Part shown: positions 1 through 64,000 of the stretch, piece after piece | Layout of the letters: every line of letters starts with the position of its first letter | Numbering within the stretch: position 1 is the first letter of the stretch | Assembly (NCBI GenBank): GCA_022705325.1 | Contig: JAKJER010000006.1 | Location: 169,097-233,096, forward strand | Direction: 5' to 3' | From: Planctomycetota bacterium | GTDB lineage: Bacteria > Planctomycetota > Phycisphaerae > SM23-33 | Length of the DNA: 64,000 nt | The notes under the pieces: generated by a model | What the model saw: the letters and a program-made list of their open reading frames with translations, nothing else | What the model was told of the DNA's origin: nothing | The model's database searches: none | Position numbers and translations under genes: made by a program

Positions 1-2175
<2,175 letters not shown>

Positions 2176-2240
2176 GTCCGTCGCTCCTGGCGTCGTTGTC
2201 GTGTAGGTAAATCTATCCCGATGCCGCCGGCTGAATGGGA

Positions 2241-6011
<3,771 letters not shown>

Positions 6012-6282
6012 GTCCTCGTATCAAAAGTCGGTCCGACCCGTGTTGCGGACGTCTGGCGAACGAAACCCAAAAACTCACCACGCACGAACAACCGGCGCGG
6101 AACGGGCCAGGGGCCCGTCTGCCGGTCGATTGACCCCACGCGCGACCATCACCGGCAGGCAAGACCCCGTCCGGTACCAGGCGAGACTTGGGAACTCGCC
6201 TGGACGGGATCGCGGCCCTGACCGCCGGTGATGCGTCGCTGTGCTGTAGGTCAATCTCGATAGCTTTCCTGCCTTCGCGGCC

Positions 6283-6304
6283 GCGGGCGGTGCGTCGCCC
6301 GCGA
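6283..6304 (-). terminator. GC-rich hairpin (CGCGGGCG-GTGCGT-CGCCCGCG) in the rplL-rpoB spacer; candidate partial terminator/attenuator
   Basis: Perfect 8-bp inverted repeat 17 nt downstream of the rplL stop on the coding strand, with no strong U-tract. An attenuator at this position is classical in the rplJL-rpoBC operon. Confidence 0.35.
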
Positions 6305-6320
6305 CAGGCACTGGCCCGTC

Positions 6321-6713
6321 TTACTTGATCTCGACGGCGCCGCCGGCCTCTTCCAACTGCTTCTTGGCGTCCTCGGCCTCTTCCTTCGACACGCCCGTCT
6401 TGACCGGCTTGGGCGCGCCGTCGACCAGGTCCTTGGCCTCCTTGAGGCCCAGGTTGGTCAGGGCCCGGACGACCTTGATGACCTGGATCTTCTTGTCGCC
6501 GGCGCCGGTGAGGACGACGTCGAACGAGGTCTTCTCTTCCTCGGCCGGGGCGGCAGCGGCGCCCGGACCGGCCGCCATCATGACGGCGCCGCCGGCGGCG
6601 GGTTCGATCCCGTAGGCTTCCTTCAGGTAATCCTTCAGTTCGACGGCTTCCTTCAGGGTCAGCCCAGCCAGCTTGTCGCCCAGTTCCTTGATTGCAGCAC
6701 TTGCTTCTGCCAT
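6321..6713 (-). CDS. rplL: 50S ribosomal protein L7/L12
   Basis: 130 aa. The N-terminal dimerisation helix, an Ala/Pro/Glu-rich hinge and the C-terminal domain (…[23 protein letters not shown]…) are all present. Confidence 0.96.
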
Positions 6714-6847
6714 GGTTCCAAACCTTCCAAAACGTCACGGGAATCGTCAGCCCGTGTTCCCTGCCGGCCTGATAGGCGAGCACCCCGTTGGCGCTCATTT
6801 AATCCCTGAGGGACCAATCTGCAGCCGGATAAGTTTCTCTCTCTCGT

Positions 6848-7471
6848 TCAGGCCGAAGCCTCGCCCGCGGGGGCGGCTTCCGCGGCCGGGGGAGCTTCCG
6901 CGGCCGGGGCGGCTTCGGCGGCCGGAGCAGCTTCGGCTTCCAGCTTCTCGCCGGCTTCCTCTCGCTTCTCCTGGATGGCCTTGACCAGCGAGGCGATGGC
7001 CCCGCCGGGCCCGATCAGGCAGCCGGCCAGGTTGGCGCCGCTGGACAGCACGCACGAGACCGCCTGCCCGATGGCTTCGGGGCGGGTCGGGTACTTGCTG
7101 AGAGCCTCGATCTCTTCTTCCCGGAAGGGGTTGCCTTCGAGGACCGCGGCCTTGACCACCAGCTTGGGCGTCTCGCGATGGATGTCCAGCAGTTCGCGAA
7201 CGATGGTGACGACGCTGTCGGCCCCGTAGGCCAGGGCGCAAGGCCCGTCCAGCAGGTCGCCGGCGGCATCGAGCTTGATCTCGCGGAAGGCCGAGCGGGC
7301 CAGCGAGTTCTTGACCACCATCAGGCGGATGTCCTTCTGGAGCAGGCGAGAGCGGATCTGGTGGGTGGTGACCGCGTCGACGCCGGTGAATCCGACCACC
7401 GCCAGCGAATCCACGCCGGCCAGGCGATCGGTAATCTCTTTGCGAAGCAGTTCCTTGACTGGTTTGCTCAT
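6848..7471 (-). CDS. rplJ: 50S ribosomal protein L10 with an extra C-terminal EAAPA-type repeat tail
   Basis: 207 aa. It is L10-like throughout and ends in …EAEAAPAAEAAPAAEAPPAAEAAPAGEASA. It sits between rplA and rplL. Confidence 0.92.
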   Translation of the reverse strand: MSKPVKELLRKEITDRLAGVDSLAVVGFTGVDAVTTHQIRSRLLQKDIRLMVVKNSLARSAFREIKLDAAGDLLDGPCALAYGADSVVTIVRELLDIHRETPKLVVKAAVLEGNPFREEEIEALSKYPTRPEAIGQAVSCVLSSGANLAGCLIGPGGAIASLVKAIQEKREEAGEKLEAEAAPAAEAAPAAEAPPAAEAAPAGEASA

Positions 7472-7482
7472 GGTTTCACCTG

Positions 7483-8166
7483 TTACTGCACGTCCATCTG
7501 GACGCCGGGGGTCATCGCACCGGACAACACCGCGTTCTTGATATAGGTTCCCTTGGCCGCGGAGGGCTTGATGTGCTTTATGTGGCTGACGAAGGCGTTG
7601 ATGTTGTCCACCAGCTTCTCGTCGGCAAAGCTCATCTTGCCCACCGGCACGTGGATGTTGCCACCGGCGTCGTTGCGATACTCGATCTTGCCGGCCGAGT
7701 ACTCCCGCACGGCCTGGGCGACGTCGGTGACGACGGTGCCGGCCTTGGGCGAGGGCATCTTGCCCTGGGGTCCGAGGACCCGGCCCAGCCGGGAGACGTT
7801 CTTCATCACCGCGGGGGTGGCAACGGCGACGTCGAAGTCGGTCCAGCCGTCCTGAACCTTCTTGATCAGCTCGTCGTTGCCGGCCTCGATGGCGCCGGCG
7901 GCCTTGGCCTTCTCGATCTCGCTCTCGTCGCAGAAGGCGATGACCTTCTTGCTGGAGCCGATGCCGTGGGGCAGGCTGATCGAGCCGCGGAGGGCTTGGT
8001 CGGCCTGCTTGGGGTCGATGCCGAGGTGCAGGACCAGATTGACGGTCATGTCGAACTTAATGGCCTTGAAGGTCTTGAGGGCCGCGACGGCGTCGCCGAC
8101 GGGGACCTTGCCTTGCGGCACCTTCGGCAGGTCGGCCTTGTATCGCTTGCTTCGTTCCTTACCCAT
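7483..8166 (-). CDS. rplA: 50S ribosomal protein L1
   Basis: 227 aa with typical L1 sequence (…KFDMTVNLVLHLGIDPKQADQALRGSISLPHG…). The conserved rplK-rplA order is kept. Confidence 0.95.
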   Translation of the reverse strand: MGKERSKRYKADLPKVPQGKVPVGDAVAALKTFKAIKFDMTVNLVLHLGIDPKQADQALRGSISLPHGIGSSKKVIAFCDESEIEKAKAAGAIEAGNDELIKKVQDGWTDFDVAVATPAVMKNVSRLGRVLGPQGKMPSPKAGTVVTDVAQAVREYSAGKIEYRNDAGGNIHVPVGKMSFADEKLVDNINAFVSHIKHIKPSAAKGTYIKNAVLSGAMTPGVQMDVQ

Positions 8167-8288
8167 ACGGGTTTCTCCTGTCGTCCCGGGGGACTCCCAC
8201 TGTTGTTGGTGACGGGCCCGTGGTGGGGCCCGGCCCGCAGCCGGCAGTCAGGGCGGACCGTCCGCCCGGCGCCGGCAGATGCGGACGG

Positions 8289-8714
8289 TTATTTTTCGAC
8301 CACCAGCCCCATGGAGCGGGCGGTGCCTTCGATGATCCGGCAGGCGTGGTCCAGGTCGTGGGCGTTGAGATCGGCCTTCTTCTTCTCGGCGATGGCCCGG
8401 ACCTGGTCCATGGTGACCTTGCCGACCTTCTCCTTGTTGGGCGTGCCGCTGCCCTTGGCGATCTGGGCGGCTTCCTTGAGCAGGGCGGACGCGGGCGGGC
8501 TCTTGGTGATGAAGGTGAAGGACTTGTCCTTGTAGACCGTGATCACCACGGGGATCGGGGTGCCGGCGTACTCGCGGGTGCGGTCGTTGAACTGCGAGAC
8601 GAACTGCCCGATGTTGACGTTGTGCTGGCCCAGGGCCGGCCCGATGGGCGGCGCGGGGGTCGCCTGTCCGCCGGCGGCCTGCAGCTTGATCTGTGCGACG
8701 ATTTCTTTTGCCAT
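8289..8714 (-). CDS. rplK: 50S ribosomal protein L11
   Basis: 141 aa beginning [35 protein letters not shown]…, the canonical L11 N-terminal domain with the PPIGPALG motif. Confidence 0.96.
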
Positions 8715-8821
8715 GGGTGTGAACCTTTCCGGATTCCGCTATGTCGCCTGGGTTATCCGCCCGTACGGCCAACGTCCGGGCGGGGCGGCTCACGGCCACC
8801 GGTCTGTAGGGTTTCGCATTC

Positions 8822-9373
8822 TCAGGCCTTTTCGACCTGCCAGTACCCCAGTTCGACGGGTGTGGCGCGCCCGAAGATTGTCACGATGACGCGGATCAGT
8901 CCCCGATCCAGCAGCACCTCGTCCACCGTGCCCTCGAAGTTTTCGAAGGCCCCTTCCTTGATCTTTACGCTGTCGCCCTTCTCGAACTCGACGCTGACGG
9001 GCCCGCCTTCCTCGGCCTTCTCCACCTGCATCAGCATCTTGTCGACGTCCGCCTGCTGCATGGGCGAGGGCTTGCCCGCGGCGCCGATGAAGTCGCCCAC
9101 GCCGGTGGTTTCCTTGATGAGGAACCAGGCCTTGTCGCCGATCGTCCCGTCGCTCTCGAGTTCCATCTCGATGAAGACGTAGCCGGGATACATCTTGCGC
9201 TCGACGAACTTCTTCTCCCCGCGCCCGCGGGGGCTGGGACGACGCTCGGTGGGCACCAGGATGCGACCGATGCGGTCTTCCAGACCCTCGATCTTCACCT
9301 TTCGCTCCAGCGCGCGGCGAACCTCGTCCTCCTTGTTCGACGCCACCCGCAGCACATACCATTGCTTGGCCAT
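8822..9373 (-). CDS. nusG: Transcription termination/antitermination factor NusG
   Basis: 183 aa with an NGN domain (MAKQWYVLRVASNKEDEV…GYVFIEM) and a C-terminal KOW domain (…GDSVKIKEGAFENFEGTV…). It is adjacent to secE. Confidence 0.94.
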   Translation of the reverse strand: MAKQWYVLRVASNKEDEVRRALERKVKIEGLEDRIGRILVPTERRPSPRGRGEKKFVERKMYPGYVFIEMELESDGTIGDKAWFLIKETTGVGDFIGAAGKPSPMQQADVDKMLMQVEKAEEGGPVSVEFEKGDSVKIKEGAFENFEGTVDEVLLDRGLIRVIVTIFGRATPVELGYWQVEKA

Positions 9374-9390
9374 GACCGTCCTTTAGGGCT

Positions 9391-9792
9391 CTAGCCCATC
9401 ACGCCCAGCCACCGGAACAGGACCACGAACAGCAGGTCCACGCCGAAGATGATCACCGCCAGGATGAACGTGGTCACGATCACGACCTTGGTCGAGCCGA
9501 CGACTTCCTTCCGGCTGGACCAGGAGACCTTCTTCATCTCGCCCTCGGTGGCGATCAGGAAGTCCGCCGTCCTGGGCCGATTGACGATCCAGAAGCTGAA
9601 CAGGCCGAAGGCCAGCACCACCAAGGTGGGGATGCCGAACTGGACGTAGGTCTTCATCGCCCCCAGGCCGCCGATGGCTCCCAGTTGGGCGCTCAGAACC
9701 ACCGCGCCGGCCAGCGCCAGTCCGAAAATCGTCACCGCGGTGATGATCCGGGTGTACTTGCCTTGACCGCGTTTGTAGATTTCAATTTTCAC
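9391..9792 (-). CDS. secE: Preprotein translocase subunit SecE (long, 3-TM form)
   Basis: 133 aa with three predicted TM helices. It occupies the conserved position between tRNA-Trp and nusG, and the C-terminal TM carries the SecE-like …KVSWSSRKEVVGSTKVVIVTTFIL…. Confidence 0.85.
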   Translation of the reverse strand: MKIEIYKRGQGKYTRIITAVTIFGLALAGAVVLSAQLGAIGGLGAMKTYVQFGIPTLVVLAFGLFSFWIVNRPRTADFLIATEGEMKKVSWSSRKEVVGSTKVVIVTTFILAVIIFGVDLLFVVLFRWLGVMG

Positions 9793-9857
9793 GTTTCACC
9801 GCACAGCCGCTTGATCCGGCGACAGCCCGCCGACCGGGCCGCCTGTTGCTCGTCCAC

Positions 9858-9930
9858 CACGGCAGGGAGGACTTGAACCCCCAACCTGCGGTTTTGGAGA
9901 CCGCTGCTCTACCAATTGAGCTACTGCCGT
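9858..9930 (-). tRNA. tRNA-Trp (anticodon CCA)
   Basis: Reverse complement folds as a cloverleaf: ACGGCAG-TA-GCTC-AATTGGTA-GAGC-A-GCGGT-CTCCAAA-ACCGC-AGGTT-GGGGG-TTCAAGT-CCTCC-CTGCCGT-G. The anticodon loop is CUCCAAA, the discriminator is G, and CCA is not encoded. Confidence 0.9.
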
Positions 9931-9985
9931 GTGCCGCCCGCGGGAGGGCGGGGTTCCGTCCCGCGGGCGAGTCTGCACGCTGCTG

Positions 9986-10153
9986 TTATTTCCGCTTGAG
10001 CTTATGCTCCGTGTGGTTGCGCGAGCGGGGGCAGTACTTCTTCAGCGTCAGCTTGGGCGTACCGCCGGCGGTGCGGACCTGGATGCGGTAATTCAGGTCG
10101 CCGCACTCGGTGCATTGCAGCCACACGTATTCGCGAGCCTTGGCCTTGGCCAT
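9986..10153 (-). CDS. rpmG: 50S ribosomal protein L33
   Basis: 55-aa ORF (MAKAKAREYVWLQCTECGDLNYRIQVRTAGGTPKLTLKKYCPRSRNHTEHKLKRK) with the C-x2-C…C-x2-C zinc ribbon. It is too small for the ORF track and occupies the classical tuf-rpmG-secE position. Confidence 0.9.
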   Translation of the reverse strand: MAKAKAREYVWLQCTECGDLNYRIQVRTAGGTPKLTLKKYCPRSRNHTEHKLKRK

Positions 10154-10156
10154 CGT

Positions 10157-11362
<1,206 letters not shown>

Positions 11363-11511
11363 CAGTAACGCTCCTCTTGTACGAGTTCTTGAATACTGCG
11401 TTTGTTTTGGGGCTTCCTGTCTATCGCTGACACCGCGTTGCTGCCCATCCTGCCGGGCCGGCCAAGCGTCGGCCTGTCCGCCATCCGGCTCGGCGGCCCC
11501 TGGGCCACCAG

Positions 11512-11583
<72 letters not shown>

Positions 11584-11933
11584 GCAAAGAAAAACTGACC
11601 ACAAAGCCCCTCCCCATCACACCGGCCCGGGGCCCGGCTGACTGAGGGTGCACTGCGACCTTGGCTTTGAGATAGACCGGCTAGTATACGCCCCAAAATG
11701 ATCCTGTCAAAAGAAATTTCAAGCCCGCCTCCAAGATTTTTGCCCGCAGGAAAGGCTGATTCGCCGCGCCGAGACCGCGTGTTGCGGATCGCCGCCCCTC
11801 GGGGTATCCTGTGCCCGCAGGGAAGCCCCTCGCGGCGCAGGGCAGGGCCGGCGTGTGCCCGGCCCCGCCGGACCACGGGCGCTGGGCAGATCATGAGAGT
11901 CAGGACACTGGGAACCCGAAGGACAGGATCGAC

Positions 11934-14900
11934 ATGATGACAAGGTTGAAGGGCGTCGCGACGGTCGTATGGGTCCTCGCTCTGGCGTCGCCGGCGAGGG
12001 CGGGTGAAAGCTACCCCCTGCTGGGCAAGGTCCGTCCGCGGCATGCCAGGGAGATCGCCGCCTCGCCCTGGTCGGTCGGCGGGGAGACGCTCGACCGCGA
12101 CTACGCGATCTACGCCAACTACAAGGGCTACCTCGGGCCGCTGGGGGTCAAGAAGATCCGCCTCCAGGCCGGCTGGGCCAAGTGCGAGAAGAAGCCCGGC
12201 CGGTACGACTGGACCTGGCTGGACGAGGTGGTGGACGATGCCCTCGCCCAGGGAGTGGCGCCCTGGCTGGAGACGTCGTACGGCAATCCCATCTACGAAG
12301 GCGGCGGCGGGGCCGGCCTCGGCGGGGGCCTGCCCACCGGCGAGAAGGCCCTGGCCGCCTGGGACGCGTGGGTGGCGGCCCTGGTCGGGCGCTACCGTGA
12401 CCGCGTGTTGGAGTGGGAGATCTGGAACGAGCCCGATCTCAACAAGAAGAACACCGCCGCCGACTACGCCGCCTTCTACATCCGCACGGCCGAGATCATC
12501 CGCCGCGAGCAACCCAAGGCCAGGCTGCTGGCCCTGGCCATCGCGGGGATCGGCAACACGGCCTACGTCGAGAGCTTCCTCAAGCCGCTGGCCGATCAGA
12601 AGAAGCTGCACCTGGTGGACCAGATCACGGTGCACGGGTACCCGGAGAACCCCGACTCGTCGTACCCCACCCTGGCCAAGCTGCTGAAGGTGGTGCGGAA
12701 GTACGACCCGAAGATCCCGCTGCGCCAGGGCGAGAACGGGGCGCCGTCGACGAAGACCGTCGGAGCCCTGTCCAAGCTCAAGACGTCCGAGACCGTCCAG
12801 GCCAAGTGGGACCTGCGCCGGATGATGGGCGATCTCGGCCACGACATGGAGTCCAACGTCTTCACGCTGATGGAGCTTCGTTACCGCGGCGGGCGGATGG
12901 ACGGATGGAACACCAAGGGCATCCTCAAGGCCGCTCCGGACATGACCGTGGAGAGGCCCAAGCAGGCGTATTACGCCGTGCAGAACGTGACGGCGATCTT
13001 CGACAGCACGCTGGCCCGCGTCGCGGACTTCGCCTGCAAGGCCGACCTGGACCAGCCGCTGGCGGCCTACGCCTACAAGCGGGCCGACGGGGCGTGCGCC
13101 GCGACGCTCTGGCTGAGCGGCAGGGTCCCCGCCGACGCCAGCGACAAGACGCCCGCGAACCTCACGCTGACGGGCGTGAAGTTCACCGAGCCGCTCTGGG
13201 TGGACCTGCGGACGGGCGAGGTGCGGGCGATCCCGGCCGACCGCTGGAAGGCCGGCGAGGGCGGCTGCTCGTTCCAGGGCGTGCCCGTCTACGACTCGCC
13301 GGTCGTGATCGCCGAGAAGTCGCTCGTGCCGCTGGCGCCGGCGGCAGCGGCGCGTGGCACGGGCATCCTGCCCGTGCGTCCCACGGGCGTCCCGCCCGTG
13401 GGCCAGGGCCGGGACGGCCCTGCGACGCAGGGGCGAGACGCCCATGCCACGCTTGTGCTCACCAGGCCGGTCCGCATCGCCGGGCCCAAGCAGGACGACG
13501 CCGTCCGCCTGGCCATGGAGGACCTGGCCGGCGACGTCGAGGCCGCCCTCGGCCGAAAGGCCGAGGTGCTGCCCCCGCCGGAAGCGGCCAAGGCCGCCCG
13601 CGCCGACATAGTCGTCCGAATCGACGGCGGCCTGAACGAGCCGGGAAGCTACACCATCGAAGTCACCAAAGACGGCGTGACCATCCGCGGGGCCGACCGG
13701 CTGGGGGCGGTCTACGGCGTCTACCGCTTCAGCCGCGAGTTCCTCGGCGTCGACCCGCTGTGGTTCTGGAAAGGCCACGCCGCCCCCACCGACCGCCGCG
13801 ACCGCATCGTGCTGCCCGCGGGCACGATTCGCTCGCAGCGGCCGGCGTTCCGCTACCGCGGCTGGTTCATCAACGACGAGGACCTGCTGAGCGAGTGGCT
13901 GGCACCCAGCGGCAAGCGGTCGATCGATTACCCGTTCTATGGGCAGGTCATCTCGCTGGAGATCGCCGAGCGGATCTTCGAGGCCCTGCTGCGATGCGAG
14001 GGCAACCTGGTCATCCCCGCGTCGTTCGTCGACGTGATGAACGAGCCGGAAGCCGAACTGGTCCGCCGGGCGGTGCGCCGCGGGCTGTACGTGACTCAGC
14101 ACCACATCGAGCCGCTGGGCGTGAGCCACTTCGGCTTCGAGAACTTCTGGAAGCGCCAGGGCAGGACCGTGCGGATGTCCTACGCGAGCGACCCCCAGGC
14201 CGTCCGGGAGACGTGGACGGCCTTCGCCCGCCGCTGGGCGGAACTGGCGGGCGAGCAGGTCATCTGGCAGCTCGGCCTGCGCGGGCGGGGCGACATGCCG
14301 GTCTGGTCCAGCGACAAGTCCGTCTCGGCCGACAAGGCGGGCGAGATTATCTCCGCCGCCATCGCCGACCAGTGGCGGATCGTCCGCTCGGTGGACAAGC
14401 GCGACCAGCCGCCCACGACGGTAACGCTGTGGATGGAAGGCTCGCAGTTGATGGCCCGCGGCAGCCTGAAGCTGCCCACGGGCGTCACCGTCGTCTTCGC
14501 CGACGAGGGCTCCTCACAGACGCTCCAGGACGACTTCCGCCAGACGCCCCGCGCCGCCGACCACACGTATGGGCTGTACTACCATATCGCGTTCTGGTCT
14601 CGCGGCCCGCACCTGGTGGCCGGCACGCGGATCGGCAAGCTCGCCGACCAGCTCGGGCAGGTCATCGACAAGGGCGACACCCACTACGCCGTCTTCAACG
14701 TCTCGAACATCCGCGAGCACGTGCTGGGGGCAGCCGCCGGCATGGAGATCCTCCGCGACGGGCGCTCGTGGGACCGCAAGGGCTTCATCGGTCGCTGGCC
14801 GGCCCGGCAGGTCGCCCTGCCGGAGTGCCTGCTGGAGCTGCCCGGCGACCGGTTGTTGCAGGACGGCACGGCCTGGGTGCTGGCCCGCAAGCTGCTGGAC

Positions 14901-15284
14901 CAGCTCGCCAGGAAGAAGACCGCCTTCCCCAGGGATTACCTGCCCGCGGGCGCCGCCACTGCCGGGGACTTCGCCGCCGCCCTGGACCGTTGCATCCAGA
15001 AGCTCGACGCGCTGGTCAAGCAGGCGGACGCGGGCGCCGCCGACAGGTTCTACACTCACACCCAGCCGCTGATGCTGCGCCAGTACTACGCCTACCTGCG
15101 GGAACTGGCGATGGCGATGGAGGACCGCTCCCGCCTGGCTGCCGCCTGTAAGGAACTGGAGGCCCTGTTGGCGATCCGCAACGAGGCCCAGGCCGGCCGA
15201 TGGGCGAACTGGTATCGCGGAGACAAGAAGGAGAACCTGCCCGCCCTGCTGGAGCGAACGCGGACATTGACCAGCGACCATTGA
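11934..15284 (+). CDS. Secreted two-module glycoside hydrolase: N-terminal clan GH-A TIM-barrel domain (…WEIWNEPD…) plus a C-terminal domain of uncertain family (GH115/DUF4838-like?)
   Basis: Start trimmed to MMTRLKGVATVVWVLALASPARA (signal peptide) with AAGGA upstream. The NEP catalytic acid/base motif is typical of GH5/30/39. The second half (…FRYRGWFINDEDLL…NLVIPASF…) resembles large accessory GH domains. The ORF ends …LTSDH* inside a CATTGA heptamer array. Confidence 0.6.
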   Translation: MMTRLKGVATVVWVLALASPARAGESYPLLGKVRPRHAREIAASPWSVGGETLDRDYAIYANYKGYLGPLGVKKIRLQAGWAKCEKKPGRYDWTWLDEVVDDALAQGVAPWLETSYGNPIYEGGGGAGLGGGLPTGEKALAAWDAWVAALVGRYRDRVLEWEIWNEPDLNKKNTAADYAAFYIRTAEIIRREQPKARLLALAIAGIGNTAYVESFLKPLADQKKLHLVDQITVHGYPENPDSSYPTLAKLLKVVRKYDPKIPLRQGENGAPSTKTVGALSKLKTSETVQAKWDLRRMMGDLGHDMESNVFTLMELRYRGGRMDGWNTKGILKAAPDMTVERPKQAYYAVQNVTAIFDSTLARVADFACKADLDQPLAAYAYKRADGACAATLWLSGRVPADASDKTPANLTLTGVKFTEPLWVDLRTGEVRAIPADRWKAGEGGCSFQGVPVYDSPVVIAEKSLVPLAPAAAARGTGILPVRPTGVPPVGQGRDGPATQGRDAHATLVLTRPVRIAGPKQDDAVRLAMEDLAGDVEAALGRKAEVLPPPEAAKAARADIVVRIDGGLNEPGSYTIEVTKDGVTIRGADRLGAVYGVYRFSREFLGVDPLWFWKGHAAPTDRRDRIVLPAGTIRSQRPAFRYRGWFINDEDLLSEWLAPSGKRSIDYPFYGQVISLEIAERIFEALLRCEGNLVIPASFVDVMNEPEAELVRRAVRRGLYVTQHHIEPLGVSHFGFENFWKRQGRTVRMSYASDPQAVRETWTAFARRWAELAGEQVIWQLGLRGRGDMPVWSSDKSVSADKAGEIISAAIADQWRIVRSVDKRDQPPTTVTLWMEGSQLMARGSLKLPTGVTVVFADEGSSQTLQDDFRQTPRAADHTYGLYYHIAFWSRGPHLVAGTRIGKLADQLGQVIDKGDTHYAVFNVSNIREHVLGAAAGMEILRDGRSWDRKGFIGRWPARQVALPECLLELPGDRLLQDGTAWVLARKLLDQLARKKTAFPRDYLPAGAATAGDFAAALDRCIQKLDALVKQADAGAADRFYTHTQPLMLRQYYAYLRELAMAMEDRSRLAAACKELEALLAIRNEAQAGRWANWYRGDKKENLPALLERTRTLTSDH

Positions 15285-15312
15285 ACATTGACCGTTGATC
15301 ATTGACCATTGA
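15264..15312. repeat. Heptanucleotide tandem array, 7 x (N)CATTGA, straddling the stop codon of the upstream GH gene
   Basis: ACATTGA CCAGCGA CCATTGA ACATTGA CCGTTGA TCATTGA CCATTGA read directly from the sequence; the TGA stop at 15282-15284 is part of the third unit. Confidence 0.8.
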
Positions 15313-15344
15313 AGACTCGTCTTGGGGCGCCGGTTCACTCGTGT

Positions 15345-15414
15345 CTCGTCCCTCGTCCCTATTCCCTGTTCCCTAGTCCCTGTTCCCTCGTCCCTCATCC
15401 CTATTCGCCGTTCG
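15345..15414. repeat. Heptanucleotide tandem array, 10 x TNNTCCC-type units
   Basis: TCGTCCC TCGTCCC TATTCCC TGTTCCC TAGTCCC TGTTCCC TCGTCCC TCATCCC TATTCGC CGTTCGA, strictly 7-nt periodic, in the spacer between the GH gene and argB. Confidence 0.85.
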
Positions 15415-15500
15415 ATGTTTTTCTTTCAGTGTCGTCTTGACCCCCCGTCGCTCGGCGGGTATGTTGCGCTGTTTCTCTTTTTGCACAAGGCACAGCGGAT

Positions 15501-16373
15501 ATGGAAGAAGCAATCGCGAAAGCACAGACGCTGGTCGAGGCGCTGGGGTACATCCAGCGCTTCTCGGACAAGATCATCGTGGTCAAGATGGGCGGCTCGG
15601 TGATGGACGACGAGCGCGCCATGAGCGACATCATGACCGACATCGTGTTCATGAACACGGTGGGGATGCGTCCGGTGATCATCCACGGCGGGGGCAAGGC
15701 CATCAACAACGCCATGGAGGCCCGCGGGCTCCAGGTGGAGTTCGTCCAGGGACGGCGCTACACGGACCAGCGGACGTTGACGGTGGTCGAGCACGTCCTG
15801 TGCAACGAGATCAACCGCCAGCTCGTGAACATGATCGAGGCCATGGGCTCCAGCGCGATGGGCCTGCACACGCTCAGCTCGACGGTGCTGTTCGGCGAGA
15901 AGCTGTTCCTGGAGTCCGAGGGGCGCAAGATCGACCTGGGCTTCGTCGGGCGGGTCACCAGCGTGAACGCCCGGCTGATCGAGCTGCTCTGCCAGGCCGA
16001 CACCGTCCCGGTGATCGCCCCGCTGGCCCGCGACAGGACGGGCACCAAGCTCAACTGCAACGCCGACACCGCCGCGGGCGAAGTGGCCGCCGCGCTGAAG
16101 GCCGAGAAGTTCGTCGTCGTCAGCGACACGCACGGCATCCGGCGCGACCCGAAGGACCCCGCCAGCCTCATCGCCCAGGTCAGCGAGGCCGAGATCCGCG
16201 CCATGATCCAGGACGGGACGATCTCCTCGGGCATGTTGCCCAAGGTCGAGGCGTGCCTGCGGGCGCTGGACGGCGGGGTCCAGCGGACCCACATCATCGA
16301 CGGACGATTCCCCCACTCGCTGCTGCTGGAGATCTTCTCCGACGGCGGCGTCGGCACGCTCATTCAGAAGTAA
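15501..16373 (+). CDS. argB: Acetylglutamate kinase
   Basis: 290 aa with …KIIVVKMGGSVM… and …VIIHGGG…, the amino-acid kinase family signatures of NAGK. It is followed by argF. Confidence 0.92.
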   Translation: MEEAIAKAQTLVEALGYIQRFSDKIIVVKMGGSVMDDERAMSDIMTDIVFMNTVGMRPVIIHGGGKAINNAMEARGLQVEFVQGRRYTDQRTLTVVEHVLCNEINRQLVNMIEAMGSSAMGLHTLSSTVLFGEKLFLESEGRKIDLGFVGRVTSVNARLIELLCQADTVPVIAPLARDRTGTKLNCNADTAAGEVAAALKAEKFVVVSDTHGIRRDPKDPASLIAQVSEAEIRAMIQDGTISSGMLPKVEACLRALDGGVQRTHIIDGRFPHSLLLEIFSDGGVGTLIQK

Positions 16374-16386
16374 AGCCGGGTGACCC

Positions 16387-17304
16387 ATGATGAAGGATTT
16401 CGTGAATCTCGATCCGTTTTCCGGCGAGCAGTTGCAGGACCTGATCGATCGGGCCATCGCGGACAAGGCCCTCTTCCGACAGGGCAAGCTCCAGCCCACC
16501 CTTGAGCGCAAGACGCTGGCCATGATCTTCGAGAAGCCCTCCCTGCGGACGAGGGTCAGCTTCGAGACGGCCATGACGCACCTCGGCGGGCACGCCATCT
16601 ACATGACCCAGGGCGACATCGGGCTGGGCAAGCGTGAGTCGGCCGAGGATACCGCCGCCGTCCTCGGGCGGATGTGCGACGCCATCATGGCCCGCACCTT
16701 CAGCCACGAGATGGTCGAGCGGCTGGCGGCCGCCAGCCCCACCCCGGTCATCAACGCCCTGACCGACTACAGCCACCCCTGCCAGGCGATGGCGGACCTG
16801 ATGACCGCCCAGGAGCACTTCGGCCCGCTGCAGGGGCGGACGCTGGTCTTCGTGGGCGACGGCAACAACGTGGCCCGCAGCCTGGCCCAGGGCTGCGCCG
16901 CCCTGGGCATGAGGTTCATCCTGGCCGCGCCCGAGGGCTACGAGTTGGAACAGGCCTTCGTGGACTCGCTGCCGGGCGGCTGCTACAGCCTCGTCCGCGA
17001 GCCCGCCCGCGCCGTCAAGGACGCCGACGTGCTCTACACCGACACCTGGGTCTCCATGGGCCAGGAGAAGGAAGGCCAGAAGCGCAAGAGCGACCTGTCA
17101 GCCTTCCAGATCAACGCGGAACTGCTGCGGGCCGCCCCGTCGCACGCCGTCGTCATGCATTGCCTGCCCGCCTACAAGGGCTGCGAGATCACCGCCGAGG
17201 CCTTCGACGCCCACGCCGAGACCATCTTCGCCGAGGCCGAGAACCGCCTGCACTTCCAGCGGACGCTGCTGAACGTGCTCATCGCCGAGGGCGGAATCCG
17301 ATAG
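16387..17304 (+). CDS. argF: Ornithine carbamoyltransferase
   Basis: 305 aa with the carbamoyl-phosphate-binding SLRTRVSFE (STRTR-type) and ornithine-binding …DYSHPCQAMADL… (HPxQ) motifs. Confidence 0.9.
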   Translation: MMKDFVNLDPFSGEQLQDLIDRAIADKALFRQGKLQPTLERKTLAMIFEKPSLRTRVSFETAMTHLGGHAIYMTQGDIGLGKRESAEDTAAVLGRMCDAIMARTFSHEMVERLAAASPTPVINALTDYSHPCQAMADLMTAQEHFGPLQGRTLVFVGDGNNVARSLAQGCAALGMRFILAAPEGYELEQAFVDSLPGGCYSLVREPARAVKDADVLYTDTWVSMGQEKEGQKRKSDLSAFQINAELLRAAPSHAVVMHCLPAYKGCEITAEAFDAHAETIFAEAENRLHFQRTLLNVLIAEGGIR

Positions 17305-17446
17305 CAGTCCGATTCGGTGTCTGCCGCCCATCTCCGAGCAGTCCTTGCCGGCTGGTCGACACATCCCCCCTGTCGTCGCCCCGGCCGATTTGCCTGTTGA
17401 TAGCGGCGGCCGTTGGCGACATCATACGGGCGCAAGGAGAATCGAC

Positions 17447-18811
17447 ATGAACGCACGCGTGCGGCTTGCGGGTTTTGCATTGTGGGCATGCGTCCTGTTG
17501 TCGTTGGCGGGCGGCGCCCGGGCCCAGGCGCAGACGTCGTCGGAGAAGTTGTGGCGCGAGCCGGCCCTGCAGAAACGGATCGACCAGAACATCGAGAAGT
17601 ACCGCAAGGGCGAGGCCGCCGTCGAGATCGTCGACGCCGCCGGCAAGCCTCTGCCCGGCCTGCGGATCACGGCCACACAGACCGGCCACGAGTTCCTCTT
17701 CGGCTGCAACGCCTTCGTCCTGGGCCAGCTCAAGACGCCTGAGATGAACCGGCGATACGAGGAGGCGTTCCTGAAGGTGTGCAACTTCGCCACCGTGCCC
17801 TTCTACTGGGCGGGCACCGAGCCGGCCCGCGGCGAGCTGCGCTACGCGGAGGGCTGTCGCGACATCTGGCGCAGGCCCCCGGGCGAGCGGTTCGTGGCAT
17901 TCGCAGCCAGGCACGGCCTGACGCTGAAGGGCCACCCGCTGCTGTGGCACGCGCACAATCCGTCCTGGCTGCCCAAGGACGCCGACGAACTCCGCGCGCT
18001 CTACCGCAAACGCTTCGGCGAGTTGGCGGAGCGGTTCGGCAGGCACGTCCCGATCTGGGACGTGGTCAACGAGTCGCTCGTCTGCCCCAAGACCTATCCG
18101 CTGTACACGCCCGACCGCGGGTACGTCGCGTGGGCGTTCGCGCAGGCCGTGCCGCTCTTCCCGCCCGGCAACGTGATGATGATCAACGAGGTGACCTCGT
18201 TCAACTTCCAGCCGGCCGGGCGGAACGCCTACCTCGCGCAGGTCAAGACCCTGCTGGCCGGCGGGGCCAAGGTCCGCGGCGTGGGGCTGCAGTTCCACTT
18301 CTTCCGGCGCCCGCACCTGGACGCCTACCTGAAGGGGCCCAACTGCGACCCCGACAAGCTGCTGGACCTCTACGAGGCGTTCAGCGAGTTGAACCTGCCG
18401 CTCTACATCACCGAGATCACGATCCCCTCCAGCGGCGAGGGCGGCGACGAACTCCAGGCCCGCGTCGTCCGCGACCACTACCGCCTGTGGTTCGCCGCGC
18501 CCGCGATGGCCGGGATCACCTGGTGGAACCTGGGCGACGGCACGGCCGTGCAGGGCGAGAACGAAGCCAAGGGCGGCCTGCTGGACGAGGAGCTGAAGCC
18601 CAAGCCCGCCTACGCCGCTCTCGACGAACTCATCAACAAGGAATGGAAGACGACCGCCGACCTCCGCAGCGACCCCAAAGGGGCCGCCTCCTTCCGCGGG
18701 TTCTACGGAACGTACCGGCTGGAGGCGAGCGACGGCGCCAAGACGCAGAGCTTCGAGATCCGCCACTTCCGCGGCCAGAACAAGCCCCACCGCCTGACCT
18801 TCGCGCCATGA
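17447..18811 (+). CDS. Secreted endo-1,4-beta-xylanase, glycoside hydrolase family 10
   Basis: Signal peptide MNARVRLAGFALWACVLLSLAGGARAQA. The GH10 catalytic motifs WDVVNESL (acid/base) and YITEITI (nucleophile) are present. Start trimmed from the 488-aa track ORF. Confidence 0.88.
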   Translation: MNARVRLAGFALWACVLLSLAGGARAQAQTSSEKLWREPALQKRIDQNIEKYRKGEAAVEIVDAAGKPLPGLRITATQTGHEFLFGCNAFVLGQLKTPEMNRRYEEAFLKVCNFATVPFYWAGTEPARGELRYAEGCRDIWRRPPGERFVAFAARHGLTLKGHPLLWHAHNPSWLPKDADELRALYRKRFGELAERFGRHVPIWDVVNESLVCPKTYPLYTPDRGYVAWAFAQAVPLFPPGNVMMINEVTSFNFQPAGRNAYLAQVKTLLAGGAKVRGVGLQFHFFRRPHLDAYLKGPNCDPDKLLDLYEAFSELNLPLYITEITIPSSGEGGDELQARVVRDHYRLWFAAPAMAGITWWNLGDGTAVQGENEAKGGLLDEELKPKPAYAALDELINKEWKTTADLRSDPKGAASFRGFYGTYRLEASDGAKTQSFEIRHFRGQNKPHRLTFAP

Positions 18812-18854
18812 CGGCTCGCCCGGTGAATGTCGGCGGCCGCTACCGGCCGTAATC

Positions 18855-18886
18855 GGGGAATACCATACCTATTCCCCTTCCTTTGG
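18855..18886 (+). terminator. Candidate intrinsic terminator downstream of the xylanase gene
   Basis: Perfect 8-bp stem GGGGAATA / TATTCCCC with a 7-nt loop, followed by TTCCTTTGG, 44 nt after the stop codon. Confidence 0.5.
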
Positions 18887-19530
18887 TGGGCGGGCGCTCC
18901 GCCGCAGACGGAGCCGCTACGGGCAAAGGGCCTGTGCCAACGCGGAAGAGGACAGGCGGGACGGCTGTCGTACCATAGTTGCGGCAGAGACGCGCGTTGT
19001 GCCCGAACGTTGCCATGCGTCGGCCTCGGATGACGCTAAGATATCCCCCGGCGAGCACGTTGAGAAGCAGAAACGGTTCTGGGCAAAGGCAAGCGGCAGC
19101 AAGCGAAAGAGACCCGAAGGGTCCAAAGCAGGTAGCCGGGGCGTACGGGTGCGTCGCTTGTAGTGTGCCCGTGAGGGCATCGCAGACCGTAAGCGTGTGG
19201 GCATCCCGAAGACCGCCTTACGGCGGGACTACGAGCGCCGCATTCGGAGCTCAAGCCGACGGCGTACGGGGAATTCAGGGAAAGGGAATTCCGCGGTCGC
19301 CCTGGGCTTTCCGAGACGCCCCCTGGGGGCTATTCCCGCCCACCGTCGCCCTTGCGGCGGCCCCTTGGGGGCAAGCGGTGATCCTGGGCCGCCCGTACGG
19401 CCCCCACCGGCCAGGTGATCGCGCGATTTCCGACGCCCTTCCACGACTTGGGTGTGGCACGAGCGGCGTCTTCCGGCCGGCGTGTCTTTCGGGTATCGTG
19501 GTGCGCTCAACGCCTTCAAGGAGCATCGCC

Positions 19531-20757
19531 ATGACGAAGTCCTCTCTTTCACGTCTGTTCGTCCCAGCCCTGGTCGCGGTGGCGAGTGTGTCGGCGGCCC
19601 TGGGCGCGGCGCAGGGGCCGGCGGCGGCAACCGCGGTCGCCATCGACGCCGACTACGGCGGCGGGAACGTGATCGTCGAGAAGATCGAAGGCGACGTGGT
19701 GCAGCTTCGCCCGGACCTGCGCGACACCAACGGATGGTGGTTCTACTTCAACTTCCGCGTGCGCGGGGCGGCTGGGCGGACGCTCACCTTCCGCTTCAGC
19801 GGGAACAATCCGATCGGCGTTCGCGGCCCGGCCGTCAGCGTCGACGGGGGTAAGAGCTGGTCGTGGCTGGGCGCGGAGACGGTCAAGGGGGCGGCGTTCA
19901 CGTACGCTTTCGGGCCCGGCGCGGGCGAGGTGCGTTTCTCGTTCGCCATCCCCTACCTGGAGCGGGACCTGAAGGAGTTCCTGGATCGCCACAAGGGCGA
20001 CAAGCACCTGGCCGTGCGGGAACACTGCAAGAGCAAGGCTGGGCGCAGCGTCGAGCGGATCCACGCGGGCAAGCTCGAAGGCGAGCCGCGGTTCCGCGTG
20101 CTGACGACCTCGCGACATCACGCCTGCGAGTCCATGGGCACCTACGCGATGGAGGGCCTGCTGGAGGCGGTGCTGGCTGACAGCGAAGACGGGCGGTGGT
20201 TCCGCGAGAACGTCGAGCTGGCGGCCGTGCCGTTCATGGACAAAGACGGCGTGGAGCAAGGCGACCAGGGCAAGAACCGCAAGCCCCGCGACCACAACCG
20301 CGACTACGCGGGCACGAGCGTGCACCCGGAGGTGGCGGCCATGCGGGAGTTTGCGCCCAGGTGGTCCGGGGGCCGGCTGGCGGCGGCGTTCGACCTGCAC
20401 TGCCCGTGGATCCGCGGGCCGCACAACGAGGTGATCTACATCGTGGGCAGCCGGCACGCGAAGATCTGGGAGCAGCAGCAGGCGTTCGCCAAGCTGCTGG
20501 AGAAGCTCCAGAGCGGCCCGCTGGCGTACAAGGCGGCGGACAATCTACCCTTCGGCCAGGCGTGGAACACCGGCGCCAACACCGGGGCCAACAAGAGCTT
20601 CGCCCTGTGGGCGAGCGAGTTGGAAGGCGTGCGGCTGGCAGCCTCGTTCGAGATCCCCTACGCCAACGCGGGCGGGCGGGTCGTCACGGGCGACGCGGCC
20701 CGCCAGTTCGGACGCAGCCTGGCCGGGGCGATCCGGGCCTACCTGGAGGGACGGTAG
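19531..20757 (+). CDS. M14-family zinc carboxypeptidase-like protein with an N-terminal beta-rich domain and signal peptide
   Basis: MTKSSLSRLFVPALVAVASVSAALGAAQG signal. An HxxE zinc motif (…TTSRHHACESMG…) and a downstream His fit the M14/succinylglutamate-desuccinylase superfamily. Start trimmed from the 592-aa ORF after a 720-nt non-coding stretch. Confidence 0.5.
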   Translation: MTKSSLSRLFVPALVAVASVSAALGAAQGPAAATAVAIDADYGGGNVIVEKIEGDVVQLRPDLRDTNGWWFYFNFRVRGAAGRTLTFRFSGNNPIGVRGPAVSVDGGKSWSWLGAETVKGAAFTYAFGPGAGEVRFSFAIPYLERDLKEFLDRHKGDKHLAVREHCKSKAGRSVERIHAGKLEGEPRFRVLTTSRHHACESMGTYAMEGLLEAVLADSEDGRWFRENVELAAVPFMDKDGVEQGDQGKNRKPRDHNRDYAGTSVHPEVAAMREFAPRWSGGRLAAAFDLHCPWIRGPHNEVIYIVGSRHAKIWEQQQAFAKLLEKLQSGPLAYKAADNLPFGQAWNTGANTGANKSFALWASELEGVRLAASFEIPYANAGGRVVTGDAARQFGRSLAGAIRAYLEGR

Positions 20758-20809
20758 CGAACGGGCCTGTTCGTCGCAGGGGGCGGTCGCGCCGGCTGCT
20801 CGTCGGGGG

Positions 20810-21754
20810 TCAACCCTGGCGGGACCCTTGCGGGCGGAGGTACTTCACGATCTTGTCCATCATGGCGTCGAAGAACTCGTGGGAGTAGGTCACGCCGTGG
20901 TGGAGCCGAAGCGGGCGGATGTCCTCCGGGAGGTCGCCGCCCTGGGGGAAGGCGAAGTCGGGCATCATCAGGGGGATGATGTTGCTCTTGACGCGGATCG
21001 CCTGGGCGATCTCTTTGCGGACCCAGTCCTCGTCGTCGCGGCAATGGGCGAGCGAGTTGGGCGACAGGATGAGCAGGAAGTTCGGCGCGTAGGCGATTTC
21101 CGCGAGCAAGGCTTCGTCGAAGTGCCCGGTGGACAGGTCGTCCACGTCGAGGAACACGCTGAAGCCGCGCTGTCGCAGTTCCGCGCGGATGAGCCGGGCG
21201 GTCTGGCCGCCCTCGCGGCGTCGATAGCTGATGAACACGTCGCTGCCCTGCGGGGCGGGGGCGGCGGGGCTTGGCGGCGCGGGAGCAGCAGGCGGCCGGG
21301 CCGGCGCCTGCACGGGCGGTGGGGTCGCGGACGGCCTTGAGGGGGCCGACGTCGATGGCGGAAGCTTGCGGAGAATAGCAATCAGCCGCTCGACGTGCTT
21401 GGCCAGGGGCGGCGGGAAGAGGTCCATCCACGGGGCGTTGCCCAGCAGATACTCCAGCGTGCCGCGCGGTTGCACCTTCTCCAGGCGGCACGGGATGACG
21501 ACCTTGCCGCGGGCTGTCGCACACTCGATCTCGCGGATGATCTGCCGCGATTCGTTGGCCTCCTGGCTGAACAGGAAGACCACGACCCGGGCCGACTGAA
21601 TGGCGTCCAGGATGGACGTGGACCACTCCGCGCCCTCGGGGAGGTCCCTGGGGGCGAACCAACACCGCAGGCCGGCAGCCTCCAGTTGCTCACAGACGGC
21701 CTTGCGCTTGTCGGACTGCCGCAGCGGACACGTGATGAAGACGTCGTGCGCCAT
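20810..21754 (-). CDS. Tandem TIR-TIR domain protein: two Toll/interleukin-1-receptor-like domains joined by a Pro/Ala-rich linker
   Basis: Domain 1 is MAHDVFITCP…VVVFLFSQEANESRQIIREIE… and domain 2 is …SDVFISYRRREGG…FLLILSPNSLAHCRDDEDWVRKEI…. Both have the DVFIS/T betaA motif and the S-x-x-S…E (alphaC catalytic Glu) pattern of NAD-cleaving TIR domains. The linker is PPSTSAPSRPSATPPPVQAPARPPAAPAPPSPAAPAP. Confidence 0.7.
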   Translation of the reverse strand: MAHDVFITCPLRQSDKRKAVCEQLEAAGLRCWFAPRDLPEGAEWSTSILDAIQSARVVVFLFSQEANESRQIIREIECATARGKVVIPCRLEKVQPRGTLEYLLGNAPWMDLFPPPLAKHVERLIAILRKLPPSTSAPSRPSATPPPVQAPARPPAAPAPPSPAAPAPQGSDVFISYRRREGGQTARLIRAELRQRGFSVFLDVDDLSTGHFDEALLAEIAYAPNFLLILSPNSLAHCRDDEDWVRKEIAQAIRVKSNIIPLMMPDFAFPQGGDLPEDIRPLRLHHGVTYSHEFFDAMMDKIVKYLRPQGSRQG

Positions 21755-21864
21755 CGCTCCTGCACGATAACAGAATCGAACGAGGCTCGCCAGTTAAAGC
21801 CTTCGCGCGCGGACCCGCGGGAGCGCAGAACGCTCGGGCGGCGAGAACCGAACGGCGAATGTCT

Positions 21865-22030
21865 CAATGTCCCATTTTTTCGGAAGTTGTCCTGACGGAT
21901 TGGGAGGGCAAGACAGACTGCAACCGACCCTTCGTACGGCACTTACAGTCGCCTCTTCGAAAGCGTAAAAACAAGATTACCCTGAAATATCGGCGCAAAA
22001 ATGGGACATTCAGACCCTAAATGGGACATT
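21865..22030. promoter_or_regulatory. Operator-like repeats in a locally AT-richer spacer upstream of the TIR-TIR gene: 2 x AAATGGGACATT (direct, 20-nt phase) plus an inverted AATGTCCCATT copy
   Basis: AAATGGGACATT at 21999-22010 and 22019-22030; CAATGTCCCATTTTTT at 21865-21880. ATGGGACAT is itself a near-palindrome, and the 20-nt phasing equals two helical turns. Confidence 0.3.
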
Positions 22031-22085
22031 GGGACGTTCGGCTCTGTCGCGCCGGAGGCCAGGCCGGGCGTGGGCCTGGAAGTTC

Positions 22086-24284
22086 TCAGATCAGTTGGCC
22101 CTGGAAGGGGCCGCTGTTGCGGACGAAGACGGTGGTGGGCAGCTCGCCGACCAGCTCGTGCAGGCTCAGGGCGTAGGCGGCCTCCTCGCCCTCGGCGGGG
22201 GTCCGCAGGCCGATGAAGACGAGGTCGGCGTGGCGGCTGGTGTCCTGGACGATGCGGCTGATGGGCTTGTCGTCGTCTCGGACGTGGACGCTGGCGCGGG
22301 CCTGGATGCGGACCGAATGGATCAGATCGGACAGGCTTCGCTCCATGTCCTCGCGCGAGTCCTCTCGCATGACGATGGACCGCAGGACGATCTCGGCGCC
22401 GCGCCAGAGGGGGTTGAGGCGGAGCAGGTGGGCCAGCAGGAGCATGAGGTCGCCGTTTCGCTGCTTGCCGCGCCACCAGATGTCGATCCGCTGGTGGCGA
22501 GGCGGGTGCGGGCCGGGATGGATGATCAGCGTGGCCTTGCCCAGGCGGTCGAGCGTCCGCAGGACGCGAAGCTGGGCCTCCGTGCGGGCCAGGTCGCCGG
22601 GCCATCCGAAGGCGATGGTGTTCGAGCGCAGCGTTCCCACGCCGTTGGCCTGGGCGATGTCGATCAGCCCGGTCTCGTACTTCTCGACCACGTCGACCTC
22701 GGCGAAGGCGAGGATGCCTTCCTGCCCGAGCAGGTCGGCCATTGTCTGCTCGCGCTGCTCGGCGGCCTGGCGGCGGTCCTCGGGCCGGCCGGTCATGACC
22801 TCGCAGACCGTCAGCAGCCCGTGCTCCTGGTTGAAGGCGGAGGCCAGCCGGACCAGGGCCAGGCGCTCCTCCAGGCGATCGGCGAAGAGCAGGATGTGAG
22901 GCCGCCAGCTCCGCGGCGAGCGGATGCGCTGCGTGAGCTGGTGAAGCCCCAGCCGCACCAGGCTCGCCCACGCGCCGGTCCAGACGTCGCCCCAACTGGC
23001 CTGGTAGACCCGCCGCCGCAGATACAGCCAGAGCACCAGCTCCAGGACCAGGGCGGCGACGCAGGCGACGGGATTGATGAGGAACATGACGGCCATCGCC
23101 CCGCCCACGCCGACCAGCGAGACCCACCAGGGCACGCGGATGGTCGGGCGGTAGGACGGATCGCGGACGAGCCTCTCGGCGGCGGCGACGAGGTTGATGA
23201 TCATGTACAGCGTGAGAAAAAAGACGGTGACGACGGTGGCGACGGTATTGAGGTTGCCCAGGGCGACGGCTGACAGGGCGATCGCCCCGCCGACCCAGGT
23301 GGCCACGGTGGGCTGGCCGGTGCGGGAGGTCCGCTCGAGCCGTCGCGGGGCCAGGCCGTCGCGGGCCAGGGCCTGGAGCACGCGGGCGCCGTTGAGGACG
23401 CTGCCGAAGGCGGAGGACAGGATGGCGGCCCACATGCCGGGGTAGATGAGCACCGCGCCCAGCCAGGCGACACGGGTCCACACGGGGGGCGATTGGGGAT
23501 TGATGTCGCCCAGCAGCTCGGGGTTGAGCACCGCGCTGACGGCCAGCAGAACGGGCACCAGCATGTAGATCGCCGCCCCCGCGCCCACGGCCGACAGCGT
23601 GCCCAGGGGAATGGACCGCTGGGGGTCTCTGAGGTCGCCGCTCATGCCGATGCCGGCGGTGAAGCCGGTGACGGCTGGGAAGTAGACGGCCAGCACCGTC
23701 CAGAACCCGCCCGCCGCGACGAGGCGGTCCGCGTCGCCCAGCCACTGGGGCGTCCGCAGGGGCCCGCCCAGCACGCCCCCGCCCAGGGCCACCAGCGACA
23801 GCCCGACCAGGACCATCAGCGGGAGCTGGAGCTGGAGCGACAACGACGCGCTCTTGCCCGCGATGGCGGTGGTGGCCAGGACGAACCCCGCCGCCAGCCA
23901 GGGCACCGGCGGCGCGCCCCAATGGGCGGGCCAGAACATGGCGATGGCCTCGGCCAGCCCGTAACAGTAGAGCGTGACGCTGAAGGTGCGGCAGAGGAAC
24001 AGGGGGATGCCGATGGCCCCGCCGATCGTCAGCCCGAGGCTGCGGCTGATGAGGTAGTACTCGCCTCCGGTGCCCAGGCGCATGTTGGTGGCCACCGCCG
24101 ACGCGCTGAGGGCCGTGATGAGGGCGATCGAGCTGCACAGGACGACGATGATCAGGGCGCCGACGAGCCCGGCGTTGGCCACGACCCACCCGAAACGAAG
24201 ATACATGATCACGCCCAGGATGGTCAGGATGCTGGGCGTGAAGACGCCCAGGAACGTGCCGAATTTCCTGGTTTCGCTTTCCAT
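22086..24284 (-). CDS. APC-superfamily / cation-chloride-cotransporter (SLC12)-like permease with a C-terminal cytoplasmic regulatory domain
   Basis: Start trimmed to MESETRKFGTFLGVFTPSILTILGVIMY… (ATG 24282-24284; GAGAAGG RBS; perfect TATAAT on the coding strand about 35 nt upstream). There are 12 predicted TM helices followed by an SLC12-type C-terminal domain. The 979-aa track ORF includes a non-coding 5' read-through. Confidence 0.7.
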   Translation of the reverse strand: MESETRKFGTFLGVFTPSILTILGVIMYLRFGWVVANAGLVGALIIVVLCSSIALITALSASAVATNMRLGTGGEYYLISRSLGLTIGGAIGIPLFLCRTFSVTLYCYGLAEAIAMFWPAHWGAPPVPWLAAGFVLATTAIAGKSASLSLQLQLPLMVLVGLSLVALGGGVLGGPLRTPQWLGDADRLVAAGGFWTVLAVYFPAVTGFTAGIGMSGDLRDPQRSIPLGTLSAVGAGAAIYMLVPVLLAVSAVLNPELLGDINPQSPPVWTRVAWLGAVLIYPGMWAAILSSAFGSVLNGARVLQALARDGLAPRRLERTSRTGQPTVATWVGGAIALSAVALGNLNTVATVVTVFFLTLYMIINLVAAAERLVRDPSYRPTIRVPWWVSLVGVGGAMAVMFLINPVACVAALVLELVLWLYLRRRVYQASWGDVWTGAWASLVRLGLHQLTQRIRSPRSWRPHILLFADRLEERLALVRLASAFNQEHGLLTVCEVMTGRPEDRRQAAEQREQTMADLLGQEGILAFAEVDVVEKYETGLIDIAQANGVGTLRSNTIAFGWPGDLARTEAQLRVLRTLDRLGKATLIIHPGPHPPRHQRIDIWWRGKQRNGDLMLLLAHLLRLNPLWRGAEIVLRSIVMREDSREDMERSLSDLIHSVRIQARASVHVRDDDKPISRIVQDTSRHADLVFIGLRTPAEGEEAAYALSLHELVGELPTTVFVRNSGPFQGQLI

Positions 24285-24401
24285 GTCTTGTGCCTTCTCG
24301 GGCGGCGGCTGACGGCGGATTATACAGGAGCCGGCCCGAAAGGCTACGCGTTTTGGCGACCCGGCGCCGGGGCCCGGAGTGCACCAGTGCCCGGGCGCGA
24401 C

Positions 24402-24430
24402 TTGAATTGTCCGTCCGCATCGGCGATACT
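24402..24430 (+). promoter_or_regulatory. Sigma70-like promoter TTGAAT-17-GATACT placing the TSS at or next to the tmk ATG (possible leaderless mRNA)
   Basis: -35 TTGAAT (24402-24407), 17-nt spacer, -10 GATACT (24425-24430); only 7 nt separate the -10 from the ATG at 24438. Confidence 0.35.
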
Positions 24431-24437
24431 CGCGGCC

Positions 24438-25076
24438 ATGCTCGACCTGGCGAAACGACTTTCCGGCAAGTTTATCGTGATCGACGGCCCCGACGGGGCC
24501 GGCAAAAGCACGCAGGCCAAGCTGCTGGCCGAGCACCTCCACGGGCGGAACATCCCCGTCCGCCAGGTGCGGGACCCGGGGGGTACGGCGATCGGCGACC
24601 AGATCCGCCACATCCTGCTGGACACCGCCCACCACCGCATGAGCGTGCCCTGCGAGCTGCTGCTGTACATGGCCAGCCGGGCGCAGTTGGCCGCCGAGGT
24701 GATCCGCCCGGCGCTGGCGAGCGGCTACTGCGTGCTCGGCGACCGGTACGTATCGTCCACGGTCGCCTACCAGGGCGCCGGCGGGCTGCCGGCCAACCAG
24801 GTGCTGGCGATGGCGGAGATCGCCGTCGGCTCGACCATGCCCGACCTGACGGTCGTGCTGGACCTGCCCTCGGAGGCCGGGCTGGCCCGCCTGGCCCGGG
24901 CCCGCGACCGCATGGAGTCCAAGGACCTCGCCTTCCACCGGCGCGTGCGGGAGTTGTTCCTCCAGCAGGCCAAGCGCGACCCGCGCCACTTCATGATCCT
25001 GGACGCCAACGACACCGTCGCTCACGTCCAGCAGCGGCTTCGCGACGCGATCGAGATGTGGGAGTTCCAGCGGTGA
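24438..25076 (+). CDS. tmk: Thymidylate kinase
   Basis: MLDLAKRLSGKFIVIDGPDGAGKSTQAKLLAEHL… gives a P-loop plus the DRY motif (…VLGDRYVSSTVAYQG…). The stop overlaps the holB GTG start (GTGA). Confidence 0.92.
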   Translation: MLDLAKRLSGKFIVIDGPDGAGKSTQAKLLAEHLHGRNIPVRQVRDPGGTAIGDQIRHILLDTAHHRMSVPCELLLYMASRAQLAAEVIRPALASGYCVLGDRYVSSTVAYQGAGGLPANQVLAMAEIAVGSTMPDLTVVLDLPSEAGLARLARARDRMESKDLAFHRRVRELFLQQAKRDPRHFMILDANDTVAHVQQRLRDAIEMWEFQR

Positions 25077-26227
25077 CCGAGCTGCTGGACATCGTCGGCC
25101 AGGACGAAGCGCTCGCCCGCCTGCAGCGCGGGCTGGGCGGGCAGCGGCGCCCGCACGCGTGGCTGTTCGTCGGACCCGTCGGCGTGGGCAAGCGGACGAC
25201 GGCCCTGGCTTACGCCCGCACGCTGCTGTGCAAACAGCCGGTCCGCCGCCCCAACGACGGCAGGATCGAGCGGCTGGACCGCGACTTTTCCCTCGCCCAG
25301 GCCTGCGGGCAGTGCGAGGACTGTCGGATGGCCGCCGCCGGCTCGCACCCGGACCTCCAACTCGTCTACAAGGAACTCGCCCAGTACCACGAGGACGCCA
25401 ACGTCCGCAACCGCGTGATGCAGGAACTGGGCATCGACGTGATCCGCAGCTTCCTGATCGCCCCGGCCGGGCGGTCGTCCAGCCGCGGCGATCAGAAGGT
25501 CTTCGTCGTCTGCGAGGCGGACCTGCTGAGCACGGCCGCCCAGAACTCCCTGCTCAAGACGCTGGAGGAGCCGCCTCCCGGCACGACGATCATCCTGCTG
25601 GCCCAGCAGGTCGAGGAACTGCTGCCCACGACGATCAGCCGCTGCTCGGTGGTGCGCTTCGGCCCCCTGCCGCGGGAGTTCGTCGTGAGCCGGCTGACCG
25701 AACAAGGCGTCGAGCCGGCCCGCGCGGAGTTCTGGGCGGGCCTGACGGGCGGCTCGCTGGGCCAGGCCCTGCGCCTGGACCAGCAGGGCATGTACGACGT
25801 GAAGTGCGACATCCTGGAGCGGGTCGGCCAGCTCACGCCTGCGGGCGACGCCGAGCTGGGCGAGTACCTGGCCAAGCTGATGGAGAAGCTGGCCGGCGAC
25901 GCCGTCGCCCGCGCCAAGGCCGAAGCGGGCGGCGACCTGTCGATGAACCTGGCCAAGCGCCAGGTGACGGCCACCCTGCTGGAGATCATCGGCTCGGCCT
26001 TCCGCGACGCGCTCTGCCTGGCCAGCGGCGCCCAGTTGCCCGTCATCCACGCCGACCAGCGACGCTGCGTGGAGGCCATCGCGAGGCGTCTCTCGCCCAC
26101 CCATCTCGCCGACGCCATCGAGCAGCTCAGCGAGTACGAGACGCTCCTGTGGCGCAACGTCAACCAGAAGATCGTCTGGGACAACGTCGTCATCACCTGC
26201 GCCTCCGCCGCCCCGCTGCGGGTCTGA
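25073..26227 (+). CDS. holB: DNA polymerase III delta' subunit
   Basis: VTELLDIVGQDEALARLQ…HAWLFVGPVGVGKRTTALAYARTLLC…CGQCEDCRMAAAGSHPDLQLV… shows an AAA+ clamp-loader fold with a zinc module and a modified Walker A, as in delta'. GTG start overlaps the tmk stop. Confidence 0.85.
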   Translation: MTELLDIVGQDEALARLQRGLGGQRRPHAWLFVGPVGVGKRTTALAYARTLLCKQPVRRPNDGRIERLDRDFSLAQACGQCEDCRMAAAGSHPDLQLVYKELAQYHEDANVRNRVMQELGIDVIRSFLIAPAGRSSSRGDQKVFVVCEADLLSTAAQNSLLKTLEEPPPGTTIILLAQQVEELLPTTISRCSVVRFGPLPREFVVSRLTEQGVEPARAEFWAGLTGGSLGQALRLDQQGMYDVKCDILERVGQLTPAGDAELGEYLAKLMEKLAGDAVARAKAEAGGDLSMNLAKRQVTATLLEIIGSAFRDALCLASGAQLPVIHADQRRCVEAIARRLSPTHLADAIEQLSEYETLLWRNVNQKIVWDNVVITCASAAPLRV

Positions 26228-26275
26228 TCATCAGTGCCCTTGACGCCCTGTTCGGGCGGCGGGAAGATATCTCCC

Positions 26276-28597
26276 ATGAGAAGGCACATCCTTATCGTGC
26301 TCGTGTCTCTGGAACCCCTATTCGCTTCCGCACTTTCCGCCGCCCCGCCGGCGCAGTTTGCAGCCTGGGGCACGACCTGCGGGCCGCTCAAGCCCGTGCC
26401 CGCGGGCTGGAGACTCATCCAACCATCGCCCGCCCCCCCGCCGCCGCCGACCGAGCTCGACCGCAAGCGAGGCTTCCAGATCCTCAGTGACTCCGGATCG
26501 ACCAACGGCGAGCTGCGGCCGATCACCGCGCTTAACCTCTCAGCCGCGGTCGCCGAGTACGAGAGCGCCAGCTTCGTCCTCCACGCACTGCGGCCACTGG
26601 AGGGCGTGACGCTGCGGATCGTCGAACCGCCGGGCCCGCCAGGAGGGCCGGGCGTCGAGAAGACGGACCCGGCGTCGGCTGGCTGGCCGCTCTCGCCTGC
26701 GAACGTCGACATCCGCGTCGCCCGCGCCATACCCTTCCCGCTGGACGCCAAGGCCAAGACGTACCGCAAGGAAGACTGGGTGCTGGAGAAACTTCCGACG
26801 CTGACCCTCGCCGCCGGCGAGCGGGTGCGAGTCTGGCTGACCTTGCGGGCGGACGAGGTGGCGGAGCACCGCGGCAGATTGGAGGTCGCGGCCAACGACG
26901 CCGCGACGAGTCTGGAGGTGATCCTCCGCATCCTGCCGTTTTCCTTGCCCCCGCCGGCTGTCGAGTTCGCGATGTACTACCCGCGCCCGCCGGCCGACGA
27001 CGCCCAACTCGCCCGCGAGTTGATCGACATGCGCGAGCACGGCATGAACTCGATCCTGCCCGCGATTGAGGCGGTGATCAAGACACGCGACCGGAAGTTC
27101 AGCGCCGATGACATGCGGGCGACCCGCGAGCATGCCGAGCGGATGCTGCGGGCCGTGCGCGAGCACCTGGGGCCGCCGCGCTTTCCGCCCCTGGCGGCGG
27201 CCGGGCACCAGATCGCCTACTACTGGAACCAGCGGACCAACTGGTTCGAGTATTGGCCGCACACGCCGCAGATCGAGGCCGACCTGTTGGCTGCCTGCCG
27301 GCTGCTGGACGAGTTGGCCCGCGACCGCGGGGCCGCACGCACGCGGATCTACCTGGCCGACGAAGCCGCCGCTCACAACCTGCTCGACCAGGCTGCGCGG
27401 AGCTACGCCCTGGTCAAGCAGCGCCTGCCCGAGATGGAGACGTGGACCACGATCGGGGGCGGGCTGGCCATGGGCGTCGACGAGTTGGGGCCGCTGGACA
27501 AGTGTGTGGATTTCTTCGCGACCAACCGCTTCACGCCGCAGGTCGCCCGGCGGTTGGTAGGCCGTGGCAAGGCGTTCGGGGTGTATAACGGGGCGGGCCA
27601 CGCCCCCGAGCAGGCCCGCTTCTTCTTCGGCTTTTACGGGTGGAAGACGGCGGCAGCCCAGGTCTCGCAGTGGTGCTACCACTTCGGCGACTCGCCCTTC
27701 GCCGGCAACGGCCTGCGCAAGGAGGATGAGGGCTTCGTCTACCGCGCCGCCGACGGCCCTGTGCCAACGTTGATGTGGGAGGCTGTCCGCGAGGGCGTCG
27801 ACGACTTCCGCTACATGCAACTCCTCGCCCAATTCGTAGTCGCCGCCACGCTGCACGGCGGCGCCGCACCCCAGGCCGTCCATGACGCCCAGGCATGGTT
27901 GCGGGCGACGCTCGCAACGATCGACTGGAACGTCCAGCCACTTCGGTCCGAGGACCGCTCCGCCCCGCCGACCATGGCGCGCATGAACCAGTGGCGCCGC
28001 GAGGCGGTCGACCACATCCTCAAGCTCTCGCCGCAGGGCAAGCCTGCGCCCCTGCCGGAACTCGTCCGCTCGCCCTTCGACCACCCCTGGGCGTCGGCCG
28101 CCCAGCCGGTCAAGCTCGGCGAGGAACTCCTGCCCCAGGTGGGCTTCGAGACCGGCCTGGAACCTTGGCGCGTCGAGGCGTGGAACGGCAAGAGCAGTCA
28201 CCGCCTGGATGACCGCCAGCCGCACGCGGGCAAGCAGTCGGTCCGCATCGACATCCCTGCCGGCCAGCCCAGCACGGCCGTCACCGTCCTGGTCTTGCCG
28301 GGCTACGGTCCCAAGCCCTTCACCCGCACGCTGGCCGGCGGGAGCGGATACGAGCTTTCCGCCTGGGTCAATGCGCCCGCGAGACTCCCGCCGCAGCTCC
28401 GCGTTGCCCTCCCGGACGGCGCCACCGCAAAGACCCAGTCCGGTCAGGACGAGCCCGGCCCGGACGGTTGGCAGCGTCTGTGGCTGCGCGTCTGGCCCAA
28501 GGAGGACGCCAAGCCCAAGTACCTCGCCCTTTGGGTCCAGGGGCCGGGAACGGTGTGGGCGGACGACGTCAGCCTCCGGACGATCATTGACCATTGA
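26276..28597 (+). CDS. Secreted hypothetical glycoside-hydrolase-like protein (DUF4091/GH123-like?) with a C-terminal CBM4/9-like domain
   Basis: Signal peptide MRRHILIVLVSLEPLFASALSA. The central region (…IYLADEAAAH…) looks like a TIM barrel. The C-terminus (…WNGKSSHRLDD…YELSAWVNAP…VWADDVSL) resembles a carbohydrate-binding module. It ends …IIDH* inside a CATTGA heptamer array. Confidence 0.4.
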   Translation: MRRHILIVLVSLEPLFASALSAAPPAQFAAWGTTCGPLKPVPAGWRLIQPSPAPPPPPTELDRKRGFQILSDSGSTNGELRPITALNLSAAVAEYESASFVLHALRPLEGVTLRIVEPPGPPGGPGVEKTDPASAGWPLSPANVDIRVARAIPFPLDAKAKTYRKEDWVLEKLPTLTLAAGERVRVWLTLRADEVAEHRGRLEVAANDAATSLEVILRILPFSLPPPAVEFAMYYPRPPADDAQLARELIDMREHGMNSILPAIEAVIKTRDRKFSADDMRATREHAERMLRAVREHLGPPRFPPLAAAGHQIAYYWNQRTNWFEYWPHTPQIEADLLAACRLLDELARDRGAARTRIYLADEAAAHNLLDQAARSYALVKQRLPEMETWTTIGGGLAMGVDELGPLDKCVDFFATNRFTPQVARRLVGRGKAFGVYNGAGHAPEQARFFFGFYGWKTAAAQVSQWCYHFGDSPFAGNGLRKEDEGFVYRAADGPVPTLMWEAVREGVDDFRYMQLLAQFVVAATLHGGAAPQAVHDAQAWLRATLATIDWNVQPLRSEDRSAPPTMARMNQWRREAVDHILKLSPQGKPAPLPELVRSPFDHPWASAAQPVKLGEELLPQVGFETGLEPWRVEAWNGKSSHRLDDRQPHAGKQSVRIDIPAGQPSTAVTVLVLPGYGPKPFTRTLAGGSGYELSAWVNAPARLPPQLRVALPDGATAKTQSGQDEPGPDGWQRLWLRVWPKEDAKPKYLALWVQGPGTVWADDVSLRTIIDH

Positions 28598-28618
28598 CTA
28601 TTGGCCATTGAACGTTCC
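28584..28618. repeat. Heptanucleotide array (TCATTGA CCATTGA CTATTGG CCATTGA ACGTTCC) overlapping the stop codon of the upstream gene
   Basis: Direct reading; the TGA stop (28595-28597) is embedded in the second unit. Confidence 0.7.
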
Positions 28619-28715
28619 TCTGTTGGACCTTCTCCTCTTCTCTGCCGCGGTTGATCCATCTTGACGCCGCGCGGGCCGGCGGGGAACATGTCGGCGACAC
28701 CCGAGGTATACGCCT

Positions 28716-29513
28716 ATGACCCTGCGCAAGCGGATCCACGAGATCATCCAGCCGGCCGCCGGCGACGACTGGCTCAGCCGGCTCTTCGACCTGTTCATCC
28801 TTTCCCTCATCGCTCTCAACGTCGCCAGCATCGTCCTGGAATCGGTGCGGGAACTGCGGGAGACGTACGCGCGGACCTTCTGGCGGTTCGAGATGTTCAG
28901 CGTGTGCGTGTTCACGGCGGAGTACGTGCTGCGGCTGTGGACCTGCGTGGAGGAGCCGCGCTACGCCCGCCCGGTCGCGGGGCGGATCCGGGCGGCGCTG
29001 TCGCCGCTGCTGCTGATCGACCTGCTGGCGATCCTGCCGTTCTACCTGCCCTTCTTCGCGGTGGACCTGCGGTTCCTGCGATCGTTGCGGCTGTTCCGGG
29101 TCTTCCGCGTGGCCAAGGTGGCCCGCTACTCCACGGCGCTTCAGACCATCGGGCGGGTGATGGCCAGCCGCCGCAGCGAGCTGCTGGTGACGGCCTTTGC
29201 CATGGGCCTGCTGCTGATCCTGTCGGCGACGGTGATGTACTACGTGGAGAACGAGGCCCAGCCGGAGAGCTTCTCGAGCATCCCGGCGACGATGTGGTGG
29301 GCGGTGACGACCATGACGACGGTGGGCTACGGCGACGCCTGTCCGATCACGCCGCTGGGCAAGGTGCTGGCCTCGTTCATCGCGATCCTGGGCATCGGGA
29401 TGTTCGCGGTGCCCACGGGCATCCTGGGGGCGGGCTTTACCGACGAGATGCGCCGAAAGAACGCCCCCCCGCGCAGGTGCCCCCACTGCGGAGGAGACTT
29501 GCCGCCGGAATAA
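28716..29513 (+). CDS. Voltage-gated potassium channel (6TM, Kv-like)
   Basis: S4 voltage sensor with Arg every third residue (LRFLRSLRLFRVFRVAKVAR), pore helix plus selectivity filter TTVGYGD, and 6 TM segments; 265 aa. Confidence 0.85.
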   Translation: MTLRKRIHEIIQPAAGDDWLSRLFDLFILSLIALNVASIVLESVRELRETYARTFWRFEMFSVCVFTAEYVLRLWTCVEEPRYARPVAGRIRAALSPLLLIDLLAILPFYLPFFAVDLRFLRSLRLFRVFRVAKVARYSTALQTIGRVMASRRSELLVTAFAMGLLLILSATVMYYVENEAQPESFSSIPATMWWAVTTMTTVGYGDACPITPLGKVLASFIAILGIGMFAVPTGILGAGFTDEMRRKNAPPRRCPHCGGDLPPE

Positions 29514-29570
29514 GACCCTGCTGGACAATGCTGTGCTTTGGGTATCAAGGGACTTTCTCGAGGACCGACC

Positions 29571-29810
29571 ATGGCGGACATACTGATTCAAGGGTTGCAG
29601 GGGCGAACCCTGAACCGCCTCAAGGCCAGAGCCAAGCGCAACAACCGCTCGCTTCAGAGCGAAGTCAAACAACTGCTGGAACAGGCCGCCGGGCCCACCC
29701 CTGAAGAGATCAAGGCCATGTTCGACCGCTGGGACAGACGATTCGACGGGCGACGTTTCCCGGACAGCGCGGAGATGATTCGAGAGGACCGGGAGCGACA
29801 GGTCCTGTAA
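29571..29810 (+). CDS. Ribbon-helix-helix (Arc/MetJ, FitA/VapB-like) antitoxin-type DNA-binding protein, with no adjacent toxin gene
   Basis: MADILIQGLQGRTLNRLKARAKRNNRSLQSEVKQLLEQAA matches the beta-strand/helix/helix pattern (x-L-I-x-x-L…L-K-x-R-A…R-S…E…L) of RHH antitoxins, followed by a charged C-terminal tail. GAGGA RBS 8 nt upstream. 58 nt downstream of the K+ channel gene. Confidence 0.55.
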   Translation: MADILIQGLQGRTLNRLKARAKRNNRSLQSEVKQLLEQAAGPTPEEIKAMFDRWDRRFDGRRFPDSAEMIREDRERQVL

Positions 29811-29894
29811 TGCCCCGCTCTCTGCTGCGTTCATTGTGACAGGTCGCCCGCCGGTGGCGCCGGCCTGGGTCTATCTTCTTCTGGAGACGGTTTC

Positions 29895-31538
29895 ATGACG
29901 CCTGTTCGCTTCTCAGGGCTGGGGTATTTTCGTTTCGTGCTCGTGTGCGCCTGCCTGCCGGCGTTGGCGGCCGCCCTGCGGCCGGCCCGGGCGGCGGACT
30001 GGCCCCAGTGGGGCGGCGGCAATGCGCGAAACGCCTGCTCGGGCGAGAAGAACCTGCCCGAGTCGTTCGAGCCGGGCGACAAGGACCCCAAGAGCGGCGA
30101 GATCCGCGCCGACACCACCCGCAACGTCAAGTGGTCCGCCCGCCTGGGGGGCGGGTGCTACGGCAACACCACCGTCGCCAACGGGCGCGTCTTCGCCGGC
30201 ACCGACGACCAGACGCTTCGCGAGGACGAGCGCTTCGGCCGGCCCAACACCGCCGGCATGGTCAAGTGCTTCGACGAGAAGACGGGCAAGCTGCTGTGGC
30301 AGTTGCCCATCGCCCCGATCAAGACCCCCAAGGAATGGCACTACGGCTTCCAGAAGCTCGGGGTCTGCTCCTCCCCCACCGTCGACGGCGACCGCGTCTA
30401 CATCGTCTCCCACACCAACGACGTGCTCTGTCTGGACGTCCGCGGCCAGGCCAACGGCAACGACGGGCCCTTCACCGACGAGGCCAAGCTCATGGTCAAG
30501 GCCGACCAGAAGCCGGTTGAGCTCCAGCCCACCGACGGCGACGTGATCTGGCGCTTCAGCGTCAACGAGGAGCTGAAGGTCATCCCCCACGACGTGGCGA
30601 GCTGCTCGGTGGTCGTCCATGGCGACTTCGTCTACCTCTCTACGTCCAACGGGGTCAACCACGCCCACGACAAGCCTCTGTCGCCCGACGCGCCGGCGTT
30701 CATCGCGCTGAACAAGCACACGGGCAAGCTGGCGGCCGTCGAGGACGAGGGGATCAGCAAGCGGATGTTCCACACGCAGTGGTCCTCGCCCTGCCTGGCG
30801 ACGGTGGGCGGGCGGACGCTGGTGGTGGTCGGCGCGACCGACGGCTTCTGCTACGCCTTCGAGCCGCTGGACAAGATGCCCGACGCGCCCGCCAAGCTCA
30901 AGAAGGTCTGGCAGTACGACTGCAACCCCCCCGAGTACCGCCTCCGCGACGGCAAGCGCATCAACTACCTCGACGGCGACAAGCGCAAGAAGACCAGCCC
31001 CAACAAGAACGACGGCACCTACCTGGGCCCCAGCGAGGTCATCGCCACGCCCGCCTTCTCCAACGGGCGCGTCTACGTGGCCATCGGGCAGGACCCCCTC
31101 CACGGCCGGGGAAGGGGCCTGCTCCACTGCATCGACGCCTCCAAGACCGGCGACATCACCAAGACCGGCTGCGTGTGGACCTACGACGGCCTGGACCGCA
31201 CCATCGCCAACGCCGTCGTCGCCGGCGGACTGGTCTACATCCCCGACATCGCCGGAAGACTCCACTGCGTCGACGCCGACACGGGCAAACCGCACTGGGT
31301 GCACGAGATGAAGGCCGAGACCTGGGGCAGCCCCATGGTCGCAGACGGCAAGGTCTACCAGGGCACGCAGAAGGCGCTGCATGTGCTCGCCGCGGGCAAG
31401 GAGGCCAAGGAACTGGCCCGCATCAATCTCGGCTCGCCCATCTACAGCACCCCCATCGCGGCCAACGGCACGCTCTATTTCGCTTCGCAGAAGTACCTGT
31501 GGGCGGTGGCGAAGCAGCCGGTAGCCTCCAGCCGGTAG
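29895..31538 (+). CDS. Secreted PQQ-like beta-propeller repeat protein
   Basis: Signal peptide, then DWPQWGGGNARN… and repeated …G.VY.G..DG.L.A.D..TGK..W… blades. It ends PVASSR* within a GTAGCCT heptamer array. Confidence 0.6.
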   Translation: MTPVRFSGLGYFRFVLVCACLPALAAALRPARAADWPQWGGGNARNACSGEKNLPESFEPGDKDPKSGEIRADTTRNVKWSARLGGGCYGNTTVANGRVFAGTDDQTLREDERFGRPNTAGMVKCFDEKTGKLLWQLPIAPIKTPKEWHYGFQKLGVCSSPTVDGDRVYIVSHTNDVLCLDVRGQANGNDGPFTDEAKLMVKADQKPVELQPTDGDVIWRFSVNEELKVIPHDVASCSVVVHGDFVYLSTSNGVNHAHDKPLSPDAPAFIALNKHTGKLAAVEDEGISKRMFHTQWSSPCLATVGGRTLVVVGATDGFCYAFEPLDKMPDAPAKLKKVWQYDCNPPEYRLRDGKRINYLDGDKRKKTSPNKNDGTYLGPSEVIATPAFSNGRVYVAIGQDPLHGRGRGLLHCIDASKTGDITKTGCVWTYDGLDRTIANAVVAGGLVYIPDIAGRLHCVDADTGKPHWVHEMKAETWGSPMVADGKVYQGTQKALHVLAAGKEAKELARINLGSPIYSTPIAANGTLYFASQKYLWAVAKQPVASSR

Positions 31539-31717
31539 CCTGTGGTCTGTAGCCTGCCGGCAGGCATAAGGTCGGTGGGGTCGCAGGAAGGGCGCAACCC
31601 TTGCCAGCCGCTCAATCCCTTTCTCCGCCGCCATGAAGGCGGTGGGATCAAACAACGAGGCGATTCTCGGACAACCCTTCGGCTACAGGCTACTGACTAC
31701 AGGCTACTGGCTACCGG
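31521..31717. repeat. About 200-bp element with inverted heptamer-array arms (5 x GTAGCCT-type at 31521-31555; 5 x GGCTACN at 31681-31717) around a core carrying the CCTGCCGGCAGG palindrome (31553-31564); MITE-like/REP-like
   Basis: The left arm CCGGTAGCCTCCAGCCGGTAGCCTGTGGTCTGTAGCC is approximately the reverse complement of the right arm GGCTACAGGCTACTGACTACAGGCTACTGGCTACCGG. Both arms are 7-nt periodic. Confidence 0.6.
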
Positions 31718-31765
31718 ATTGTCTCTGGCGTATACTACCAGCATGCCGCCTGACAGGGAGAGAAC

Positions 31766-33778
31766 ATGACCGCAGAATCGCTCCCGGCCCTGCCGCCGCC
31801 GATCGTCGTGTCCGGCCAGGAAAGCCTCGACAGCCTGCTGAGCAAGGAGTGGCTGATCGCGAACCGGCTCGGCGCGTACGCCTCCTCCACCGCGGCCGGG
31901 TGCAACGCCCGTCGCTACCACGCGCTGCTGGTGGCCGCCACCGCCCCGCCCGTCGGGCGGATGGTCATGCTGTCGACCGTCATGGAGCAGCTCACCTGCG
32001 GGCAGACCACCTACCACCTGGCCACCAACGAGTTCTCCGGCGCCTTCTCGCCCCTGGGCGCGGTGCACCTGGTCGAGTACCGCGACGAGGTCGCCCCCAC
32101 GTTCATCTACCGCGCCGGGCCGCTCACGCTGACCAAGGAAATCCTGCTGGCCGACGCCGCCAACGCCGTGGCCGTCCGCTACACCCTCCGCGGCGGCCAG
32201 GCGAGCCTGTCCCTGTGGCCCTTCACGCCCCTGCGAGACTTCCACCACCTCCGCAAGGTCCACCAGCCGCACCAGATGATGTTCGAGCTGACCGAGGGCG
32301 GACTGGTCGTCCAGGACCGCATCCGCAACTCGCCCGCCCTGCACCTGACCAGCAAGGAAGCGAAGTTCGAAGGCCGCCCGCAGTGGTGGTACCAGTTCCA
32401 TTACCGCATCGACGCCAGCCGGGGACAGGACAGCTTCGAAGACCTCTACACGCCCGGGTTCTTCCGCATCGAACTGGCCGACGGGCAGTCCTGCCAGCTC
32501 AACGCCTCGCTCGCCGAGCCCGTGCCGGTGGGCTTCGCGACCACGCTGGACCTCCGCCGCCGCCGGCTGGAGGAACTGGCCGCCTCGGTCGGCGCCGACG
32601 CCGACGAGACCACCCGCCGCCTGGCCGTCGCGACCGACGCCTTCGTGGTCCAGCGGAGCTTCCCCAACGCGCCGTCGTCGGCCACCATCGTCGCGGGCTA
32701 TCCCTGGTTCGCCGACTGGGGGCGCGACGCCTTCATCGCCCTGCCGGGGCTCCTGCTGTGCACCGGGCGATTCGACCTCGCCCGCCAGGTCTTCCGAACC
32801 TTCACGCTGCATCTCGAAGGCGGGATGATCCCCAACCGCTTCGACGACTACTCCTTCTCCGCCCACTACAACTCCATCGACGCCTCGCTGTGGTTCATCC
32901 TGGCGGCCGACGCCTACGTCCGCGCCAGCGGCGACACCGCCTTCTGGGACGACCTGCTGGGCCCCACCGCCCACGCCATCCTCCAGGCCTACCAGAACGG
33001 CACGCTCTTCGACATCCACGCCGACGCCGACGGCCTGCTCATGGGCGGATCGCCCAAGACCCAGCTCACCTGGATGGACGCCGCCCTGGGCGACGAAGTC
33101 GTCACGCCCCGCCACGGCAAGGCCGTCGAGATCAACGCCCTGTGGTACGCCGCTCACCGCATCCTGGCCGAGCGGACGCGGGGCCACGACGCCGGCGCCG
33201 CCAACGCCCTGGACCACCAGGCGGACCTCATCCAGACCGCCTTCCGCGCCGCCTTCTGGAACCCGGCCTTCCGCTGCCTGTACGACTGCATCAGCGAGAC
33301 CGGGCCCGACGACGCCTTCCGCCCCAACCAGATCTACGCCGTCGCCCTGCCCTACAGCCCGCTGTCGGACGAGCAGCAGGCGGCGATCGTCCGCGCCGTC
33401 GCGCAGCGCCTGCTTACGCCCTGCGGTCTGCGCACCCTCGCGCCGGAGGACCGCCGCTACAAACGCCGCTACGGCGGCTCGTGCGAAAACCGGGACCGCG
33501 CCTACCACCAGGGCACCGTCTGGTCCCACCTCATGGGGGCCTTCATCGAGGCTTACCTCAAGGTCGAGACCGGCCCCGAGGCCGTCGAGAACGCCCGCCA
33601 GATGCTTGTCGCCTTCGCCGGCCACCTCCACGAGGCCGGGCTGGGACAGGTCAGCGAGATCTTCGACGGCGACCCGCCCCACCATCCCGCCGGCTGCTTC
33701 GCCCAGGCCTGGTCGGTGGCCGAGGTCCTGCGGGCCAAGCTCCTGGTCCGCCAGGCGCAGCGGAACTTGAAGACATGA
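31766..33778 (+). CDS. Glycogen debranching enzyme (amylo-alpha-1,6-glucosidase, GH133/GDE_C type)
   Basis: N-terminus …EWLIANRLGAYASSTAAGCNARRYHALLVAA… is the conserved GDE N-terminal domain. There is a C-terminal (alpha/alpha)6 barrel. 670 aa. Confidence 0.8.
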   Translation: MTAESLPALPPPIVVSGQESLDSLLSKEWLIANRLGAYASSTAAGCNARRYHALLVAATAPPVGRMVMLSTVMEQLTCGQTTYHLATNEFSGAFSPLGAVHLVEYRDEVAPTFIYRAGPLTLTKEILLADAANAVAVRYTLRGGQASLSLWPFTPLRDFHHLRKVHQPHQMMFELTEGGLVVQDRIRNSPALHLTSKEAKFEGRPQWWYQFHYRIDASRGQDSFEDLYTPGFFRIELADGQSCQLNASLAEPVPVGFATTLDLRRRRLEELAASVGADADETTRRLAVATDAFVVQRSFPNAPSSATIVAGYPWFADWGRDAFIALPGLLLCTGRFDLARQVFRTFTLHLEGGMIPNRFDDYSFSAHYNSIDASLWFILAADAYVRASGDTAFWDDLLGPTAHAILQAYQNGTLFDIHADADGLLMGGSPKTQLTWMDAALGDEVVTPRHGKAVEINALWYAAHRILAERTRGHDAGAANALDHQADLIQTAFRAAFWNPAFRCLYDCISETGPDDAFRPNQIYAVALPYSPLSDEQQAAIVRAVAQRLLTPCGLRTLAPEDRRYKRRYGGSCENRDRAYHQGTVWSHLMGAFIEAYLKVETGPEAVENARQMLVAFAGHLHEAGLGQVSEIFDGDPPHHPAGCFAQAWSVAEVLRAKLLVRQAQRNLKT

Positions 33779-34662
33779 ACCTCACCGCTCGCGACCGCGT
33801 TGCAGCCGGGCCTGCCGTTCGGCGGGCGGGCCGGCTCGTGTGCGCCGTCCTGCTGTGCCTGTGTGCCCGGACCGCCCAGCCGCAGAGCGGCCCCGCAGGC
33901 GCCGCCATCGAGCTTTCCGTCGCCCCCACCCAGGTCGCCGGCAACGCCCCCTACCGCCTGGCTCTCCTTCGCGTGACCGTGCCGGCCGGCCAACCGCTCG
34001 TGCGGGCGGTGCGACTCCGCGAAGCCCAGGGCGGCCCCACGATCCTTCAACCGCTGACGGTGCCGCCGGAATCGACCCAGACCGCCCTGGTTCCCTTGCC
34101 CGCCTGGTCCCAACAGCACGCCTATCGCGTCGAACTGCTGGCGGAGGACCGGGACGACGCGAACGCGATTCTTCCCGCCCGGCAGGTCGCCCTGTCCTGG
34201 CCGGCCGACATCCTCGACCGCGACGCCGTCTTCGCCCCCTGGCAGTACGAGCCCTACCAGGAACTGCCCCGCTGGCCCGCCCCCCTGCTGCGCAACGTCT
34301 TCCTGGCGGCCGCCCTGTTCGCCCTGGCCTGCACGGGCCTGCTCCTGGTCCGCCGTCCGCTCGCCCGGTCGCTCCTGCTGATCGTCCTGGCCGCCCTGGC
34401 CGGCGCGGGGACGTGGCTGCTTCTGGACCAGGCCCCGCTGGTCGTCCATCGCGAGGTGGCCCGCGACGGTTCCTCCCTCCACGTCCTGACCTCGCGCCGC
34501 ACCGTCCAGTGGAGCGTCGACCAGCCCCTCTGGCCCGTCTACTTCAACCTCCGCCAGATGCGCGACGACAGCCTGGTCGTTCACGTCGGGCGAGCCACCC
34601 GGCTCACGCTCCTTCCCGACGACGTGAGGATTCTCCGCCCGGGGCCTCCGATCAGCCGCTGA
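33775..34662 (+). CDS. Hypothetical secreted/membrane-anchored protein, translationally coupled (ATGA) to the debranching enzyme
   Basis: MNLTARDRVAAGPAVRRAGRLVCAVLLCLCARTAQ signal and two C-terminal hydrophobic helices (…VFLAAALFALACTGLLLV…LLLIVLAALAGAGTWLLL…). No recognisable domain. It forms the in-frame tail of the 1009-aa off-frame track ORF. Confidence 0.45.
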   Translation: MNLTARDRVAAGPAVRRAGRLVCAVLLCLCARTAQPQSGPAGAAIELSVAPTQVAGNAPYRLALLRVTVPAGQPLVRAVRLREAQGGPTILQPLTVPPESTQTALVPLPAWSQQHAYRVELLAEDRDDANAILPARQVALSWPADILDRDAVFAPWQYEPYQELPRWPAPLLRNVFLAAALFALACTGLLLVRRPLARSLLLIVLAALAGAGTWLLLDQAPLVVHREVARDGSSLHVLTSRRTVQWSVDQPLWPVYFNLRQMRDDSLVVHVGRATRLTLLPDDVRILRPGPPISR

Positions 34663-34749
34663 ACCTCTCCGCCCGCCAGGTGATTGGTGATTGCGCCCCG
34701 GCGCGGACGGCTTGCCTGCCAGCCGGGAGGCGGGTATCATGCTGCGACT

Positions 34750-35955
34750 ATGTCTTCCTCTCGAAAGGCCGTCGCCCCGATCATCACCGACAGCAGGGAG
34801 TTCGCCGCCCTGTGCCAGACCCTGCGCGAGGCGGGCGCCTTCGGCTTCGACACGGAGTTCATCCGCGAGCGCAGCTATCGCCCGCAGCTCTGCCTGCTCC
34901 AGGTCGCCACGCCAAGCCGCGTGGACCTGGTCGACCCCTTCCGCGTCGACACCCGCGAGTTCTGGCAGCTCGTCGCCGATCCCGCCGTCGTCAAGGTCGT
35001 CCACGCCGGCAACCAGGACCTGGAGATCGGCTACCTCCACACGCAACTCGTGCCGGCCAACATCTTCGACGTCCAGGTCGCCGCCGCCCTCGCCGGGCTG
35101 CACTATCCGCTGCCCTACGGCAAGCTGGTGCACAACCTGCTCGGCGTCCGGGCGCCGCAGGACCACACCGTCAGCGACTGGTCGCGCCGCCCCCTCTCGC
35201 CCGGGCAGATCGAGTACGCCATCGCCGACGTCGCCCACCTGCTGGGCGCCTATGACAAGCTCCGCGCTCAACTGGGGAAACTCGCCCGCCTGGACTGGCT
35301 GCGAGAAGAGATGCAGCCGCTGGAGTCGCCCGCCACCTACGAGGTCGACCCGCGGCTGGCGTACCTCCGCGTGCGGGGACACGAGCGTCTGCGCCCGCGC
35401 GAGCTGGCCGTCCTTCGCGAACTGGTGGACCTGCGCGACCAGGGGGCCCGGAAGGCCGATCTGCCCGTCCGCACGTTCCTCAAGGACGAGGTGCTGGTGG
35501 CCATCGCCCGGCAGATGCCCCAGACGCTCAATCAGCTCGACGAGGTCCGCGGCTTCCCCACGCCCCTGGTCCGCCAGATGGGCCAGGCCATCCTCGACGC
35601 CGTCCGCGCCGGTCAACAGATCCAAAGCGACCTGCACCCCCGCGCCGGACGCGACGACGACGATGACCCCGCCAACCGGATGCTGGTGGACCTCGCCTGC
35701 GCCGCCGGGCAGTCGCTGTGTCTGAGCGGGCAGCTCAACCACGCCCTGCTGGCCAGCCGCAGCGACTACGCGGAACTGGTCCGTTTCGTCCGCCGCTCCC
35801 CCAAGAGCGACGCGCCCGCCGACGCCGATCAGCCGCACCTCCTGGCCGGTTGGCGCCGACACTTCGCCGGGGACCGCCTGGTGGAGCTTCTTCGCGGCCA
35901 GGCCGCCCTCCACGTCAAGGGCCTGCCCAGGAAGCCCACCCTGGAACTTGGCTAG
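34750..35955 (+). CDS. rnd: Ribonuclease D (DEDDy 3'-5' exonuclease plus HRDC domain)
   Basis: Exo motif I AFGFDTEF, motif II …VKVVHAGNQDLEI…, motif III …YAIADVAHLL…, then an HRDC-like C-terminus. Start trimmed to MSSSRKAV. Confidence 0.8.
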   Translation: MSSSRKAVAPIITDSREFAALCQTLREAGAFGFDTEFIRERSYRPQLCLLQVATPSRVDLVDPFRVDTREFWQLVADPAVVKVVHAGNQDLEIGYLHTQLVPANIFDVQVAAALAGLHYPLPYGKLVHNLLGVRAPQDHTVSDWSRRPLSPGQIEYAIADVAHLLGAYDKLRAQLGKLARLDWLREEMQPLESPATYEVDPRLAYLRVRGHERLRPRELAVLRELVDLRDQGARKADLPVRTFLKDEVLVAIARQMPQTLNQLDEVRGFPTPLVRQMGQAILDAVRAGQQIQSDLHPRAGRDDDDDPANRMLVDLACAAGQSLCLSGQLNHALLASRSDYAELVRFVRRSPKSDAPADADQPHLLAGWRRHFAGDRLVELLRGQAALHVKGLPRKPTLELG

Positions 35956-36010
35956 GCGATGTCGTCGCAACTGACACGGCAGGCCGGGCAAAAAATCTCG
36001 GCCCCCCACC

Positions 36011-36038
36011 TTGACACTCCTGCCATGCCCCGTATACA
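36011..36038 (+). promoter_or_regulatory. Sigma70-like promoter TTGACA-16-TATACA upstream of tRNA-Val
   Basis: Consensus -35 TTGACA (36011-36016), 16-nt spacer, -10 TATACA (36033-36038), 16 nt before the tRNA 5' end. Confidence 0.5.
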
Positions 36039-36054
36039 GTAGAGGGTCTACGAT

Positions 36055-36128
36055 GGGCCGTTAGCTCAGTTGGCTAGAGCGCCTGCTCGACACGCAGGAG
36101 GTCACTTGTTCAAGTCAAGTACGGCCCA
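36055..36128 (+). tRNA. tRNA-Val (anticodon GAC), with an unusual C at position 33
   Basis: GGGCCGT-TA-GCTC-AGTTGGCTA-GAGC-G-CCTGC-TCGACAC-GCAGG-AGGTC-ACTTG-TTCAAGT-CAAGT-ACGGCCC-A. All four arms pair. Anticodon-loop positions 34-36 are GAC. Confidence 0.65.
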
Positions 36129-36133
36129 CTTGA

Positions 36134-36170
36134 AAGCCCCGTAAGGACGGCAACTTGCGGGGCTTCTTCA
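36134..36170. terminator. Hairpin (AAGCCCCG…CGGGGCTT, 16-nt loop) plus CTTCTTC; possible bidirectional terminator for tRNA-Val (+) and the metallophosphoesterase gene (-)
   Basis: Perfect 8-bp GC-rich inverted repeat 5 nt after the tRNA 3' end; a T-rich tract follows on the + strand. Confidence 0.45.
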
Positions 36171-36219
36171 TGGGGCGAGTCCTCGTGACGCGCCCCGGCC
36201 TCCGGCCGCCGCATCGGAC

Positions 36220-37158
36220 CTACCGAACCGGTTGCGAGGCGGGCTTCGCGGCCTGCCCCCTCAGCGAGGGATAGCTCTTCTGCTTTCGCCATCCGGTGAT
36301 GCGGGCGGCAACATCGGGGAAGAGGTCCATCACGGCATAGCTGTTGTTGTCCGGCCCGGAGCCCTCGATCATTCCCCGCAGGGTGCAGTAGTGGATCCCG
36401 CCGATCTCACTGTAGCCGCCCTGATGATGGTGGCCCTGAAGGACGGCCAGCACCTTGCCCGACGCCTCCAGGATCCGGCGAATCTGCGGGGCGTTTTTGA
36501 TCCCCATCGGCGGGTCCACGTCCAGGCGCTGGTGCACGAACACGACGGTCTTGTGCGCGGTCTTGCCCAGGTCCTCCCGCAGCCACTTGGCCTCCGCGGG
36601 CGGGATGTTCGCGTCGGTCCAGTCGTAGTTCTTTCGGCCGTAGGGTTCGCCGTCCTCCCGGAAGCAGGCGTCGAGGATGACGAAGTGCCACCCGCCGGCG
36701 TCGAAGGAGTAGAAGGATTCCTTGCGGCCCACAATCTCAAGGAACTCGCCCTTGGTCAGGCTGTAGACGCAGTGGTTGCCCAGCACGTAGTGATGCTGTC
36801 CCGGCCCGGTTGAGAAGTCCTTGACGATCCGCCGGAGCCAGGCCTTCTCGGTCTCGACGGAGTCCGCGCCGTCGATGATGTCGCCGAGTTCCACGACCAG
36901 GTCGACCTTCTCCTTCTCGAACTGCCCGGCTGCCTCGGCGAACTTGGTGAGCGTCTGGCGGTAGTGCCTCTTGCTGCGGGCGTCCTTGTCGGCGTAGTGC
37001 ATGTCGGTCACGAGGCCCAGGCGGAGGTCGGGCTTGGGAAGGTTCTCGCCCGCCAGCCGGCCAGGCAGCACAGCCGCGCCGGTCAGCAGGATCGCGCCGT
37101 CGCGCAGAAACGCTCTGCGGGAGGTTCGCCGGGCCGGGTTGGGGCCGCGTCTTGTCAT
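36220..37158 (-). CDS. Tat-secreted calcineurin-like metallophosphoesterase
   Basis: Twin-arginine signal (RRAFLRDGAILLTGAAVL). Metallophosphatase motifs are present (…GLVTDMHY… D-x-H; …VELGDIIDG… GD-x-x-D; …VLGNHC… GNH; …VFVHQ…; …GHHHQG…). Confidence 0.75.
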   Translation of the reverse strand: MTRRGPNPARRTSRRAFLRDGAILLTGAAVLPGRLAGENLPKPDLRLGLVTDMHYADKDARSKRHYRQTLTKFAEAAGQFEKEKVDLVVELGDIIDGADSVETEKAWLRRIVKDFSTGPGQHHYVLGNHCVYSLTKGEFLEIVGRKESFYSFDAGGWHFVILDACFREDGEPYGRKNYDWTDANIPPAEAKWLREDLGKTAHKTVVFVHQRLDVDPPMGIKNAPQIRRILEASGKVLAVLQGHHHQGGYSEIGGIHYCTLRGMIEGSGPDNNSYAVMDLFPDVAARITGWRKQKSYPSLRGQAAKPASQPVR

Positions 37159-37170
37159 GCAGGCAAGGTC

Positions 37171-40100
37171 CTACTTTCCGATGCGATACAAGTGCTTCTC
37201 GGTTCGCACGATCAGGCTCCGGCCGATGGCGACCGGGCAGGCGGAGATGGCGCTGTCGAGCTTCGTCTCGGATAGTTTTTCGACCGAGGGATCGGCCTTG
37301 AGCACCGTCACCACGCCGTCCCGGTTGGCCAGGTACAGTCTCCCCGCGGCCCACAGGGGCGAGGCGAGGAACTTGCCGCTCAACCGGCAGCGGCCCCGGG
37401 GCTCGCCCGTTGCGGTATCGAGACAGACGAGCGTTCCGGTGTCGCTCAGGACGTAGAGCAGCTTGTCCTTGAGCAGGGGCGAGGGCATGGTGGGAATGCC
37501 TTCGGTGCGCCGCCAGAGGACGTGGCTCTGAGGCAGCTCGCCCTGCCCGTCGGTGCGGGCGGCGAGCAGTTGCGACGGCAGGCAGCCGGTGCAGAAGTAG
37601 ACCACGCCATCGGCCCAGGCGGGCCCGGGAGCGATGGACCACCCTTTGCTGTGACGAAGGCGCCACAGTTCCTTGCCGGTGGCGGGGTCGTAGGCGACCA
37701 TGAACTGGGCGCAGGTGGCCAACATCTGCGTCTTCCCGTCCGTCTCGATCATCAGCGGCGTGATGAAGGACTTGCTGGCGTCGGGGCGGGCCTGGATCGC
37801 CGGGCGCGGCGTCTTCCACACGTCCTTGCCGGTCCGCTTGTCCAGGGCTGCGATATACTGCTGGTCGCACCCGTCGCGGACGAGGATGAGCAGGTCGCGA
37901 TGCAGGATGGGCGAGCTGCCGGACCCGACCATGTGGGAGATCTTGAGCCTCCGCTTCCACAGGATCCTGCCCGTGCCCGAGTCCAGGCACGCGGTGCCCA
38001 TCTCGCCGAAGTCGCAGTACAGCCGGCCCGGCTCGACGGTGCACGTGGGCGTGGCGAAGCTGTTGATCTGGTGCGTGGGGTCAGGCTTCTCGCAGTGGAA
38101 GATCTCTTTTTCCCACAGCTTCTTTCCGCTGGCCAGGTCCACGCACACCGCGGCCAGGCGGAGCGTGGAGCAGAGGTCCATCTCCCGGGCCTGCGAGTGC
38201 CCCTTCAGGCGGACCTTTGCGATCTCCTTGTCCTCGGGGTGCTCGTAGGCGGCGGTCAGGAAGACCTTGCCGTCCAGCACGACCGGCGAGCTGTGCCCGC
38301 GCCCGCCGACGGGCAGCTTCCAGGCCACGTCGGTCAGCTCCGCGGGAGGCTCGGCGGGCGAGATGTTGTCCCCCCGGGGCCCGCGGAAGCGCGTCCAGTC
38401 CGCGGGGCCGGGCTTCCAGTCGGCGCTCGCGGCGGGCGCTGTGGCGTCCGCCTCGGCCGCCTCCATCTCCACCTGCTGCGAGTCGAAGCCCAGGTCCTCG
38501 CCCTCGTGAACGGCCAGGCCGATCTGTTCCAGGCTGCCGCGCCGTCCGTTGTACCAGAGCATCCACTTCAGGCCGTCGAAGACGGCAAAGGGCTTGTAGC
38601 AGGCATCGTGGTCCCACTGGTCCTGCCCGGGACGGATCACCGGGTTCGCCCAGTGGCGCTGCCATCCGCCGATGCCGTCGGCCGAGCGGGCCAGGCAGAT
38701 CTGCGCGGTACGCTCGTCTCGAAAGCCGATGTAGAACATCACGTAGCCGTCCTTCGTCTTCACGATCTGGGCGGCGGTGACCTTGCGCTTCTCGTGCTCC
38801 AGCTTGCGGTCGGGCGCAAAGACGGGGTTGGCGGGGTGCTTGGTCCAGGCCACGCCGTCGCGACTGGTCGCGTAGCCGATCGCGTCCGGCTCGTTGCGCT
38901 CCCCGCCGCTGTACCACATTTTGTACAGCCCCTCCTGCTCGTCCCAGTTGACGTGCGGGCACATCACGCACGTCTTCTCCCAGGGCTGGTCGGCCTTCAG
39001 GACGGGCTTCTCGCTCACGCGCTTCCAGGTCCGCCCGTCGGCGCTGGTCGCGTAGCCGATGGCGGAGCCCTCGGCGTTGAAGCCGGTGTACCACATGTGA
39101 TAGGCGCCGTCGCGACGGACGACCCCCGGGCGATTGATGTCGTCCTCCCAGCCGCTGTCCGGATTGGGCGCCAGGACGATCTGCGGCTTGCTCCAGGTTG
39201 CGCCGTCGGCGCTTTCGCTGAGGGCGATGGCCTTCCTGGGCCGCCACGACAGCCACATCCGCCACTGCTGGCCCTCGCGGAGAACGGCGACGTCGAAACA
39301 CGTCCCCAGTTCGCCCCCCAGCACCGGGTTCCCCGCGTGCTTGACCCATCCCGCCGTGGTCTGCGGCCCGGAGGTGGAAGCGGGCGGTTGCGACCCGGCA
39401 TGAGAGGCGACATTCGCGGGCCAGGTCTTGGGCGTCAGTCCGCCCGCGGTCGCGTGGGCGGCCACGCGCGGAGCGTCGAGCACGCGGCCGTAGACGGCCA
39501 GTTCGGCGACCGACCCGACCAGGAACTTGGCCCCCGGCTCGACCCTGTCGCCGCCGACGCGAAAGGGATTGGAGTTGGCGATGCTGCCGCCTCCGTCATG
39601 GAGCGTGGCGGTCAGCCCGCCGTCGACGTACAGCCGGCACTCGCCCCGGGCCGACCGCGTCCAGACGACGTGGCGCCAGGCGCCGTCGTTGAGCTTGCCG
39701 GACGATTCCGTCGGCTCGTCCCGCCCGCCGACCGGGCCCGACCCGGCCAGCACGCAGCCCTGCCGCCCGCCAGCCCGCGCCGAGCCGCCCAGGATCGTCC
39801 AGTCGCTCGACGCGTTTCCCACGGTGGACTTGGCCACCAGCGTCGCGCTGCCCGGCCAGTAGGGCGAGGTCCACGCCTGGGTCGACTTGAACCAGAACTC
39901 GACGCTCAGTTCGTTGAGATCGAAGTCCTTGTGGTGAGCGATCTCGACCAGCCCCTTGCCCTCGAACGCCGCCGCCCGCCCTTTGACGCCGGTTGGGCCC
40001 GCCTCCAGCGAGACGCTGCCCTTGTAGAGCCCGGCATGGCCGGCGATCTCGTCCTTGACGGCTGAGCCGTCGGCGGAATCGCTTTCCTGAAAGCGCCACC

Positions 40101-40212
40101 AGGCGAGCGGCTTGTCCGCGGCGACCTCCCGATCGTATGACTCGCCCAGGGCGACGGTGGAGAGCGGCACGGCGGCCAAGAGGACGCAGAAGAAGCCCAC
40201 GATTCGGTTCAT
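37171..40212 (-). CDS. Secreted multidomain protein: LamG/concanavalin-like lectin domain, 5-bladed GH130/GH43-type beta-propeller glycosidase-like domain and a C-terminal PQQ-type beta-propeller
   Basis: Signal peptide MNRIVGFFCVLLAAVPLSTVALG. The LamG-like region is …LSVEFWFK…WRHVVWTRSARGECRLYVDG…. The GH130/DUF377-like repeats read …WEDDINRPGVVRRDGAYHMWYTG…IGYATSADGRTW…. The C-terminal PQQ repeats read …GHSSPVVLDGKVFL…. Confidence 0.55.
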   Translation of the reverse strand: MNRIVGFFCVLLAAVPLSTVALGESYDREVAADKPLAWWRFQESDSADGSAVKDEIAGHAGLYKGSVSLEAGPTGVKGRAAAFEGKGLVEIAHHKDFDLNELSVEFWFKSTQAWTSPYWPGSATLVAKSTVGNASSDWTILGGSARAGGRQGCVLAGSGPVGGRDEPTESSGKLNDGAWRHVVWTRSARGECRLYVDGGLTATLHDGGGSIANSNPFRVGGDRVEPGAKFLVGSVAELAVYGRVLDAPRVAAHATAGGLTPKTWPANVASHAGSQPPASTSGPQTTAGWVKHAGNPVLGGELGTCFDVAVLREGQQWRMWLSWRPRKAIALSESADGATWSKPQIVLAPNPDSGWEDDINRPGVVRRDGAYHMWYTGFNAEGSAIGYATSADGRTWKRVSEKPVLKADQPWEKTCVMCPHVNWDEQEGLYKMWYSGGERNEPDAIGYATSRDGVAWTKHPANPVFAPDRKLEHEKRKVTAAQIVKTKDGYVMFYIGFRDERTAQICLARSADGIGGWQRHWANPVIRPGQDQWDHDACYKPFAVFDGLKWMLWYNGRRGSLEQIGLAVHEGEDLGFDSQQVEMEAAEADATAPAASADWKPGPADWTRFRGPRGDNISPAEPPAELTDVAWKLPVGGRGHSSPVVLDGKVFLTAAYEHPEDKEIAKVRLKGHSQAREMDLCSTLRLAAVCVDLASGKKLWEKEIFHCEKPDPTHQINSFATPTCTVEPGRLYCDFGEMGTACLDSGTGRILWKRRLKISHMVGSGSSPILHRDLLILVRDGCDQQYIAALDKRTGKDVWKTPRPAIQARPDASKSFITPLMIETDGKTQMLATCAQFMVAYDPATGKELWRLRHSKGWSIAPGPAWADGVVYFCTGCLPSQLLAARTDGQGELPQSHVLWRRTEGIPTMPSPLLKDKLLYVLSDTGTLVCLDTATGEPRGRCRLSGKFLASPLWAAGRLYLANRDGVVTVLKADPSVEKLSETKLDSAISACPVAIGRSLIVRTEKHLYRIGK

Positions 40213-40273
40213 GTACTGGACCCTTGTTTCGCCGACACGTCCGGCGGTCGTCTGGCCAAACGCTCGGACCGCC

Positions 40274-41131
40274 TCAGACTTCGCGGAATTCCTGCTCCGC
40301 CTTTTGGGGCTGAGCCTTGTGCAGCGACGCCCTTCCGCTGGCCAGCACGATCAACTGGCGGATGCGGTTGGGATGGATCAGCAGGATGGCCAGCCCCCCG
40401 ACAATGTTGCCCAGCGTGACCGGCAGGATGTTGCGGAACATCACGTACTGCCCGCCCAGCGACGTGCCCTTGGCCAGCAGACCCAGGGGGATGAGGAACA
40501 TGTTGGCCACGCAGTGCTCGAAGCCGCACGCCACGAAGGTCATGATCGGCAGGACGCAGCAGACGATCTTGGAGATCACGTCCTTGGAGATGGTGGCCAG
40601 GATGATCGCCATGATGACCAGGATGTTGCAGAACACCCCTCGGAGGAAGGCCTCGCCGAAGGACTGCGCGATCTTGCCCTCGGCGACCTTGGAGGCAAGC
40701 TGGCCCAGGGCGTTGGGGGAGCCGGCCGAGCCCAGCAACCCGCTCTGGTAAATCAGCAGGGCCACCAGGAACGACCCGACGAAGTTGCCCAGGTAGACGA
40801 TGACCCAGTTCCGCAGCAGCCGGCCGATGCGGACCAGCGACGACATGGCGGCGACGATCATGATGATGTTGCCGGTGAACAGCTCCGCCCCGGCCACCAC
40901 CACCAGGACCAGCCCGACGCCGAAGACGGCCCCGCCGACGATTCGGCCCAGGCCCTCGGCGATGGCGACGAGGTACACGTGCCCGCCCAGGGCGATGTAC
41001 AGGCCCGCCAGGATGGCCAGCAGGAAGAGTTGCCACGGCTGGGTGTTGGCCTTCTTGATGCCCAGCACGGAGATGGACCTACTGGCTTCCAGATAGCTCA
41101 GCTTTGGGTCGTAGGGCGGCTGACTGGTCAC
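40274..41131 (-). CDS. Formate/nitrite transporter (FNT) family channel
   Basis: 6-TM FNT fold (…LAILAGLYIALGGHVYLV…GAELFTGN…FVACGFEHCVANMF…). A GTG start with AAGGAGA RBS is proposed at 41129-41131; the longer track ORF has no Met near the conserved N-terminus. Confidence 0.75.
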   Translation of the reverse strand: MTSQPPYDPKLSYLEASRSISVLGIKKANTQPWQLFLLAILAGLYIALGGHVYLVAIAEGLGRIVGGAVFGVGLVLVVVAGAELFTGNIIMIVAAMSSLVRIGRLLRNWVIVYLGNFVGSFLVALLIYQSGLLGSAGSPNALGQLASKVAEGKIAQSFGEAFLRGVFCNILVIMAIILATISKDVISKIVCCVLPIMTFVACGFEHCVANMFLIPLGLLAKGTSLGGQYVMFRNILPVTLGNIVGGLAILLIHPNRIRQLIVLASGRASLHKAQPQKAEQEFREV

Positions 41132-41157
41132 GCGGATGTCTCCTTGCGGCGGCGGGC

Positions 41158-44100
41158 TCACGGACGGCCCGGCACGACGACCAGTCGGGCGGCCTTCGGC
41201 GCCTGGGGCAGGATCACGACGGCGTTCTTGCCCGCCCGGAGCTGGGCGGTCACGTTCACGCGCGCGGGCAGGCCGATGCATCCGCCGGCGAACTGCCCGT
41301 TGACCCGCACGGCGGCGGCCGTATCGGGCAACTCGTCCATCTCCAGGTAGACGCGGGCGGTCTTGAGGTCCACCTCGGCGGGCAACTCGACCGTGCCGAC
41401 GAACGGGTCGCTGACAGCGGGGCTGCGCGTGAGCCGCCGGGCGCCGCCGCCCTTGCCCTCGAAGTCGCCCCACGGCCCGCCGCCGTACTTGGCCAGGACC
41501 TTGGCAGCCGTCCAGGAGGAGTCGTCGAACTCCGGCGCGGTCCAGCCGGGCACTTCCTTGTCGCACGACTTCCACGACGCGTCGGTGCAAACGACAAGCG
41601 GCTGGCCACGCTCGAACTCGACGCGGATGACGGCGATCATCCCGCAGGGGTTGGCCGTCTGCGAGTCGAAGTTCTCGCCCCGCACAGCCAGCACGTTGGG
41701 CCCGGCCTTCAGGAGCCCCGTCAGGTCGACCTGCTGCACGTTTCGCCAGCCGGCGTTGAGTTCGTCGTCGGTCTTGCCCGCCTTCTTGCCGTTCACGTGC
41801 AGCACGGCCAGGTTGTCGCAGGTGATGGCGGCGGTGGCGGACTTGACGGGCCTGCCCTCGGGCAGGTCCAGCCGCCCGCGGAAGTAGCGGACCGCGGCCT
41901 TGTCCTCGCCCGACTTGTGCCAGATCCACGAGCCCGACTTGACGGAAAGCCGCCGGCCCCCGGAGGCCGGGGCTTGCTCGGGCGGGCCGGACGGCACGAT
42001 CATGGACTCGGGCGTGGGCTGGCGGACCACCTCGATGGGCGGGCGGGCCGCCTGGAGCTGCGCGGGCAGGCGCGCGGGCAGAGGACGGGCCTGCTCCCGG
42101 AAGACGATCAGCACGCTCTCGTTGGCCTCCAGCGTGAGCTCCAGCTCGACCGCGTCGCCCTTGCGCTCGAAGGGCACGGAGGTGATCTCATTCCGCATGG
42201 CGTCCCAGATCTCGGGCGTGCCGGCCGCGGTGACGCGGAAACGGAAACTCCGGGCCGGACCCTCGTGGTTCTGGTTGCAGACCAGGAACACGTCGCGCCC
42301 GCTCTTGACACGGTGGAGGACGTGCAGCCAGTTGTTGGTCTCGCCCTGGAGCACCTCCAGGGTGGGGTGAAGGGCGGCGTCGCCGGTCAGGGCGGCGGCG
42401 AAGTCGGCGGGCGCGGGCTTCTCGGCCAGCAAGTAGGCCCGCCCGCCGGCCGGGCTGGTCTTGCAGGCCTTCGTGCCGACCTGCGGAGTCTCGCCCCAGA
42501 CGGCTGCGCGAAGGGCGGCGATGTCGGCGGCGGTCTTGCCAACGGTCGCCGAACGGGTCGGCAGCTCGCCGCAGGCGATGACGATCCCGCCGGCGTCGAA
42601 GAACGCCTTCAGGCGGGCCAGCACCTCGTGCGGGATGACCTCCACGCCGGGCAACACCACGACCCTGTATCGCTCCTGGTGGAGCCTGACGGCCTTGTCC
42701 GCAATGGTGCATGTGTCACTGGCAAAAGCTTCCATGGGGAGCCAGTCGCTGTCGAAGAGGACGTCCTGGAGGCTGGAGGTGATGTCCTCGGGCGTGGTCA
42801 TCCGGCCCACGCGTTTGAGGTTGCCCGAGAAGAGGATCGCGACCGGACACACGTGCCGCCCGCCGCTCAGCAGCAGCGCCAGCCGGCTGGTGTAGTCCGT
42901 CCAGGCGCGATGGAGCGGGAAGCGAGGCTCGAACCCGCTGTTGTAGAAGTACGGCGGATAGTCCCTGTCGTACGGGGCCTTGGGGTTGAACGAATGCTGG
43001 ATGAGGAAGTTCACGCCGCGCACCTGCATCTGGTCGGTCAGCCACTTCATCTGGGAGTAGGTCAGCTCCTGGTTGTAGCCGCCGAAGATCTCGCACATGG
43101 TGATGTCGTCGGCCTTGCCGAAGGCGTGCGTGATCGAGCTGCCCAGCTTGGGCGTCTGGTAGATGTCGCGCGGGCGCTGGCCGGGGTACATCTGGCGGCA
43201 GACCAGGTCGATCCCGCCCATGTCGCTGTACTTCTCGAGGCGCATCATGTCGCCCGCGCAGAACTGCGGGTGCAGGTACAGGTAGCCGTGCTCCATGAAG
43301 TGGCCCATCGACTTGACCTTGTGCTCCTGGCACCAGCGGCTCATCGTGCCGTACATCGTCCGCCCCCACGCCTCGGCGAACGCATCGACGTACTGGAACT
43401 TCGCGGCCGCGTCGTCCTCGCCCGCCAGCTTGAACTTGTGGGCCACGTAGGCCTTCTTCCAATCGACCTTCCATTCGGCCAGCACCTTGTTCAGCTCGGT
43501 GCCCCAGTCGCCGCGGGTCTCGGGCTCGTCGTAGAAGAAGCCCGGAATAGTCTTGCCGAAGTCGTCCTTGAAACGGTCCCAGTGGGGCTGATAGACGGTC
43601 TGGATGAAGTAGTCCACGCAGTCCTGGCTGGCCCCGTCGATGGAGGGCTTGTTGCCCTGCCCCAGGCCCGGGCCCTGCTTGTGGGTGAACTTGATCACCT
43701 TCCACGCGCCCGCCGGCGCCTGCCAGCGGAGCGCGCCGTCCCGGATGTGTCCGGCCAGGTCCACCAGGCTCTCGCCGTCGATCGCCCCGCCGTCGACCAC
43801 CTTGCCCGCCACCGCCGCGACGTACCGCTCGCCGACGAAGCCGTCGGCCTCGTACGCCTTGGGCCCCTCGACGTCCACCGCCTCGGCCACCAGCACCTTG
43901 GTGGCGTATTGTGCGGGCACCAACCCGCCGATCATCTGGCTGGGCCACCATTTCTCGTCGAAGATCCACATCTCCATGTTGTTCTTCCTGGCGGCCTCCA
44001 GGCAGATGCCCAGATCGCGGTACCAGCCCTCGCCCAGCCAGTCGCGGTGAGGGCGGCTTTCGGCGGTGAAGCTGCCGTTGCCCGCCTCGGCCGTCTTGGC

Positions 44101-44295
44101 GATGTATTCCTCCAGGCGGTCCTTGGTCTCCTCTCCGTGGAGCCAGAACAGCGGCCCGGTCAGCCGCCTGGCCTCCTGGGGCAGCTCGCGGAAGAGCTGC
44201 TCCATGCGGGCCATGTCGCCCTGGGGAAGCTGCTGGGCGAAGGCGAGCGAAGAAAAGAAGAAGAGGACGAGGGCAAGACAATGCGACGTTTTCAT
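41158..44295 (-). CDS. Large secreted glycoside hydrolase, putatively alpha-L-rhamnosidase-like (GH106-like), with C-terminal galactose-binding-like domains
   Basis: Signal peptide MKTSHCLALVLFFFSSLAFAQQ. It is about 1045 aa with no close family motif I can name with certainty. The rhamnosidase suggestion comes from the adjacent RhaT symporter and overall architecture. Confidence 0.45.
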   Translation of the reverse strand: MKTSHCLALVLFFFSSLAFAQQLPQGDMARMEQLFRELPQEARRLTGPLFWLHGEETKDRLEEYIAKTAEAGNGSFTAESRPHRDWLGEGWYRDLGICLEAARKNNMEMWIFDEKWWPSQMIGGLVPAQYATKVLVAEAVDVEGPKAYEADGFVGERYVAAVAGKVVDGGAIDGESLVDLAGHIRDGALRWQAPAGAWKVIKFTHKQGPGLGQGNKPSIDGASQDCVDYFIQTVYQPHWDRFKDDFGKTIPGFFYDEPETRGDWGTELNKVLAEWKVDWKKAYVAHKFKLAGEDDAAAKFQYVDAFAEAWGRTMYGTMSRWCQEHKVKSMGHFMEHGYLYLHPQFCAGDMMRLEKYSDMGGIDLVCRQMYPGQRPRDIYQTPKLGSSITHAFGKADDITMCEIFGGYNQELTYSQMKWLTDQMQVRGVNFLIQHSFNPKAPYDRDYPPYFYNSGFEPRFPLHRAWTDYTSRLALLLSGGRHVCPVAILFSGNLKRVGRMTTPEDITSSLQDVLFDSDWLPMEAFASDTCTIADKAVRLHQERYRVVVLPGVEVIPHEVLARLKAFFDAGGIVIACGELPTRSATVGKTAADIAALRAAVWGETPQVGTKACKTSPAGGRAYLLAEKPAPADFAAALTGDAALHPTLEVLQGETNNWLHVLHRVKSGRDVFLVCNQNHEGPARSFRFRVTAAGTPEIWDAMRNEITSVPFERKGDAVELELTLEANESVLIVFREQARPLPARLPAQLQAARPPIEVVRQPTPESMIVPSGPPEQAPASGGRRLSVKSGSWIWHKSGEDKAAVRYFRGRLDLPEGRPVKSATAAITCDNLAVLHVNGKKAGKTDDELNAGWRNVQQVDLTGLLKAGPNVLAVRGENFDSQTANPCGMIAVIRVEFERGQPLVVCTDASWKSCDKEVPGWTAPEFDDSSWTAAKVLAKYGGGPWGDFEGKGGGARRLTRSPAVSDPFVGTVELPAEVDLKTARVYLEMDELPDTAAAVRVNGQFAGGCIGLPARVNVTAQLRAGKNAVVILPQAPKAARLVVVPGRP

Positions 44296-44316
44296 AGTCT
44301 CTCCTTGAAGCAATTC

Positions 44317-44418
44317 TCGATTGTCGATTTGCGATTGTCGATTGACCCACCCGTCTTGGCAGGCCCTGCTCAAATCGACAATCGAAAACCTGCCGGCAGG
44401 CAGGTCGACAATCGTCAA
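44317..44418. repeat. REP-like element: heptamer array 4 x TCGATTG-type, inverted copies (AATCGAC AATCGAA … TCGACAA TCGTCAA) and the 23-nt core AACCTGCCGGCAGGCAGGTCGAC (44387-44409)
   Basis: CGATTGTCGATTTG (44316-44329) is the exact reverse complement of CAAATCGACAATCG (44371-44384). The core is identical to 58063-58085. It sits between the URO-D-family stop and the GH106-like start. Confidence 0.75.
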
Positions 44419-45581
44419 TACCATCCGTACTCGTACGCCGCGTCGTACATCGCGACGATGTTCTCAGGCGGCACGCCGGCCTGGATGTTGTGGACGTTGT
44501 TGAACACGTACCCGCCGCCGGGCTTGAACAGCTCGATGTTGCGCCGGACGTGCTCGCGGACCTGGTCCGGCGTGGCCCTCGGCAGGACGCGCTGCGCGTC
44601 GATCGCCCCGCCCCAGAACGTCAGGCGCTCGCCGAACTCCCGCTTGAGCCGCCCCGGGTCCATGTCGGCGGCGCTGATCTGCACCGGGTTGAGGATGTCG
44701 ACGCCGTTGTCGACCAGGTCGCCGATGTACTCGGTGCAGTTGCCGCACGTGTGGTACCAGATCTTCGCCTTCGTCCGCGAGCGGATGTACTGCACGAGTC
44801 GTTTGTGGCGCGGCTTCACGAGCTGACGGTAGAGCGCCGGGCGGAACAGGGGCCCCTGCTGCCCGGCCAGGTCGTCGCCGATCATGATCACGTCCACCAC
44901 GTCGCCGACCTCGTCCAGGAACACCCGGAACCAGTCCATCCAGAACTTGAGCGTCTGGTCCAGCACCGCCTGGCAGAACTCCGGCTCGGTCATCAGGTCC
45001 ACGTACCACTGTTCCAGGCCGCGCATGTACCAGCAGACCTCGTACACCACGCCGCAGATGCCGCTGACCACGGCGTAGGGCGTGTGGTTCTTCAGTTCCA
45101 GGGCCCGCTCGCGCAGGCCCACGAACCGCCCCGGGTCGTCGCCCCTGGGGAACGGGTAGGCCTTCACGTCCTCGATGGTCGCGTTGGCCAGCGGGTGGTG
45201 CGTGATGTCCATGTACAGCCCGTCCTCGGCCGGCATGGACCAGCGGACGCCGAACTCGTCGACCAGGTCGAACCACCGCCTCCCATCGTGCTCGCCCTCG
45301 ACGATGCCGCCCTTCCAGTCGCCCGCCGCCCCGGCCGCGATGTACCGCGTGTCCACGCGGAATCGCTGGAGGAGTTCCTCGCTGGGCTTGGCGAGTTGCT
45401 GGACGGCGTCCATGATCTCGACCGGGCCGTTCATCCCCAGGTGCCGGATCAGCTCGCGGTAGGCGTCGCGATGGATGCCTGTCTGGTTGCCGCCCAGGTC
45501 GATGGGCACGCGGTCCGGCTGCTTGTGGTCCAGGGCGGTCAGGACGCGCTGGCGGGGTGTCATGGTCTCGGTGCGGCTCAT
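44415..45581 (-). CDS. Uroporphyrinogen-decarboxylase (URO-D)/MtaA-CmuA-family protein
   Basis: 388 aa; …TPRQRVLTALDHKQPDRVPIDLGG… plus a TIM-barrel-length body typical of PF01208 members. GGAG RBS. Its start overlaps the rhaT stop by 4 nt. Confidence 0.6.
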   Translation of the reverse strand: MSRTETMTPRQRVLTALDHKQPDRVPIDLGGNQTGIHRDAYRELIRHLGMNGPVEIMDAVQQLAKPSEELLQRFRVDTRYIAAGAAGDWKGGIVEGEHDGRRWFDLVDEFGVRWSMPAEDGLYMDITHHPLANATIEDVKAYPFPRGDDPGRFVGLRERALELKNHTPYAVVSGICGVVYEVCWYMRGLEQWYVDLMTEPEFCQAVLDQTLKFWMDWFRVFLDEVGDVVDVIMIGDDLAGQQGPLFRPALYRQLVKPRHKRLVQYIRSRTKAKIWYHTCGNCTEYIGDLVDNGVDILNPVQISAADMDPGRLKREFGERLTFWGGAIDAQRVLPRATPDQVREHVRRNIELFKPGGGYVFNNVHNIQAGVPPENIVAMYDAAYEYGWY

Positions 45582-46714
45582 TGGATCTCCTTTGCGGTCT
45601 GTGTCTGGGCAGCCTTGGCCGCCTCCGCATCCACCGTCCGGCGGTCCGTGCCGTAGCCGATCACGGCCATCGACAGCACCAGCAGGGCCAGGCCAACGGC
45701 GACAAGCTTCTTCGTGCGTCTGCTCGTGCCATGCCATTCCTTCAGCCCCAGGCCCCAGAACGTGCTGAAGATGATGATGCTGCCCATGTGCAGCGACCAG
45801 CTCGAAAAGCCGTACTTGCCCATCTTGGTCGCGCCCATGCCGTAGAAGAAGAACTGGAGATACCACATCGTGCCGGCCAGGGCGCAGAGGGCGTAGTTGA
45901 CCACAACCGAAGCGAGCGTGCCGGCCGGCTCACCCGCGGAGGCCGGCAGGCAGCCCCGCCCGACATATTGGCCCCACGACTTGTTTCGGATGTTGAGGAT
46001 GACGCACCAGATGAAGTTGGTCGTGAACCCGCCGGCCATGATGACCACCCAGACGGGTTGGTTCTTCCACAGATCCGGGGTGTTGTTCGCGACCGCCAGC
46101 TTCGCGATGTCCTCGCCGGCGCTGAACCCGTACGACATCGAGGCGCTCATCACGCCGGCGAAGACGGCGACCAGGAGGCCCTTGACCAGATTGAACTCGC
46201 GGACCGACTCCTTCTTCTTCTCCGGGCTCAGTTCCCGTTCCTTGCTGATGCCCGCCAGCCCGCTGCCCGCGATCCCGACCAGGCACACCAGGACTCCCGC
46301 CAGTTCGATCTGGCCGCCCAGGCTGGTCGCGATCTGCCCGAACTCGCCCTTGAAGATGGGCGGCACGAGCGTGCCGAAGAGCGCGCATAATCCCAGGGCG
46401 ACCGCATAGCCCAGCGCGATGCCCAGGTAGCGCATGGTCAGCCCGAACGTCAGCCCGCCGATCCCCCACAGCACGCCGAAGAAGTAGGTCCAGAACAATG
46501 TCTTGGGCGGGGTCTGCGCCAGGACCTCCAGACCCTTGGGCGCCAGCAGGAGCATCAGCACCCAGGGGGCGACGATCCAGGCGAAGAAGCCGCCTGCCAG
46601 CCAGTAGGTCTCCCACGACCATCTGCGGACGCGCTTGTAGGGGATGTAGAAGCTCGCCGAAGCAAGTCCACCGATCGCGTGCAGCATGACGCCCAGGGCC
46701 GGGTTGGCCTCCAT
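45578..46714 (-). CDS. rhaT: L-rhamnose-proton symporter
   Basis: Strong similarity to the E. coli RhaT pattern: …GGLASASFYIPYKRVRRWSWETYWLAGGFFAWIVAPW…GLTMRYLG…MWYLQFFFYGMGA…LKEW…; 10 TM helices. Confidence 0.85.
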   Translation of the reverse strand: MEANPALGVMLHAIGGLASASFYIPYKRVRRWSWETYWLAGGFFAWIVAPWVLMLLLAPKGLEVLAQTPPKTLFWTYFFGVLWGIGGLTFGLTMRYLGIALGYAVALGLCALFGTLVPPIFKGEFGQIATSLGGQIELAGVLVCLVGIAGSGLAGISKERELSPEKKKESVREFNLVKGLLVAVFAGVMSASMSYGFSAGEDIAKLAVANNTPDLWKNQPVWVVIMAGGFTTNFIWCVILNIRNKSWGQYVGRGCLPASAGEPAGTLASVVVNYALCALAGTMWYLQFFFYGMGATKMGKYGFSSWSLHMGSIIIFSTFWGLGLKEWHGTSRRTKKLVAVGLALLVLSMAVIGYGTDRRTVDAEAAKAAQTQTAKEIQ

Positions 46715-46807
46715 ATGCGGTCCTTTCTCTGTTACACGACTGGTGAATGTGGATTGTCGTTTCGCCCTGGGCGGTTGTCAACCGACTGGCGGCCCGCGGC
46801 CGCATCC

Positions 46808-49300
46808 TCACCCGCCTTGCAGGGCGCGCAGTTGTGCCTGGAGCCTGGCCCGCTCCTGCGGCGGCAGCGACGGACGCAGCAGCGCCTGGCGATAGACCTG
46901 GGCGGCCTCCTGCTTCTTGCCCGCCCGGGCGTAGAGGTCACCCAGCAGGTGATAAGCGTCGAGGTACTCCGGATGCCGCCCCAGCAGGTCCCTCAGCCGC
47001 TCGGCGGCCTCGCTCGTCTGCCCCGCCTCGACCAGCAGGAACGCCAGCGTGTAGGCGTAGCGCGGCTCGTCTTGTCGCAGGGCGGCGGCCTTGCGGCACC
47101 ACTCGATCGCCTCGGCGGGCCGGTCCTTCGAGATCAGCACGCCCAGGTTGAAGGCCGCCTGGGCCATGGTCGGCTCGGCCTGCAGGGCGGCCCGGAGGTG
47201 CTGCTCGGCCTGCTCGTTCTTGCCCTGCTCAGCCCGCAGGAGGGCCAGATTGAACAGGGCGGCTGCGTTCTTCGGCTGGATCGCCACCGCCTTGGCCAGG
47301 GCCTGGTCGGCCTGCTCGGTGCGCCCCAGGCGGGCCTGGACGATGGCGGCATTCACCAGCGGCTGGACGGCGTCCGGGCGGAATCGCGCCGCCAGGTCGT
47401 ACGCGGTCAGGGCCTCTTCCAGCCGCCCCAGGTCGCTGAAAAGGTTGCCCAGGTTGTACTGCGAGGCCCAGTCGTCGCTGCGGGCCCGCAGCGAAGCCTC
47501 CAGTTCCTTCAGGGCGGCCGACACGCGCGTGCGGTCGGCGGGCGGCAACGACGTCGGGGGCAGGCCCGCCAGGACCGAGGCGGCCCGGATGCGGACCAGG
47601 CGGAAGTCGTCGCCGGTCGCCCGCACCAGGGCTGACACGACTTTCGGATCGCCCGAGGCCCCCACTCCCATGGCCGCCGACGCCCGCACCAGCGGCGAGC
47701 GGTCCTTGATCGCCTCCAACAGCACGGGCAGCTTGTCGTCGCTGGAACATGTCGCCATCAGGCGGGCCAGCGAGGAGGCGACGATCCGGTCCCGGCCGGG
47801 GCCGATCAACTCCTCGCCCATCTGCCCCAGTTGGGTCCAGTCGCAGCGTCGGGCGGCGGCGACCAGGGCGGCGCGGCGCAGGACCGGGGCCTGGTAGTCG
47901 TCCTTGTGCCACTTGCGCACGTGCTCGTCGGCCCAGGCGGGTCCTTCCTTGGCGTGGCAGATGGTGCAGGCGTTGGGCGACTTGTGGGCCAGGGTCGCCG
48001 CCGGCGTGGGCGGGAGCATGGAGTGGTCGCTACGGCGCATGCGGGCGAAGTCGGTCATGGGCATGTGGCAGTCGACGCACCGCCCGCCGGGCGTGCCCGC
48101 CTTGTGTCGCGTGTGGGCGGGCGCGGCGGCCACCCGCTCGGCGTGGCAGGGCAGACAGGCGTCGTTGGCCTTGTCGCCCTGGAAGCGATATCGCCCGCTG
48201 GAGGTGTGGCAGTGCAGGCAGCTCAGCTTGCCGGAGAGCCCGCACGGGCTGCGCAGCCAGCTCGTGAACGTGTAGTTCTCGCCCAGGTCGCGCCCGTCGA
48301 CGTGGTAGTCGAGGCTCTCGTAGGTGGTCAGGTCGAAGTGGTCGAAGAACCGCCCGCCGGGCTGGAAGGCGTGGGTGATGTGCCCCGCCTTGGCGTGGCA
48401 ACTCGCGCAGGCGTCGTTCTGCTGGGTGACGCTGAACTTGAGAGGGCTGACGATCTGGGGATCGGCGGGCTTTTGCCCGGGCGCAAGGGAGCGGCACAGG
48501 CGGACGTGCTCGCCGGCCGGGCCGTGACACGTCTCGCAGTTGATGCCCGCCTCGGACCAGGTCGTGCGGTACGTGTCGCTGGCCAGGTCGTAGTTGGTGA
48601 GGATCTGGCTGACGTGGCAGCCGTGGCAGGACGTGTTGAACGTGTACATCGGGTCGCGCCAGTCCAGGGCCTGGTCGGATGCCCCCGGAAAGTGGCGGAT
48701 GGCGCTGGCGGCCGTGTCAAACCACTGCTTGTGCCGCATGTCGTAGGCCAGGGGCAGCACCTGGAGACGCCCCCGCGTCCAGGGCGTAAGGAAGTAGTAG
48801 ACGTTCTTGCCGCCCATCACGTGCGCGATGGGATACCGCTTCGCCCCCTCGGGGCCTTCCTCCTGGATGAACCCCTCGCCTTCACCGACGTGGGCGGTGT
48901 ACTTGACCTTCGTCACCTCGATCGGCGGGCACGGCTCCGTCAGGTCGCGCCGGGCCAGGTCAGCCGAGAACGGCTGCATCGCCAGCCCGTGGCGGGATGT
49001 GCTCCACTTGTCGTGGAAGACCTTGTGGCACTCGACGCAGACGGCCGACGCGACCGACGCCGGGGACGCAGGCAGAGACGACCCAGCCGGCGCCGAATCG
49101 GGAGCAGCCCGGTCGCTCTCCGCCTGGGGAGACGAGATCGTCTTCCCCGACGGCCGGGCCGATTGCGTGAGCACCCATACCGACAGCCCTGCCAGGGCCG
49201 CCGCCGCCAGCGCAAGCAAGACAACGCCCCTGGTCCCGCCCGAGCAACGCGGGCCGAACGCGGCGGACGGATCGTTCGCGGCCTTGTTCCTAGACCTCAT
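46808..49300 (-). CDS. Membrane-anchored multihaem cytochrome c (8 CxxCH) with C-terminal HEAT and TPR repeats
   Basis: CVECH, CHGCH, CETCH, CASCH, CLHCH, CLPCH, CVDCH and CTICH motifs, followed by HEAT-like and TPR repeats (…AYDLAARFRPDAVQPLVNAAIVQARLGR…). Start trimmed to MRSRNKAANDP… with a signal-anchor. Confidence 0.75.
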   Translation of the reverse strand: MRSRNKAANDPSAAFGPRCSGGTRGVVLLALAAAALAGLSVWVLTQSARPSGKTISSPQAESDRAAPDSAPAGSSLPASPASVASAVCVECHKVFHDKWSTSRHGLAMQPFSADLARRDLTEPCPPIEVTKVKYTAHVGEGEGFIQEEGPEGAKRYPIAHVMGGKNVYYFLTPWTRGRLQVLPLAYDMRHKQWFDTAASAIRHFPGASDQALDWRDPMYTFNTSCHGCHVSQILTNYDLASDTYRTTWSEAGINCETCHGPAGEHVRLCRSLAPGQKPADPQIVSPLKFSVTQQNDACASCHAKAGHITHAFQPGGRFFDHFDLTTYESLDYHVDGRDLGENYTFTSWLRSPCGLSGKLSCLHCHTSSGRYRFQGDKANDACLPCHAERVAAAPAHTRHKAGTPGGRCVDCHMPMTDFARMRRSDHSMLPPTPAATLAHKSPNACTICHAKEGPAWADEHVRKWHKDDYQAPVLRRAALVAAARRCDWTQLGQMGEELIGPGRDRIVASSLARLMATCSSDDKLPVLLEAIKDRSPLVRASAAMGVGASGDPKVVSALVRATGDDFRLVRIRAASVLAGLPPTSLPPADRTRVSAALKELEASLRARSDDWASQYNLGNLFSDLGRLEEALTAYDLAARFRPDAVQPLVNAAIVQARLGRTEQADQALAKAVAIQPKNAAALFNLALLRAEQGKNEQAEQHLRAALQAEPTMAQAAFNLGVLISKDRPAEAIEWCRKAAALRQDEPRYAYTLAFLLVEAGQTSEAAERLRDLLGRHPEYLDAYHLLGDLYARAGKKQEAAQVYRQALLRPSLPPQERARLQAQLRALQGG

Positions 49301-49509
49301 GTGCCGCCTACTGTACCGCGTACGCGGGACGGAATGCCTGTCTTTTTTTGACTCGCCGGGCGGTCGTACGCCTTGGGATCGTGCGAAATATACAGCCTGC
49401 GAGACCCTCGCAGGGACCCGGCAGCCCGTGCGGCCTTGCTCATTCTTCCCATGCTTCCCATCCGTCTGCGTGGTACACTTTGCCCCTTGCACAACAGAGA
49501 AAGGCATTC

Positions 49510-52500
49510 ATGCGGGACCATCGGTTGACGTGGATACTGTTTCTGCCGGCCCTTTGGGCCGGTGCGTGTCGTGCGGAGACTGGAGAGGCGGACCTGGTGC
49601 TCGTTTCGACCGCGGCCTCGCCGCGCGTGGCCTACGCACTGGACCGCGGAGGCGGCGCCCTGGAAGCGGTGGTGGCGGTGGACTGGTTCCGCCCGGACGT
49701 CGACGAGGGCGTGGCCGTCGAACTGGGCCTGGCCGCCGACCGCGAAGTGCGGCTGGGCGGCACCGACGCCCGCGTCCGCAAGGCGGATGGCCGAACGTTC
49801 TTCGCCTTCACCGTGCCGGCGGACAAACTGGTGGCCGGCCCGGCCGGGTGGGACCGCCTGCGGATGGCCTTGGCCGTCGAGTGGTCCGGCGGGCCGAACG
49901 GCCTGCCCCGTCAGCGGGAGTCGTTCCTCCAGGGCGCCGCGCTGGCTCCTCATGCCGGCCTGGCCTCGACCGACCGCTGGCAGCCGATCCACCTGGGCGA
50001 GTTCGAGAAGATGCTCGCCGACCGGCGTCTCCAGATCGCCTTCACCCTCGATCAGCCGGTGGAAGGCAAGGCGACGGTCGTCATCGAAGACGAGCGGGGC
50101 AATCGCGTGCGGAACCTGATGGGCGGACGGACGATGGCCAAGGGCCCCCACCGCATCGTCTGGGACGCTGCCGACGACGCCGGGCGCATCCAGCCCCCCG
50201 GCCGCTACCGCTGGCGGGCCCTGGCCCACCCGGGCCTGAGGCCCCGGTACGTCATGTCCTTCTGCGACGGGCCCGGATCGAACCACGGCACGTTCCACGC
50301 CGCCGCCACCAACGGCAAGTGCCTGTTCTTCGGCACGCCGGTCTCCGAGGGCGGCTACCAGCTCGTGCAGCTCGATCCGGACGGCCGCATGGTCCGCGGC
50401 TTCAACGCCCCGCACGGCACGGGCCTCAATCGCGTCGCCCTGGCCGCCGACGACAAGTCCCTCTACGCCGCCTACGACGGCAGCTTCTGGGGCCAGCACG
50501 TCGACCGCTCCAAGCCCAACTGGCAGGCGGAGTACAAAATCACGCTGCTGCGGGTCGACCTGGCCGCCGGGGCGTTCAAGGAGTACGGCAAATCGCGATC
50601 CGCCGAGATCCGCCGCTACAGCGTCGGCCCGGGCTCGCCCGACAAGCGGCTCGACCGCCTGGCCCTGGCAGGGTTGGCGCTGCTGAGCGGCAAGCTGTAC
50701 CTGGCCGACGCGGGCGAGAACGCGGTGCTCGTGATCGATCCGGCCACGGGCGCCGTCGAGCGGACGTTCGGCCTGCCTGACCCGGTTGCCCTGGCAGCCG
50801 GCAGGGACAGGCTCTTCGCCCTTTCCGGGTCGAAACTGGTCGAGTTGGACGCGTCCAAGGGAAGCCTCAGCCGAGAGATCGCCACGCTCCCGGGCAGGCC
50901 CGCGGGTCTGGCCGTCGCGACGGAGGGGCGCTTCTTCGTCAGCGACGCCGAGTCGCACACCGTCCGTGTCTTCGACTCCGCCGGAAAGCAGACGGCCGCA
51001 GTCGGCCTGGCCGGCGGGATCAAGAGCGGGCCCTACGACCCGCGCCGGCTGGACAACCCAGCCGGGCTCGTACTCTCGCCGGACGGGCATCTGTGGATCA
51101 CCGAATCGGGTCGCTGGACGCCCAAGCGGCTGGCGGCGTTCGACATCGCGAGCGGCAACGTCTGGAAGGAGTTCTTCGGCCCCACCTCCTACGGGGCGTC
51201 CGGGGCCGGTTTCGACCCCACCGACGCCTCGCGCTGGTTCGGCCAGGGGACGCTGTTCAAGCTGGACATGACCGCCGGGACCGCCCAGCCGCTGGCGATC
51301 CTGGGCGGCAAGGAAGGGCGGAGCTATCGCTACTGGCGACAGGATGGACGGACCTTCGTCATCGCGTGCGGCAAGGCGACGTGGATCCAGGAGCTGCGGA
51401 GCGACAACACGCTCAAGCCGCTCGCGATGGTCAGCTCGGCCCACCAGTTCGCCTACGCCTGCGACTGGAAACCGCCCGAGGCGTTCGTTGAGGCCTTCCG
51501 GCGGGCCTACCCCGACAAGAAGTACACCCGCGGGACCTCGGGCCAGCCGACCCACGGCTTTGGGATGATGTGGGTGGACCGCAGCGGCGACGGGGAACTC
51601 CAGGCCGACGAGATCGAGTTCTCGACCGCGGCCGACAACTTCGGCGGCTCGGGGTGGGGACACGACTTCCACGACCTCACGCTCCGCGTGGCGGGCAAGG
51701 TGGACGGCAAGACGGTGCTGGTGACACTGAAACCCGACGGCTGGCATCCGTCCGGCGCGCCCAGGTACCCCGCCCTGAACGACGCAGTGAAGGCCGGCGT
51801 ACCCATCGACCTGACCCACTGCAACGTGGAAAGCACGACCGATCGTTTCGGCAACGTGATCGTCAACAGCGACCCGGTGATGAAGGCGTTCGCTCCGGAC
51901 GGCCGGCTGCTGTGGACCTATCCCAACCGCTGGTCGAACGTGCACGGCTCGCACCGGGCCCCGCTGCCCAGCGCGGGCGAGTTGCAGGGCGTGCTGTTCT
52001 TCACGGGCGCGGCCCCGCTGGACGAGCGGTCGGACGTGGTGGCGATGAACGGCAACCACGGGCGGGCGTTCTTCATGACCAGCGACGGGCTGTACGTCGA
52101 CGAGATGTTCCCGGACGTCCGCCTGATGAGCAACCCGCAGGCCGGGGGCGTGGGCATCCTGGGCGGCGAGTGTTTCGGCGGGGCCTTCGGCCGCGACGAG
52201 AAGTCGGGAACCTGTTACTACCAGGGCGGCGGGATCGAGTACCGCATCTACCGCGTGGAAGGGCTGGACCGGGTGGCGCGAAGCGGCGGCGAGTTGACCG
52301 TCAGCGCCGAGCAGGTGACAGCCGCCGAACGCAACCAGGTCCGCCAGGCCGCCGCAGCAGCCGCCCCGGCCAAGGCGACCATCCGCTATCTGGCCACGCC
52401 GCCCGCCATCGACGGCAAGCTGGAGGACTGGCCCGGCGAGCCGGCGGCGAGTTGGAACCGCGGCGAGCGGTTCCCCGTCAGCGTCCGGGCCGGTCACGAC

Positions 52501-53064
52501 GGCAAGACGCTGTACCTGGCCTGGACCGTCCGCGACGCCTCGCCGTGGGTCAACGGCGGCAAGGACTGGCAGGCGGTGTTCAAGACGGGCGACAGCGTGG
52601 ACATCCAGCTCGGCACGGACGCCAGGGCCAACCCGCGCCGCAGCGGCCCCGTGCCGGGCGACCTGCGGCTGCTGGTCGCCCCGTTCCAGAAGGAGAACAT
52701 CGCGGTCCTGTACCGCCACCGCCTGAGCGGCGCGAGCGACGGCGTGGTCTTCCAGAGCCCCTGGCGCAGCGAGAAGGTCGACAGCGTCCGCCGCCTGGCC
52801 TCCGCCCGCATCGCCGTCCAGCGGCGCGGCGACTCGTACCAGGTGGAGCTGGCCGTCCCGTTGACCGACCTGGGCCTGCCGGCGCCCCTCCCCAACGGGC
52901 TGCGGGGCGACTTCGGCGTGCTCTACGGCGACGCAGAAGGCACGGCCACCGTCTACCGAAACTACTGGTCCAACCAGGCCACCGCCCTGGTCAACGACGT
53001 GCCCGGCGAGATCATGCTCTCGCCCAACCTGTGGGGAGATCTGACGGTGGAGGTGAAGGAATGA
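49510..53064 (+). CDS. Large secreted beta-propeller (NHL-like repeat) protein with a C-terminal CBM9/DOMON-like domain
   Basis: Signal peptide MRDHRLTWILFLPALWAGACRA. NHL-like blades (…LYLADAGENAVLVIDPATG…, …FFVSDAESHTVRVFDSAGK…, …HLWITESGRW…). The C-terminus …IDGKLEDWPGEPAASWNRGERFPV…LYLAWTVRD… is CBM9-like. Confidence 0.5.
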   Translation: MRDHRLTWILFLPALWAGACRAETGEADLVLVSTAASPRVAYALDRGGGALEAVVAVDWFRPDVDEGVAVELGLAADREVRLGGTDARVRKADGRTFFAFTVPADKLVAGPAGWDRLRMALAVEWSGGPNGLPRQRESFLQGAALAPHAGLASTDRWQPIHLGEFEKMLADRRLQIAFTLDQPVEGKATVVIEDERGNRVRNLMGGRTMAKGPHRIVWDAADDAGRIQPPGRYRWRALAHPGLRPRYVMSFCDGPGSNHGTFHAAATNGKCLFFGTPVSEGGYQLVQLDPDGRMVRGFNAPHGTGLNRVALAADDKSLYAAYDGSFWGQHVDRSKPNWQAEYKITLLRVDLAAGAFKEYGKSRSAEIRRYSVGPGSPDKRLDRLALAGLALLSGKLYLADAGENAVLVIDPATGAVERTFGLPDPVALAAGRDRLFALSGSKLVELDASKGSLSREIATLPGRPAGLAVATEGRFFVSDAESHTVRVFDSAGKQTAAVGLAGGIKSGPYDPRRLDNPAGLVLSPDGHLWITESGRWTPKRLAAFDIASGNVWKEFFGPTSYGASGAGFDPTDASRWFGQGTLFKLDMTAGTAQPLAILGGKEGRSYRYWRQDGRTFVIACGKATWIQELRSDNTLKPLAMVSSAHQFAYACDWKPPEAFVEAFRRAYPDKKYTRGTSGQPTHGFGMMWVDRSGDGELQADEIEFSTAADNFGGSGWGHDFHDLTLRVAGKVDGKTVLVTLKPDGWHPSGAPRYPALNDAVKAGVPIDLTHCNVESTTDRFGNVIVNSDPVMKAFAPDGRLLWTYPNRWSNVHGSHRAPLPSAGELQGVLFFTGAAPLDERSDVVAMNGNHGRAFFMTSDGLYVDEMFPDVRLMSNPQAGGVGILGGECFGGAFGRDEKSGTCYYQGGGIEYRIYRVEGLDRVARSGGELTVSAEQVTAAERNQVRQAAAAAAPAKATIRYLATPPAIDGKLEDWPGEPAASWNRGERFPVSVRAGHDGKTLYLAWTVRDASPWVNGGKDWQAVFKTGDSVDIQLGTDARANPRRSGPVPGDLRLLVAPFQKENIAVLYRHRLSGASDGVVFQSPWRSEKVDSVRRLASARIAVQRRGDSYQVELAVPLTDLGLPAPLPNGLRGDFGVLYGDAEGTATVYRNYWSNQATALVNDVPGEIMLSPNLWGDLTVEVKE

Positions 53065-54788
53065 GCACGCGAGGACTCACACTGGGTTGTGTCCTGCTGG
53101 GCCTGTTGCAGGCCGTAGCTCCGGCCGCCGACGCGACGGCGCTTCGCTGCGCCGGCGTCCTGGGCAACTCCGGCGAGCAGGGCAAGACGCTGGTGCGGCT
53201 GGGCCCGGAAGAGGCCAGCGGCATCGGCGTGGTGGTCGACAAGTACGGCACGCTGTGGGACCGCGGCGGCGCGGGCACGCTTAACCGCTATGCCCCCGAC
53301 GGGCGCCTGCTGGGCTCGTATCCCATCGCCGGCGGGCGGGGCAATCGAGGCTCCGACGTCATCGCCCTGCTGGGCGACACGATCGTCCTGCGGCTGGGCG
53401 ACGGCCTGTACGCCTTGAACGTGGACGACAAGCCGGGCACGCCGGCCCGGCCGCTGAACGTGCCGGCCGACCGCCTGTCGCTGACCGCCCGCGACGGATG
53501 GCTGGCGGCGTCCAAGGGCAAGGACGTGTTCCTGGTCAACGCCGAGGGCAAGACCAAACCGCTGGCGACCCTGCCGTCTGAGCCGCACCTGGGCGTGTCG
53601 TTCGACGCCGAGGGCAACGTCTGCGCGGACCTGGAATGGAAGCTGCATCGTGTCGTCGCCGGCGGCTCGCCGGTGCTGCTGGGCCCCGTGCCGGGCGAAC
53701 GTCCGCTGCTGGTGGACGGCTACTGGTACGGCAGCGCGTGGCACAGCACGCTGCGGCGGTTCGACGCGTCGCTCCAGCCGGCGCCGGGCGTGGTGCTGGG
53801 AGGCAACAGCGGCTCGTTCATCGGGCACGTGGCCGAGCAGGCGGAGATCGTCAACTCCCGCGGCCTGGCCCGCGTGCGGGGCGACCTGTTCGCGATCTCC
53901 GGGCTCACGGGCGTGCTGCACCTGGCGGCCTGGAACGGCGACGACCTGCGATTCGAGGTGGTGCGGCGCATCGGGGCGGCCGGCGCCTGTTCCGCGCTGG
54001 CCCTGGACAGCGAGGGGCGGACCTGGTTCCGCGCCGGCTCGTGGAACTGGGACGACGGCCCGGCCAGCCCGCTGCGATGGGGCATCCCCGAGCCGGACAG
54101 CGTCTTCGGTCTGGCCGTGCGGGACGACGACGCGGTCGTCGGCTACGGCGTGAAGTACGGCAAGTGCTCCATCTTCTGCGGCAAGCTGGACAAGGAAATC
54201 CGCGTCTGGCAGATCGAGGGCAACAGTGCGCTGCCCAAGTCGGCTGTCGCCGTCGCCGCCATCCAGGAGAAGGGCCGGCACACGCTGCTGGTGCTGGACA
54301 ACCAGGGGCGTCTGGCAGGCTTCCGCGTCGGCGGCGACGGGCGCCCTGAAGGCGACGCAGCCCCCACGACCGTCAGGACCGCCAAGCCGGTCAAGGAGTG
54401 GACGTCGCTGGCCGCCCTCTCGGACGACAAGCTCGTGGCTGCCGGCGACGGACAGGTCATCGAACTTGCCCGCAACGGGGCCGACTGGAAAGAGACCGCC
54501 CGCTGGAACTCCTGGGGCGAAGGGCCGGGCGAGAAGCTTGGCGGCAGCATTCGCCTGGCGAGCGAATCGGGACGGCTGTGGGTTGCCGACGCCACCCGCC
54601 ACCGCGTCGTCTGCCTGTCGCTGGACGGACGGAAGTTACTGGGAACGTTCGGGCAGACGGACCGCGCGGGCGACGACCTGGCCCATCTCAGCGCCCCCGC
54701 CGCCCTGGCCGCCCGCGGCGGGCGGGCCGTCGTGTTCGACAGCGGCAACCAGCGACTCGTGCGGATTCAATTGTCAAGCGGCCATTGA
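53061..54788 (+). CDS. Secreted beta-propeller repeat protein, translationally coupled (ATGA, GGAGGTGAAGGA RBS) to the upstream gene
   Basis: MSTRGLTLGCVLLGLLQAVAPAADA signal. Repeated …LWVADATRHRVVCLSLDGRKLLGTFG… blades. It ends …QLSSGH* in a TTGTCAA/TTGACAA repeat. Confidence 0.5.
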   Translation: MSTRGLTLGCVLLGLLQAVAPAADATALRCAGVLGNSGEQGKTLVRLGPEEASGIGVVVDKYGTLWDRGGAGTLNRYAPDGRLLGSYPIAGGRGNRGSDVIALLGDTIVLRLGDGLYALNVDDKPGTPARPLNVPADRLSLTARDGWLAASKGKDVFLVNAEGKTKPLATLPSEPHLGVSFDAEGNVCADLEWKLHRVVAGGSPVLLGPVPGERPLLVDGYWYGSAWHSTLRRFDASLQPAPGVVLGGNSGSFIGHVAEQAEIVNSRGLARVRGDLFAISGLTGVLHLAAWNGDDLRFEVVRRIGAAGACSALALDSEGRTWFRAGSWNWDDGPASPLRWGIPEPDSVFGLAVRDDDAVVGYGVKYGKCSIFCGKLDKEIRVWQIEGNSALPKSAVAVAAIQEKGRHTLLVLDNQGRLAGFRVGGDGRPEGDAAPTTVRTAKPVKEWTSLAALSDDKLVAAGDGQVIELARNGADWKETARWNSWGEGPGEKLGGSIRLASESGRLWVADATRHRVVCLSLDGRKLLGTFGQTDRAGDDLAHLSAPAALAARGGRAVVFDSGNQRLVRIQLSSGH

Positions 54789-54791
54789 CAA
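54771..54791. repeat. 7-7-7 inverted heptamer (TTGTCAA GCGGCCA TTGACAA) overlapping the stop codon
   Basis: Direct reading; the stop TGA is at 54786-54788 inside the third unit. Confidence 0.5.
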
Positions 54792-54806
54792 CGGACAATC
54801 AAGTCC

Positions 54807-56030
54807 ATGTGGATGTTGTGGACAACGCTGAAGATTGCCCTGGCCTCGCTGGCGAGCAACAAGCTGCGCAGCATCCTGACGATGCTGGGGGTGATCATCG
54901 GCGTGGGAGCGGTCATCGCCATGCTCTCGCTGGGCTCGGCCTTCGGGCAGTTCATCGAGAGCCAGATCTCCTCGCTGGGCACCAACGTGCTGTTCGTGCG
55001 GGCCACGCACCAGAAGCACGGGCCGCCGGTGGCCCTGATCCAGACGATGACCGTCGAGGACGCCGAGGCCGTTCTCGCCCTGGACGGCGTGCGAGCGGTC
55101 AGCCCGATGGCCATGAACGGCGGGACCATCAAGGCGGGCAACAAGTCCAGCGGATCGGCCGCCATCGTCGGCATCGCCCCCTCGCTGTTCGACATCCAGA
55201 ACATCCAGATCGCCCGCGGGCGGATCTTCACCGACGCCGAGGTCCGCCGCCAGGCCCGCGTGGGCGTGATCGGGCCCAAGCTGGCCGACGACCTCTTCGG
55301 CGACCAGGACCCCATCGGGCGCGAACTCCGCATCGAGACCGTGCACTTCCGCGTGATCGGCCTGACCACCCGCATCGGCGATCAGGGAGGCTACAACCCC
55401 GACGACCGCATCCTCATCCCCTACACCGTGGCCATGCGCCAACTCACCCCGCGACGAGACTACCTCGCCGTCGTCGCCGTCGCGGTGGCCGAGAAGGACC
55501 AGATCGACCCGGTCAAGGAGAGGATGACCTCCCTGCTCCGCCAGCGCCACCGCCTCCGTCATGACGAAGCCGACGACTTCTCCATCGCCGACCTCGCCCA
55601 GATCCTCGCCACCTTCCAGAAGGTCAGCCTCGGGCTCACCCTCTTCCTGGGCATGGTGGCGGCCATCAGCCTCATCGTCGGCGGAATCGGGATCATGAAC
55701 ATCATGCTGGCCACGGTGGCCGAGCGGACGCGGGAGATCGGCATCCGCAAGGCCCTGGGGGCCAAGGACCGCGACATCCTCCAGCAGTTCCTCATCGAGG
55801 CCCTGGTGATCACGCTGGGCGGCGGGCTGATCGGCCTGGGGCTGGGTTGGCTGCTCATGGTCGGCGGCGGCAAGGTGGTGGCCAACTGGCTCGCGCTGGA
55901 CACGGCCCTCCAGTGGTGGGCCGTCGCCATGGCGATCGCCATCTCCACCGTCGTCGGGCTGGTCAGCGGGCTCTACCCCGCCTTCCGCGCCAGCCGGCTG
56001 GACCCGATCGTCGCGCTGCGATACGAGTAA
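54807..56030 (+). CDS. ABC-transporter permease of the FtsX/MacB/LolCE family, with no ATPase gene adjacent
   Basis: N-terminal TM, about 220-aa periplasmic domain, then the FtsX 3-TM bundle (…ISLIVGGIGIMNIMLATVAERTREIGIRKALGA…). Confidence 0.8.
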   Translation: MWMLWTTLKIALASLASNKLRSILTMLGVIIGVGAVIAMLSLGSAFGQFIESQISSLGTNVLFVRATHQKHGPPVALIQTMTVEDAEAVLALDGVRAVSPMAMNGGTIKAGNKSSGSAAIVGIAPSLFDIQNIQIARGRIFTDAEVRRQARVGVIGPKLADDLFGDQDPIGRELRIETVHFRVIGLTTRIGDQGGYNPDDRILIPYTVAMRQLTPRRDYLAVVAVAVAEKDQIDPVKERMTSLLRQRHRLRHDEADDFSIADLAQILATFQKVSLGLTLFLGMVAAISLIVGGIGIMNIMLATVAERTREIGIRKALGAKDRDILQQFLIEALVITLGGGLIGLGLGWLLMVGGGKVVANWLALDTALQWWAVAMAIAISTVVGLVSGLYPAFRASRLDPIVALRYE

Positions 56031-56105
56031 TAGTGGTTCGTGCACAGTGGATGGCCAAGCGCGTCCTGTTCTCTTCCCTATCCACTATCCACTGTCCACT
56101 ATTCC
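56029..56105. repeat. Inverted heptamer arrays (AATAGTGG…CACAGTGG vs TATCCAC TATCCAC TGTCCAC TATT) between the permease gene and nrdJ
   Basis: AATAGTGGTTCGTGCACAGTGGATGG is approximately the reverse complement of CTATCCACTATCCACTGTCCACTATT. Units are 7-nt periodic and contain CACTAT / ATAGTG, which resemble NrdR half-sites. Confidence 0.55.
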
Positions 56106-56140
56106 GCGCGTTAGAATGTCGGAGAGCAAAGCGTCACCCA

Positions 56141-58036
56141 ATGCAGACATTCGAGCCCATTTTGTCCCCCAATGCCCTGCGGGCGCTGGAGGCGCGGTAT
56201 TTGCGGAAGGACATCTCCGGGCGGCTCCTCGAGACGCCGGGCGGAATGTTCCAGCGCGTGGCCCGGGCGGTGGCCGCTGCCGAGCCGGCCTACGGGGCCT
56301 CGCCGGCTGAAGTCGAGCAAACCGAGCGCGACTTCTACGAGATGATGGCCCGCACGGAGTTCCTGCCCAACAGCCCCACGCTGATGAACGCGGGACGCCG
56401 GCTCGGAATGCTCAGCGCGTGCTTCGTGCTGCCTATCGACGACTCGATCGACGCCATCTTCGAGTCGGTCAAGCACACCGCGCTGATCCAGAAGGCCGGC
56501 GGGGGCACGGGCTTCTCCTTCGACCGCCTCCGCCCCACGGGCGATTACGTGGCCTCCTCGGGCGGCACGACCAGCGGGCCCATCAGCTTCTGGCGGGTCT
56601 TTTGCGAGGCCACCCGCGCCATCCAGCAGGGGGCGTTCCGGCGCGGGGCCAACATGGGCATGATGTCCGTCGACCGCCCCGACATTCTCAAATTCATCTC
56701 GGCCAAGGAAAGGCCGGGCGAGTTCGAGAACTTCAACATCTCCGTCAAGGTCACCGACGCGTTCATGTGCGATCTGCGAAGCGACGGCGACCGTCCGCAC
56801 GTGGTCACCAACCCTCACACGGGCGAGCGGTATACCCTCCCGGCCGGGCTGGACGTGGCCACCTACTCGATCCACGACCTGGCGCCCCACGACGGCCGCC
56901 CCGCCCCGCCCTACGCCGTCACCAGCCGCCAGGTCTGGGACCGCATCGTCCGGGGCGCGTGGGCCACCGGCGAGCCCGGGCTGTGCTTCATCGACCGCGT
57001 CAACGCCGACAACCCCACCCCCCAAGTCGGGCGGATCGAGGCCACCAACCCCTGCGGCGAGCAGCCCCTGCTGGATTACGAGGCCTGCAACCTCGGCTCG
57101 GTGGACGTCTCCAAGTTCGTCCGCGACGGACGGCTCGACGAGGCCGCCTTCTCCCGCACCGTCCGTCTGGGCGTCCGGTTCCTCGACGACGTCATCGACG
57201 TCAACAACTACGTCATCCCAGCCGTGACCGACATCTGCCGCCGCAACCGCAAGATCGGGCTGGGCGTCATGGGTCTGGCCGACGCCTTGATGGAACTGGA
57301 GATCCCCTACGACAGCGAGGAAGGCCTGGCCTTCGGGCGGCGAGTGGCGGAGTTGTTCACGCGCGAGGCCTTCGCCGCCGACGAGGAACTGGCCCGCCGG
57401 CGCGGGTGCTTTGCCAACTGGCCCGGCAGCGTGTGGGATGTCCGCCATCACCGCCCCATGCGCAACGCAGCCGTCACCACCGTGGCCCCCACCGGCACGC
57501 TGAGCCTCATCGCCGGCTGCTCCGGCGGGATCGAGCCCGTCTACGCCCTGGCCTTCTACCGCCACGTGCTGGGCGGGCAGGAGATGCTCGACCTCTGCGG
57601 GCCCTTCCTGCGCTACGCCCGACGGCACGGCATCTGGAATGACGATCTGGCCCGCCGCCTGGCCGGGCGGACAAGCCTGGGCTGCATCGAGGGCCTCGAT
57701 GCCCGCACCCGCGAGATCTTCGTCACCGCCCACGACGTGGCCCCCGCCTGGCACGTTCGAATGCAGGCCGTCTTCCAGGAGCACGTCGACGGGGCCATCT
57801 CCAAGACCATCAACCTCCCCGCCGGCGCCACCCTCAAGGACGTGGAAGACGTCTACCAGCTCGCCTTCGACCTCCGCTGCAAAGGCGTGACCGTCTACCG
57901 CGACGGCTGCCGGACGGGCCAGCCCATGACCACCGAGAAGCTCGACGCCCTCTGCCCACGCTGCCAGGCGCTGCTCGAAGAGATCGACGGCGCCTGCTCG
58001 CGCTGCCCCTCGTGCGGGGCGCCCCTGTGTTCCTGA
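56141..58036 (+). CDS. nrdJ: Adenosylcobalamin-dependent (class II) ribonucleotide reductase with a C-terminal zinc ribbon
   Basis: Active-site …ATNPCGEQPL…, …SNCNLGS-like CNLGSVD…, and a C-terminal CPRCQ…CSRCPSCG. 631 aa. Confidence 0.85.
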   Translation: MQTFEPILSPNALRALEARYLRKDISGRLLETPGGMFQRVARAVAAAEPAYGASPAEVEQTERDFYEMMARTEFLPNSPTLMNAGRRLGMLSACFVLPIDDSIDAIFESVKHTALIQKAGGGTGFSFDRLRPTGDYVASSGGTTSGPISFWRVFCEATRAIQQGAFRRGANMGMMSVDRPDILKFISAKERPGEFENFNISVKVTDAFMCDLRSDGDRPHVVTNPHTGERYTLPAGLDVATYSIHDLAPHDGRPAPPYAVTSRQVWDRIVRGAWATGEPGLCFIDRVNADNPTPQVGRIEATNPCGEQPLLDYEACNLGSVDVSKFVRDGRLDEAAFSRTVRLGVRFLDDVIDVNNYVIPAVTDICRRNRKIGLGVMGLADALMELEIPYDSEEGLAFGRRVAELFTREAFAADEELARRRGCFANWPGSVWDVRHHRPMRNAAVTTVAPTGTLSLIAGCSGGIEPVYALAFYRHVLGGQEMLDLCGPFLRYARRHGIWNDDLARRLAGRTSLGCIEGLDARTREIFVTAHDVAPAWHVRMQAVFQEHVDGAISKTINLPAGATLKDVEDVYQLAFDLRCKGVTVYRDGCRTGQPMTTEKLDALCPRCQALLEEIDGACSRCPSCGAPLCS

Positions 58037-58085
58037 TTGCGGATTGCGAATTGCGGACTGCGAACCTGCCGGCAGGCAGGTCGAC
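58035..58085. repeat. Second copy of the REP-like element: 4 x GATTGCG heptamers plus the identical 23-nt core AACCTGCCGGCAGGCAGGTCGAC (58063-58085)
   Basis: GATTGCG GATTGCG AATTGCG GACTGCG starts at the nrdJ stop (TGA 58034-58036). The core is 23/23 identical to 44387-44409. Confidence 0.75.
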
Positions 58086-58144
58086 TATCCCGCGATTGAT
58101 CTTCCTGCCAGGTGAGACTATCCTCTTGGGCCAGGAGAACGCCC

Positions 58145-59596
58145 ATGACAAGATCACTTCTTCTCACCGCCTGCGTGCTGTGTCTGCTGGTTCACTCCGC
58201 CCCCGCCGCCGAGCTGCACGTGGGAGCAATCGAGGTGGACATCACCCCGCCCCTGCCGGTCGCGCTGGCTGGGCAGTTCCATCTCCGCGTGGCCCAGAAG
58301 GCTGAGACGCCCATCAAGGCCGGCATCCTCGTGCTGGAATCGCGAGAGGGCGACAAGGGCCTCGACCACGCCGTCATGATCTCCTGCGACGTGGTCGGCG
58401 TCCCGCCGGATGTGCTGGAACTGGTCCGCCAGGAAACGCACAAGGTCGTCCCGGACCTGGACGTGAGCAAGTTGTTCATCTCGGCCACCCACACGCACAC
58501 CGCCCCGGTGCTGCGGCGCAACGTGTACGTGATTCCGAAGGGCGTGACGCAGGCGGACGAGTACGGCGCGATCCTGGCCCAGCGCCTCGCCCAGGGCGTG
58601 GCCGCGGCATGGAAGGCCCGCAAGGTCGGCAGCGTCGGCTGGGGACTGGGCCATGCCGTGGTGGCCTACAACCGCCGGGCGTCCTACGCCAGCGGCAAGG
58701 CCCAGATGTACGGCAAGACCGACCGAGCGGACTTCCGCCATCTTGAAGGCTACGAGGACCATGACGTGAACACGCTGCTGGCGTGGGACGCCCAAGGCAA
58801 GCTGTTGGCCGCCGCGGTGAACGTGTCGTGCCCGGCCCAGGAAGTCGAGGGACGCACGTCGCTCAACGCCGACTACTGGCACCCGGCCCGGCAACTGCTG
58901 CGCAAACGATTCGGCGAGGAGTTGTGCGTCCTGGGATGGATCGGGGCAGCCGGCGACCAGTCGCCCCATCTGATGTACCGCAAGGCCTCCGACGAGCGGA
59001 TGATGCGCCTGCGCGGACTGACGCGGCTGGAGGAGATCGCCCGGCGGGTCGATCGCGCGGTCGAGGAGGCGTACGAGGCCGCCGGCCAGGACAGCCACAG
59101 CAACGTGGCGTTCGCACACCGCGTCCAGACGCTCCGCCTGCCGATGCGGCTGGTGCTCGAATCCGAATACGCCGAGGCCAAGGCCGCTGTCGCCGAGGCG
59201 GCTTCGCAGATCGAGAAGGACCCCAAGGCCGCCGACCGCCACCACCGCAAGATGGAGTGGTACCAGAAGACGGTCGACCGCTTCGAGGCCCAAAAGAGCG
59301 AGCCCCATCCGACGCTGGAGATCGAGGTGCACGTGCTTCGCATCGGCGATGTCGCGATCTGCACGAACCCCTTTGAGTTGTTCACCGACTACGGCATCCG
59401 GATCAAGGCCCGCAGCAAGGCGGTGCAGACGTTCGTGGTGCAGTTGACCGGCGGATTGAGCGGCTACCTGCCCACCGAGCGGGCGGTGGCCGGCGGGCAT
59501 TACAGCGCCGTGGTGCACTCCAGCCAGGTCGGGCCCGAGGGCGGGCAGGTGCTCGTCGACAAGACGGTGGAGACGATCAACTCCATGTGGCCGTGA
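58145..59596 (+). CDS. Secreted hydrolase, neutral/alkaline-ceramidase-like (tentative)
   Basis: Signal peptide MTRSLLLTACVLCLLVHSAPAAE. The N-terminal region (…ISATHTHTAP…) resembles neutral ceramidase N-terminal domains. The family assignment is weak. Confidence 0.4.
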   Translation: MTRSLLLTACVLCLLVHSAPAAELHVGAIEVDITPPLPVALAGQFHLRVAQKAETPIKAGILVLESREGDKGLDHAVMISCDVVGVPPDVLELVRQETHKVVPDLDVSKLFISATHTHTAPVLRRNVYVIPKGVTQADEYGAILAQRLAQGVAAAWKARKVGSVGWGLGHAVVAYNRRASYASGKAQMYGKTDRADFRHLEGYEDHDVNTLLAWDAQGKLLAAAVNVSCPAQEVEGRTSLNADYWHPARQLLRKRFGEELCVLGWIGAAGDQSPHLMYRKASDERMMRLRGLTRLEEIARRVDRAVEEAYEAAGQDSHSNVAFAHRVQTLRLPMRLVLESEYAEAKAAVAEAASQIEKDPKAADRHHRKMEWYQKTVDRFEAQKSEPHPTLEIEVHVLRIGDVAICTNPFELFTDYGIRIKARSKAVQTFVVQLTGGLSGYLPTERAVAGGHYSAVVHSSQVGPEGGQVLVDKTVETINSMWP

Positions 59597-59631
59597 TCGT
59601 CGTTCGTTGTTCGCTATTCGTTGTTTGTCAC
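59597..59631. repeat. Heptamer array TCGTCGT TCGTTGT TCGCTAT TCGTTGT TTGTCAC starting immediately after the stop codon
   Basis: Direct reading; it begins at the nucleotide after TGA (59594-59596). Confidence 0.7.
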
Positions 59632-59648
59632 GGAAGCGATGGAACTCC

Positions 59649-62396
59649 ATGGGAAGAATGGGAAACGCGTCGGCATTCCTGTTTGCATCGCTGCTTTTGC
59701 CGAGCGCAGCGGGCGCGGCTGAGAACGTTCGGTTGTTCGTGGCCCCGAGCGGGAAGGACACCAGCGCCGGCACTGCGGATCAGCCGTTTGCCACGCTCGA
59801 GCGTGCTCGCGACGCGGTCCGGGCGATGAAGGCCAAGGGTCCGCTCACCGGGCCGGTCACGGTCGTGCTGGCCGGCGGGACCTACCGGCTGGACAAGACG
59901 CTGGAGTTCGGCCCGGAGGACTCCGGATCGGCCGACGCGCCGATCACCTACAGGGCCGCCCCGGGTCAGCGGCCCGTGCTGTCGGGCGGGAGACCCGTCA
60001 CGGGCTGGAGCAAGGCGGACGGGGCGCGGTGGAAGGCGAACGTGCCGGCCGTCAAGGAGGGCCGCTGGTACTTCCACCAACTCTTCGTGAACGGACAGCG
60101 GCGCACGCGGGCCCGCACGCCCAACCAGGGCTTCTTCTACACCGAGGGCATCCTCGCCCCGTACGATCGGGCCAAGTGGTGGGCGGCCGACATCGAGGCC
60201 AAGCGCGGCTTCCTTTACCGCCCGGGCGACATCCGCCGCTGGAGCAACTTCGACGACGCCATGATCGTCGTCTATCACTCGTGGACCACGTCGATCCATC
60301 TCATCACCGCCCTGGACGAGCGGGAGCGGGCCGTGCGGCTGGCGCCGCGGTCCGGCTGGCCCATCGGGCACTGGTGGGAGTACAACACCCGCTACCACGT
60401 GGAGAACGTGGGCGAGGCCCTGGACGCACCGGGCGAGTGGTATCTCGACCGCGAGAGCGGCGAGCTGACGTATTGGCCCCTGCCGGACGAGGACATGACC
60501 AGGGCGGAGGTTGTCGCCCCATTCGTGCGCCAGACACTGGTGGCCTTTCGCGGCGACCCCGCGGCGAAGAAGCACGTCGAGCACCTGCGGTTCGAGGGCG
60601 TCTCCTTCCAGCACACCGACGCGCTGATCGCGCCGGACATGCCCGTGGACCACCAGGGCGCGACCGGGCAGAAGCCCCTGATCGAGGCCCAGGGACTGCG
60701 CCACGCGGCCTTCGAGAACTGCGAGATCGCCCACGCGGGCGAGAACGGCGTGTGGCTGGGCGCCGGCTGCACCGACAACGTCATCCGTCGCTGCCACGTG
60801 CACGACCTGGGCGGCGGGGGCGTGTACGTGGGCATAACGCACGGGCCGCCCGCGGGGCAGGCGGTCGAGCGGAACGTGATCGACAACTGCTTCATCCACG
60901 ATGGCTCGCACATCTTCCGCGGCAGCCAGGGCGTGTGGATCGGGCGGGCATCGTACAACCAGGTGACCCACAACGAGATCAGCGACTTTCACCACCTGGG
61001 CGTGTCGGCGGGCTACTCGTGGGGCTACGCGCCCAGCAGCGCCAATCACAACCGTATCGAGTTCAACCACATCCACCACATCTGCAACGGCTATTTCAGC
61101 GACGGCGGCGGGATCTACGCGCTGGGCGTCTCGCCCGGCACGATGATCCGCAACAATCACGTGCACGACGTGCGGCCCACGCCGCAGATGCCCATCGGCG
61201 GCTGCGGGATCTACCTCGACGAGGGCTCGACGACCATTCTCGTCGAGAACAACGTCGTCCACGACGTCGGGGCCGGCGCGTTCACCCAGCACTACGGGCG
61301 CGAGAACGTCGTCCGCAACAACATCTTCGCCTTCGGCGGCAAGCACGTGGTCTGCTGCTGCCGAATCGAGGAGCATCTGTCGTACACGTTCGAGGGGAAC
61401 ATCGTCCTCAGCGACGAGGGGCAGATCACCAGCGACCACTACAGCCCGCTGCGCGCGAAGACCGCGTTCAATCGCAACGTCTACTGGGACACGTCCGCCA
61501 AGCCGCCGCTCTTTGGCGGCGTGAGCTGGGACGAGTGGCGCAAGACCGGCCGCGACGCCGATTCGCGAATCGCCGACCCGCTCTTCGTCGATGTAGCCAA
61601 GCGCGACTTCGCCCTCAAGGCCGGCTCGCCCGCGCTGGCCATGGGCTTTCGGCCTATCGAAATCGAAAAGGCCGGACTGTACGGAGAGCCCGCCTGGACG
61701 GCCCGGCCGAAGGCCGTGACGCGTCAGCCGATATTCGACCCGGGGCAACTGCCCCCGCCCCCGCCCCCGCGCCCGCTCGTGGAGGACTTCGAGTCCACCA
61801 AGGCCGGCAAGACGCCTGTCACGCTGCACCTCTCGCCGGGCGACCGGCCGGACGCGATCCAGGTATGCACGGAGGCGGCCGGCGGCGGCAAGCAGTCGCT
61901 GAAGATGACCAAGACGCCCAACCTGCCGCACGGCTTCCAGCCGCACGTCTACTACGGAACGCAGCGGTACACGGGGGGCAAGGCACGATTCGTCTGCGAA
62001 CTGATGAGCAGCGCCGCTCACCCCGCCGACGTGTACGTGGGTCTGCGCGACTACAAAGTGCCCGGGCGGGAGTATGCCGACGGGCCGGTTGTGCGGGTCC
62101 TGGAGAGCGGCGACCTGGTCGCGGGGGGCAAGACGCTGGCGAGAGTCCCGCCTGGAACGTGGGTGCGGATGGAGTTCCTGGTGGACATGGACCCGCCGGC
62201 CGCCTCCGCCACGACTACCCGCCCCGCCAGGACGTACGACCTGACGGTAACGATCGCCGGCGCCAAGCCGCAAGCGTTCACGGCCCTTCCTTACGCTGAC
62301 GAGCGGTTCAGCCGCCTCACCTGGTTCGGCTTCTCCAGCGTGGGCAAGCCAGGCAGCGTGTTCTACATCGACAACCTGCGCCTCGAGCCCCGGTGA
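59649..62396 (+). CDS. Secreted right-handed parallel beta-helix (pectin-lyase-fold) protein, putative polysaccharide-active enzyme
   Basis: Signal peptide MGRMGNASAFLFASLLLPSAAGAAE. Beta-helix repeats with Asn/His ladders (…NCEIAHAGENGVWLG…NVIRRCHVHDLGGGGVYVG…NCFIHDGSHIF…THNEISDFHHLGV…), then a PPPPPPRP linker and a C-terminal beta-sandwich. Confidence 0.6.
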   Translation: MGRMGNASAFLFASLLLPSAAGAAENVRLFVAPSGKDTSAGTADQPFATLERARDAVRAMKAKGPLTGPVTVVLAGGTYRLDKTLEFGPEDSGSADAPITYRAAPGQRPVLSGGRPVTGWSKADGARWKANVPAVKEGRWYFHQLFVNGQRRTRARTPNQGFFYTEGILAPYDRAKWWAADIEAKRGFLYRPGDIRRWSNFDDAMIVVYHSWTTSIHLITALDERERAVRLAPRSGWPIGHWWEYNTRYHVENVGEALDAPGEWYLDRESGELTYWPLPDEDMTRAEVVAPFVRQTLVAFRGDPAAKKHVEHLRFEGVSFQHTDALIAPDMPVDHQGATGQKPLIEAQGLRHAAFENCEIAHAGENGVWLGAGCTDNVIRRCHVHDLGGGGVYVGITHGPPAGQAVERNVIDNCFIHDGSHIFRGSQGVWIGRASYNQVTHNEISDFHHLGVSAGYSWGYAPSSANHNRIEFNHIHHICNGYFSDGGGIYALGVSPGTMIRNNHVHDVRPTPQMPIGGCGIYLDEGSTTILVENNVVHDVGAGAFTQHYGRENVVRNNIFAFGGKHVVCCCRIEEHLSYTFEGNIVLSDEGQITSDHYSPLRAKTAFNRNVYWDTSAKPPLFGGVSWDEWRKTGRDADSRIADPLFVDVAKRDFALKAGSPALAMGFRPIEIEKAGLYGEPAWTARPKAVTRQPIFDPGQLPPPPPPRPLVEDFESTKAGKTPVTLHLSPGDRPDAIQVCTEAAGGGKQSLKMTKTPNLPHGFQPHVYYGTQRYTGGKARFVCELMSSAAHPADVYVGLRDYKVPGREYADGPVVRVLESGDLVAGGKTLARVPPGTWVRMEFLVDMDPPAASATTTRPARTYDLTVTIAGAKPQAFTALPYADERFSRLTWFGFSSVGKPGSVFYIDNLRLEPR

Positions 62397-62485
62397 CTTG
62401 TGCGATCGGCGGCTCAGGCGATCCTGCCCGAGTTTCCGGATCGCGCGTTTCTCCCGACCTGACGCGCGGGTATACTGATGGGGCT

Positions 62486-63475
62486 ATGGCGAGCGAGTTG
62501 AGACCATTTAGCATAGGCACGGTCCGCGTGCGCTTTCCGGTGGTGCTGGCCCCGATGGCCGGCTACACCGACCTGGCCTACCGCCTTATCTGCCGGCAGA
62601 GGGGGGCGGAGTATTGCACCAGCGAGATGGTGCTGGACCGCTGCGCGCTGATCCACGGCAAGCTTCGCAGCCGCCTGCTGTGCCTGGACCCGGGCGACCA
62701 TCCGGTGGGCGGGCAGTTGATCGGCAACGAGCCGGAGGTGATGGCCGAGGCGGCGCGGGCGATGGAACAGATCGGCTTCGACGTGGTCGACCTGAACTTC
62801 GCCTGCCCGGTGCACAAGGCGCTGTCACGCCGCCGCGGGGGGCACATGATGCGCGAGAGCGAGCAGGTGCTGCGGATCGTGCGGGCGGTGCGGGCAGCCG
62901 TGGACTGCCCCGTGACGCTGAAGGTGCGGCGCAGTTTCGACGAGGCCGACCACGAATGCGAGGCCTTCTGGCGGATCGCCGAAGGCGCCTTCGACGCCGG
63001 CGCCGACGCCCTCACGCTGCACACCCGCAGCGTGGAGGCCAAGTACGCCGGACGGGCCGACTGGGAACTGCTGGCCCGCGTGAAGGAGCACTTCGCGGAC
63101 AAGACGATCATCGGCTCGGGCGACGTGCTTCGCCCGGCCGACGCGCTGGCCATGCTCGAACAGACGGGCGTGGACGCGGCGGCGGTCGCGCGGGGGTGCC
63201 TGGGCAATCCGTGGTTCTTCCGCCAGGCGGCTGATCTGGCCGCCGGGCGGGAGCCCTACCGAGCGAGCCTGGCCGAGCAGCGGGAACTGCTGCTGGAGCA
63301 CCTCGATGCGGCGTGCAAGCTGTACGGGCGGCTTCGAGGCCCGCGGATCATGCGGAAGTTCGGCATCAAGTACGCCCGCCTGCACCCGCATCCGAAGGAG
63401 GTGCGGATGGCGTTCGTGGACGTCAAGTCGCCAGAGGACTGGCGGGCGGTCGTGGAGGAGCACTATCCCGCCTGA
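62486..63475 (+). CDS. dus: tRNA-dihydrouridine synthase (DusB-like)
   Basis: …VVLAPMAGYTDLAYRLICRQRGAEYCTSEMV…DLNFACPVHKA… is the FMN-binding Dus TIM barrel with catalytic Cys. Start trimmed to MASELRPFSIG; TATACT lies 10 nt upstream. Confidence 0.85.
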   Translation: MASELRPFSIGTVRVRFPVVLAPMAGYTDLAYRLICRQRGAEYCTSEMVLDRCALIHGKLRSRLLCLDPGDHPVGGQLIGNEPEVMAEAARAMEQIGFDVVDLNFACPVHKALSRRRGGHMMRESEQVLRIVRAVRAAVDCPVTLKVRRSFDEADHECEAFWRIAEGAFDAGADALTLHTRSVEAKYAGRADWELLARVKEHFADKTIIGSGDVLRPADALAMLEQTGVDAAAVARGCLGNPWFFRQAADLAAGREPYRASLAEQRELLLEHLDAACKLYGRLRGPRIMRKFGIKYARLHPHPKEVRMAFVDVKSPEDWRAVVEEHYPA

Positions 63476-63533
63476 CGGGCCCCGGCGTACCCGGGGAGAG
63501 TCTTGCTCGCGAGGGGGACTTCACGTGCGCCGC

Positions 63534-64000
63534 TTACGCCTGCAGCGTGGTCAGTCCCTCGCGGATGGCGAACTTGGTCAGCTCGGCCACCGTCCGGATG
63601 TTCACGCGGTCCATGATGTTTCGACGGTGCCAGTCGATGGTGCGCTTGGCCACGTGGAGTTCGGCGGCGATCTGCTTGGTGCTCATGCCCTGGGCGACCA
63701 GACAGAGAACCTCTCGTTCGCGCCTGCTCAGGGCGTCAGCAGGCGATTCCTGCTGGAGGAGTTCCTCCAGTCGCTCGAGGGGCAGCTCTCCGGCCAGCAG
63801 CGGGGATACGTATCGCCGCCCATCGACGACGGCGCGGATGCCGACGAGGATGTCCTCGATGGAGTTGCTCTTGACCACGTACCCTCGGGCGCCCGCGCGG
63901 AACATCCGCAGGGCGATCTCGCCGCTGCAGTGCATGGACAGCGCCAGCACCCGGGTGGAGCGCCGGGCGCTGAGGATGGCCCGCGTGGCGGTCACCCCGT
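63534..64000 (-). CDS. LuxR/NarL-family response regulator (C-terminal HTH complete; receiver domain runs off the window end)
   Basis: …LSRREREVLCLVAQGMSTKQIAAELHVAKRTIDWHRRNIMDRVNIRTVAELTKFAI… is a LuxR-type HTH. The upstream part is receiver-domain-like. The frame is open to position 64000. Confidence 0.7.
   Translation of the reverse strand, partial: GVTATRAILSARRSTRVLALSMHCSGEIALRMFRAGARGYVVKSNSIEDILVGIRAVVDGRRYVSPLLAGELPLERLEELLQQESPADALSRREREVLCLVAQGMSTKQIAAELHVAKRTIDWHRRNIMDRVNIRTVAELTKFAIREGLTTLQA

Follow-up and report, generated by a model that had tools for sequence, protein, structure and literature searches.

The spacer between a GH115 gene and argB in a Phycisphaerae (Planctomycetota) MAG (68% G+C; matching assembly GCA_035357775.1) carries two long arrays of 7-nt units, and the question raised by this locus is whether such arrays form a 3'-end signal of the lineage or are repeats of a kind already described. 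We have analysed the 64,000-nt stretch of DNA that contains the spacer, called the window below, whose ArgB has its best matches in MAGs of Phycisphaerae and Planctomycetota. We assign the arrays to a known kind of heptanucleotide simple-sequence repeat, for which this lineage is new; many of them combine in pairs to give long hairpins.

By a lag-7 scan (at least four units and at least 76% matches), eight period-7 arrays were found in the window, while 0.17 were expected from 30 dinucleotide-preserving shuffles, and none were found for periods 8-12; stricter scoring gave five period-7 arrays versus 0.03. The arrays are imperfect tandem runs of 4-10 units, with copy numbers of 3.6-8.3 in Tandem Repeats Finder (TRF), and group into seven elements when weaker partner arms are counted (Table 1). 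A first-pass annotation of this DNA had proposed a non-random array family of constant period, which these counts bear out, and the two arrays it named as the largest (15264-15312 and 15345-15414) were recovered by both TRF and the scan. It had counted ten or more loci, of which the stronger arrays stand, but three weaker ones are not arrays: those at 54771-54791 and about 46750-46790 have no period-7 match in TRF and show promoter-like patterns instead, and the one near 34690 (34679-34693) has only 2.1 units, which is at chance level. The unit sequences, said to differ between loci, do fall into several types, but a core of ATTG or GTTG is common to five arrays (CATTGAC twice, ATTGTCG, GATTGCG, and GTTGTTC), and ATTG is found at 4.2 per kb in spacers versus 0.62 per kb in genes. 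Within an array, five or six unit positions are fixed and one or two are variable (TNNTCCC, NCATTGA). Rfam 15 at gathering score detected three tRNAs only in the window and nothing at the arrays.

Table 1. Heptamer arrays and associated features of the window (positions in nt from the first letter of the window).
Feature	Positions	Strand	Detection and remarks
7 x NCATTGA array	15264-15312	+	TRF 15265-15312, 6.9 copies of CATTGAC; lag-7 scan
TNNTCCC array, 8-10 units	15345-15414	+	TRF 15345-15402, 8.3 copies; lag-7 scan
Sigma-70-type promoter match TTGACC-17-TATGTT	15437-15465	+	Pattern search; upstream of argB (start codon 15501)
Weak inverted arms, 2-3 units (AATGTCC, GGGACAT)	21856-22040		Spacer between TIR-domain gene and SLC12 gene
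About 4 units CATTGAC	28581-28613	+	TRF 28585-28611, 3.9 copies; lag-7 scan
About 5 degenerate units GGTAGCC, 5' arm of inverted pair	31513-31555	+	TRF shows 31515-31541 as a 14-nt repeat
About 5 units GGCTACA, 3' arm	31680-31719	+	TRF 31681-31714, 4.9 copies; missed by the first-pass annotation
About 5 units GACAATC, 3' arm of hemE hairpin	44313-44346	-	TRF 44313-44344, 4.6 copies
Units ATTGACG and ATTGTCG, 5' hairpin arm	44371-44420	-	Begins in hemE stop codon (44415-44417)
Not an array: promoter-like match TTGACA-17-GACAAT	46753-46781	-	Upstream of RhaT gene
Not an array: promoter-like match TTGTCA-17-GACAAT, sigma-70-type	54771-54799	+	Just upstream of MacB/FtsX gene
Weak inverted pair	56031-56106	+	Begins 1 nt after MacB/FtsX stop codon
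4 units GATTGCG	58028-58066	+	TRF 58035-58062, 4.0 copies; starts in ribonucleotide reductase TGA (58034-58036)
Small palindromic element AACCTGCCGGCAGGCAGGTCGAC	58062-58084		Same 23-mer at 44387-44409; shorter copy 31549-31566
About 4 units TCGTTGT	59595-59625	+	TRF 59597-59625, 4.1 copies; begins at stop of 483-aa gene (59594-59596)

At the main locus, the first array is composed of the units ACATTGA, CCAGCGA, CCATTGA, ACATTGA, CCGTTGA, TCATTGA, and CCATTGA, of which the first three encode the last seven codons of the GH115 gene (..TLTSDH*), and the GH115 stop codon (15282-15284) is the in-frame TGA of unit 3. The second array extends beyond its TRF match to 15413 as a 21-nt higher-order repeat, and the 14- and 21-nt higher-order repeats found in it by TRF are counted for growth by slippage, of which such repeats are typical. 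Its sense strand, of 47% C and 13% G, shows hardly any folding. Eight GGG tracts with 7-nt spacing and five overlapping G-quadruplex motif matches are found in 15345-15402 on the minus strand, and this motif (at least four G3 tracts, 7-nt spacing) is found in this array alone among the window arrays. On its 3' side the array gives way to a T-rich tail, beyond which lies the promoter-like site of argB. Inspection by eye for an ArgR operator at this locus found no ARG-box-like palindrome, and this candidate was rejected. GH115 beside argB was not found in other genomes, and the main locus thus has no orthologous spacer for comparison.

Similar arrangements are seen at the other elements. The stop codon of a 773-aa gene (28595-28597) is the TGA of one CATTGAC unit in the array at 28581-28613, which is followed by a C/T-rich tract, and the stop TAG of a PQQ-repeat gene (31536-31538) lies inside a GGTAGCC unit. 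The array at 31680-31719 is the reverse complement of this GGTAGCC array at a distance of 126 nt (RNA fold z = -3.6) and ends 46 nt before the start of a GDE gene. The two arms between hemE and GH106 also form a hairpin (RNA fold z = -4.1), of which the 5' arm is interrupted by a small palindrome (CCTGCCTGCCGGCAGG). The arms of the pair at 56031-56106 consist of ATAGTGG-type units (56031-56055) and of CTATCCA x3.6 (56078-56102 by TRF), and shuffled sequence folds as well as this pair does (z = -0.8); together with three elements that have no inverted partner, four of the seven window elements are without a usable hairpin. The weak arms at 21856-22040 may be a decayed member of the heptamer family.

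The placement was measured with the gene calls stored in public assemblies. All seven window elements are located between co-directional genes, starting at -21, -17, -26, -6, 0, -9, and -2 nt relative to the last base of the upstream stop codon and ending 17-113 nt before the next start codon, and the arrays lie within spacers or overlap a gene end by at most 26 nt. In the three arrays that overlap a gene end, the units contain TGA or TAG (CATTGAC twice, GGTAGCC), and arrays without a stop triplet in the unit begin after the stop codon. The median gap of the elements is 0 nt to the stop codon and 29 nt to the next start, and 21 of 31 elements lie no more than 10 nt from the stop. The anchoring at gene 3' ends claimed in the first-pass annotation is supported; the array at 15345-15414 is not at a stop but lies 61 nt downstream of one, behind the first array. 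Among 95-nt windows of the Phycisphaerae loci, 25 of 692 anchored on stops, 22 of 686 anchored on starts, and 2 of 728 inside genes bear arrays; stop and start windows cannot be told apart here, because a short spacer is covered by both, and the gap measurements replaced this comparison. The array density is 0.72 per kb in co-directional, 0.22 in convergent, and 0.18 in divergent spacers, values that are biased by the argB anchor and by an imperfect gene caller (32 of 39 known 3' ends found).

An inverted partner is present for 34 of 79 arrays (about 43%), compared with 1.8 expected, and such pairs have the capacity to form hairpins of 30-60 base pairs. Their polarity is near-obligate on both strands, with a 5' arm rich in G+T and a 3' arm rich in A+C in 27 of 29 inverted pairs, whereas non-periodic intergenic hairpins used for comparison are split 24 to 24 in polarity. 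The sense RNA is not better folded than the antisense RNA, and there is no sign of selection on sense-RNA structure, since the antisense fold is the more stable one in 15 of 20 hairpin spacers.

The class Phycisphaerae as a whole has many period-7 arrays. Its loci, 1.13 Mb in total, yielded 71 arrays of period 7 versus 11, 12, and 1 of periods 8, 9, and 10, and a second set anchored on ribonucleotide reductase (RNR) gave 10 versus 0, 3, and 0. A relative with 77% identical RNR has GGTTGTT x5 directly at the RNR stop; closer relatives were not found (best ArgB identity 82% in the genome scan and best RNR identity 77% in the metagenome scan), and the nearest relatives that the genome collection contains are almost devoid of arrays. 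Comparison of orthologous spacers, proposed in the first-pass annotation as a check for conservation of period without conservation of sequence, turned out in its favour: the argB-argF spacer carries arrays with different units in 17 Phycisphaerae species, and in 13 of the 17 the arrays pair in inverted orientation and give long hairpins (z -3.7 to -13.4). This spacer has 40-140 nt in the 17 species with arrays and 30 nt or less in about 20 others, including that of the window (13 nt), and the element is counted as dispensable because the spacer is near-empty in so many species. Hairpin arrays inside the argB-argF operon of other species reach the argF start codon, which speaks against a mere stand-in for a terminator. 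Between relatives, orthologous elements show gradual change, and the arms stay complementary as the units change. Both arms also grow in step: three relatives (L058, L070, and L065) have the unit AGTTGCG in common, of which there are 1-2, 4, and 5 copies per arm, respectively. Arrays are kept in the same spacer across many species, and this could reflect selection.

The opinion of the first-pass annotation that no element class with this architecture had been described has to be given up, because over-represented intergenic heptanucleotide repeats, some of them in inverted pairs, have been described for many bacteria (PMC4692102, PMC4679880, PMC6749651). These papers cite the heptanucleotide repeats of Mrazek et al. 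(2007) and the repeats of Calothrix. Chloroflexus and Burkholderia also have repeats of this kind. Among the long simple-sequence repeats (LSSR) of most genomes, those with 7-nt units are the most abundant, and slippage of the polymerase is the proposed origin (PMC4679880, PMC4692102). The LSSR of Mrazek, Guo and Shah (2007), as outlined in PMC4679880 and PMC4692102, agree with our arrays in an over-representation of period 7, intergenic and dispersed location, varied units, and a scattered distribution over lineages, and the window arrays are head-to-tail beyond chance, with a period-7 excess and a non-coding bias. Stop-codon anchoring, many inverted pairs, and the 5' G+T-rich polarity are present here and absent from that outline. 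We found no published report of heptanucleotide LSSR in Phycisphaerae.

The STRR heptamers of the cyanobacteria Calothrix and Nostoc are CCCCAGT, TTGGTCA, and CAACAGT. The window units (CATTGAC, TCGTCCC, GGTAGCC, ATTGTCG, CTATCCA, GATTGCG, and TCGTTGT) are similar to these consensus heptamers and none is identical; CATTGAC differs at 2 of 7 positions from ATTGGTC, a rotation of TTGGTCA, and one locus (L044) carries this rotation exactly. As cited in PMC4692102, STRR likewise consist of 7-nt units in short runs that occupy non-coding DNA close to gene ends, but they belong to another phylum, and the present genome has 68% G+C and many more unit types. For the repeats of Xanthomonas and Nostoc, an intergenic bias, inverted pairs, and under-representation between divergent genes have been reported (PMC4692102). 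The G-quadruplex repeats of these bacteria (GGGAATC and GGGGAYT) resemble the array at 15345-15402, which reads (GGGANNA)8 on the minus strand, in that G tracts are fixed while loops vary, the location is intergenic and near gene ends, inverted pairs occur, and divergent genes rarely flank them (PMC4692102). The likeness is limited to this putative quadruplex array, one of nine arrays in the window, in which the C-rich strand is the sense strand for both neighbours. The TAACTGA repeats of Beggiatoaceae are heptamer direct repeats between co-directional genes, including essential genes (PMC4679880), as are the window arrays; they consist of one unit located a few nt upstream of start codons, with one inverted case (PMC4679880), whereas the window arrays have many units, stop-codon anchoring, many inverted pairs, and 17-113 nt to the start.

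On balance, we lean towards the explanation that the arrays are slippage-born heptanucleotide repeats that are tolerated in spacers after stop codons and serve at most as passive punctuation. A local heptamer would expand by slipped-strand mispairing, and the preference for 7 nt, seen in many bacteria, has been attributed to the DNA polymerase. Intrastrand template switching may copy expansions from one arm to the other, and the arms would thus stay matched while the unit number changes. Arrays would persist in the only unconstrained part of these short spacers, namely directly 3' of the stop codon and upstream of the next promoter or ribosome-binding region. Since 7 = 1 mod 3, a unit with TGA or TAG gives a stop in every reading frame within three units, and such arrays can therefore overrun a gene end harmlessly, so that the stop codon often lies inside a unit. 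The weakest step of this explanation, which is based on composition and position, is that the arrays, if active at all, would punctuate transcripts passively: the hairpins may slow 3' exonucleases or the terminating ribosome, and the C-rich, G-poor tract of the main locus, with a G-quadruplex motif on the template strand, may help to end the GH115 transcript together with the T-rich tail, for example by Rho loading. A dedicated 3'-end function is less probable. Slippage alone does not explain the restriction of variation to 2 of 7 positions in the TNNTCCC array, the polarity in 27 of 29 pairs, or the start of seven elements at or inside a stop codon.

A selected signal of the whole lineage, acting at 3' ends or between cistrons, appears to us an unlikely role of the arrays; it would end or punctuate the transcript, protect the upstream mRNA from 3' exonucleases, or stall the terminating ribosome in the manner of REP elements. 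In E. coli, REP elements stabilise upstream mRNA, and Liang, Rudd and Deutscher reportedly observed in 2015 that a REP within about 15 nt of the stop codon lowers expression of the upstream gene via ribosome stalling. Starts clustered at the stop codon, very stable hairpins with different units in the same spacer of 13 species, arms that remain complementary through changes of the unit, with the unit number changing in both together, and a main locus flanked by a stop codon and the next promoter match all agree with such a signal. The scarcity of classical terminators noted in the first-pass annotation also holds, as intrinsic-terminator-like patterns number 7 and 8 in the window versus 7.6 and 7.0 in shuffles, leaving room for another signal, and only two weak matches (44401-44388 and 56049-56066) touch array elements. 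Against it, arrays are not enriched between convergent genes, the sense RNA folds no better than the antisense RNA, four window elements are without a usable hairpin, the same gene pair is without a spacer element in about 20 species, and the closest relatives in the genome collection are nearly array-free. A rut-like strand bias of single arrays was rejected as well, since 10 have more C than G and 8 more G than C; the C-rich, G-poor stretch of about 70 nt at 15345-15414 has a rut-like composition, and the other arrays are not C-rich. The REP, BIME, and REPIN elements of enterobacteria and pseudomonads are also intergenic hairpins, often within operons and near stops, that act like 3' stabilisers or punctuation marks, but REPs are copies of one 20-40-nt consensus spread by RAYT transposase (PMC3116915, PMC3733652), whereas the window arrays have no common consensus and are built from local 7-nt units.

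Less probable again is that heptamer-array hairpins are actively generated or maintained across Phycisphaerae, so that the polarity and the start at the stop codon reflect a specific mechanism; this could be fold-back or templated synthesis of G/T-rich repeats, or a function linked to Rho or to the ribosome at termination.

We consider it rather improbable that the arrays serve as regularly spaced sites for a protein that binds single-stranded RNA or DNA and covers about 7 nt with each domain, for which cold-shock-domain, S1, and KH-domain proteins would be candidates. Sites 7 bp apart do not keep step with the turns of the DNA helix, which suits a binder of single strands more than one of duplex DNA. 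The fixed positions within units and the ATTG/GTTG core of five window arrays, of which ATTG is enriched in spacers, would suit such a protein, and for the related TAACTGA repeat a single-strand-binding protein has been suggested as the partner, with S1, Csp, and CsrA listed as candidates (PMC4679880). Against this, the units differ widely between loci and species, hairpin pairing would hide the single strand, and no candidate protein was identified. A genome-specific core motif was dropped, because units are not significantly more alike within genomes than between them (4.07 versus 3.91 matching positions, p = 0.09).

It is very unlikely that the ATTG-class arrays control the downstream gene from its 5' side, as promoters or as operator repeats next to a promoter. 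The -35 consensus includes TTGAC, and the cholera toxin promoter has TTTTGAT heptads. A perfect (TCGACAA)n contains -35-like and -10-like hexamers exactly 17 nt apart, and a promoter-like match (TCGACA-17-GAGAAT) is found inside the array at 44313-44346, which ends 17 nt before the GH106 start codon; similar matches occur at the 54771 and 46750 loci, the TTGACC units at 15264 and 28581 point towards downstream genes, and between co-directional genes the position alone cannot assign an element to one neighbour. However, the arrays abut the stop codon rather than the start, argB has a better promoter match 125 nt after the first array, most units (TCGTCCC, GGTAGCC, CTATCCA, and TCGTTGT) are not promoter-like, and arrays are rare between divergent genes.

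Miniature mobile DNA, either as MITE- or REPIN-like hairpins spread by a transposase or as carriers of a small palindromic element, has a still smaller chance of being the explanation. The inverted-pair architecture recalls such elements, and all three window copies of the palindrome touch heptamer arrays, one adjoining the 3' end of the array at 58028-58066 directly and another splitting a hairpin arm in the manner of an insertion. Mobile elements of 21-27 nt are said to be nested in Nostoc heptamer repeats (Elhai et al., 2008). However, no two window array elements share flanks or a consensus, the units vary by locus, orthologous elements change gradually as expected under vertical descent, and no transposase or RAYT gene is in the gene lists of the window and about 2 kb beyond its end. 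The 23-nt palindrome, repeated three times in the window, is absent from 170 other loci searched, and the arrays share no palindromic 20-40-nt consensus of the REP or REPIN type, which bears a GTAG or CGTC tag.

The GH115-argB spacer is identical in at least eight independent assemblies, and seven further loci or assemblies align to the window without a single gap, which shows that the arrays are not an assembly artefact; the assemblies with the exact window proteins represent one strain (at least 99.95% identity), which is present in bioreactor samples such as JGI 3300010346 and 3300010344. Unit number does not change among at least eight assemblies from different samples despite up to 11 substitutions per 21 kb, and the arrays are thus not slipping at a visible rate at present. 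Phase-variable contingency loci, in which the unit number would switch a neighbouring gene and for which tandem repeats are the classic substrate according to the overviews in PMC4679880 and PMC12721329, can practically be dismissed, because in addition to this constancy the repeats are imperfect and the arrays are placed at the 3' ends of genes, both housekeeping and glycoside-hydrolase ones, rather than within 5' coding sequence or in the interval of two promoter hexamers.

For annotation, these results mean that the repeat itself can create gene ends, as the last codons and the stop of three window genes lie inside arrays. The record of bacterial heptanucleotide repeats, the most over-represented class of LSSR, goes back to about 1990, and the window adds a new phylum-level lineage to this group. 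The argB-argF spacer, empty in about 20 Phycisphaerae species and filled in 17, provides a comparative system. The 5' G+T-rich polarity and the stop-codon anchoring are regularities which any slippage-only model must account for, and active generation of the hairpins, if true, would give the first mechanistic handle on the dominance of 7-nt units among bacterial simple-sequence repeats.

A lag-7 scan of the window (at least four units and at least 76% self-matches; 30 dinucleotide-preserving shuffles as the null) detected 8 period-7 arrays versus 0.17 in the shuffles, and stricter scoring gave 5 versus 0.03. With the first of these settings, no array was found at periods 8-12. The arrays, which the first-pass annotation had regarded as non-random, are therefore real and far beyond chance. 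Those obtained with Tandem Repeats Finder are listed in the table. The array at 31681-31714 and two partner arms (44371-44420 and 56031-56055) had been overlooked. Three loci of that annotation do not hold up, and one of these (34679-34693) has no more than 2.1 units.

Gene calls were taken from public records encoding the exact ArgB protein (15501-16373), which is found on DAOPOD010000001.1 of GCA_035357775.1 and on contigs from JGI, ENA, and Logan assemblies; its best relatives are from Phycisphaerae and Planctomycetota MAGs (top identity 82%). The left part of the window carries rpoB, ribosomal-protein genes, nusG, secE, and tuf on the minus strand, and beyond this cluster glycoside hydrolases are mixed with housekeeping genes. 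Since 8 assemblies have the same GH115-argB spacer sequence, and 7 loci of other assemblies were aligned to the window gap-free with at most 11 substitutions per 21 kb, the arrays are not assembly artefacts. Other features of the window were also noticed. The ribosomal protein L10 gene (6848-7471, minus strand) has at its end an 18-nt tandem repeat (6870-6934, 3.6 copies) encoding an Ala/Pro/Glu-rich tail, (AAPAAE)n, and the GH115 coding region contains an inverted repeat (13352-13452; 50-nt arms, 80% complementary, 1 nt between) overlapping a 24-nt tandem repeat. A TIR-domain gene (20810-21754, minus strand; TIR_2, faint ThsB-like matches) adjoins an SLC12-type transporter, and the 331-nt spacer between them (21755-22085) has inverted arms, AATGTCC and GGGACAT, of 2-3 units, 111-141 nt apart. 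At 29571-29810, a 79-aa FitA-like ribbon-helix-helix antitoxin gene is present without an adjoining PIN-domain toxin gene.

Period-7 arrays, inverted pairs, palindrome copies, and gene context of the seven elements in the window (start, offset from the last base of the upstream stop codon; gap, distance to the next start codon)
Feature	Position	Description	RNA fold z	Start (nt)	Gap (nt)
Array	15265-15312	6.9 copies of CATTGAC
Array	15345-15402	8.3 copies; 14-nt and 21-nt higher-order repeats to 15413
Array	28585-28611	3.9 copies
Repeat	31515-31541	scored as 14-nt
Array	31681-31714	4.9 copies
Array	44313-44344	4.6 copies
Array	56078-56102	3.6 copies
Array	58035-58062	4.0 copies
Array	59597-59625	4.1 copies
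Inverted pair	31513-31555 with 31680-31719	37-nt arms, 78% complementary	-3.6
Inverted pair	44371-44420 with 44313-44346		-4.1
Inverted pair	56031-56055 with 56078-56102	weak	-0.8
Palindrome	44387-44409	AACCTGCCGGCAGGCAGGTCGAC, 23 nt
Palindrome	58062-58084	AACCTGCCGGCAGGCAGGTCGAC, 23 nt
Palindrome	31549-31566	GTAGCCTGCCGGCAGGCA, shorter, GTAG-prefixed
Element		GH115 to argB		-21	86
Element		773-aa gene to ion channel gene		-17	102
Element		PQQ-repeat gene to GDE gene		-26	46
Element		hemE to GH106, minus strand		-6	17
Element		MacB/FtsX gene to RNR gene		0	34
Element		RNR gene to 483-aa gene		-9	78
Element		483-aa gene to 885-aa gene		-2	113

All seven elements, partner arms included, lie between co-directional genes, and each starts -26 to 0 nt from the last base of the upstream stop codon, which bears out the 3'-end anchoring originally noticed. 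Arrays are absent from the three divergent, three convergent, and ribosomal-protein spacers of the window. Where an array overlaps a gene end (three cases), the stop triplet is part of the unit, as had been claimed: CATTGAC twice and GGTAGCC. In GH115, the terminal TLTSDH* (seven codons, TGA included) is encoded by units 1-3 of its array. Arrays without a stop triplet in the unit begin just 3' of the stop codon. Because 7 = 1 mod 3, three successive units containing TGA or TAG suffice to provide a stop in each of the reading frames; therefore, such an array may run past the end of a gene, or gain or lose units, without a long aberrant tail, and a stop codon inside the unit requires no special signal. 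The arrays are a real family with stop-codon anchoring.

Period 7 also predominates elsewhere: 71 arrays versus 11, 12, and 1 at periods 8, 9, and 10, respectively, in 80 argB-anchored Phycisphaerae loci (L001-L080; 1.13 Mb), and 10 versus 0, 3, and 0 in 80 independent metagenome loci of mixed taxa (L095-L174; 0.55 Mb) anchored on ribonucleotide reductase (RNR). The relative closest in RNR (77% identity) carries GGTTGTT x5 right at the stop codon of that gene. The 31 elements measured between co-directional genes in all loci had a median gap of 0 nt to the stop (at most 10 nt in 21) and of 29 nt to the next start; predicted starts tend to fall too far upstream, a bias that acts against this contrast. 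Array density was 0.72, 0.22, and 0.18 per kb in co-directional, convergent, and divergent spacers, respectively, in a data set biased by the argB anchor.

Conservation of the argB-argF gene pair makes its spacer orthologous in about 60 species. It is 40-140 nt long and full of period-7 arrays in 17 species, with units differing by species (CATTTGT, ATTTGCG, GGGTTCA, AGTTGCT, GTCAGTG, GGATGCG, and others); thus the period is kept and the sequence is not, as the comparison proposed by the first-pass annotation anticipated. Inverted pairs make up 13 of these 17 spacers, with very stable folds (z -3.7 to -13.4). The close relatives L058, L070, and L065 share the unit AGTTGCG with 1-2, 4, and 5 units per arm, respectively, and therefore both arms expand together. 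Two species have 8-nt units instead (GGCACGGA in L036, forming a hairpin; ACCCATTA or ACCAGTTA in L014), so that the architecture is not strictly bound to period 7. Right after its argB stop, the relative L012 has TAGGGNN repeats (1697-1751); among them, GGGTTTAGGGTTTAGGG is identical to the plant telomere repeat TTTAGGG and, read on the sense strand, fits a G-quadruplex motif.

An inverted partner is present for 34 of 79 arrays in all loci (1.8 expected). Among 29 inverted pairs from the window, L001-L080, and L095-L174 (e.g., L070 5131-5216 and L057 4672-4796), 27 have a G+T-rich 5' arm and an A+C-rich 3' arm (p = 1.6e-6). This polarity is identical read from either strand, and non-periodic intergenic hairpins of the same loci, used as a control, split 24 versus 24. 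Possibly the arm beside the downstream start codon is kept clear of ATG, GTG, and TTG codons, or Rho never meets a C-rich arm whose complement is still untranscribed, or the pairs arise via fold-back copying of G/T-rich repeats.

The main locus, between GH115 and argB, is not a hairpin; NCATTGA x7 is followed, after 32 nt, by TNNTCCC x8-10. C makes up 47% and G 13% of the TNNTCCC array, whose variation is confined to two of the seven unit positions; its minus strand has eight GGG tracts at 7-nt spacing, fitting a G-quadruplex motif. On its 3' side follow a T-rich tail and an argB promoter-like site, TTGACC-17-TATGTT (15437-15465), and the C-rich tract before this site may help end the GH115 transcript. 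A selected 3'-end or intercistronic signal with REP-like action would suit the stop-codon anchoring and the lack of enrichment of classical terminator-like patterns in the window, where the first-pass annotation had called terminators scarce. We nevertheless regard it as rather unlikely. The argB-argF element lies within an operon and extends to the argF start codon, where a plain terminator is not expected, and the spacer is at most 30 nt in about 20 species, the window included (13 nt), which shows that the element is dispensable. Selection as a sense-strand RNA hairpin found no support: through G-U pairing it would be expected to make the sense fold the stronger one, and the antisense was more stable in 15 of 20 (p = 0.03). 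Single arrays have no C-over-G strand bias, units from the same genome do not resemble each other significantly more than units from different genomes do (p = 0.09), and an Rfam search of the window found three tRNAs and nothing else.

A periodic binding array for a single-strand-binding protein, the kind of partner proposed for TAACTGA repeats in Beggiatoaceae (PMC4679880), is quite improbable for these arrays. The arrays fail the TAACTGA membership test. Promoter-like sites of the form T(T/C)G(A/T)CA-17-GA(C/G)AAT were observed at 44313-44341 (minus), 46753-46781 (minus), and 54771-54799. Because 3 x 7 + 2 = 23, a perfect (TCGACAA)n array carries -35-like and -10-like hexamers 17 nt apart, and some arrays could double as promoters, to judge from these motifs. 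It is very unlikely that the repeats as a whole are promoter-related. Two loci formerly counted as arrays, 54771-54791 and about 46750-46790, match sigma-70-type promoter patterns instead (TTGTCA-17-GACAAT and TTGACA-17-GACAAT, respectively). A mobile element is a still fainter prospect. All three palindrome copies contact heptamer arrays, and in the hemE-GH106 hairpin the palindrome splits one arm, as an insertion would; window arrays fail the REP/REPIN test, and AACCTGCCGGCAGGCAGGTCGAC was not found in any other Phycisphaerae locus fetched. The palindrome itself is similar to a very small mobile element, REP-like or SDR-like. Phase variation can practically be dismissed, with no unit-number polymorphism among the aligned assemblies at their level of divergence and failure of the contingency-locus test.

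Among long simple-sequence repeats, those with heptanucleotide units are the most numerous in the majority of prokaryotic genomes, and polymerase slippage has been proposed as their cause (Mrazek et al., 2007, as cited in PMC4679880 and PMC4692102). Tandem heptamers of Calothrix and Nostoc, GGGAATC in Xanthomonas, and GGGGAYT in Nostoc show intergenic bias, inverted pairs, scarcity between divergent genes, and transcription, with function unknown (PMC4692102), and (GATAGRA)n repeats occur in Chloroflexus (PMC6749651). A described class, of which the first-pass annotation had not been aware, therefore exists. Our literature search found no report of such repeats for Planctomycetota or Phycisphaerae. 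The window arrays passed the membership tests for generic heptanucleotide simple-sequence repeats and failed those for strict STRR and intrinsic terminators; the sequence of one array also fits the G-quadruplex type. On balance, we consider it probable that the arrays would grow via slippage, that hairpin arms would be copied onto one another, and that the arrays would persist in unconstrained spacer immediately 3' of the stop codon, with at most a passive activity as transcript punctuation. It is doubtful that the polarity and stop-anchoring point to a specific mechanism, whether of generation or of function. The window arrays are a new lineage example of a known, unexplained kind of repeat.

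Follow-up and report, generated by a model that had tools for sequence, protein, structure and literature searches.

Drug development against axon degeneration has SARM1 among its major targets, and bacteria are the presumed source of the SARM1 TIR domain. Phylogenetically, this TIR nests within a mainly bacterial clade ("Clade 8", PMC13142454) whose bacterial members carry one TIR together with a kinase, GAF, TPR, membrane or other domain, while activation of a TIR NADase by multimerisation has been described (bioRxiv 10.64898/2026.09.16.751991). In Drosophila, dSarm is functionally tied to Raw, a cADPR hydrolase with two TIR-fold domains in a single polypeptide, and a bacterial ancestry has been put forward for both the Raw and the SARM1-type lineages (PMC13455253). 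Several TIRs in tandem on one chain are also found in the mollusc twin-TIR Toll receptors (PMC4929906). In the literature searched, these receptors, Dictyostelium TirE and Raw were the only cases of the kind; it yielded neither a described bacterial tandem-TIR system nor experimental work on any SARM1-clade TIR from bacteria, and the systematic Thoeris survey of 2025 explicitly discarded stand-alone TIR proteins.

The gene dealt with here lies in a 64-kb stretch of a Planctomycetota contig, hereafter the window, and encodes a stand-alone protein with two TIR domains (Table 1); a public assembly holds an identical protein (P0001) with the same neighbours. A Pfam scan of the full 314 residues returned, above the cut-offs, TIR-type domains only. 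Scanned separately, either half alone exceeds the gathering threshold of PF13676 (Pfam TIR_2, 28 bits) and belongs to the TIR superfamily by this measure, residues 5–114 of the N half scoring 64.7 bits (E 1.5e-17) and about residues 171–285 of the C half 56.2 bits (E 6.1e-15). AlphaFold2 (AF2) models both domains with high confidence (pLDDT mostly >90), with beta-alpha elements spanning residues 5–130 and 173–305, and the flavodoxin-like alternating beta-alpha fold of both superposes on solved TIR structures, the Foldseek matches comprising SARM1, AbTir, MyD88, SPARTA TIR and PdTIR.

Table 1. Features of the two-TIR gene and its upstream spacer, in positions of the window
Feature	Position	Strand	Remarks
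Two-TIR protein, complete ORF	20810..21754	-	ATG start, 314 aa, stop codon included
C-terminal SARM1-type TIR, residues 171-306	20837..21244	-	phmmer and Foldseek against SARM1
E248 codon, equivalent of SARM1 catalytic E642	21011..21013	-	alignment to SARM1
Disordered Pro/Ala-rich linker, residues 131-170	21245..21364	-	GC 0.85; pLDDT <50 in most of 137-165
N-terminal TIR, residues 3-130	21365..21748	-	canonical TIR; Pfam TIR_2 64.7 bits; AF2 pLDDT mostly >90
E75 codon, catalytic-position Glu of N-terminal TIR	21530..21532	-	aligned with E248
Upstream spacer, presumed promoter region	21755..22085	-	331 nt, GC 0.58; three copies of AATGTCCCATTT; repeat element 21856-22040

A previous sequence-only reading had proposed two complete TIR domains joined by a Pro/Ala-rich linker, with a betaA DVFI(S/T) motif and a catalytic-type glutamate in each, and had named as its possible refutation that profile searches might show the domains not to be TIRs. 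The searches and models identify both halves as genuine TIRs, and the remaining details hold as well: the linker reads LPPSTSAPSRPSATPPPVQAPARPPAAPAPPSPAAPAPQG, the betaA motif is DVFIT in the N-terminal and DVFIS in the C-terminal TIR, and the glutamates E75 and E248 occupy the catalytic position of the respective domain. The term "tandem", on the other hand, is correct only insofar as one chain contains two TIRs; an internal duplication was rejected, the two halves sharing about 20% identity (BLASTP E 0.16) and belonging to different TIR subfamilies.

What that reading overlooked is the most informative fact about the protein, namely the close SARM1-clade identity of its C-terminal TIR. Both sequence comparison and the modelled structure identify this domain as a SARM1-clade TIR. 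In a phmmer search of PDB sequences human SARM1 is found at E 4e-33, the next non-SARM1 match having E >0.06, and the identity amounts to about 41% with human SARM1 (561–700) and to 45–46% with C. elegans TIR-1; when superposed by Foldseek on the SARM1 TIR, the AF2-modelled domain gives a TM of 0.94 and an rmsd of 1.2 Å at 42% identity. The equivalent of E248 is invariant, being present in 22/22 family members and in 106/106 single SARM1-type bacterial TIRs. Equally invariant among the 22 members are the equivalents of SARM1 Y568/R569/R570, D594, G601, F603, C629 and W638, whereas the equivalent of H685 is His in most and Asn in two; in the present protein the SARM1-equivalent residues are Y177, R178, R179, D203, G210, F212, W244, E248 and H292, and across the 106 single-TIR relatives the same positions are about 88–100% conserved. 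The C-terminal BB loop (FLDVDDLxxGxFD) is invariant in the family and identical to that of the single-TIR relatives, a circumstance that points to homotypic contacts between C-terminal TIRs as in SARM1; the roles of the pocket and BB-loop residues in SARM1 are those given in the literature.

The features that the C-terminal TIR has in common with SARM1, TIR-1 and dSarm are the SYRR motif, the catalytic Glu, an Asp and a Gly in the BB loop and the Phe/Trp pocket residues, with the His in most members, and the domain adopts overall the SARM1-specific variant of the fold. Since ARM and SAM are missing from the two-TIR protein, neither the octamer ring nor the NMN/NAD+ allosteric switch is present, a canonical TIR taking at the N terminus the place of these domains; furthermore, where SARM1 has K597 the family has an invariant Asp, D206 in this protein, and the loop preceding the catalytic helix is three residues shorter. 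Having 314 residues and TIR-type domains only, the protein is not a SARM1 orthologue in the sense of an ARM-SAM-SAM-TIR architecture. The C-terminal TIR is of the same subfamily as the bacterial Clade 8 TIRs, with hundreds of relatives that have the same invariant residues; here, however, the partner of the SARM1-type domain is a TIR of another subfamily.

How widespread is this combination? A pair consisting of an N-type and a SARM1-type TIR (N–C pair) occurs in 47 of the 225 relatives retrieved, always in this N-to-C order, and proteins with 2–7 TIRs are also common. The architecture can accordingly not be called rare; it is unstudied rather than unseen. The N–C pair has a patchy distribution over five bacterial lineages, being found in MAGs of Phycisphaerae, Planctomycetaceae, Thermoleophilia, Anaerolineales and Chloroflexia, and in some proteins it is additionally fused to a kinase or to CHAT, while in one an NB-ARC is inserted between the two TIRs. 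The SARM1-type TIR stands alone in just 3 of the 106 single-TIR relatives and is otherwise fused, at its N- or C-terminal side, to kinase, GAF, TPR, HSP70-like, AAA, FGE-sulfatase and other domains. This spectrum of fusions, for the SARM1-type TIR as for the N–C pair, suggests a common effector placed under variable regulators.

The N-terminal TIR is of the canonical type: it has E75, a Box 1 DVFIT motif and a BB loop with the Box 2-like PRDLPEG. Its relatives were sought with a profile of the N half against PDB sequences and with custom HMMs; up to an E of 1 the profile matched about 100 PDB chains, those listed being TIR proteins, among them Hydra TRR-2, oyster TIR-STING, PdTIR, Cat1 and AbTir. 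The same subfamily supplies the units of multi-TIR arrays, which resemble the present protein in having tandem TIRs but differ from it in that a single TIR type is repeated (2–7 N-type TIRs), usually together with repeat-domain sensors and often with a WD40 end, whereas here one N-type and one SARM1-type TIR are joined and nothing else is present. Within the family the mean pairwise identity is 36% for the N-terminal TIR vs 60% for the C-terminal TIR, and the faster evolution of the former would suit a module concerned with sensing or recognition.

The reading that we prefer, held tentatively and judged to have somewhat less than an even chance of being right, is that of a stand-alone enzyme made of two unlike TIRs, a C-terminal catalytic NADase effector and an N-terminal regulator, activated by oligomerisation and acting in biological conflict. 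To judge from the conserved residues and the modelled fold, the C-terminal TIR would cleave NAD+ to nicotinamide and ADP-ribose and/or cyclic ADP-ribose, by means of E248 and of a conserved pocket comprising Y177, R178, R179, F212, W244 and H292. By analogy with SARM1, activity would require the head-to-tail packing of several C-terminal TIRs, each active site being completed by the invariant BB loop of the neighbouring molecule. The N-terminal TIR, carried on a flexible tether and occupying the place that in the relatives is taken by kinase, GAF, TPR, NB-ARC and other domains, would be a regulatory, sensing or assembly module, the effector being held apart or inactive until TIR contacts are made; homotypic TIR–TIR contacts, either with other copies of the same protein or with TIR proteins encoded elsewhere, could nucleate the oligomer. 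The outcome would be NAD+ depletion or ADPR-type signalling as part of an abortive-infection or programmed-death response. Domain identities, residue conservation, the lack of a partner gene and the distribution are what the analysis shows; the NADase activity, its dependence on oligomerisation, the regulatory function of the N-terminal domain and the defence function of the whole protein are inferred. Most likely this is not a new kind of system but a self-contained enzyme that cleaves NAD+ under the control of a TIR and serves defence or suicide.

If the C-terminal TIR is the effector, could the N-terminal TIR be an enzyme as well? Both domains would in this case be catalytic but with different chemistry, the N-terminal TIR making a cADPR isomer or processing the product of the SARM1-type TIR, or the signal made by one TIR activating the other. 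The equivalent of E75 is kept in 43 of 46 N–C family members and in 144 of the 158 N-type domains of multi-TIR arrays, the Box 1 and Box 2 motifs are canonical, many Glu-bearing TIRs are active, including, according to bioRxiv 10.64898/2026.04.20.719644, those of animal TLRs, and the succession of dSarm and Raw provides a precedent for cooperation between SARM1 and a two-TIR hydrolase (PMC13455253). Yet the position four residues before the Glu, which carries Trp in SARM1-type TIRs (W638 in SARM1, W244 in the C-terminal domain), is Q71 in the N-terminal TIR and variable in its family (Q, H, W, N, F, E), the domain is far less conserved overall, the protein has no ligand-sensing domain to receive a signal, and the Glu is conserved in >70% of all TIRs, including groups without reported NADase activity (PMC7075850). 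Two different enzymes in one chain are considered unlikely. As to the preferred regulatory role, the retention of E75 would be needless for a purely regulatory scaffold, but the same residue is also kept in the TIRs just mentioned.

A different arrangement, at the centre of the earlier proposal of a self-sufficient enzyme, is that a BE-type interface forms within the chain between its two TIRs, the N-terminal BB loop completing the C-terminal site or vice versa, so as to yield an NADase or signal generator that is constitutive and independent of oligomerisation. TIR catalysis does need a second TIR and the dimeric TIR effector TSR1 is active; Raw forms one pocket from two TIRs of the same chain (PMC13455253); and in the present family the Glu is kept in both domains, whose order is always the same. 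The models, which bear on packing within a chain and not between molecules, show no confident fixed packing of the two domains, AF2 giving a pTM of 0.53 for this protein as well as for P0017, the linker of which has only 9 residues, while the individual domains have a pLDDT around 90; the linkers of the homologues vary from 9 to 49 residues with no conservation of sequence. Moreover, the C-terminal BB loop, being invariant and the same in single-TIR relatives, argues for contacts between C-terminal TIRs of different molecules. A constitutive SARM1-type NADase would also be expected to be toxic. An active site built in cis is thus regarded as decidedly unlikely, and the AF2 check on these two proteins gives it no support.

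Membership of the described two-TIR and TIR-based systems was also considered. Raw has a divergent pair of TIRs with dimerisation domains between them and is devoid of NADase activity (PMC13455253), whereas the present protein has a canonical TIR_2 at its N terminus and a SARM1-type TIR in the same chain; since the TIRs of Raw are described as a distinct cluster, the two-TIR protein is unlikely to belong to that family. With ThsB and the other signal-producing TIRs of Thoeris it shares a TIR with the catalytic Glu and weak matches to Pfam ThsB_TIR (partial, residues 45–93 only) and to NCBIfam type III ThcB4 (51.7 bits vs a cut-off of 220), so that the ThsB/ThcB model cut-off is missed; unlike in Thoeris, an adjacent effector gene is absent, both from all 16 N–C loci inspected and, by PADLOC, from the six window ORFs scanned. 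As for TIR-SAVED, TIR-STING, Cat1 and SPARTA TIR-APAZ, the PADLOC matches span the TIR portion only, and the second domain type (SAVED, STING, CARF, APAZ) of CBASS, Pycsar and type III CRISPR effectors and of SPARTA is not present.

The earlier description of the surroundings, a convergent M14 peptidase on one side and on the other a spacer of 330 nt followed by an SLC12-like transporter, is essentially accurate. The convergent neighbour has no M14 match in a Pfam scan but in a PDB sequence search it matches the metallocarboxypeptidases 4a37 (E 9e-11) and 4b6z, the name of the match being "family M14 unassigned peptidase". The co-directional AA_permease and SLC12 transporter gene lies beyond the spacer, which measures 331 nt; no sigma-70 consensus was found in it, and a promoter/terminator scan around the two-TIR gene gave nothing above the shuffled expectation. 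In a relative with 87% identity synteny ends at position 21807, about 50 bp upstream of the gene. No PADLOC defence protein is present among the six large neighbouring ORFs (11.8–28.6 kb) and no further TIR gene elsewhere in the window.

A search for partners was made by comparing all-against-all the ORFs of at least 70 aa from 16 N–C loci representing about 11 lineages. No neighbour family is shared by these loci, the TIR gene alone being recurrent, and neighbours in common exist between closely related genomes only; at 3 of the 16 loci a second TIR gene adjoins the N–C gene. The claim that the protein stands without an adjacent effector is thus confirmed both by the PADLOC scan of the window and by these loci, in which neither ThsA-like nor other effectors, nor a known system of which the gene might be a fragment, were found. 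The lack of any conserved neighbour implies a protein that is functionally self-contained or has unlinked partners. The following candidates were discarded: a fragment of a known multigene system, in view of the lack of recurring neighbours; the SLC12-like transporter as a partner, its adjacency being lost in the 87%-identical relative and absent from distant loci; and the M14 peptidase, which is not recurrent in distant loci.

Both here and at several homologues the neighbours are housekeeping genes (argB, argF, tmk, holB, glycoside hydrolases) with no defence island, while some homologues adjoin DUF4062, E2-CBASS/ThiF or PemK genes. The GC3 of the two-TIR gene is 0.89, that of the neighbouring genes 0.92–0.96, i.e., it is host-like. 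Housekeeping surroundings, the lack of a defence island and host-like GC3 count against the regulated-NADase reading, as does the fact that the 64-kb window offers no second TIR gene as a partner. No full-length N–C copy was found in the phage, plasmid (PLSDB) or viral (IMG/VR) collections, the hits consisting of one partial N-type match in the phage collection, three partial C-type matches on Paraburkholderia megaplasmids in PLSDB and a single partial match, corresponding to a single-TIR locus, among the 2.9 million viral contigs of IMG/VR; structure matches in BFVD are generic TIR or deoxyribosyltransferase folds only. A phage, plasmid or viral origin is not supported by these partial or single-TIR matches.

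These data bear on a further alternative, namely that the protein is a regulated NAD(P)+ glycohydrolase serving dormancy, stress or metabolic control rather than anti-phage defence. The native-like GC3, the location amid transporter, peptidase and core genes, the metabolic neighbourhoods of several homologues and the result of the searches for mobile copies, with no full-length one in phages or plasmids and only one partial match on the viral contigs, would all fit such a function. Nevertheless, a patchy presence over distant phyla without conserved synteny is typical of conflict genes, and synteny breaks about 50 bp upstream even in the 87%-identical relative; moreover, the fusion partners (CHAT, NB-ARC, WD40 arrays, kinases) are part of the conflict repertoire of prokaryotes (PMC7159879) and some homologues lie beside DUF4062, E2-CBASS/ThiF or PemK. 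On balance, a non-immune role is deemed very unlikely.

Known bacterial TIR virulence factors work through heterotypic TIR–TIR binding. The sequence-only reading had mentioned a decoy or immune-evasion protein. Like the Tcp-type effectors of pathogens, such a TIR mimic, the catalysis of which would be irrelevant, would poison TIR assemblies, whether these belong to a competitor, to a host or to a defence system, and a two-TIR protein could conceivably cap filaments. We give next to no credence to this idea, insofar as the catalytic and NAD-pocket residues, needless for a decoy, are invariant, the annotated neighbouring genes provide no secretion-system context, and the members come from environmental MAGs, the phage, plasmid and viral collections having given no full-length copy.

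It is also conceivable, albeit improbable, that the N-terminal TIR is more than a regulator, being either an adaptor that recruits the SARM1-type executioner into assemblies seeded by unlinked multi-TIR/WD40/NB-ARC sensors, or the partner of the C-terminal TIR in a two-step NAD+ → signal → product pair fused in one chain. The first version, if true, would constitute a prokaryotic counterpart of the receptor–adaptor–effector TIR signalosomes; the second would be a "Rosetta stone" for SARM1 and a second TIR enzyme, comparable to dSarm with Raw.

What, then, would be the significance of the regulated NADase that we prefer? The two-TIR family may represent a minimal, soluble, 300-residue bacterial version of the SARM1 catalytic domain in which a second TIR replaces the control exerted by ARM and SAM. 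Should this be merely another regulated NADase, the result would still be a useful annotation for an uncharacterised family in Planctomycetota, Chloroflexota and Actinomycetota MAGs. If, on the other hand, gating or nucleation of the SARM1-type TIR is the task of the N-terminal one, the protein would offer a simple model of how heterotypic contacts switch a TIR enzyme on, and would add to bacterial TIR immunity a single-gene, stand-alone class that surveys have set aside.

The minus-strand gene under study encodes a protein identical in sequence to P0001, a protein of a public assembly whose neighbours (transporter, tmk, holB and a peptidase-like gene) are also the same. Scanned as separate sequences, the two halves of the chain each exceed the 28-bit gathering score of Pfam TIR_2, the N half with 64.7 bits (E 1.5e-17, residues 5-114) and the C half with 56.2 bits (E 6.1e-15, about residues 171-285), which confirms the observation, made by a sequence-only reading, of two TIR domains in one chain; the interpretation offered there is partly supported. 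The AlphaFold2 model, obtained from a 22-sequence family alignment (mean pLDDT 86), consists of two alternating beta-alpha domains, 5-130 and 173-305; pLDDT is <50 across most of 137-165, within the linker (residues 131-170, LPPSTSAPSRPSATPPPVQAPARPPAAPAPPSPAAPAPQG). The TIRs are not duplicates of each other, since BLASTP between the halves yields 20% identity and E 0.16, and an internal duplication is rejected. By membership tests both domains belong to the TIR superfamily and the C-terminal one to the SARM1 clade; matches to PADLOC and NCBIfam models are confined to the TIR portions of these models, and none of the NCBIfam matches attains a curated cut-off.

Within the PDB sequence set, residues 157-313 match human SARM1 (E 4e-33) and the C-terminal TIR matches C. 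elegans TIR-1 (about 1e-30), its next unrelated matches having E >0.06; superposition of the modelled domain on crystal structures of the SARM1 TIR gives TM 0.94, an rmsd of 1.2 Å and 42% identity. Upon transfer of SARM1 numbering to the family alignment, with the HMMER alignment used after SARM1 residue 632, the residues established as the catalytic and NAD-binding site of SARM1 (PMC7075850) find their equivalents as follows: Y568, R569 and R570 (Y177, R178, R179), D594 (D203), G601 (G210), F603 (F212), C629 (C238), W638 (W244), E642 (E248) and H685 (H292). In 22 full-length family members these positions are invariant, save that of H292, which is His in most and Asn in two; in 106 bacterial proteins having a SARM1-type TIR as their only TIR they are about 88-100% conserved, the E248 equivalent being kept in 106/106. 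Unlike SARM1, the family has an invariant Asp (D206) in place of K597 and a loop preceding the catalytic helix that is three residues shorter. Because the SARM1 active site is conserved, NAD+ cleavage would be the most probable chemistry of this domain. A SARM1-like TIR in bacteria is no novelty, since published work puts the TIR of SARM1 within a clade that is mainly bacterial (PMC13142454).

The N-terminal domain is a canonical TIR with Box 1 DVFIT and a BB loop containing the Box 2-like PRDxxPG; in the PDB the N-half profile matches Hydra TRR-2 (1.4e-10), oyster TIR-STING, PdTIR, Cat1, TLRs, Roq1, AbTir and MyD88. As had been noticed, a Glu occupies the catalytic-type position of both halves: E75 aligns with E248 and is kept in 43/46 family members, the residue at position -4 (Q71) being variable across the family and Trp in SARM1-type TIRs. 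The retention of E75 lends some weight to the presence of two enzymes in one chain, a reading that we deem unlikely.

A SARM1-type TIR is truly alone in 3 of the 106 single-SARM1-type-TIR proteins, variable domains preceding or following it in the others. Being so rarely alone, it looks like a dangerous effector in need of a regulator, and the pattern suggests that in the N-C family (one N-type TIR, then one SARM1-type TIR) the regulator slot is occupied by a TIR. Mean pairwise identity is 36% for the N-terminal and 60% for the C-terminal TIR, the former evolving much faster, and the linker varies from 9 to 49 residues with unconserved sequence. AlphaFold2 yields a pTM of 0.53 both for the window protein and for P0017, a relative with a 9-residue linker, domain pLDDT being ~90 in both, so that a fixed packing of the two TIRs is not predicted even with the shortest linker. 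This result argues against a composite active site formed in cis by the two TIRs of one chain, the basis of the self-sufficiency proposed earlier, which we consider rather improbable. Moreover, the C-terminal TIR has an invariant BB loop (FLDVDDLxxGxFD), shared with single-TIR relatives, which suggests that C-terminal TIRs contact one another homotypically, head to tail, by analogy with active SARM1. The rarity of a lone C-terminal TIR, the fast evolution of its N-terminal companion, the lack of a predicted fixed packing and the invariant BB loop thus favour a model, proposed from sequence and structure prediction, in which the N-terminal TIR, on its tether, would serve for regulation or assembly and the C-terminal TIR would be an NADase switched on by oligomerisation; we hold this regulated-NADase model tentatively, as a serious possibility if not quite a probable one. 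That the protein is a decoy or virulence factor seems very improbable.

About 25 full-length relatives (39-52% identity) and many further proteins matching the C-terminal half only came from a word-index search; when 1.84 billion representatives were searched exhaustively with a profile, 8,797 proteins matched at E up to 1e-30. One HMM for each domain type (N and C), applied to 225 retrieved proteins, detected C as the only TIR in 106, N-C in 47, N as the only TIR in 12, N-N in 10, N-N-N in 8, four N in 7, five N in 12, six or seven N in 4, C-C in 6, C-N in 4, N-N-C in 4 and other mixed orders in 5. The N-C family thus recurs, and metagenomic data often contain multi-TIR proteins; the architecture, not known to the sequence-only reading as a described system, is uncharacterised yet not rare. 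Its full-length form occurs, among reference genomes, in MAGs of Phycisphaerae, Planctomycetaceae, Thermoleophilia, Anaerolineales and Chloroflexia. The N-C pair is joined to a Ser/Thr kinase in P0099 and to a CHAT protease in P0145, an NB-ARC domain sits between the two TIRs of P0165, and seven-TIR arrays terminate in WD40 propellers. P0100, P0103, P0106 and similar proteins (1,500-2,300 aa) carry 5-7 consecutive N-type TIRs followed by such propellers, Glu being retained at the catalytic position in 144/158 array domains; no description of arrays of this type was found in the literature searched. P0003 (Phycisphaerae MAG, loci L007/L028/L029) and P0004 are three-TIR versions, two N-type then SARM1-type, the former with a short Cys-rich N-terminal stretch resembling a zinc ribbon.

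Positions of the genes and elements discussed (window unless another locus or record is named)
Feature	Position	Strand	Remark
Two-TIR gene	20810..21754	-	ATG start, 314 aa
M14-like gene	18979-20757	+	convergent; probable start near 19534
12-mer, copy 1	21866-21877	+
12-mer, copy 2	21999-22010	-
12-mer, copy 3	22019-22030	-
ORF	26234-28597	+	787 aa
tRNA-Trp (CCA)	9857-9931
tRNA-Thr (GGT)	11511-11583
tRNA-Val (GAC)	36055-36129
L001, defence-island-like genes	4792-5127; 13513-15795
L011, broken N-C gene	6886-7819		two overlapping ORFs, different frames
L030, second N-type TIR gene	3799-4794		beside N-C gene
L035, second N-type TIR gene	4063-4395	-	beside N-C gene
L038, second N-type TIR gene	4992-5306		beside N-C gene
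MT836910.1, N-type TIR	1560-1892		phage record

The neighbours are those originally described. The convergent gene encodes a divergent M14-like protein, as judged from its matches to solved M14 metallocarboxypeptidases (4a37 at E 9e-11; also 4b6z) with no Pfam M14 match at E up to 0.001, and probably bears an N-terminal signal sequence; the upstream co-directional gene has AA_permease and SLC12 domains and lies 331 nt from the TIR gene. The GC3 of the TIR gene (0.89) is near that of its neighbours (0.92-0.96). The claim that no effector partner lies alongside, and that homologues should be inspected for one, was pursued by comparing all-against-all the ORFs of at least 70 aa at 16 N-C loci: only the TIR gene and alternative-frame ORFs within it recur, common neighbours being almost confined to close relatives (L007/L008, L010/L011, L034/L035 and the window with L032), so that some 11 independent lineages lack a common partner gene, and the claim stands. 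Six large ORFs nearby, located between 11.8 and 28.6 kb, give no match to PADLOC defence models, and family HMMs find no other TIR gene among all six-frame ORFs of the 64-kb window. A fragment of a larger system is rejected, no neighbour family being shared across these lineages.

The context is housekeeping in the window, L005 and L031; a non-immune role in NAD+ regulation is a further reading, to which we assign little likelihood. An N-C gene adjoins a PemK toxin gene at L002 and a second TIR gene at three of the 16 loci. L001 (Thermoleophilia MAG) is defence-island-like, with DUF4062, a TIR-like NADase defence family according to 2026 preprints, an E2-CBASS and ThiF (E1-like) pair and several WD40 genes within 8 kb of the homologue, a context absent from the other N-C loci compared. 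The broken N-C gene of L011 (Chloroflexia MAG) reflects either an error of assembly or a frameshift that has made it a pseudogene. Searches of 50,697 phage records, 72,556 plasmids and 2.9 million viral contigs brought up no full-length copy; the phage collection's sole match is an N-type TIR that shares 35% identity with residues 1-111 and lies on MT836910.1, an unannotated 8.3-kb phage contig from a human faecal metagenome.

An 87%-identical relative retains the TIR and M14-like genes only, synteny stopping ~50 bp upstream of the start codon (at 21807) with a divergent histidine kinase in the transporter's place. Right beyond this point, within the spacer between the two genes, which is AT-richer than its surroundings (GC 0.58), the stretch 21856-22040 holds three copies of the 12-mer AATGTCCCATTT, present nowhere else in the 64 kb (0.07 expected). 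The copies extend to 22-nt inverted arms, 91% complementary and 111-141 nt apart, and the element may represent either an operator of the TIR gene or the remnant of a MITE-like sequence. Elsewhere in the window, neither Pfam nor PADLOC gives a match for the 787-aa ORF, which corresponds to a 773-aa gene called in the identical public contig (L027); besides the tRNAs, no Rfam family, rRNA included, attains its gathering score.

The literature searched yielded no description of a bacterial protein with at least two TIR domains, the nearest described cases being the mollusc Toll receptors with twin TIRs (PMC4929906) and Dictyostelium TirE. A third such case is Drosophila Raw, in which two divergent TIRs form a single cADPR-hydrolysing pocket and which acts on the product of dSarm (PMC13455253). 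The window protein fails the membership tests for Thoeris ThsB, TIR-SAVED/STING/CARF effectors, SPARTA and SARM1 orthologues and, from its sequence, would be an architectural variant of a kind already known, the regulated TIR NADase. The stand-alone class is undescribed though common because TIRs in stand-alone proteins were dropped from the 2025 systematic survey of TIR signalling (10.64898/2025.12.03.692087). The significance of the family may thus lie in a SARM1-type domain that is proposed to be controlled by another TIR, and in its belonging to a whole stand-alone class that surveys have set aside.

Follow-up and report, generated by a model that had tools for sequence, protein, structure and literature searches.

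The 227-bp spacer that separates a BamB/PQQ-like gene from a glycogen-debranching-enzyme (GDE) gene in the analyzed 64-kb stretch of DNA (herein referred to as the window) of a Phycisphaerae-type planctomycete, 'Planctomycetes bacterium ADurb.Bin126', contains a unit of about 200 nt, built of two heptanucleotide arrays in opposite orientations. This unit is probably the product of a heptanucleotide array that expanded in place, overwrote the stop codon of the upstream gene, and gained an inverted copy, thereby forming a large functional stem-loop at the 3' end of that gene.

Structure of the inverted heptamer-array unit

The BamB/PQQ-like beta-propeller gene (29895..31538, plus strand; Pfam PQQ_2, E = 1.4e-23) ends inside the left array, which forms the left arm of the hairpin. 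The left array (31515..31556, plus strand) contains six heptamers with a 14-nt super-period: CAGCCGG, TAGCCTC, CAGCCGG, TAGCCTG, TGGTCTG, and TAGCCTG. Tandem Repeats Finder reported its first part (31515-31541, period 14, 100% matches) as two copies of CAGCCGGTAGCCTC, after which two degenerate units and one more TAGCCTG follow. A preliminary description of this DNA, made from the letters alone, had proposed five GTAGCCT-type units starting at 31521. The heptamers are present, but they number six, are organized in the 14-nt super-period, include only three exact GTAGCCT sequences, and begin at 31515. The overlap of this arm with the stop codon of the PQQ gene, also proposed there, was confirmed for the open reading frame 29895-31538: the last seven codons (QPVASSR) and the stop are encoded by the array, and the TAG stop (31536..31538, plus strand) belongs to its fourth heptamer.

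The right array (31681..31717, plus strand) is the reverse complement of the left one and forms the right arm, with the units GGCTACA, GGCTACT, GACTACA, GGCTACT, and GGCTACC followed by GG. Tandem Repeats Finder recovered these GGCTACN repeats, as previously described, at 31681-31714 with a period of 7 (4.9 copies, 81% matches) or, in an alternative fit, a period of 14 (2.3 copies, 94%). Thus, each arm consists of head-to-tail 7-nt units in at least about three to four copies, as expected for heptanucleotide simple-sequence repeats, and together they represent opposite arrays of one unit located close to each other (31515-31717).

The inverted-repeat search delimited the arms as 31518-31554 and 31681-31717, both 37 nt long, 78% complementary, and spaced by 126 nt. 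In a separate scan, 29 of 37 positions were complementary, compared with 20.8 on average and at most 26 in 300 dinucleotide shuffles; the imperfect reverse complementarity over about 37 nt noted at the outset is therefore real. The 217-nt stretch folds at -110.7 kcal/mol, compared with -82.9 +/- 4.7 kcal/mol for its shuffles (z = -5.9), and its minus strand folds with z = -5.3. No gene is annotated in the spacer in any assembly. All five independent assemblies of the strain are identical, so ongoing slippage is not directly visible.

The core of about 125 nt (31557..31680, plus strand) is lineage-specific and forms three small internal hairpins in the predicted fold. One of them, CCGCCGCC-ATGAA-GGCGGTGG at 31625-31645, had been pointed out earlier as a structure-prone segment and is indeed paired in the minimum-energy fold. 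The 12-nt palindrome CCTGCCGGCAGG (31553..31564, unstranded; 14 nt including the flanking G...C) had been assigned to the core; its recurrence was confirmed, with exact copies at 44389 and 58065 of the window, but it overlaps the final left-arm unit and thus is located at the arm/core junction. In the Rfam 15 covariance search of the window, only three tRNAs reached the gathering score, and the best match of a permissive Rfam search of 31400-31900 had E = 0.98, far under the threshold.

The right arm is followed by a block (31718..31765, plus strand) that is about 90% identical to the corresponding sequence of a sister species (locus L160). This block includes a putative -10 box TATACT (31731-31736) and a putative ribosome-binding site GGGAGAG (31756-31762), and would serve as the promoter of the GDE gene (GDE_N and GDE_C domains; 31766..33778, plus strand; Pfam GDE_C, E = 5.3e-117).

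Several other classes were considered for the unit. Readings as a CRISPR or a small open reading frame were dropped on sequence grounds. Integron attC sites follow cassette open reading frames and are imperfect inverted repeats. The outer ends of the unit read CCGGTAGCC ... GGCTACCGG instead of RYYYAAC ... GTTRRRY, and its neighbors on both sides are core genes kept in synteny in the sister species; both the attC site and the cassette context were rejected.

Comparison with sister species

The 80 genome loci retrieved via the downstream gene showed at most 64% identity. In these 80 loci, the upstream gene order is lost and no array was found at that place. The informative loci, L160 and L161, came instead from the cluster that the upstream protein forms at 90% identity. 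Both retain the FitA-PQQ-GDE gene order and share 88% protein and about 89% DNA identity with the window.

The PQQ proteins of the sister species terminate at ...WAVAK, seven residues sooner than the protein in the window. Their stop codon (TAG or TAA) provides the first three bases of the first array unit. In L160, the array downstream of the WAVAK stop reads CATTCAG, CTTCCAG, CATTCAG, and CTTTCAG; L161 has an array of the same type, 14 nt shorter than those of L160 and the window. The position of this ancestral stop, immediately after ...GCGAAG, is occupied by CAG in the window (31515-31517). Aligned without gaps from one anchor, the arrays of the window and L160 have equal numbers of units and are identical at 24 of 49 positions (p = 0.004). 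As shown by this sequence comparison, the common ancestor shared with the two sisters already had a short heptamer array at this stop codon. Both the number and the sequence of the units vary among these close relatives, as in simple-sequence repeats. The units differ between species yet are homogenized inside each of them; species-specific changes occur in each of the two 14-mers, a sign of concerted evolution.

Downstream of their arrays, the sister species have a hairpin of plain terminator type, AAAGCCCACGG-loop-CCGTGGGCTTT, with a stem of 11-15 bp and a tail of only CTTT. The palindrome at 31553-31564 of the window occupies the place of the left stem of this hairpin (TAGCCTG CCGGCAG in the window vs. 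AAGCCCA CGGAAGG in L160 and L161) and hence may have evolved in place. On the other side of the unit, the outermost right-arm unit CTGGCTACCGG aligns with CTGGCGAGCGG of L160, both located 13 nt from TATACT, and the sequence from this unit downstream is orthologous to L160. Neither the core nor the inner right arm has an alignable counterpart in the L160 spacer, and an internal insertion or replacement may have taken place here. Local alignment of the core with this spacer was no better than for shuffles (250 of 500 reached the score) and the multiple alignment was unconvincing; derivation of the core from the sister spacer was dropped. Its origin by internal tandem duplication was also rejected, as the 19-nt internal direct repeat is of marginal significance (11 of 500 shuffles, p ~0.02).

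According to the proposed scenario, replication slippage would have lengthened and homogenized the ancestral array. Unit 1 would have been made equal to unit 3 (CAGCCGG), converting TAG to CAG; the predicted translation is shown by the alignment to be seven codons longer at present, ending at the TAG provided by unit 4. On the promoter-proximal side, an inverted copy with the derived unit TAGCCTG would have formed, probably through a template switch from one arm to the other of a weak long-range helix that was already there.

Heptamer arrays in the window and in related genomes

At least seven heptamer-array loci were found in the window; the period-7 scan counted 8 places, compared with about 0.1 in shuffles, and no arrays were found in it at periods 8-12. 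Every locus has its own 7-mer. In six of the at least seven loci, the array starts at the upstream gene's stop codon or overlaps it, and two loci share with the studied unit the layout of stop codon, left arm, spacer, right arm, and next gene. These observations agree with the alternative reading in the preliminary description, the fully developed form of a 3'-end element family.

The second locus with this layout (44313..44420, minus strand; fold z = -4.7) has the stop codon of a URO-D-like gene (44415-44417) within a CGACAAT array, and the inverse ATTGTCG array finishes 18 nt before the start of a GH106 gene (44295). According to the phase test, its 16-nt palindrome (44389-44404) is an in-phase insertion. 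At the third locus (56024..56108, plus strand), the arms are 36 nt long and 72% complementary; the left one includes the TAA stop (56028-56030) of a MacB/FtsX gene, the right one is a CTATCCA array, and a ribonucleotide reductase gene begins at 56141. Both hairpins lie between functionally unrelated co-directional genes, with the left arm covering the stop codon.

The other arrays of the window are on the plus strand. Two adjacent non-inverted arrays, CATTGAC and the C-rich TCCCTNN, were found at 15269..15406 (fold z = +0.4), and the former overlaps the stop of a GH115 gene (15282-15284). A CATTGAC array at 28581..28613 overlaps the stop (28595-28597) of the open reading frame 26234-28597. A GATTGCG array (58028..58080; fold z = -2.2), followed by CCTGCCGGCAGGCAGG, begins at the ribonucleotide reductase stop, and a TCGTTGT array (59595..59625) begins at the stop of the open reading frame 58145-59596. 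Half of the window arrays are unstructured, with fold z of about 0 at 15262-15411, 28578-28715, and 59590-59660.

In the relatives (1.28 Mb, 80 loci), 45 arrays with period 7 were found vs. 3-18 for each of the other periods (5, 6, 8, 9, and 10). For the window and the relatives together, an inverted partner lies no more than 250 nt away from 19 of 85 arrays, compared with 2 in the reversed control and 1 in the complemented one; inverted pairs with their own units were found in four other genomes (L057, L072, L077, and L078). Most of the arrays (32 of 41) were called intergenic, and the remaining 9 of 41 'CDS' calls include at least two artefacts of over-long open reading frame starts (44313 and 56070 of the window). 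Among the classifiable arrays of the relatives, 4 of 31 are located in divergent intergenic regions, which means that the arrays, taken together, are not exclusively a 3'-end device. Proximity to stop codons as a general rule was rejected, as 11 cases were observed outside the window (high-GC loci) vs. 7.1 expected, which is not significant. Several arrays of the lineage have an ATTGNCN/TTGAC-like unit resembling a -35 hexamer.

The 12-nt palindrome occurs three times in the 64-kb window and once in the 1.28 Mb from relatives, and its 21-mer was detected by a metagenome scan in unrelated genomes of 29-73% GC. Excision of exactly 16 or 20 nt of palindrome restores the period-7 phase at 44389 of the window, at two sites in L092, and in L131; thus, small hairpin insertions into arrays do occur in this lineage. 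At 31553, no deletion brings back the phase of the array (best 13/21). The arrays, their inverted partners, and the 16-20-nt palindrome, which is located in phase within arrays of at least three Phycisphaerae genomes, are unlikely to be footprints of one active, uncharacterized DNA-level process in Planctomycetota. A tiny hairpin element, or hairpin-templated copying that builds and remodels long intergenic stem-loops at gene ends, would be examples of such a process; if real, it would parallel the unexplained STRR/SDR system of cyanobacteria while being independent of it.

The closest precedents are the inverted GGGAATC arrays of Xanthomonas and the STRR/SDR repeats of cyanobacteria. The arrays described here differ from those of Xanthomonas, where one G-rich consensus dominates the genome and a G-quadruplex has been proposed: their units are locus-specific and contain no G-tracts, they often begin at a stop codon, with one encoding the last seven residues and the stop, and they belong to another phylum, Planctomycetota. 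In cyanobacteria, intergenic STRR heptamers carry tiny embedded hairpin elements of 21-27 nt (SDR4-6), similarly to the 16- and 20-nt in-phase palindromes found here. Unlike the locus-specific units of the present arrays, STRR repeats reportedly use few units genome-wide. The SDR elements are reportedly longer than the palindrome found here, a perfect one of the type (CCTG)n/(CAGG)n, for which the phase-restoring deletions are the only hint of mobility.

The likeness to the GGGAATC arrays of Xanthomonas and the GGGGAYT arrays of Nostoc includes intergenic tandem 7-nt units, typically about four, many paired opposite arrays able to form stem-loops or cruciforms, and location between the same genes in related species; the function of those arrays is unknown (PMC4692102). 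In Xanthomonas, 70-75 convergent pairs were reported per genome, and the length and sequence of the arrays vary between close species (Rehm et al., 2015; PMC4692102). The TAACTGA repeats of marine Beggiatoaceae are also intergenic heptamers in 2-6 copies, some of them overlap the end of the upstream open reading frame, and their unit contains stop codons; in contrast to the arrays of the window, they have a single unit, mostly forward and directly 5' of start codons, with an inverted example in 1 of 170 sets (MacGregor, 2015; PMC4679880). As summarized in that paper, no class of long simple-sequence repeats is more abundant in most genomes than that of the heptanucleotides, which was attributed to polymerase slippage (Mrazek, 2007, via PMC4679880).

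Alternative origins and possible functions

The preliminary description had interpreted the unit as a miniature inverted-repeat transposable element (MITE). A non-autonomous element of the MITE or REPIN type, with terminal inverted repeats and a non-coding core, inserted between the genes, would account for the 37-nt inverted arms enclosing a non-coding core of about 125 nt, the absence of a counterpart of the core and inner right arm in the sisters, the palindrome recurring in the genome, and TGGCG, a direct repeat of 5 nt that flanks the unit at a single pair of outer boundaries. MITEs are similarly about 200 bp long, with inverted ends and a non-coding core; here, however, the ends are orthologous to the sequence of the 'empty' sites. 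The suggested search for further copies gave only the self-match for the core or the full unit (blastn against the 64-kb window and 1.28 Mb from relatives). A plasmid search found nothing but an unrelated (GGCTACT)16 array, no match was found in phages, and the exact core 22-mer is absent from IMG/VR. Regarding target-site duplication, TGGCG was the sole flanking repeat, found for 1 of 360 boundary pairs with about 0.35 5-mers expected by chance; in L160, the counterparts of the two TGGCG sites are separated by over 100 nt, with CTCGCG at the right one, so they do not represent one duplicated site. No clean empty site exists in L160 or L161, as the in-register left array and the orthologue of the outer right unit are present in both; hence, no insertion boundaries can be drawn. 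The other inverted-array hairpins have unrelated heptamers. For a REPIN in particular, the unit resembles REP, BIME, and REPIN sequences, which are extragenic hairpins at gene 3' ends whose inverted doublets make long hairpins, and it has a GTAG followed by a GC-rich palindrome (31549-31564). REP families are defined by a conserved imperfect palindrome, an unpaired GTAG or CGTC tag, and many copies (PMC3733652). A typical REP is a single conserved imperfect palindrome of 20-40 nt that occurs tens to hundreds of times and is linked to a RAYT transposase, whereas the arms here are locus-unique tandem heptamers and the GTAG stems from the heptamer. Assignment to REP/REPIN was rejected: the tag precedes the palindrome only at 31549, being replaced by AAAA or CGAA at the 44389 and 58065 copies, and the palindrome has only three copies in 64 kb and one in 1.28 Mb. 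With no further copies in the sequences searched, no credible target-site duplication, and no boundaries, a mobile-element origin appears extremely unlikely. It is also quite improbable, though somewhat less so, that only the arms are local arrays and the core represents a separate small insertion, or nested insertions of very small hairpin elements resembling the 16-20-nt palindrome, into a pre-existing short hairpin. The phase-restoring palindrome deletions at 44389, L092, and L131, the three-hairpin core that cannot be aligned with the sister spacer, and its 19-nt direct repeat speak for such insertions; against them, blastn in the window and the 1.28 Mb from relatives detected no core segment of more than 15 nt a second time, the phase at 31553 is not restorable, and the palindrome aligns with the left stem of the ancestral hairpin.

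In the preferred reading, expansion in place with a functional product, the PQQ transcript would end in, or be protected by, a stem-loop of about -110 kcal/mol, which would replace the small ancestral hairpin just 5' of the TATACT/RBS block of the GDE gene. This stem-loop would act as a terminator, a 3'-end stabilizer, or an insulator between two unrelated transcription units. As with intrinsic terminators and 3' stem-loops, the unit is located right after the stop codon and 5' of a promoter-like block, where the sisters have the canonical GC-rich hairpin. Unlike intrinsic terminators, it has an imperfect stem of about 37 bp, a structured interior of 125 nt, and no U-tract, and the latter is why the consensus terminator scan gave no match at the unit. 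The same simple-sequence origin may have left no function at all, a possible though clearly less probable reading, with the unit being a neutral by-product of slippage and template switching in an unconstrained spacer and the ancestral terminator function lost or carried by the small core hairpins. Indeed, the G-U and A-C mismatches in the sense strand are equally frequent, both at 31515-31717 (2 vs. 2) and over seven inverted pairs (10 vs. 10), so nothing indicates RNA-level selection over a DNA-level origin with neutral decay; most arm mismatches in these pairs are transversions (23 of 43). A neutral by-product also agrees with the lack of structure in half of the window arrays, the presence of arrays in every intergenic orientation, and the fast sequence turnover between the sister species. 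However, the hairpin stands exactly where the sisters retain a well-formed terminator-type hairpin, between unrelated genes presumably in need of separation, and inverted partners are ten-fold above the controls, although a DNA-level mechanism alone could explain this excess. A regulatory role at the DNA level, with heptamers serving as iterated protein-binding sites or promoter-like hexamers, is very unlikely. In this reading, the -35 position of the putative GDE promoter falls in the right arm, which ends 13 nt 5' of TATACT with TGGCTA 17 nt 5' of it, so the repeat number would tune downstream expression. Promoters are known to be tuned by simple-sequence repeats (PMC4679880), and the -35-resembling units of several lineage arrays fit this role. 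Nevertheless, the unit TAGCCTG is not -35-like, the copy number does not vary among the five assemblies, and the left arm lies in and after the coding region; moreover, no single binding protein fits loci that each have their own heptamer.

For genome annotation, these results mean that the label MITE should be given to a long inverted repeat around a non-coding core only after a check for copies or empty sites, and that heptamer arrays are able to silently rewrite the C-terminus and the stop codon of a conserved gene. The in-phase palindrome insertions give a minor clue to very small elements that are mobile or templated. The occurrence of intergenic heptanucleotide arrays that have inverted partners, established for Xanthomonas and cyanobacteria, is now extended to Phycisphaerae. 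The three-species series of L161, L160, and the window illustrates the growth of a small terminator-type hairpin region into a 200-nt stem-loop. If such hairpins terminate or stabilize transcripts, they would help to delimit the transcription units of a phylum with poorly described terminators.

Structure and location of the inverted heptamer unit

The unit (31515-31717) lies in the 227-nt spacer between the gene for a BamB/PQQ-like protein (PQQ gene; 29895-31538, 547 aa; Pfam PQQ_2, E = 1.4e-23) and the gene for a glycogen debranching enzyme (GDE gene; 31766-33778, 670 aa; Pfam GDE_C, E = 5.3e-117). The G+C content of the window is 68%. An inverted-repeat search of the spacer gave two 37-nt arms, 31518-31554 and 31681-31717, which are 78% complementary and separated by a gap of 126 nt. 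The preliminary description of this unit, correct with small adjustments, had proposed imperfectly complementary arms of about this length; the best 37-nt complementarity is 29 matches, whereas 300 dinucleotide shuffles averaged 20.8 and never exceeded 26. Each arm is built of tandem repeats, again as proposed. From 31515, the left arm reads CAGCCGG TAGCCTC CAGCCGG TAGCCTG TGGTCTG TAGCCTG, its initial 27 nt being a perfect 14-nt repeat, and the right arm (31681-31717) contains 4.9 copies of GGCTACN. The stop codon TAG of the PQQ gene (31536-31538) forms the first bases of left-arm unit 4. The 12-nt palindrome CCTGCCGGCAGG (31553-31564) is indeed shared with other sites, at 44389 and 58065, but it overlaps the final left-arm unit rather than lying in the core, where it had been placed. 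The predicted fold of the 217-nt stretch has an energy of -110.7 kcal/mol (z = -5.9 for the plus strand and -5.3 for the minus strand). No Rfam family matched the unit; the only matches in the window at gathering score are three tRNA genes, at 9858-9930 and 11512-11583 (minus strand) and 36055-36128 (plus strand).

Heptamer arrays in the window and in other genomes

Period-7 arrays were found at 8 places in the window (0.1 expected), the studied unit among them, and no arrays were found for periods 8-12. The heptamer unit was recorded as differing locus by locus: CATTGAC at 15269-15315 and 28581-28613, TCCCTNN at 15337-15406, ATTGTCG/CGACAAT in the array pair at 44313-44420, CTATCCA at 56024-56108, GATTGCG at 58028-58066, and TCGTTGT at 59595-59625. 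Of the seven intergenic loci, six have an array that begins at or spans the stop codon of the co-directional upstream gene. The full layout of the studied unit is repeated at two other loci. At 44313-44420 (minus strand), a URO-D-like gene has its stop codon inside the CGACAAT array, and 18 nt separate the end of the inverse array from a GH106 gene (fold z = -4.7). In the pair at 56024-56108, the left arm contains the TAA of a MacB/FtsX gene and the right arm, a CTATCCA array, is followed after 33 nt by a ribonucleotide reductase gene. The flanking genes are functionally unrelated at all three loci. In a strain 96.9% identical overall (locus L142), the arms and palindrome at 44270-44450 are unchanged; the four substitutions, two in the hairpin loop and two near the ribosome-binding site, are too few for a constraint test.

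Additionally, the 70-nt TCCCTNN array (15337-15406; about 8-10 units), directly 3' of a CATTGAC array, is C-rich, G-poor, and predicted to be unstructured (z = +0.4), a composition resembling a Rho-utilisation site. Read on the strand of the upstream gene, an ATTGNCN or TTGAC-like unit, resembling a -35 hexamer, is common to many arrays of the lineage (window 15269-15315, 28581-28613, 44313-44347, and 58028-58066; retrieved loci L057 at 9253, L080 at 2660, and L015 at 7883), which suggests that the choice of unit may be non-random.

The window comes from 'Planctomycetes bacterium ADurb.Bin126'. The relatives retrieved are Phycisphaerae-type MAGs, for which gene calls were crude, based on a GC3 heuristic. 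In these relatives (1.28 Mb, 80 loci) the dominant tandem period is 7, with 45 arrays, vs. 18, 9, 6, 3, and 6 arrays for periods 5, 6, 8, 9, and 10, respectively. An inverted partner within 250 nt was found for 19 of 85 arrays in the window and relatives, vs. 2 and 1 in the reversed and complemented controls. Clear inverted pairs, each with a unit of its own, include those of L057 (GTCATTN; 32 nt, 84%), L072 (AAATGCA; 57 nt, 82%), L077 (AAATCCG; 48 nt, 90%), and L078 (GGTAGGC; 31 nt, 84%). A Latescibacterota MAG locus with six detected arrays (L053) has 15 tandem units of CCACTGA and, 2.3 kb away on the other side of coding sequence, an array of the reverse complement (12707-12819 and 15126-15168). 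Thus, heptamer arrays and inverted partners extend beyond Planctomycetota.

Among long simple-sequence repeats, heptanucleotides are described as the most abundant class in most bacterial genomes, with polymerase slippage proposed as their source (Mrazek, 2007, as summarized in PMC4679880). Xanthomonas genomes have about 185 GGGAATC arrays each, forming convergent pairs capable of stem-loops in 70-75 cases, and arrays between the same genes differ among close species (PMC4692102). Other examples are the STRR heptamers of cyanobacteria and the TAACTGA arrays of Beggiatoaceae (PMC4679880). The studied unit belongs with these simple-sequence arrays, having all the tested features of that kind. 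Unlike these precedents, the units of the ADurb.Bin126 genome are locus-specific, its arrays tend to begin at a stop codon, and one array has been recruited to supply coding sequence and a stop codon.

Sister species and the origin of the unit

A MITE-like element had been suggested, and neither further copies nor a target-site duplication could be found for it. With blastn against the 64-kb window and related loci, the core and the whole unit matched only themselves, and the sole sequence common to the unit and other places was the 14-nt palindrome. A phage search with the unit gave no match, an exact core 22-mer was not found in IMG/VR, and a plasmid search gave only an unrelated array in Klebsiella. 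The latter, a perfect (GGCTACT)16 array with the right-arm unit (1502-1614 of the 73.6-kb region L162), falls where an IncFIB plasmid of Klebsiella pneumoniae (NZ_CP110637.1) has no annotation. The only flanking direct repeat, TGGCG, was found in 1 of 360 boundary pairs, not above chance. Features tested for REP/REPIN elements and for attC sites were likewise absent from the unit.

The decisive evidence against the MITE comes from the sister species. Clustering at 90% identity groups the PQQ protein with two variants, 87-88% identical, that end in ...WAVAK, seven residues before the window protein. They are encoded at L160, where the FitA-PQQ-GDE order is conserved, and at L161. After GCGAAG, L160 reads TAG CATT CAGCTTC CAGCATT CAGCTTT CAGCTCA AAGCCCACGG AAGGTCTA CCGTGGGCTTT and L161 reads TAA CTAC CAGCTTT CGGTTCA AAGCCCACGG AAGGCTTT CCGTGGGC. 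Aligned ungapped from the common anchor, the window and L160 have equal numbers of heptamers and 24 of 49 identical bases (p = 0.004); the L161 array is 14 nt shorter. At the right end, CTGGCTACCGG plus 13 nt and TATACT in the window matches CTGGCGAGCGG plus 13 nt and TATACT in L160, and identity is about 90% from this block through to the GDE start codon. With the left array in register and the right outer unit matched, the would-be empty site contains orthologues of both outer ends of the putative element. The novelty of the lineage is internal: the derived unit TAGCCTG in both arms, four added right-arm units, and the 125-nt core.

Units 1/3 and 2/4 are near-identical inside each species and divergent between species, a pattern characteristic of concerted evolution through slippage. 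In L160, unit 1 (TAGCATT; unit 3 is CAGCATT) opens with the stop codon, and in the window units 1 and 3 are both CAGCCGG. Homogenisation of the array would have removed the stop, adding seven codons up to the unit-4 TAG. In the minimum-energy fold of L160, the array (GCUUCCAGCA) is already base-paired with the CTGGCGAGC block, enclosing a 15-bp hairpin of terminator type (z = -3.1); a weak outer helix thus predates the growth of the unit. The arm complementarity could have originated at the DNA level, by inverted duplication or by template switching in a quasi-palindrome.

Elsewhere in the window, a 2.4-kb segment (26228-28625), flanked by the genes for DNA polymerase III delta' and an ion channel, is missing in the sister species (L160 1325-1368). 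It encodes a 787-aa ORF without a Pfam match, the stop codon of which is spanned by a terminal CATTGAC array.

The palindrome and the possible role of the hairpin

Three copies of the palindrome were found in the 64 kb, all adjoining arrays, vs. one in 1.28 Mb of relatives. At 44389-44404, removal of exactly the 16-nt CCTGCCGGCAGGCAGG gives an uninterrupted CGACAAT array with 18 of 21 junction matches. Removal of exactly the 20-nt CCTGCCTGCCGGCAGGCAGG restores the period-7 phase at L092 195-214, L092 1649-1668, and L131 2221-2240, both loci being other Phycisphaerae-like contigs. Since 16 and 20 are not multiples of 7, these in-array palindromes look like insertions of very small hairpins. They resemble the cyanobacterial small dispersed repeats, which Elhai and co-workers reportedly described in 2008 as embedded in tandem heptamers of Nostoc. 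No phase-restoring deletion was found at the studied locus's own palindrome; this copy lines up with the ancestral hairpin's left stem and may have arisen in place. A metagenome scan with the 21-mer CCTGCCGGCAGGCAGGTCGAC gave 74 contigs (L086-L159) of clearly different organisms (29-73% G+C). The matches are mostly a 20-nt perfect palindrome, often central in other nested inverted repeats (e.g., L093 and L126), and conserved flanks are common to L097, L105, L123, L124, L132, L133, L151, and L156.

In the sister species, a compact GC-rich hairpin lies between the stop codon, which it directly follows, and the conserved TATACT/GGGAGAG block. The giant predicted stem-loop of the window occupies the same position and is therefore probably the 3'-end structure of the PQQ transcript, acting as a terminator, exonuclease barrier, or insulator. 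A consensus terminator scan of the unit was negative because the U-tract is absent. The strand test for RNA-level selection gave no signal, sense-strand G-U and A-C mismatches numbering 2 vs. 2 at the studied locus and 10 vs. 10 over seven inverted pairs; a DNA-level origin can thus account for the arm complementarity without RNA selection. The same in-place simple-sequence origin with no function for the hairpin is a rather unlikely reading. It is somewhat probable that a simple-sequence hairpin formed in place and serves the PQQ transcript as its 3'-end structure.
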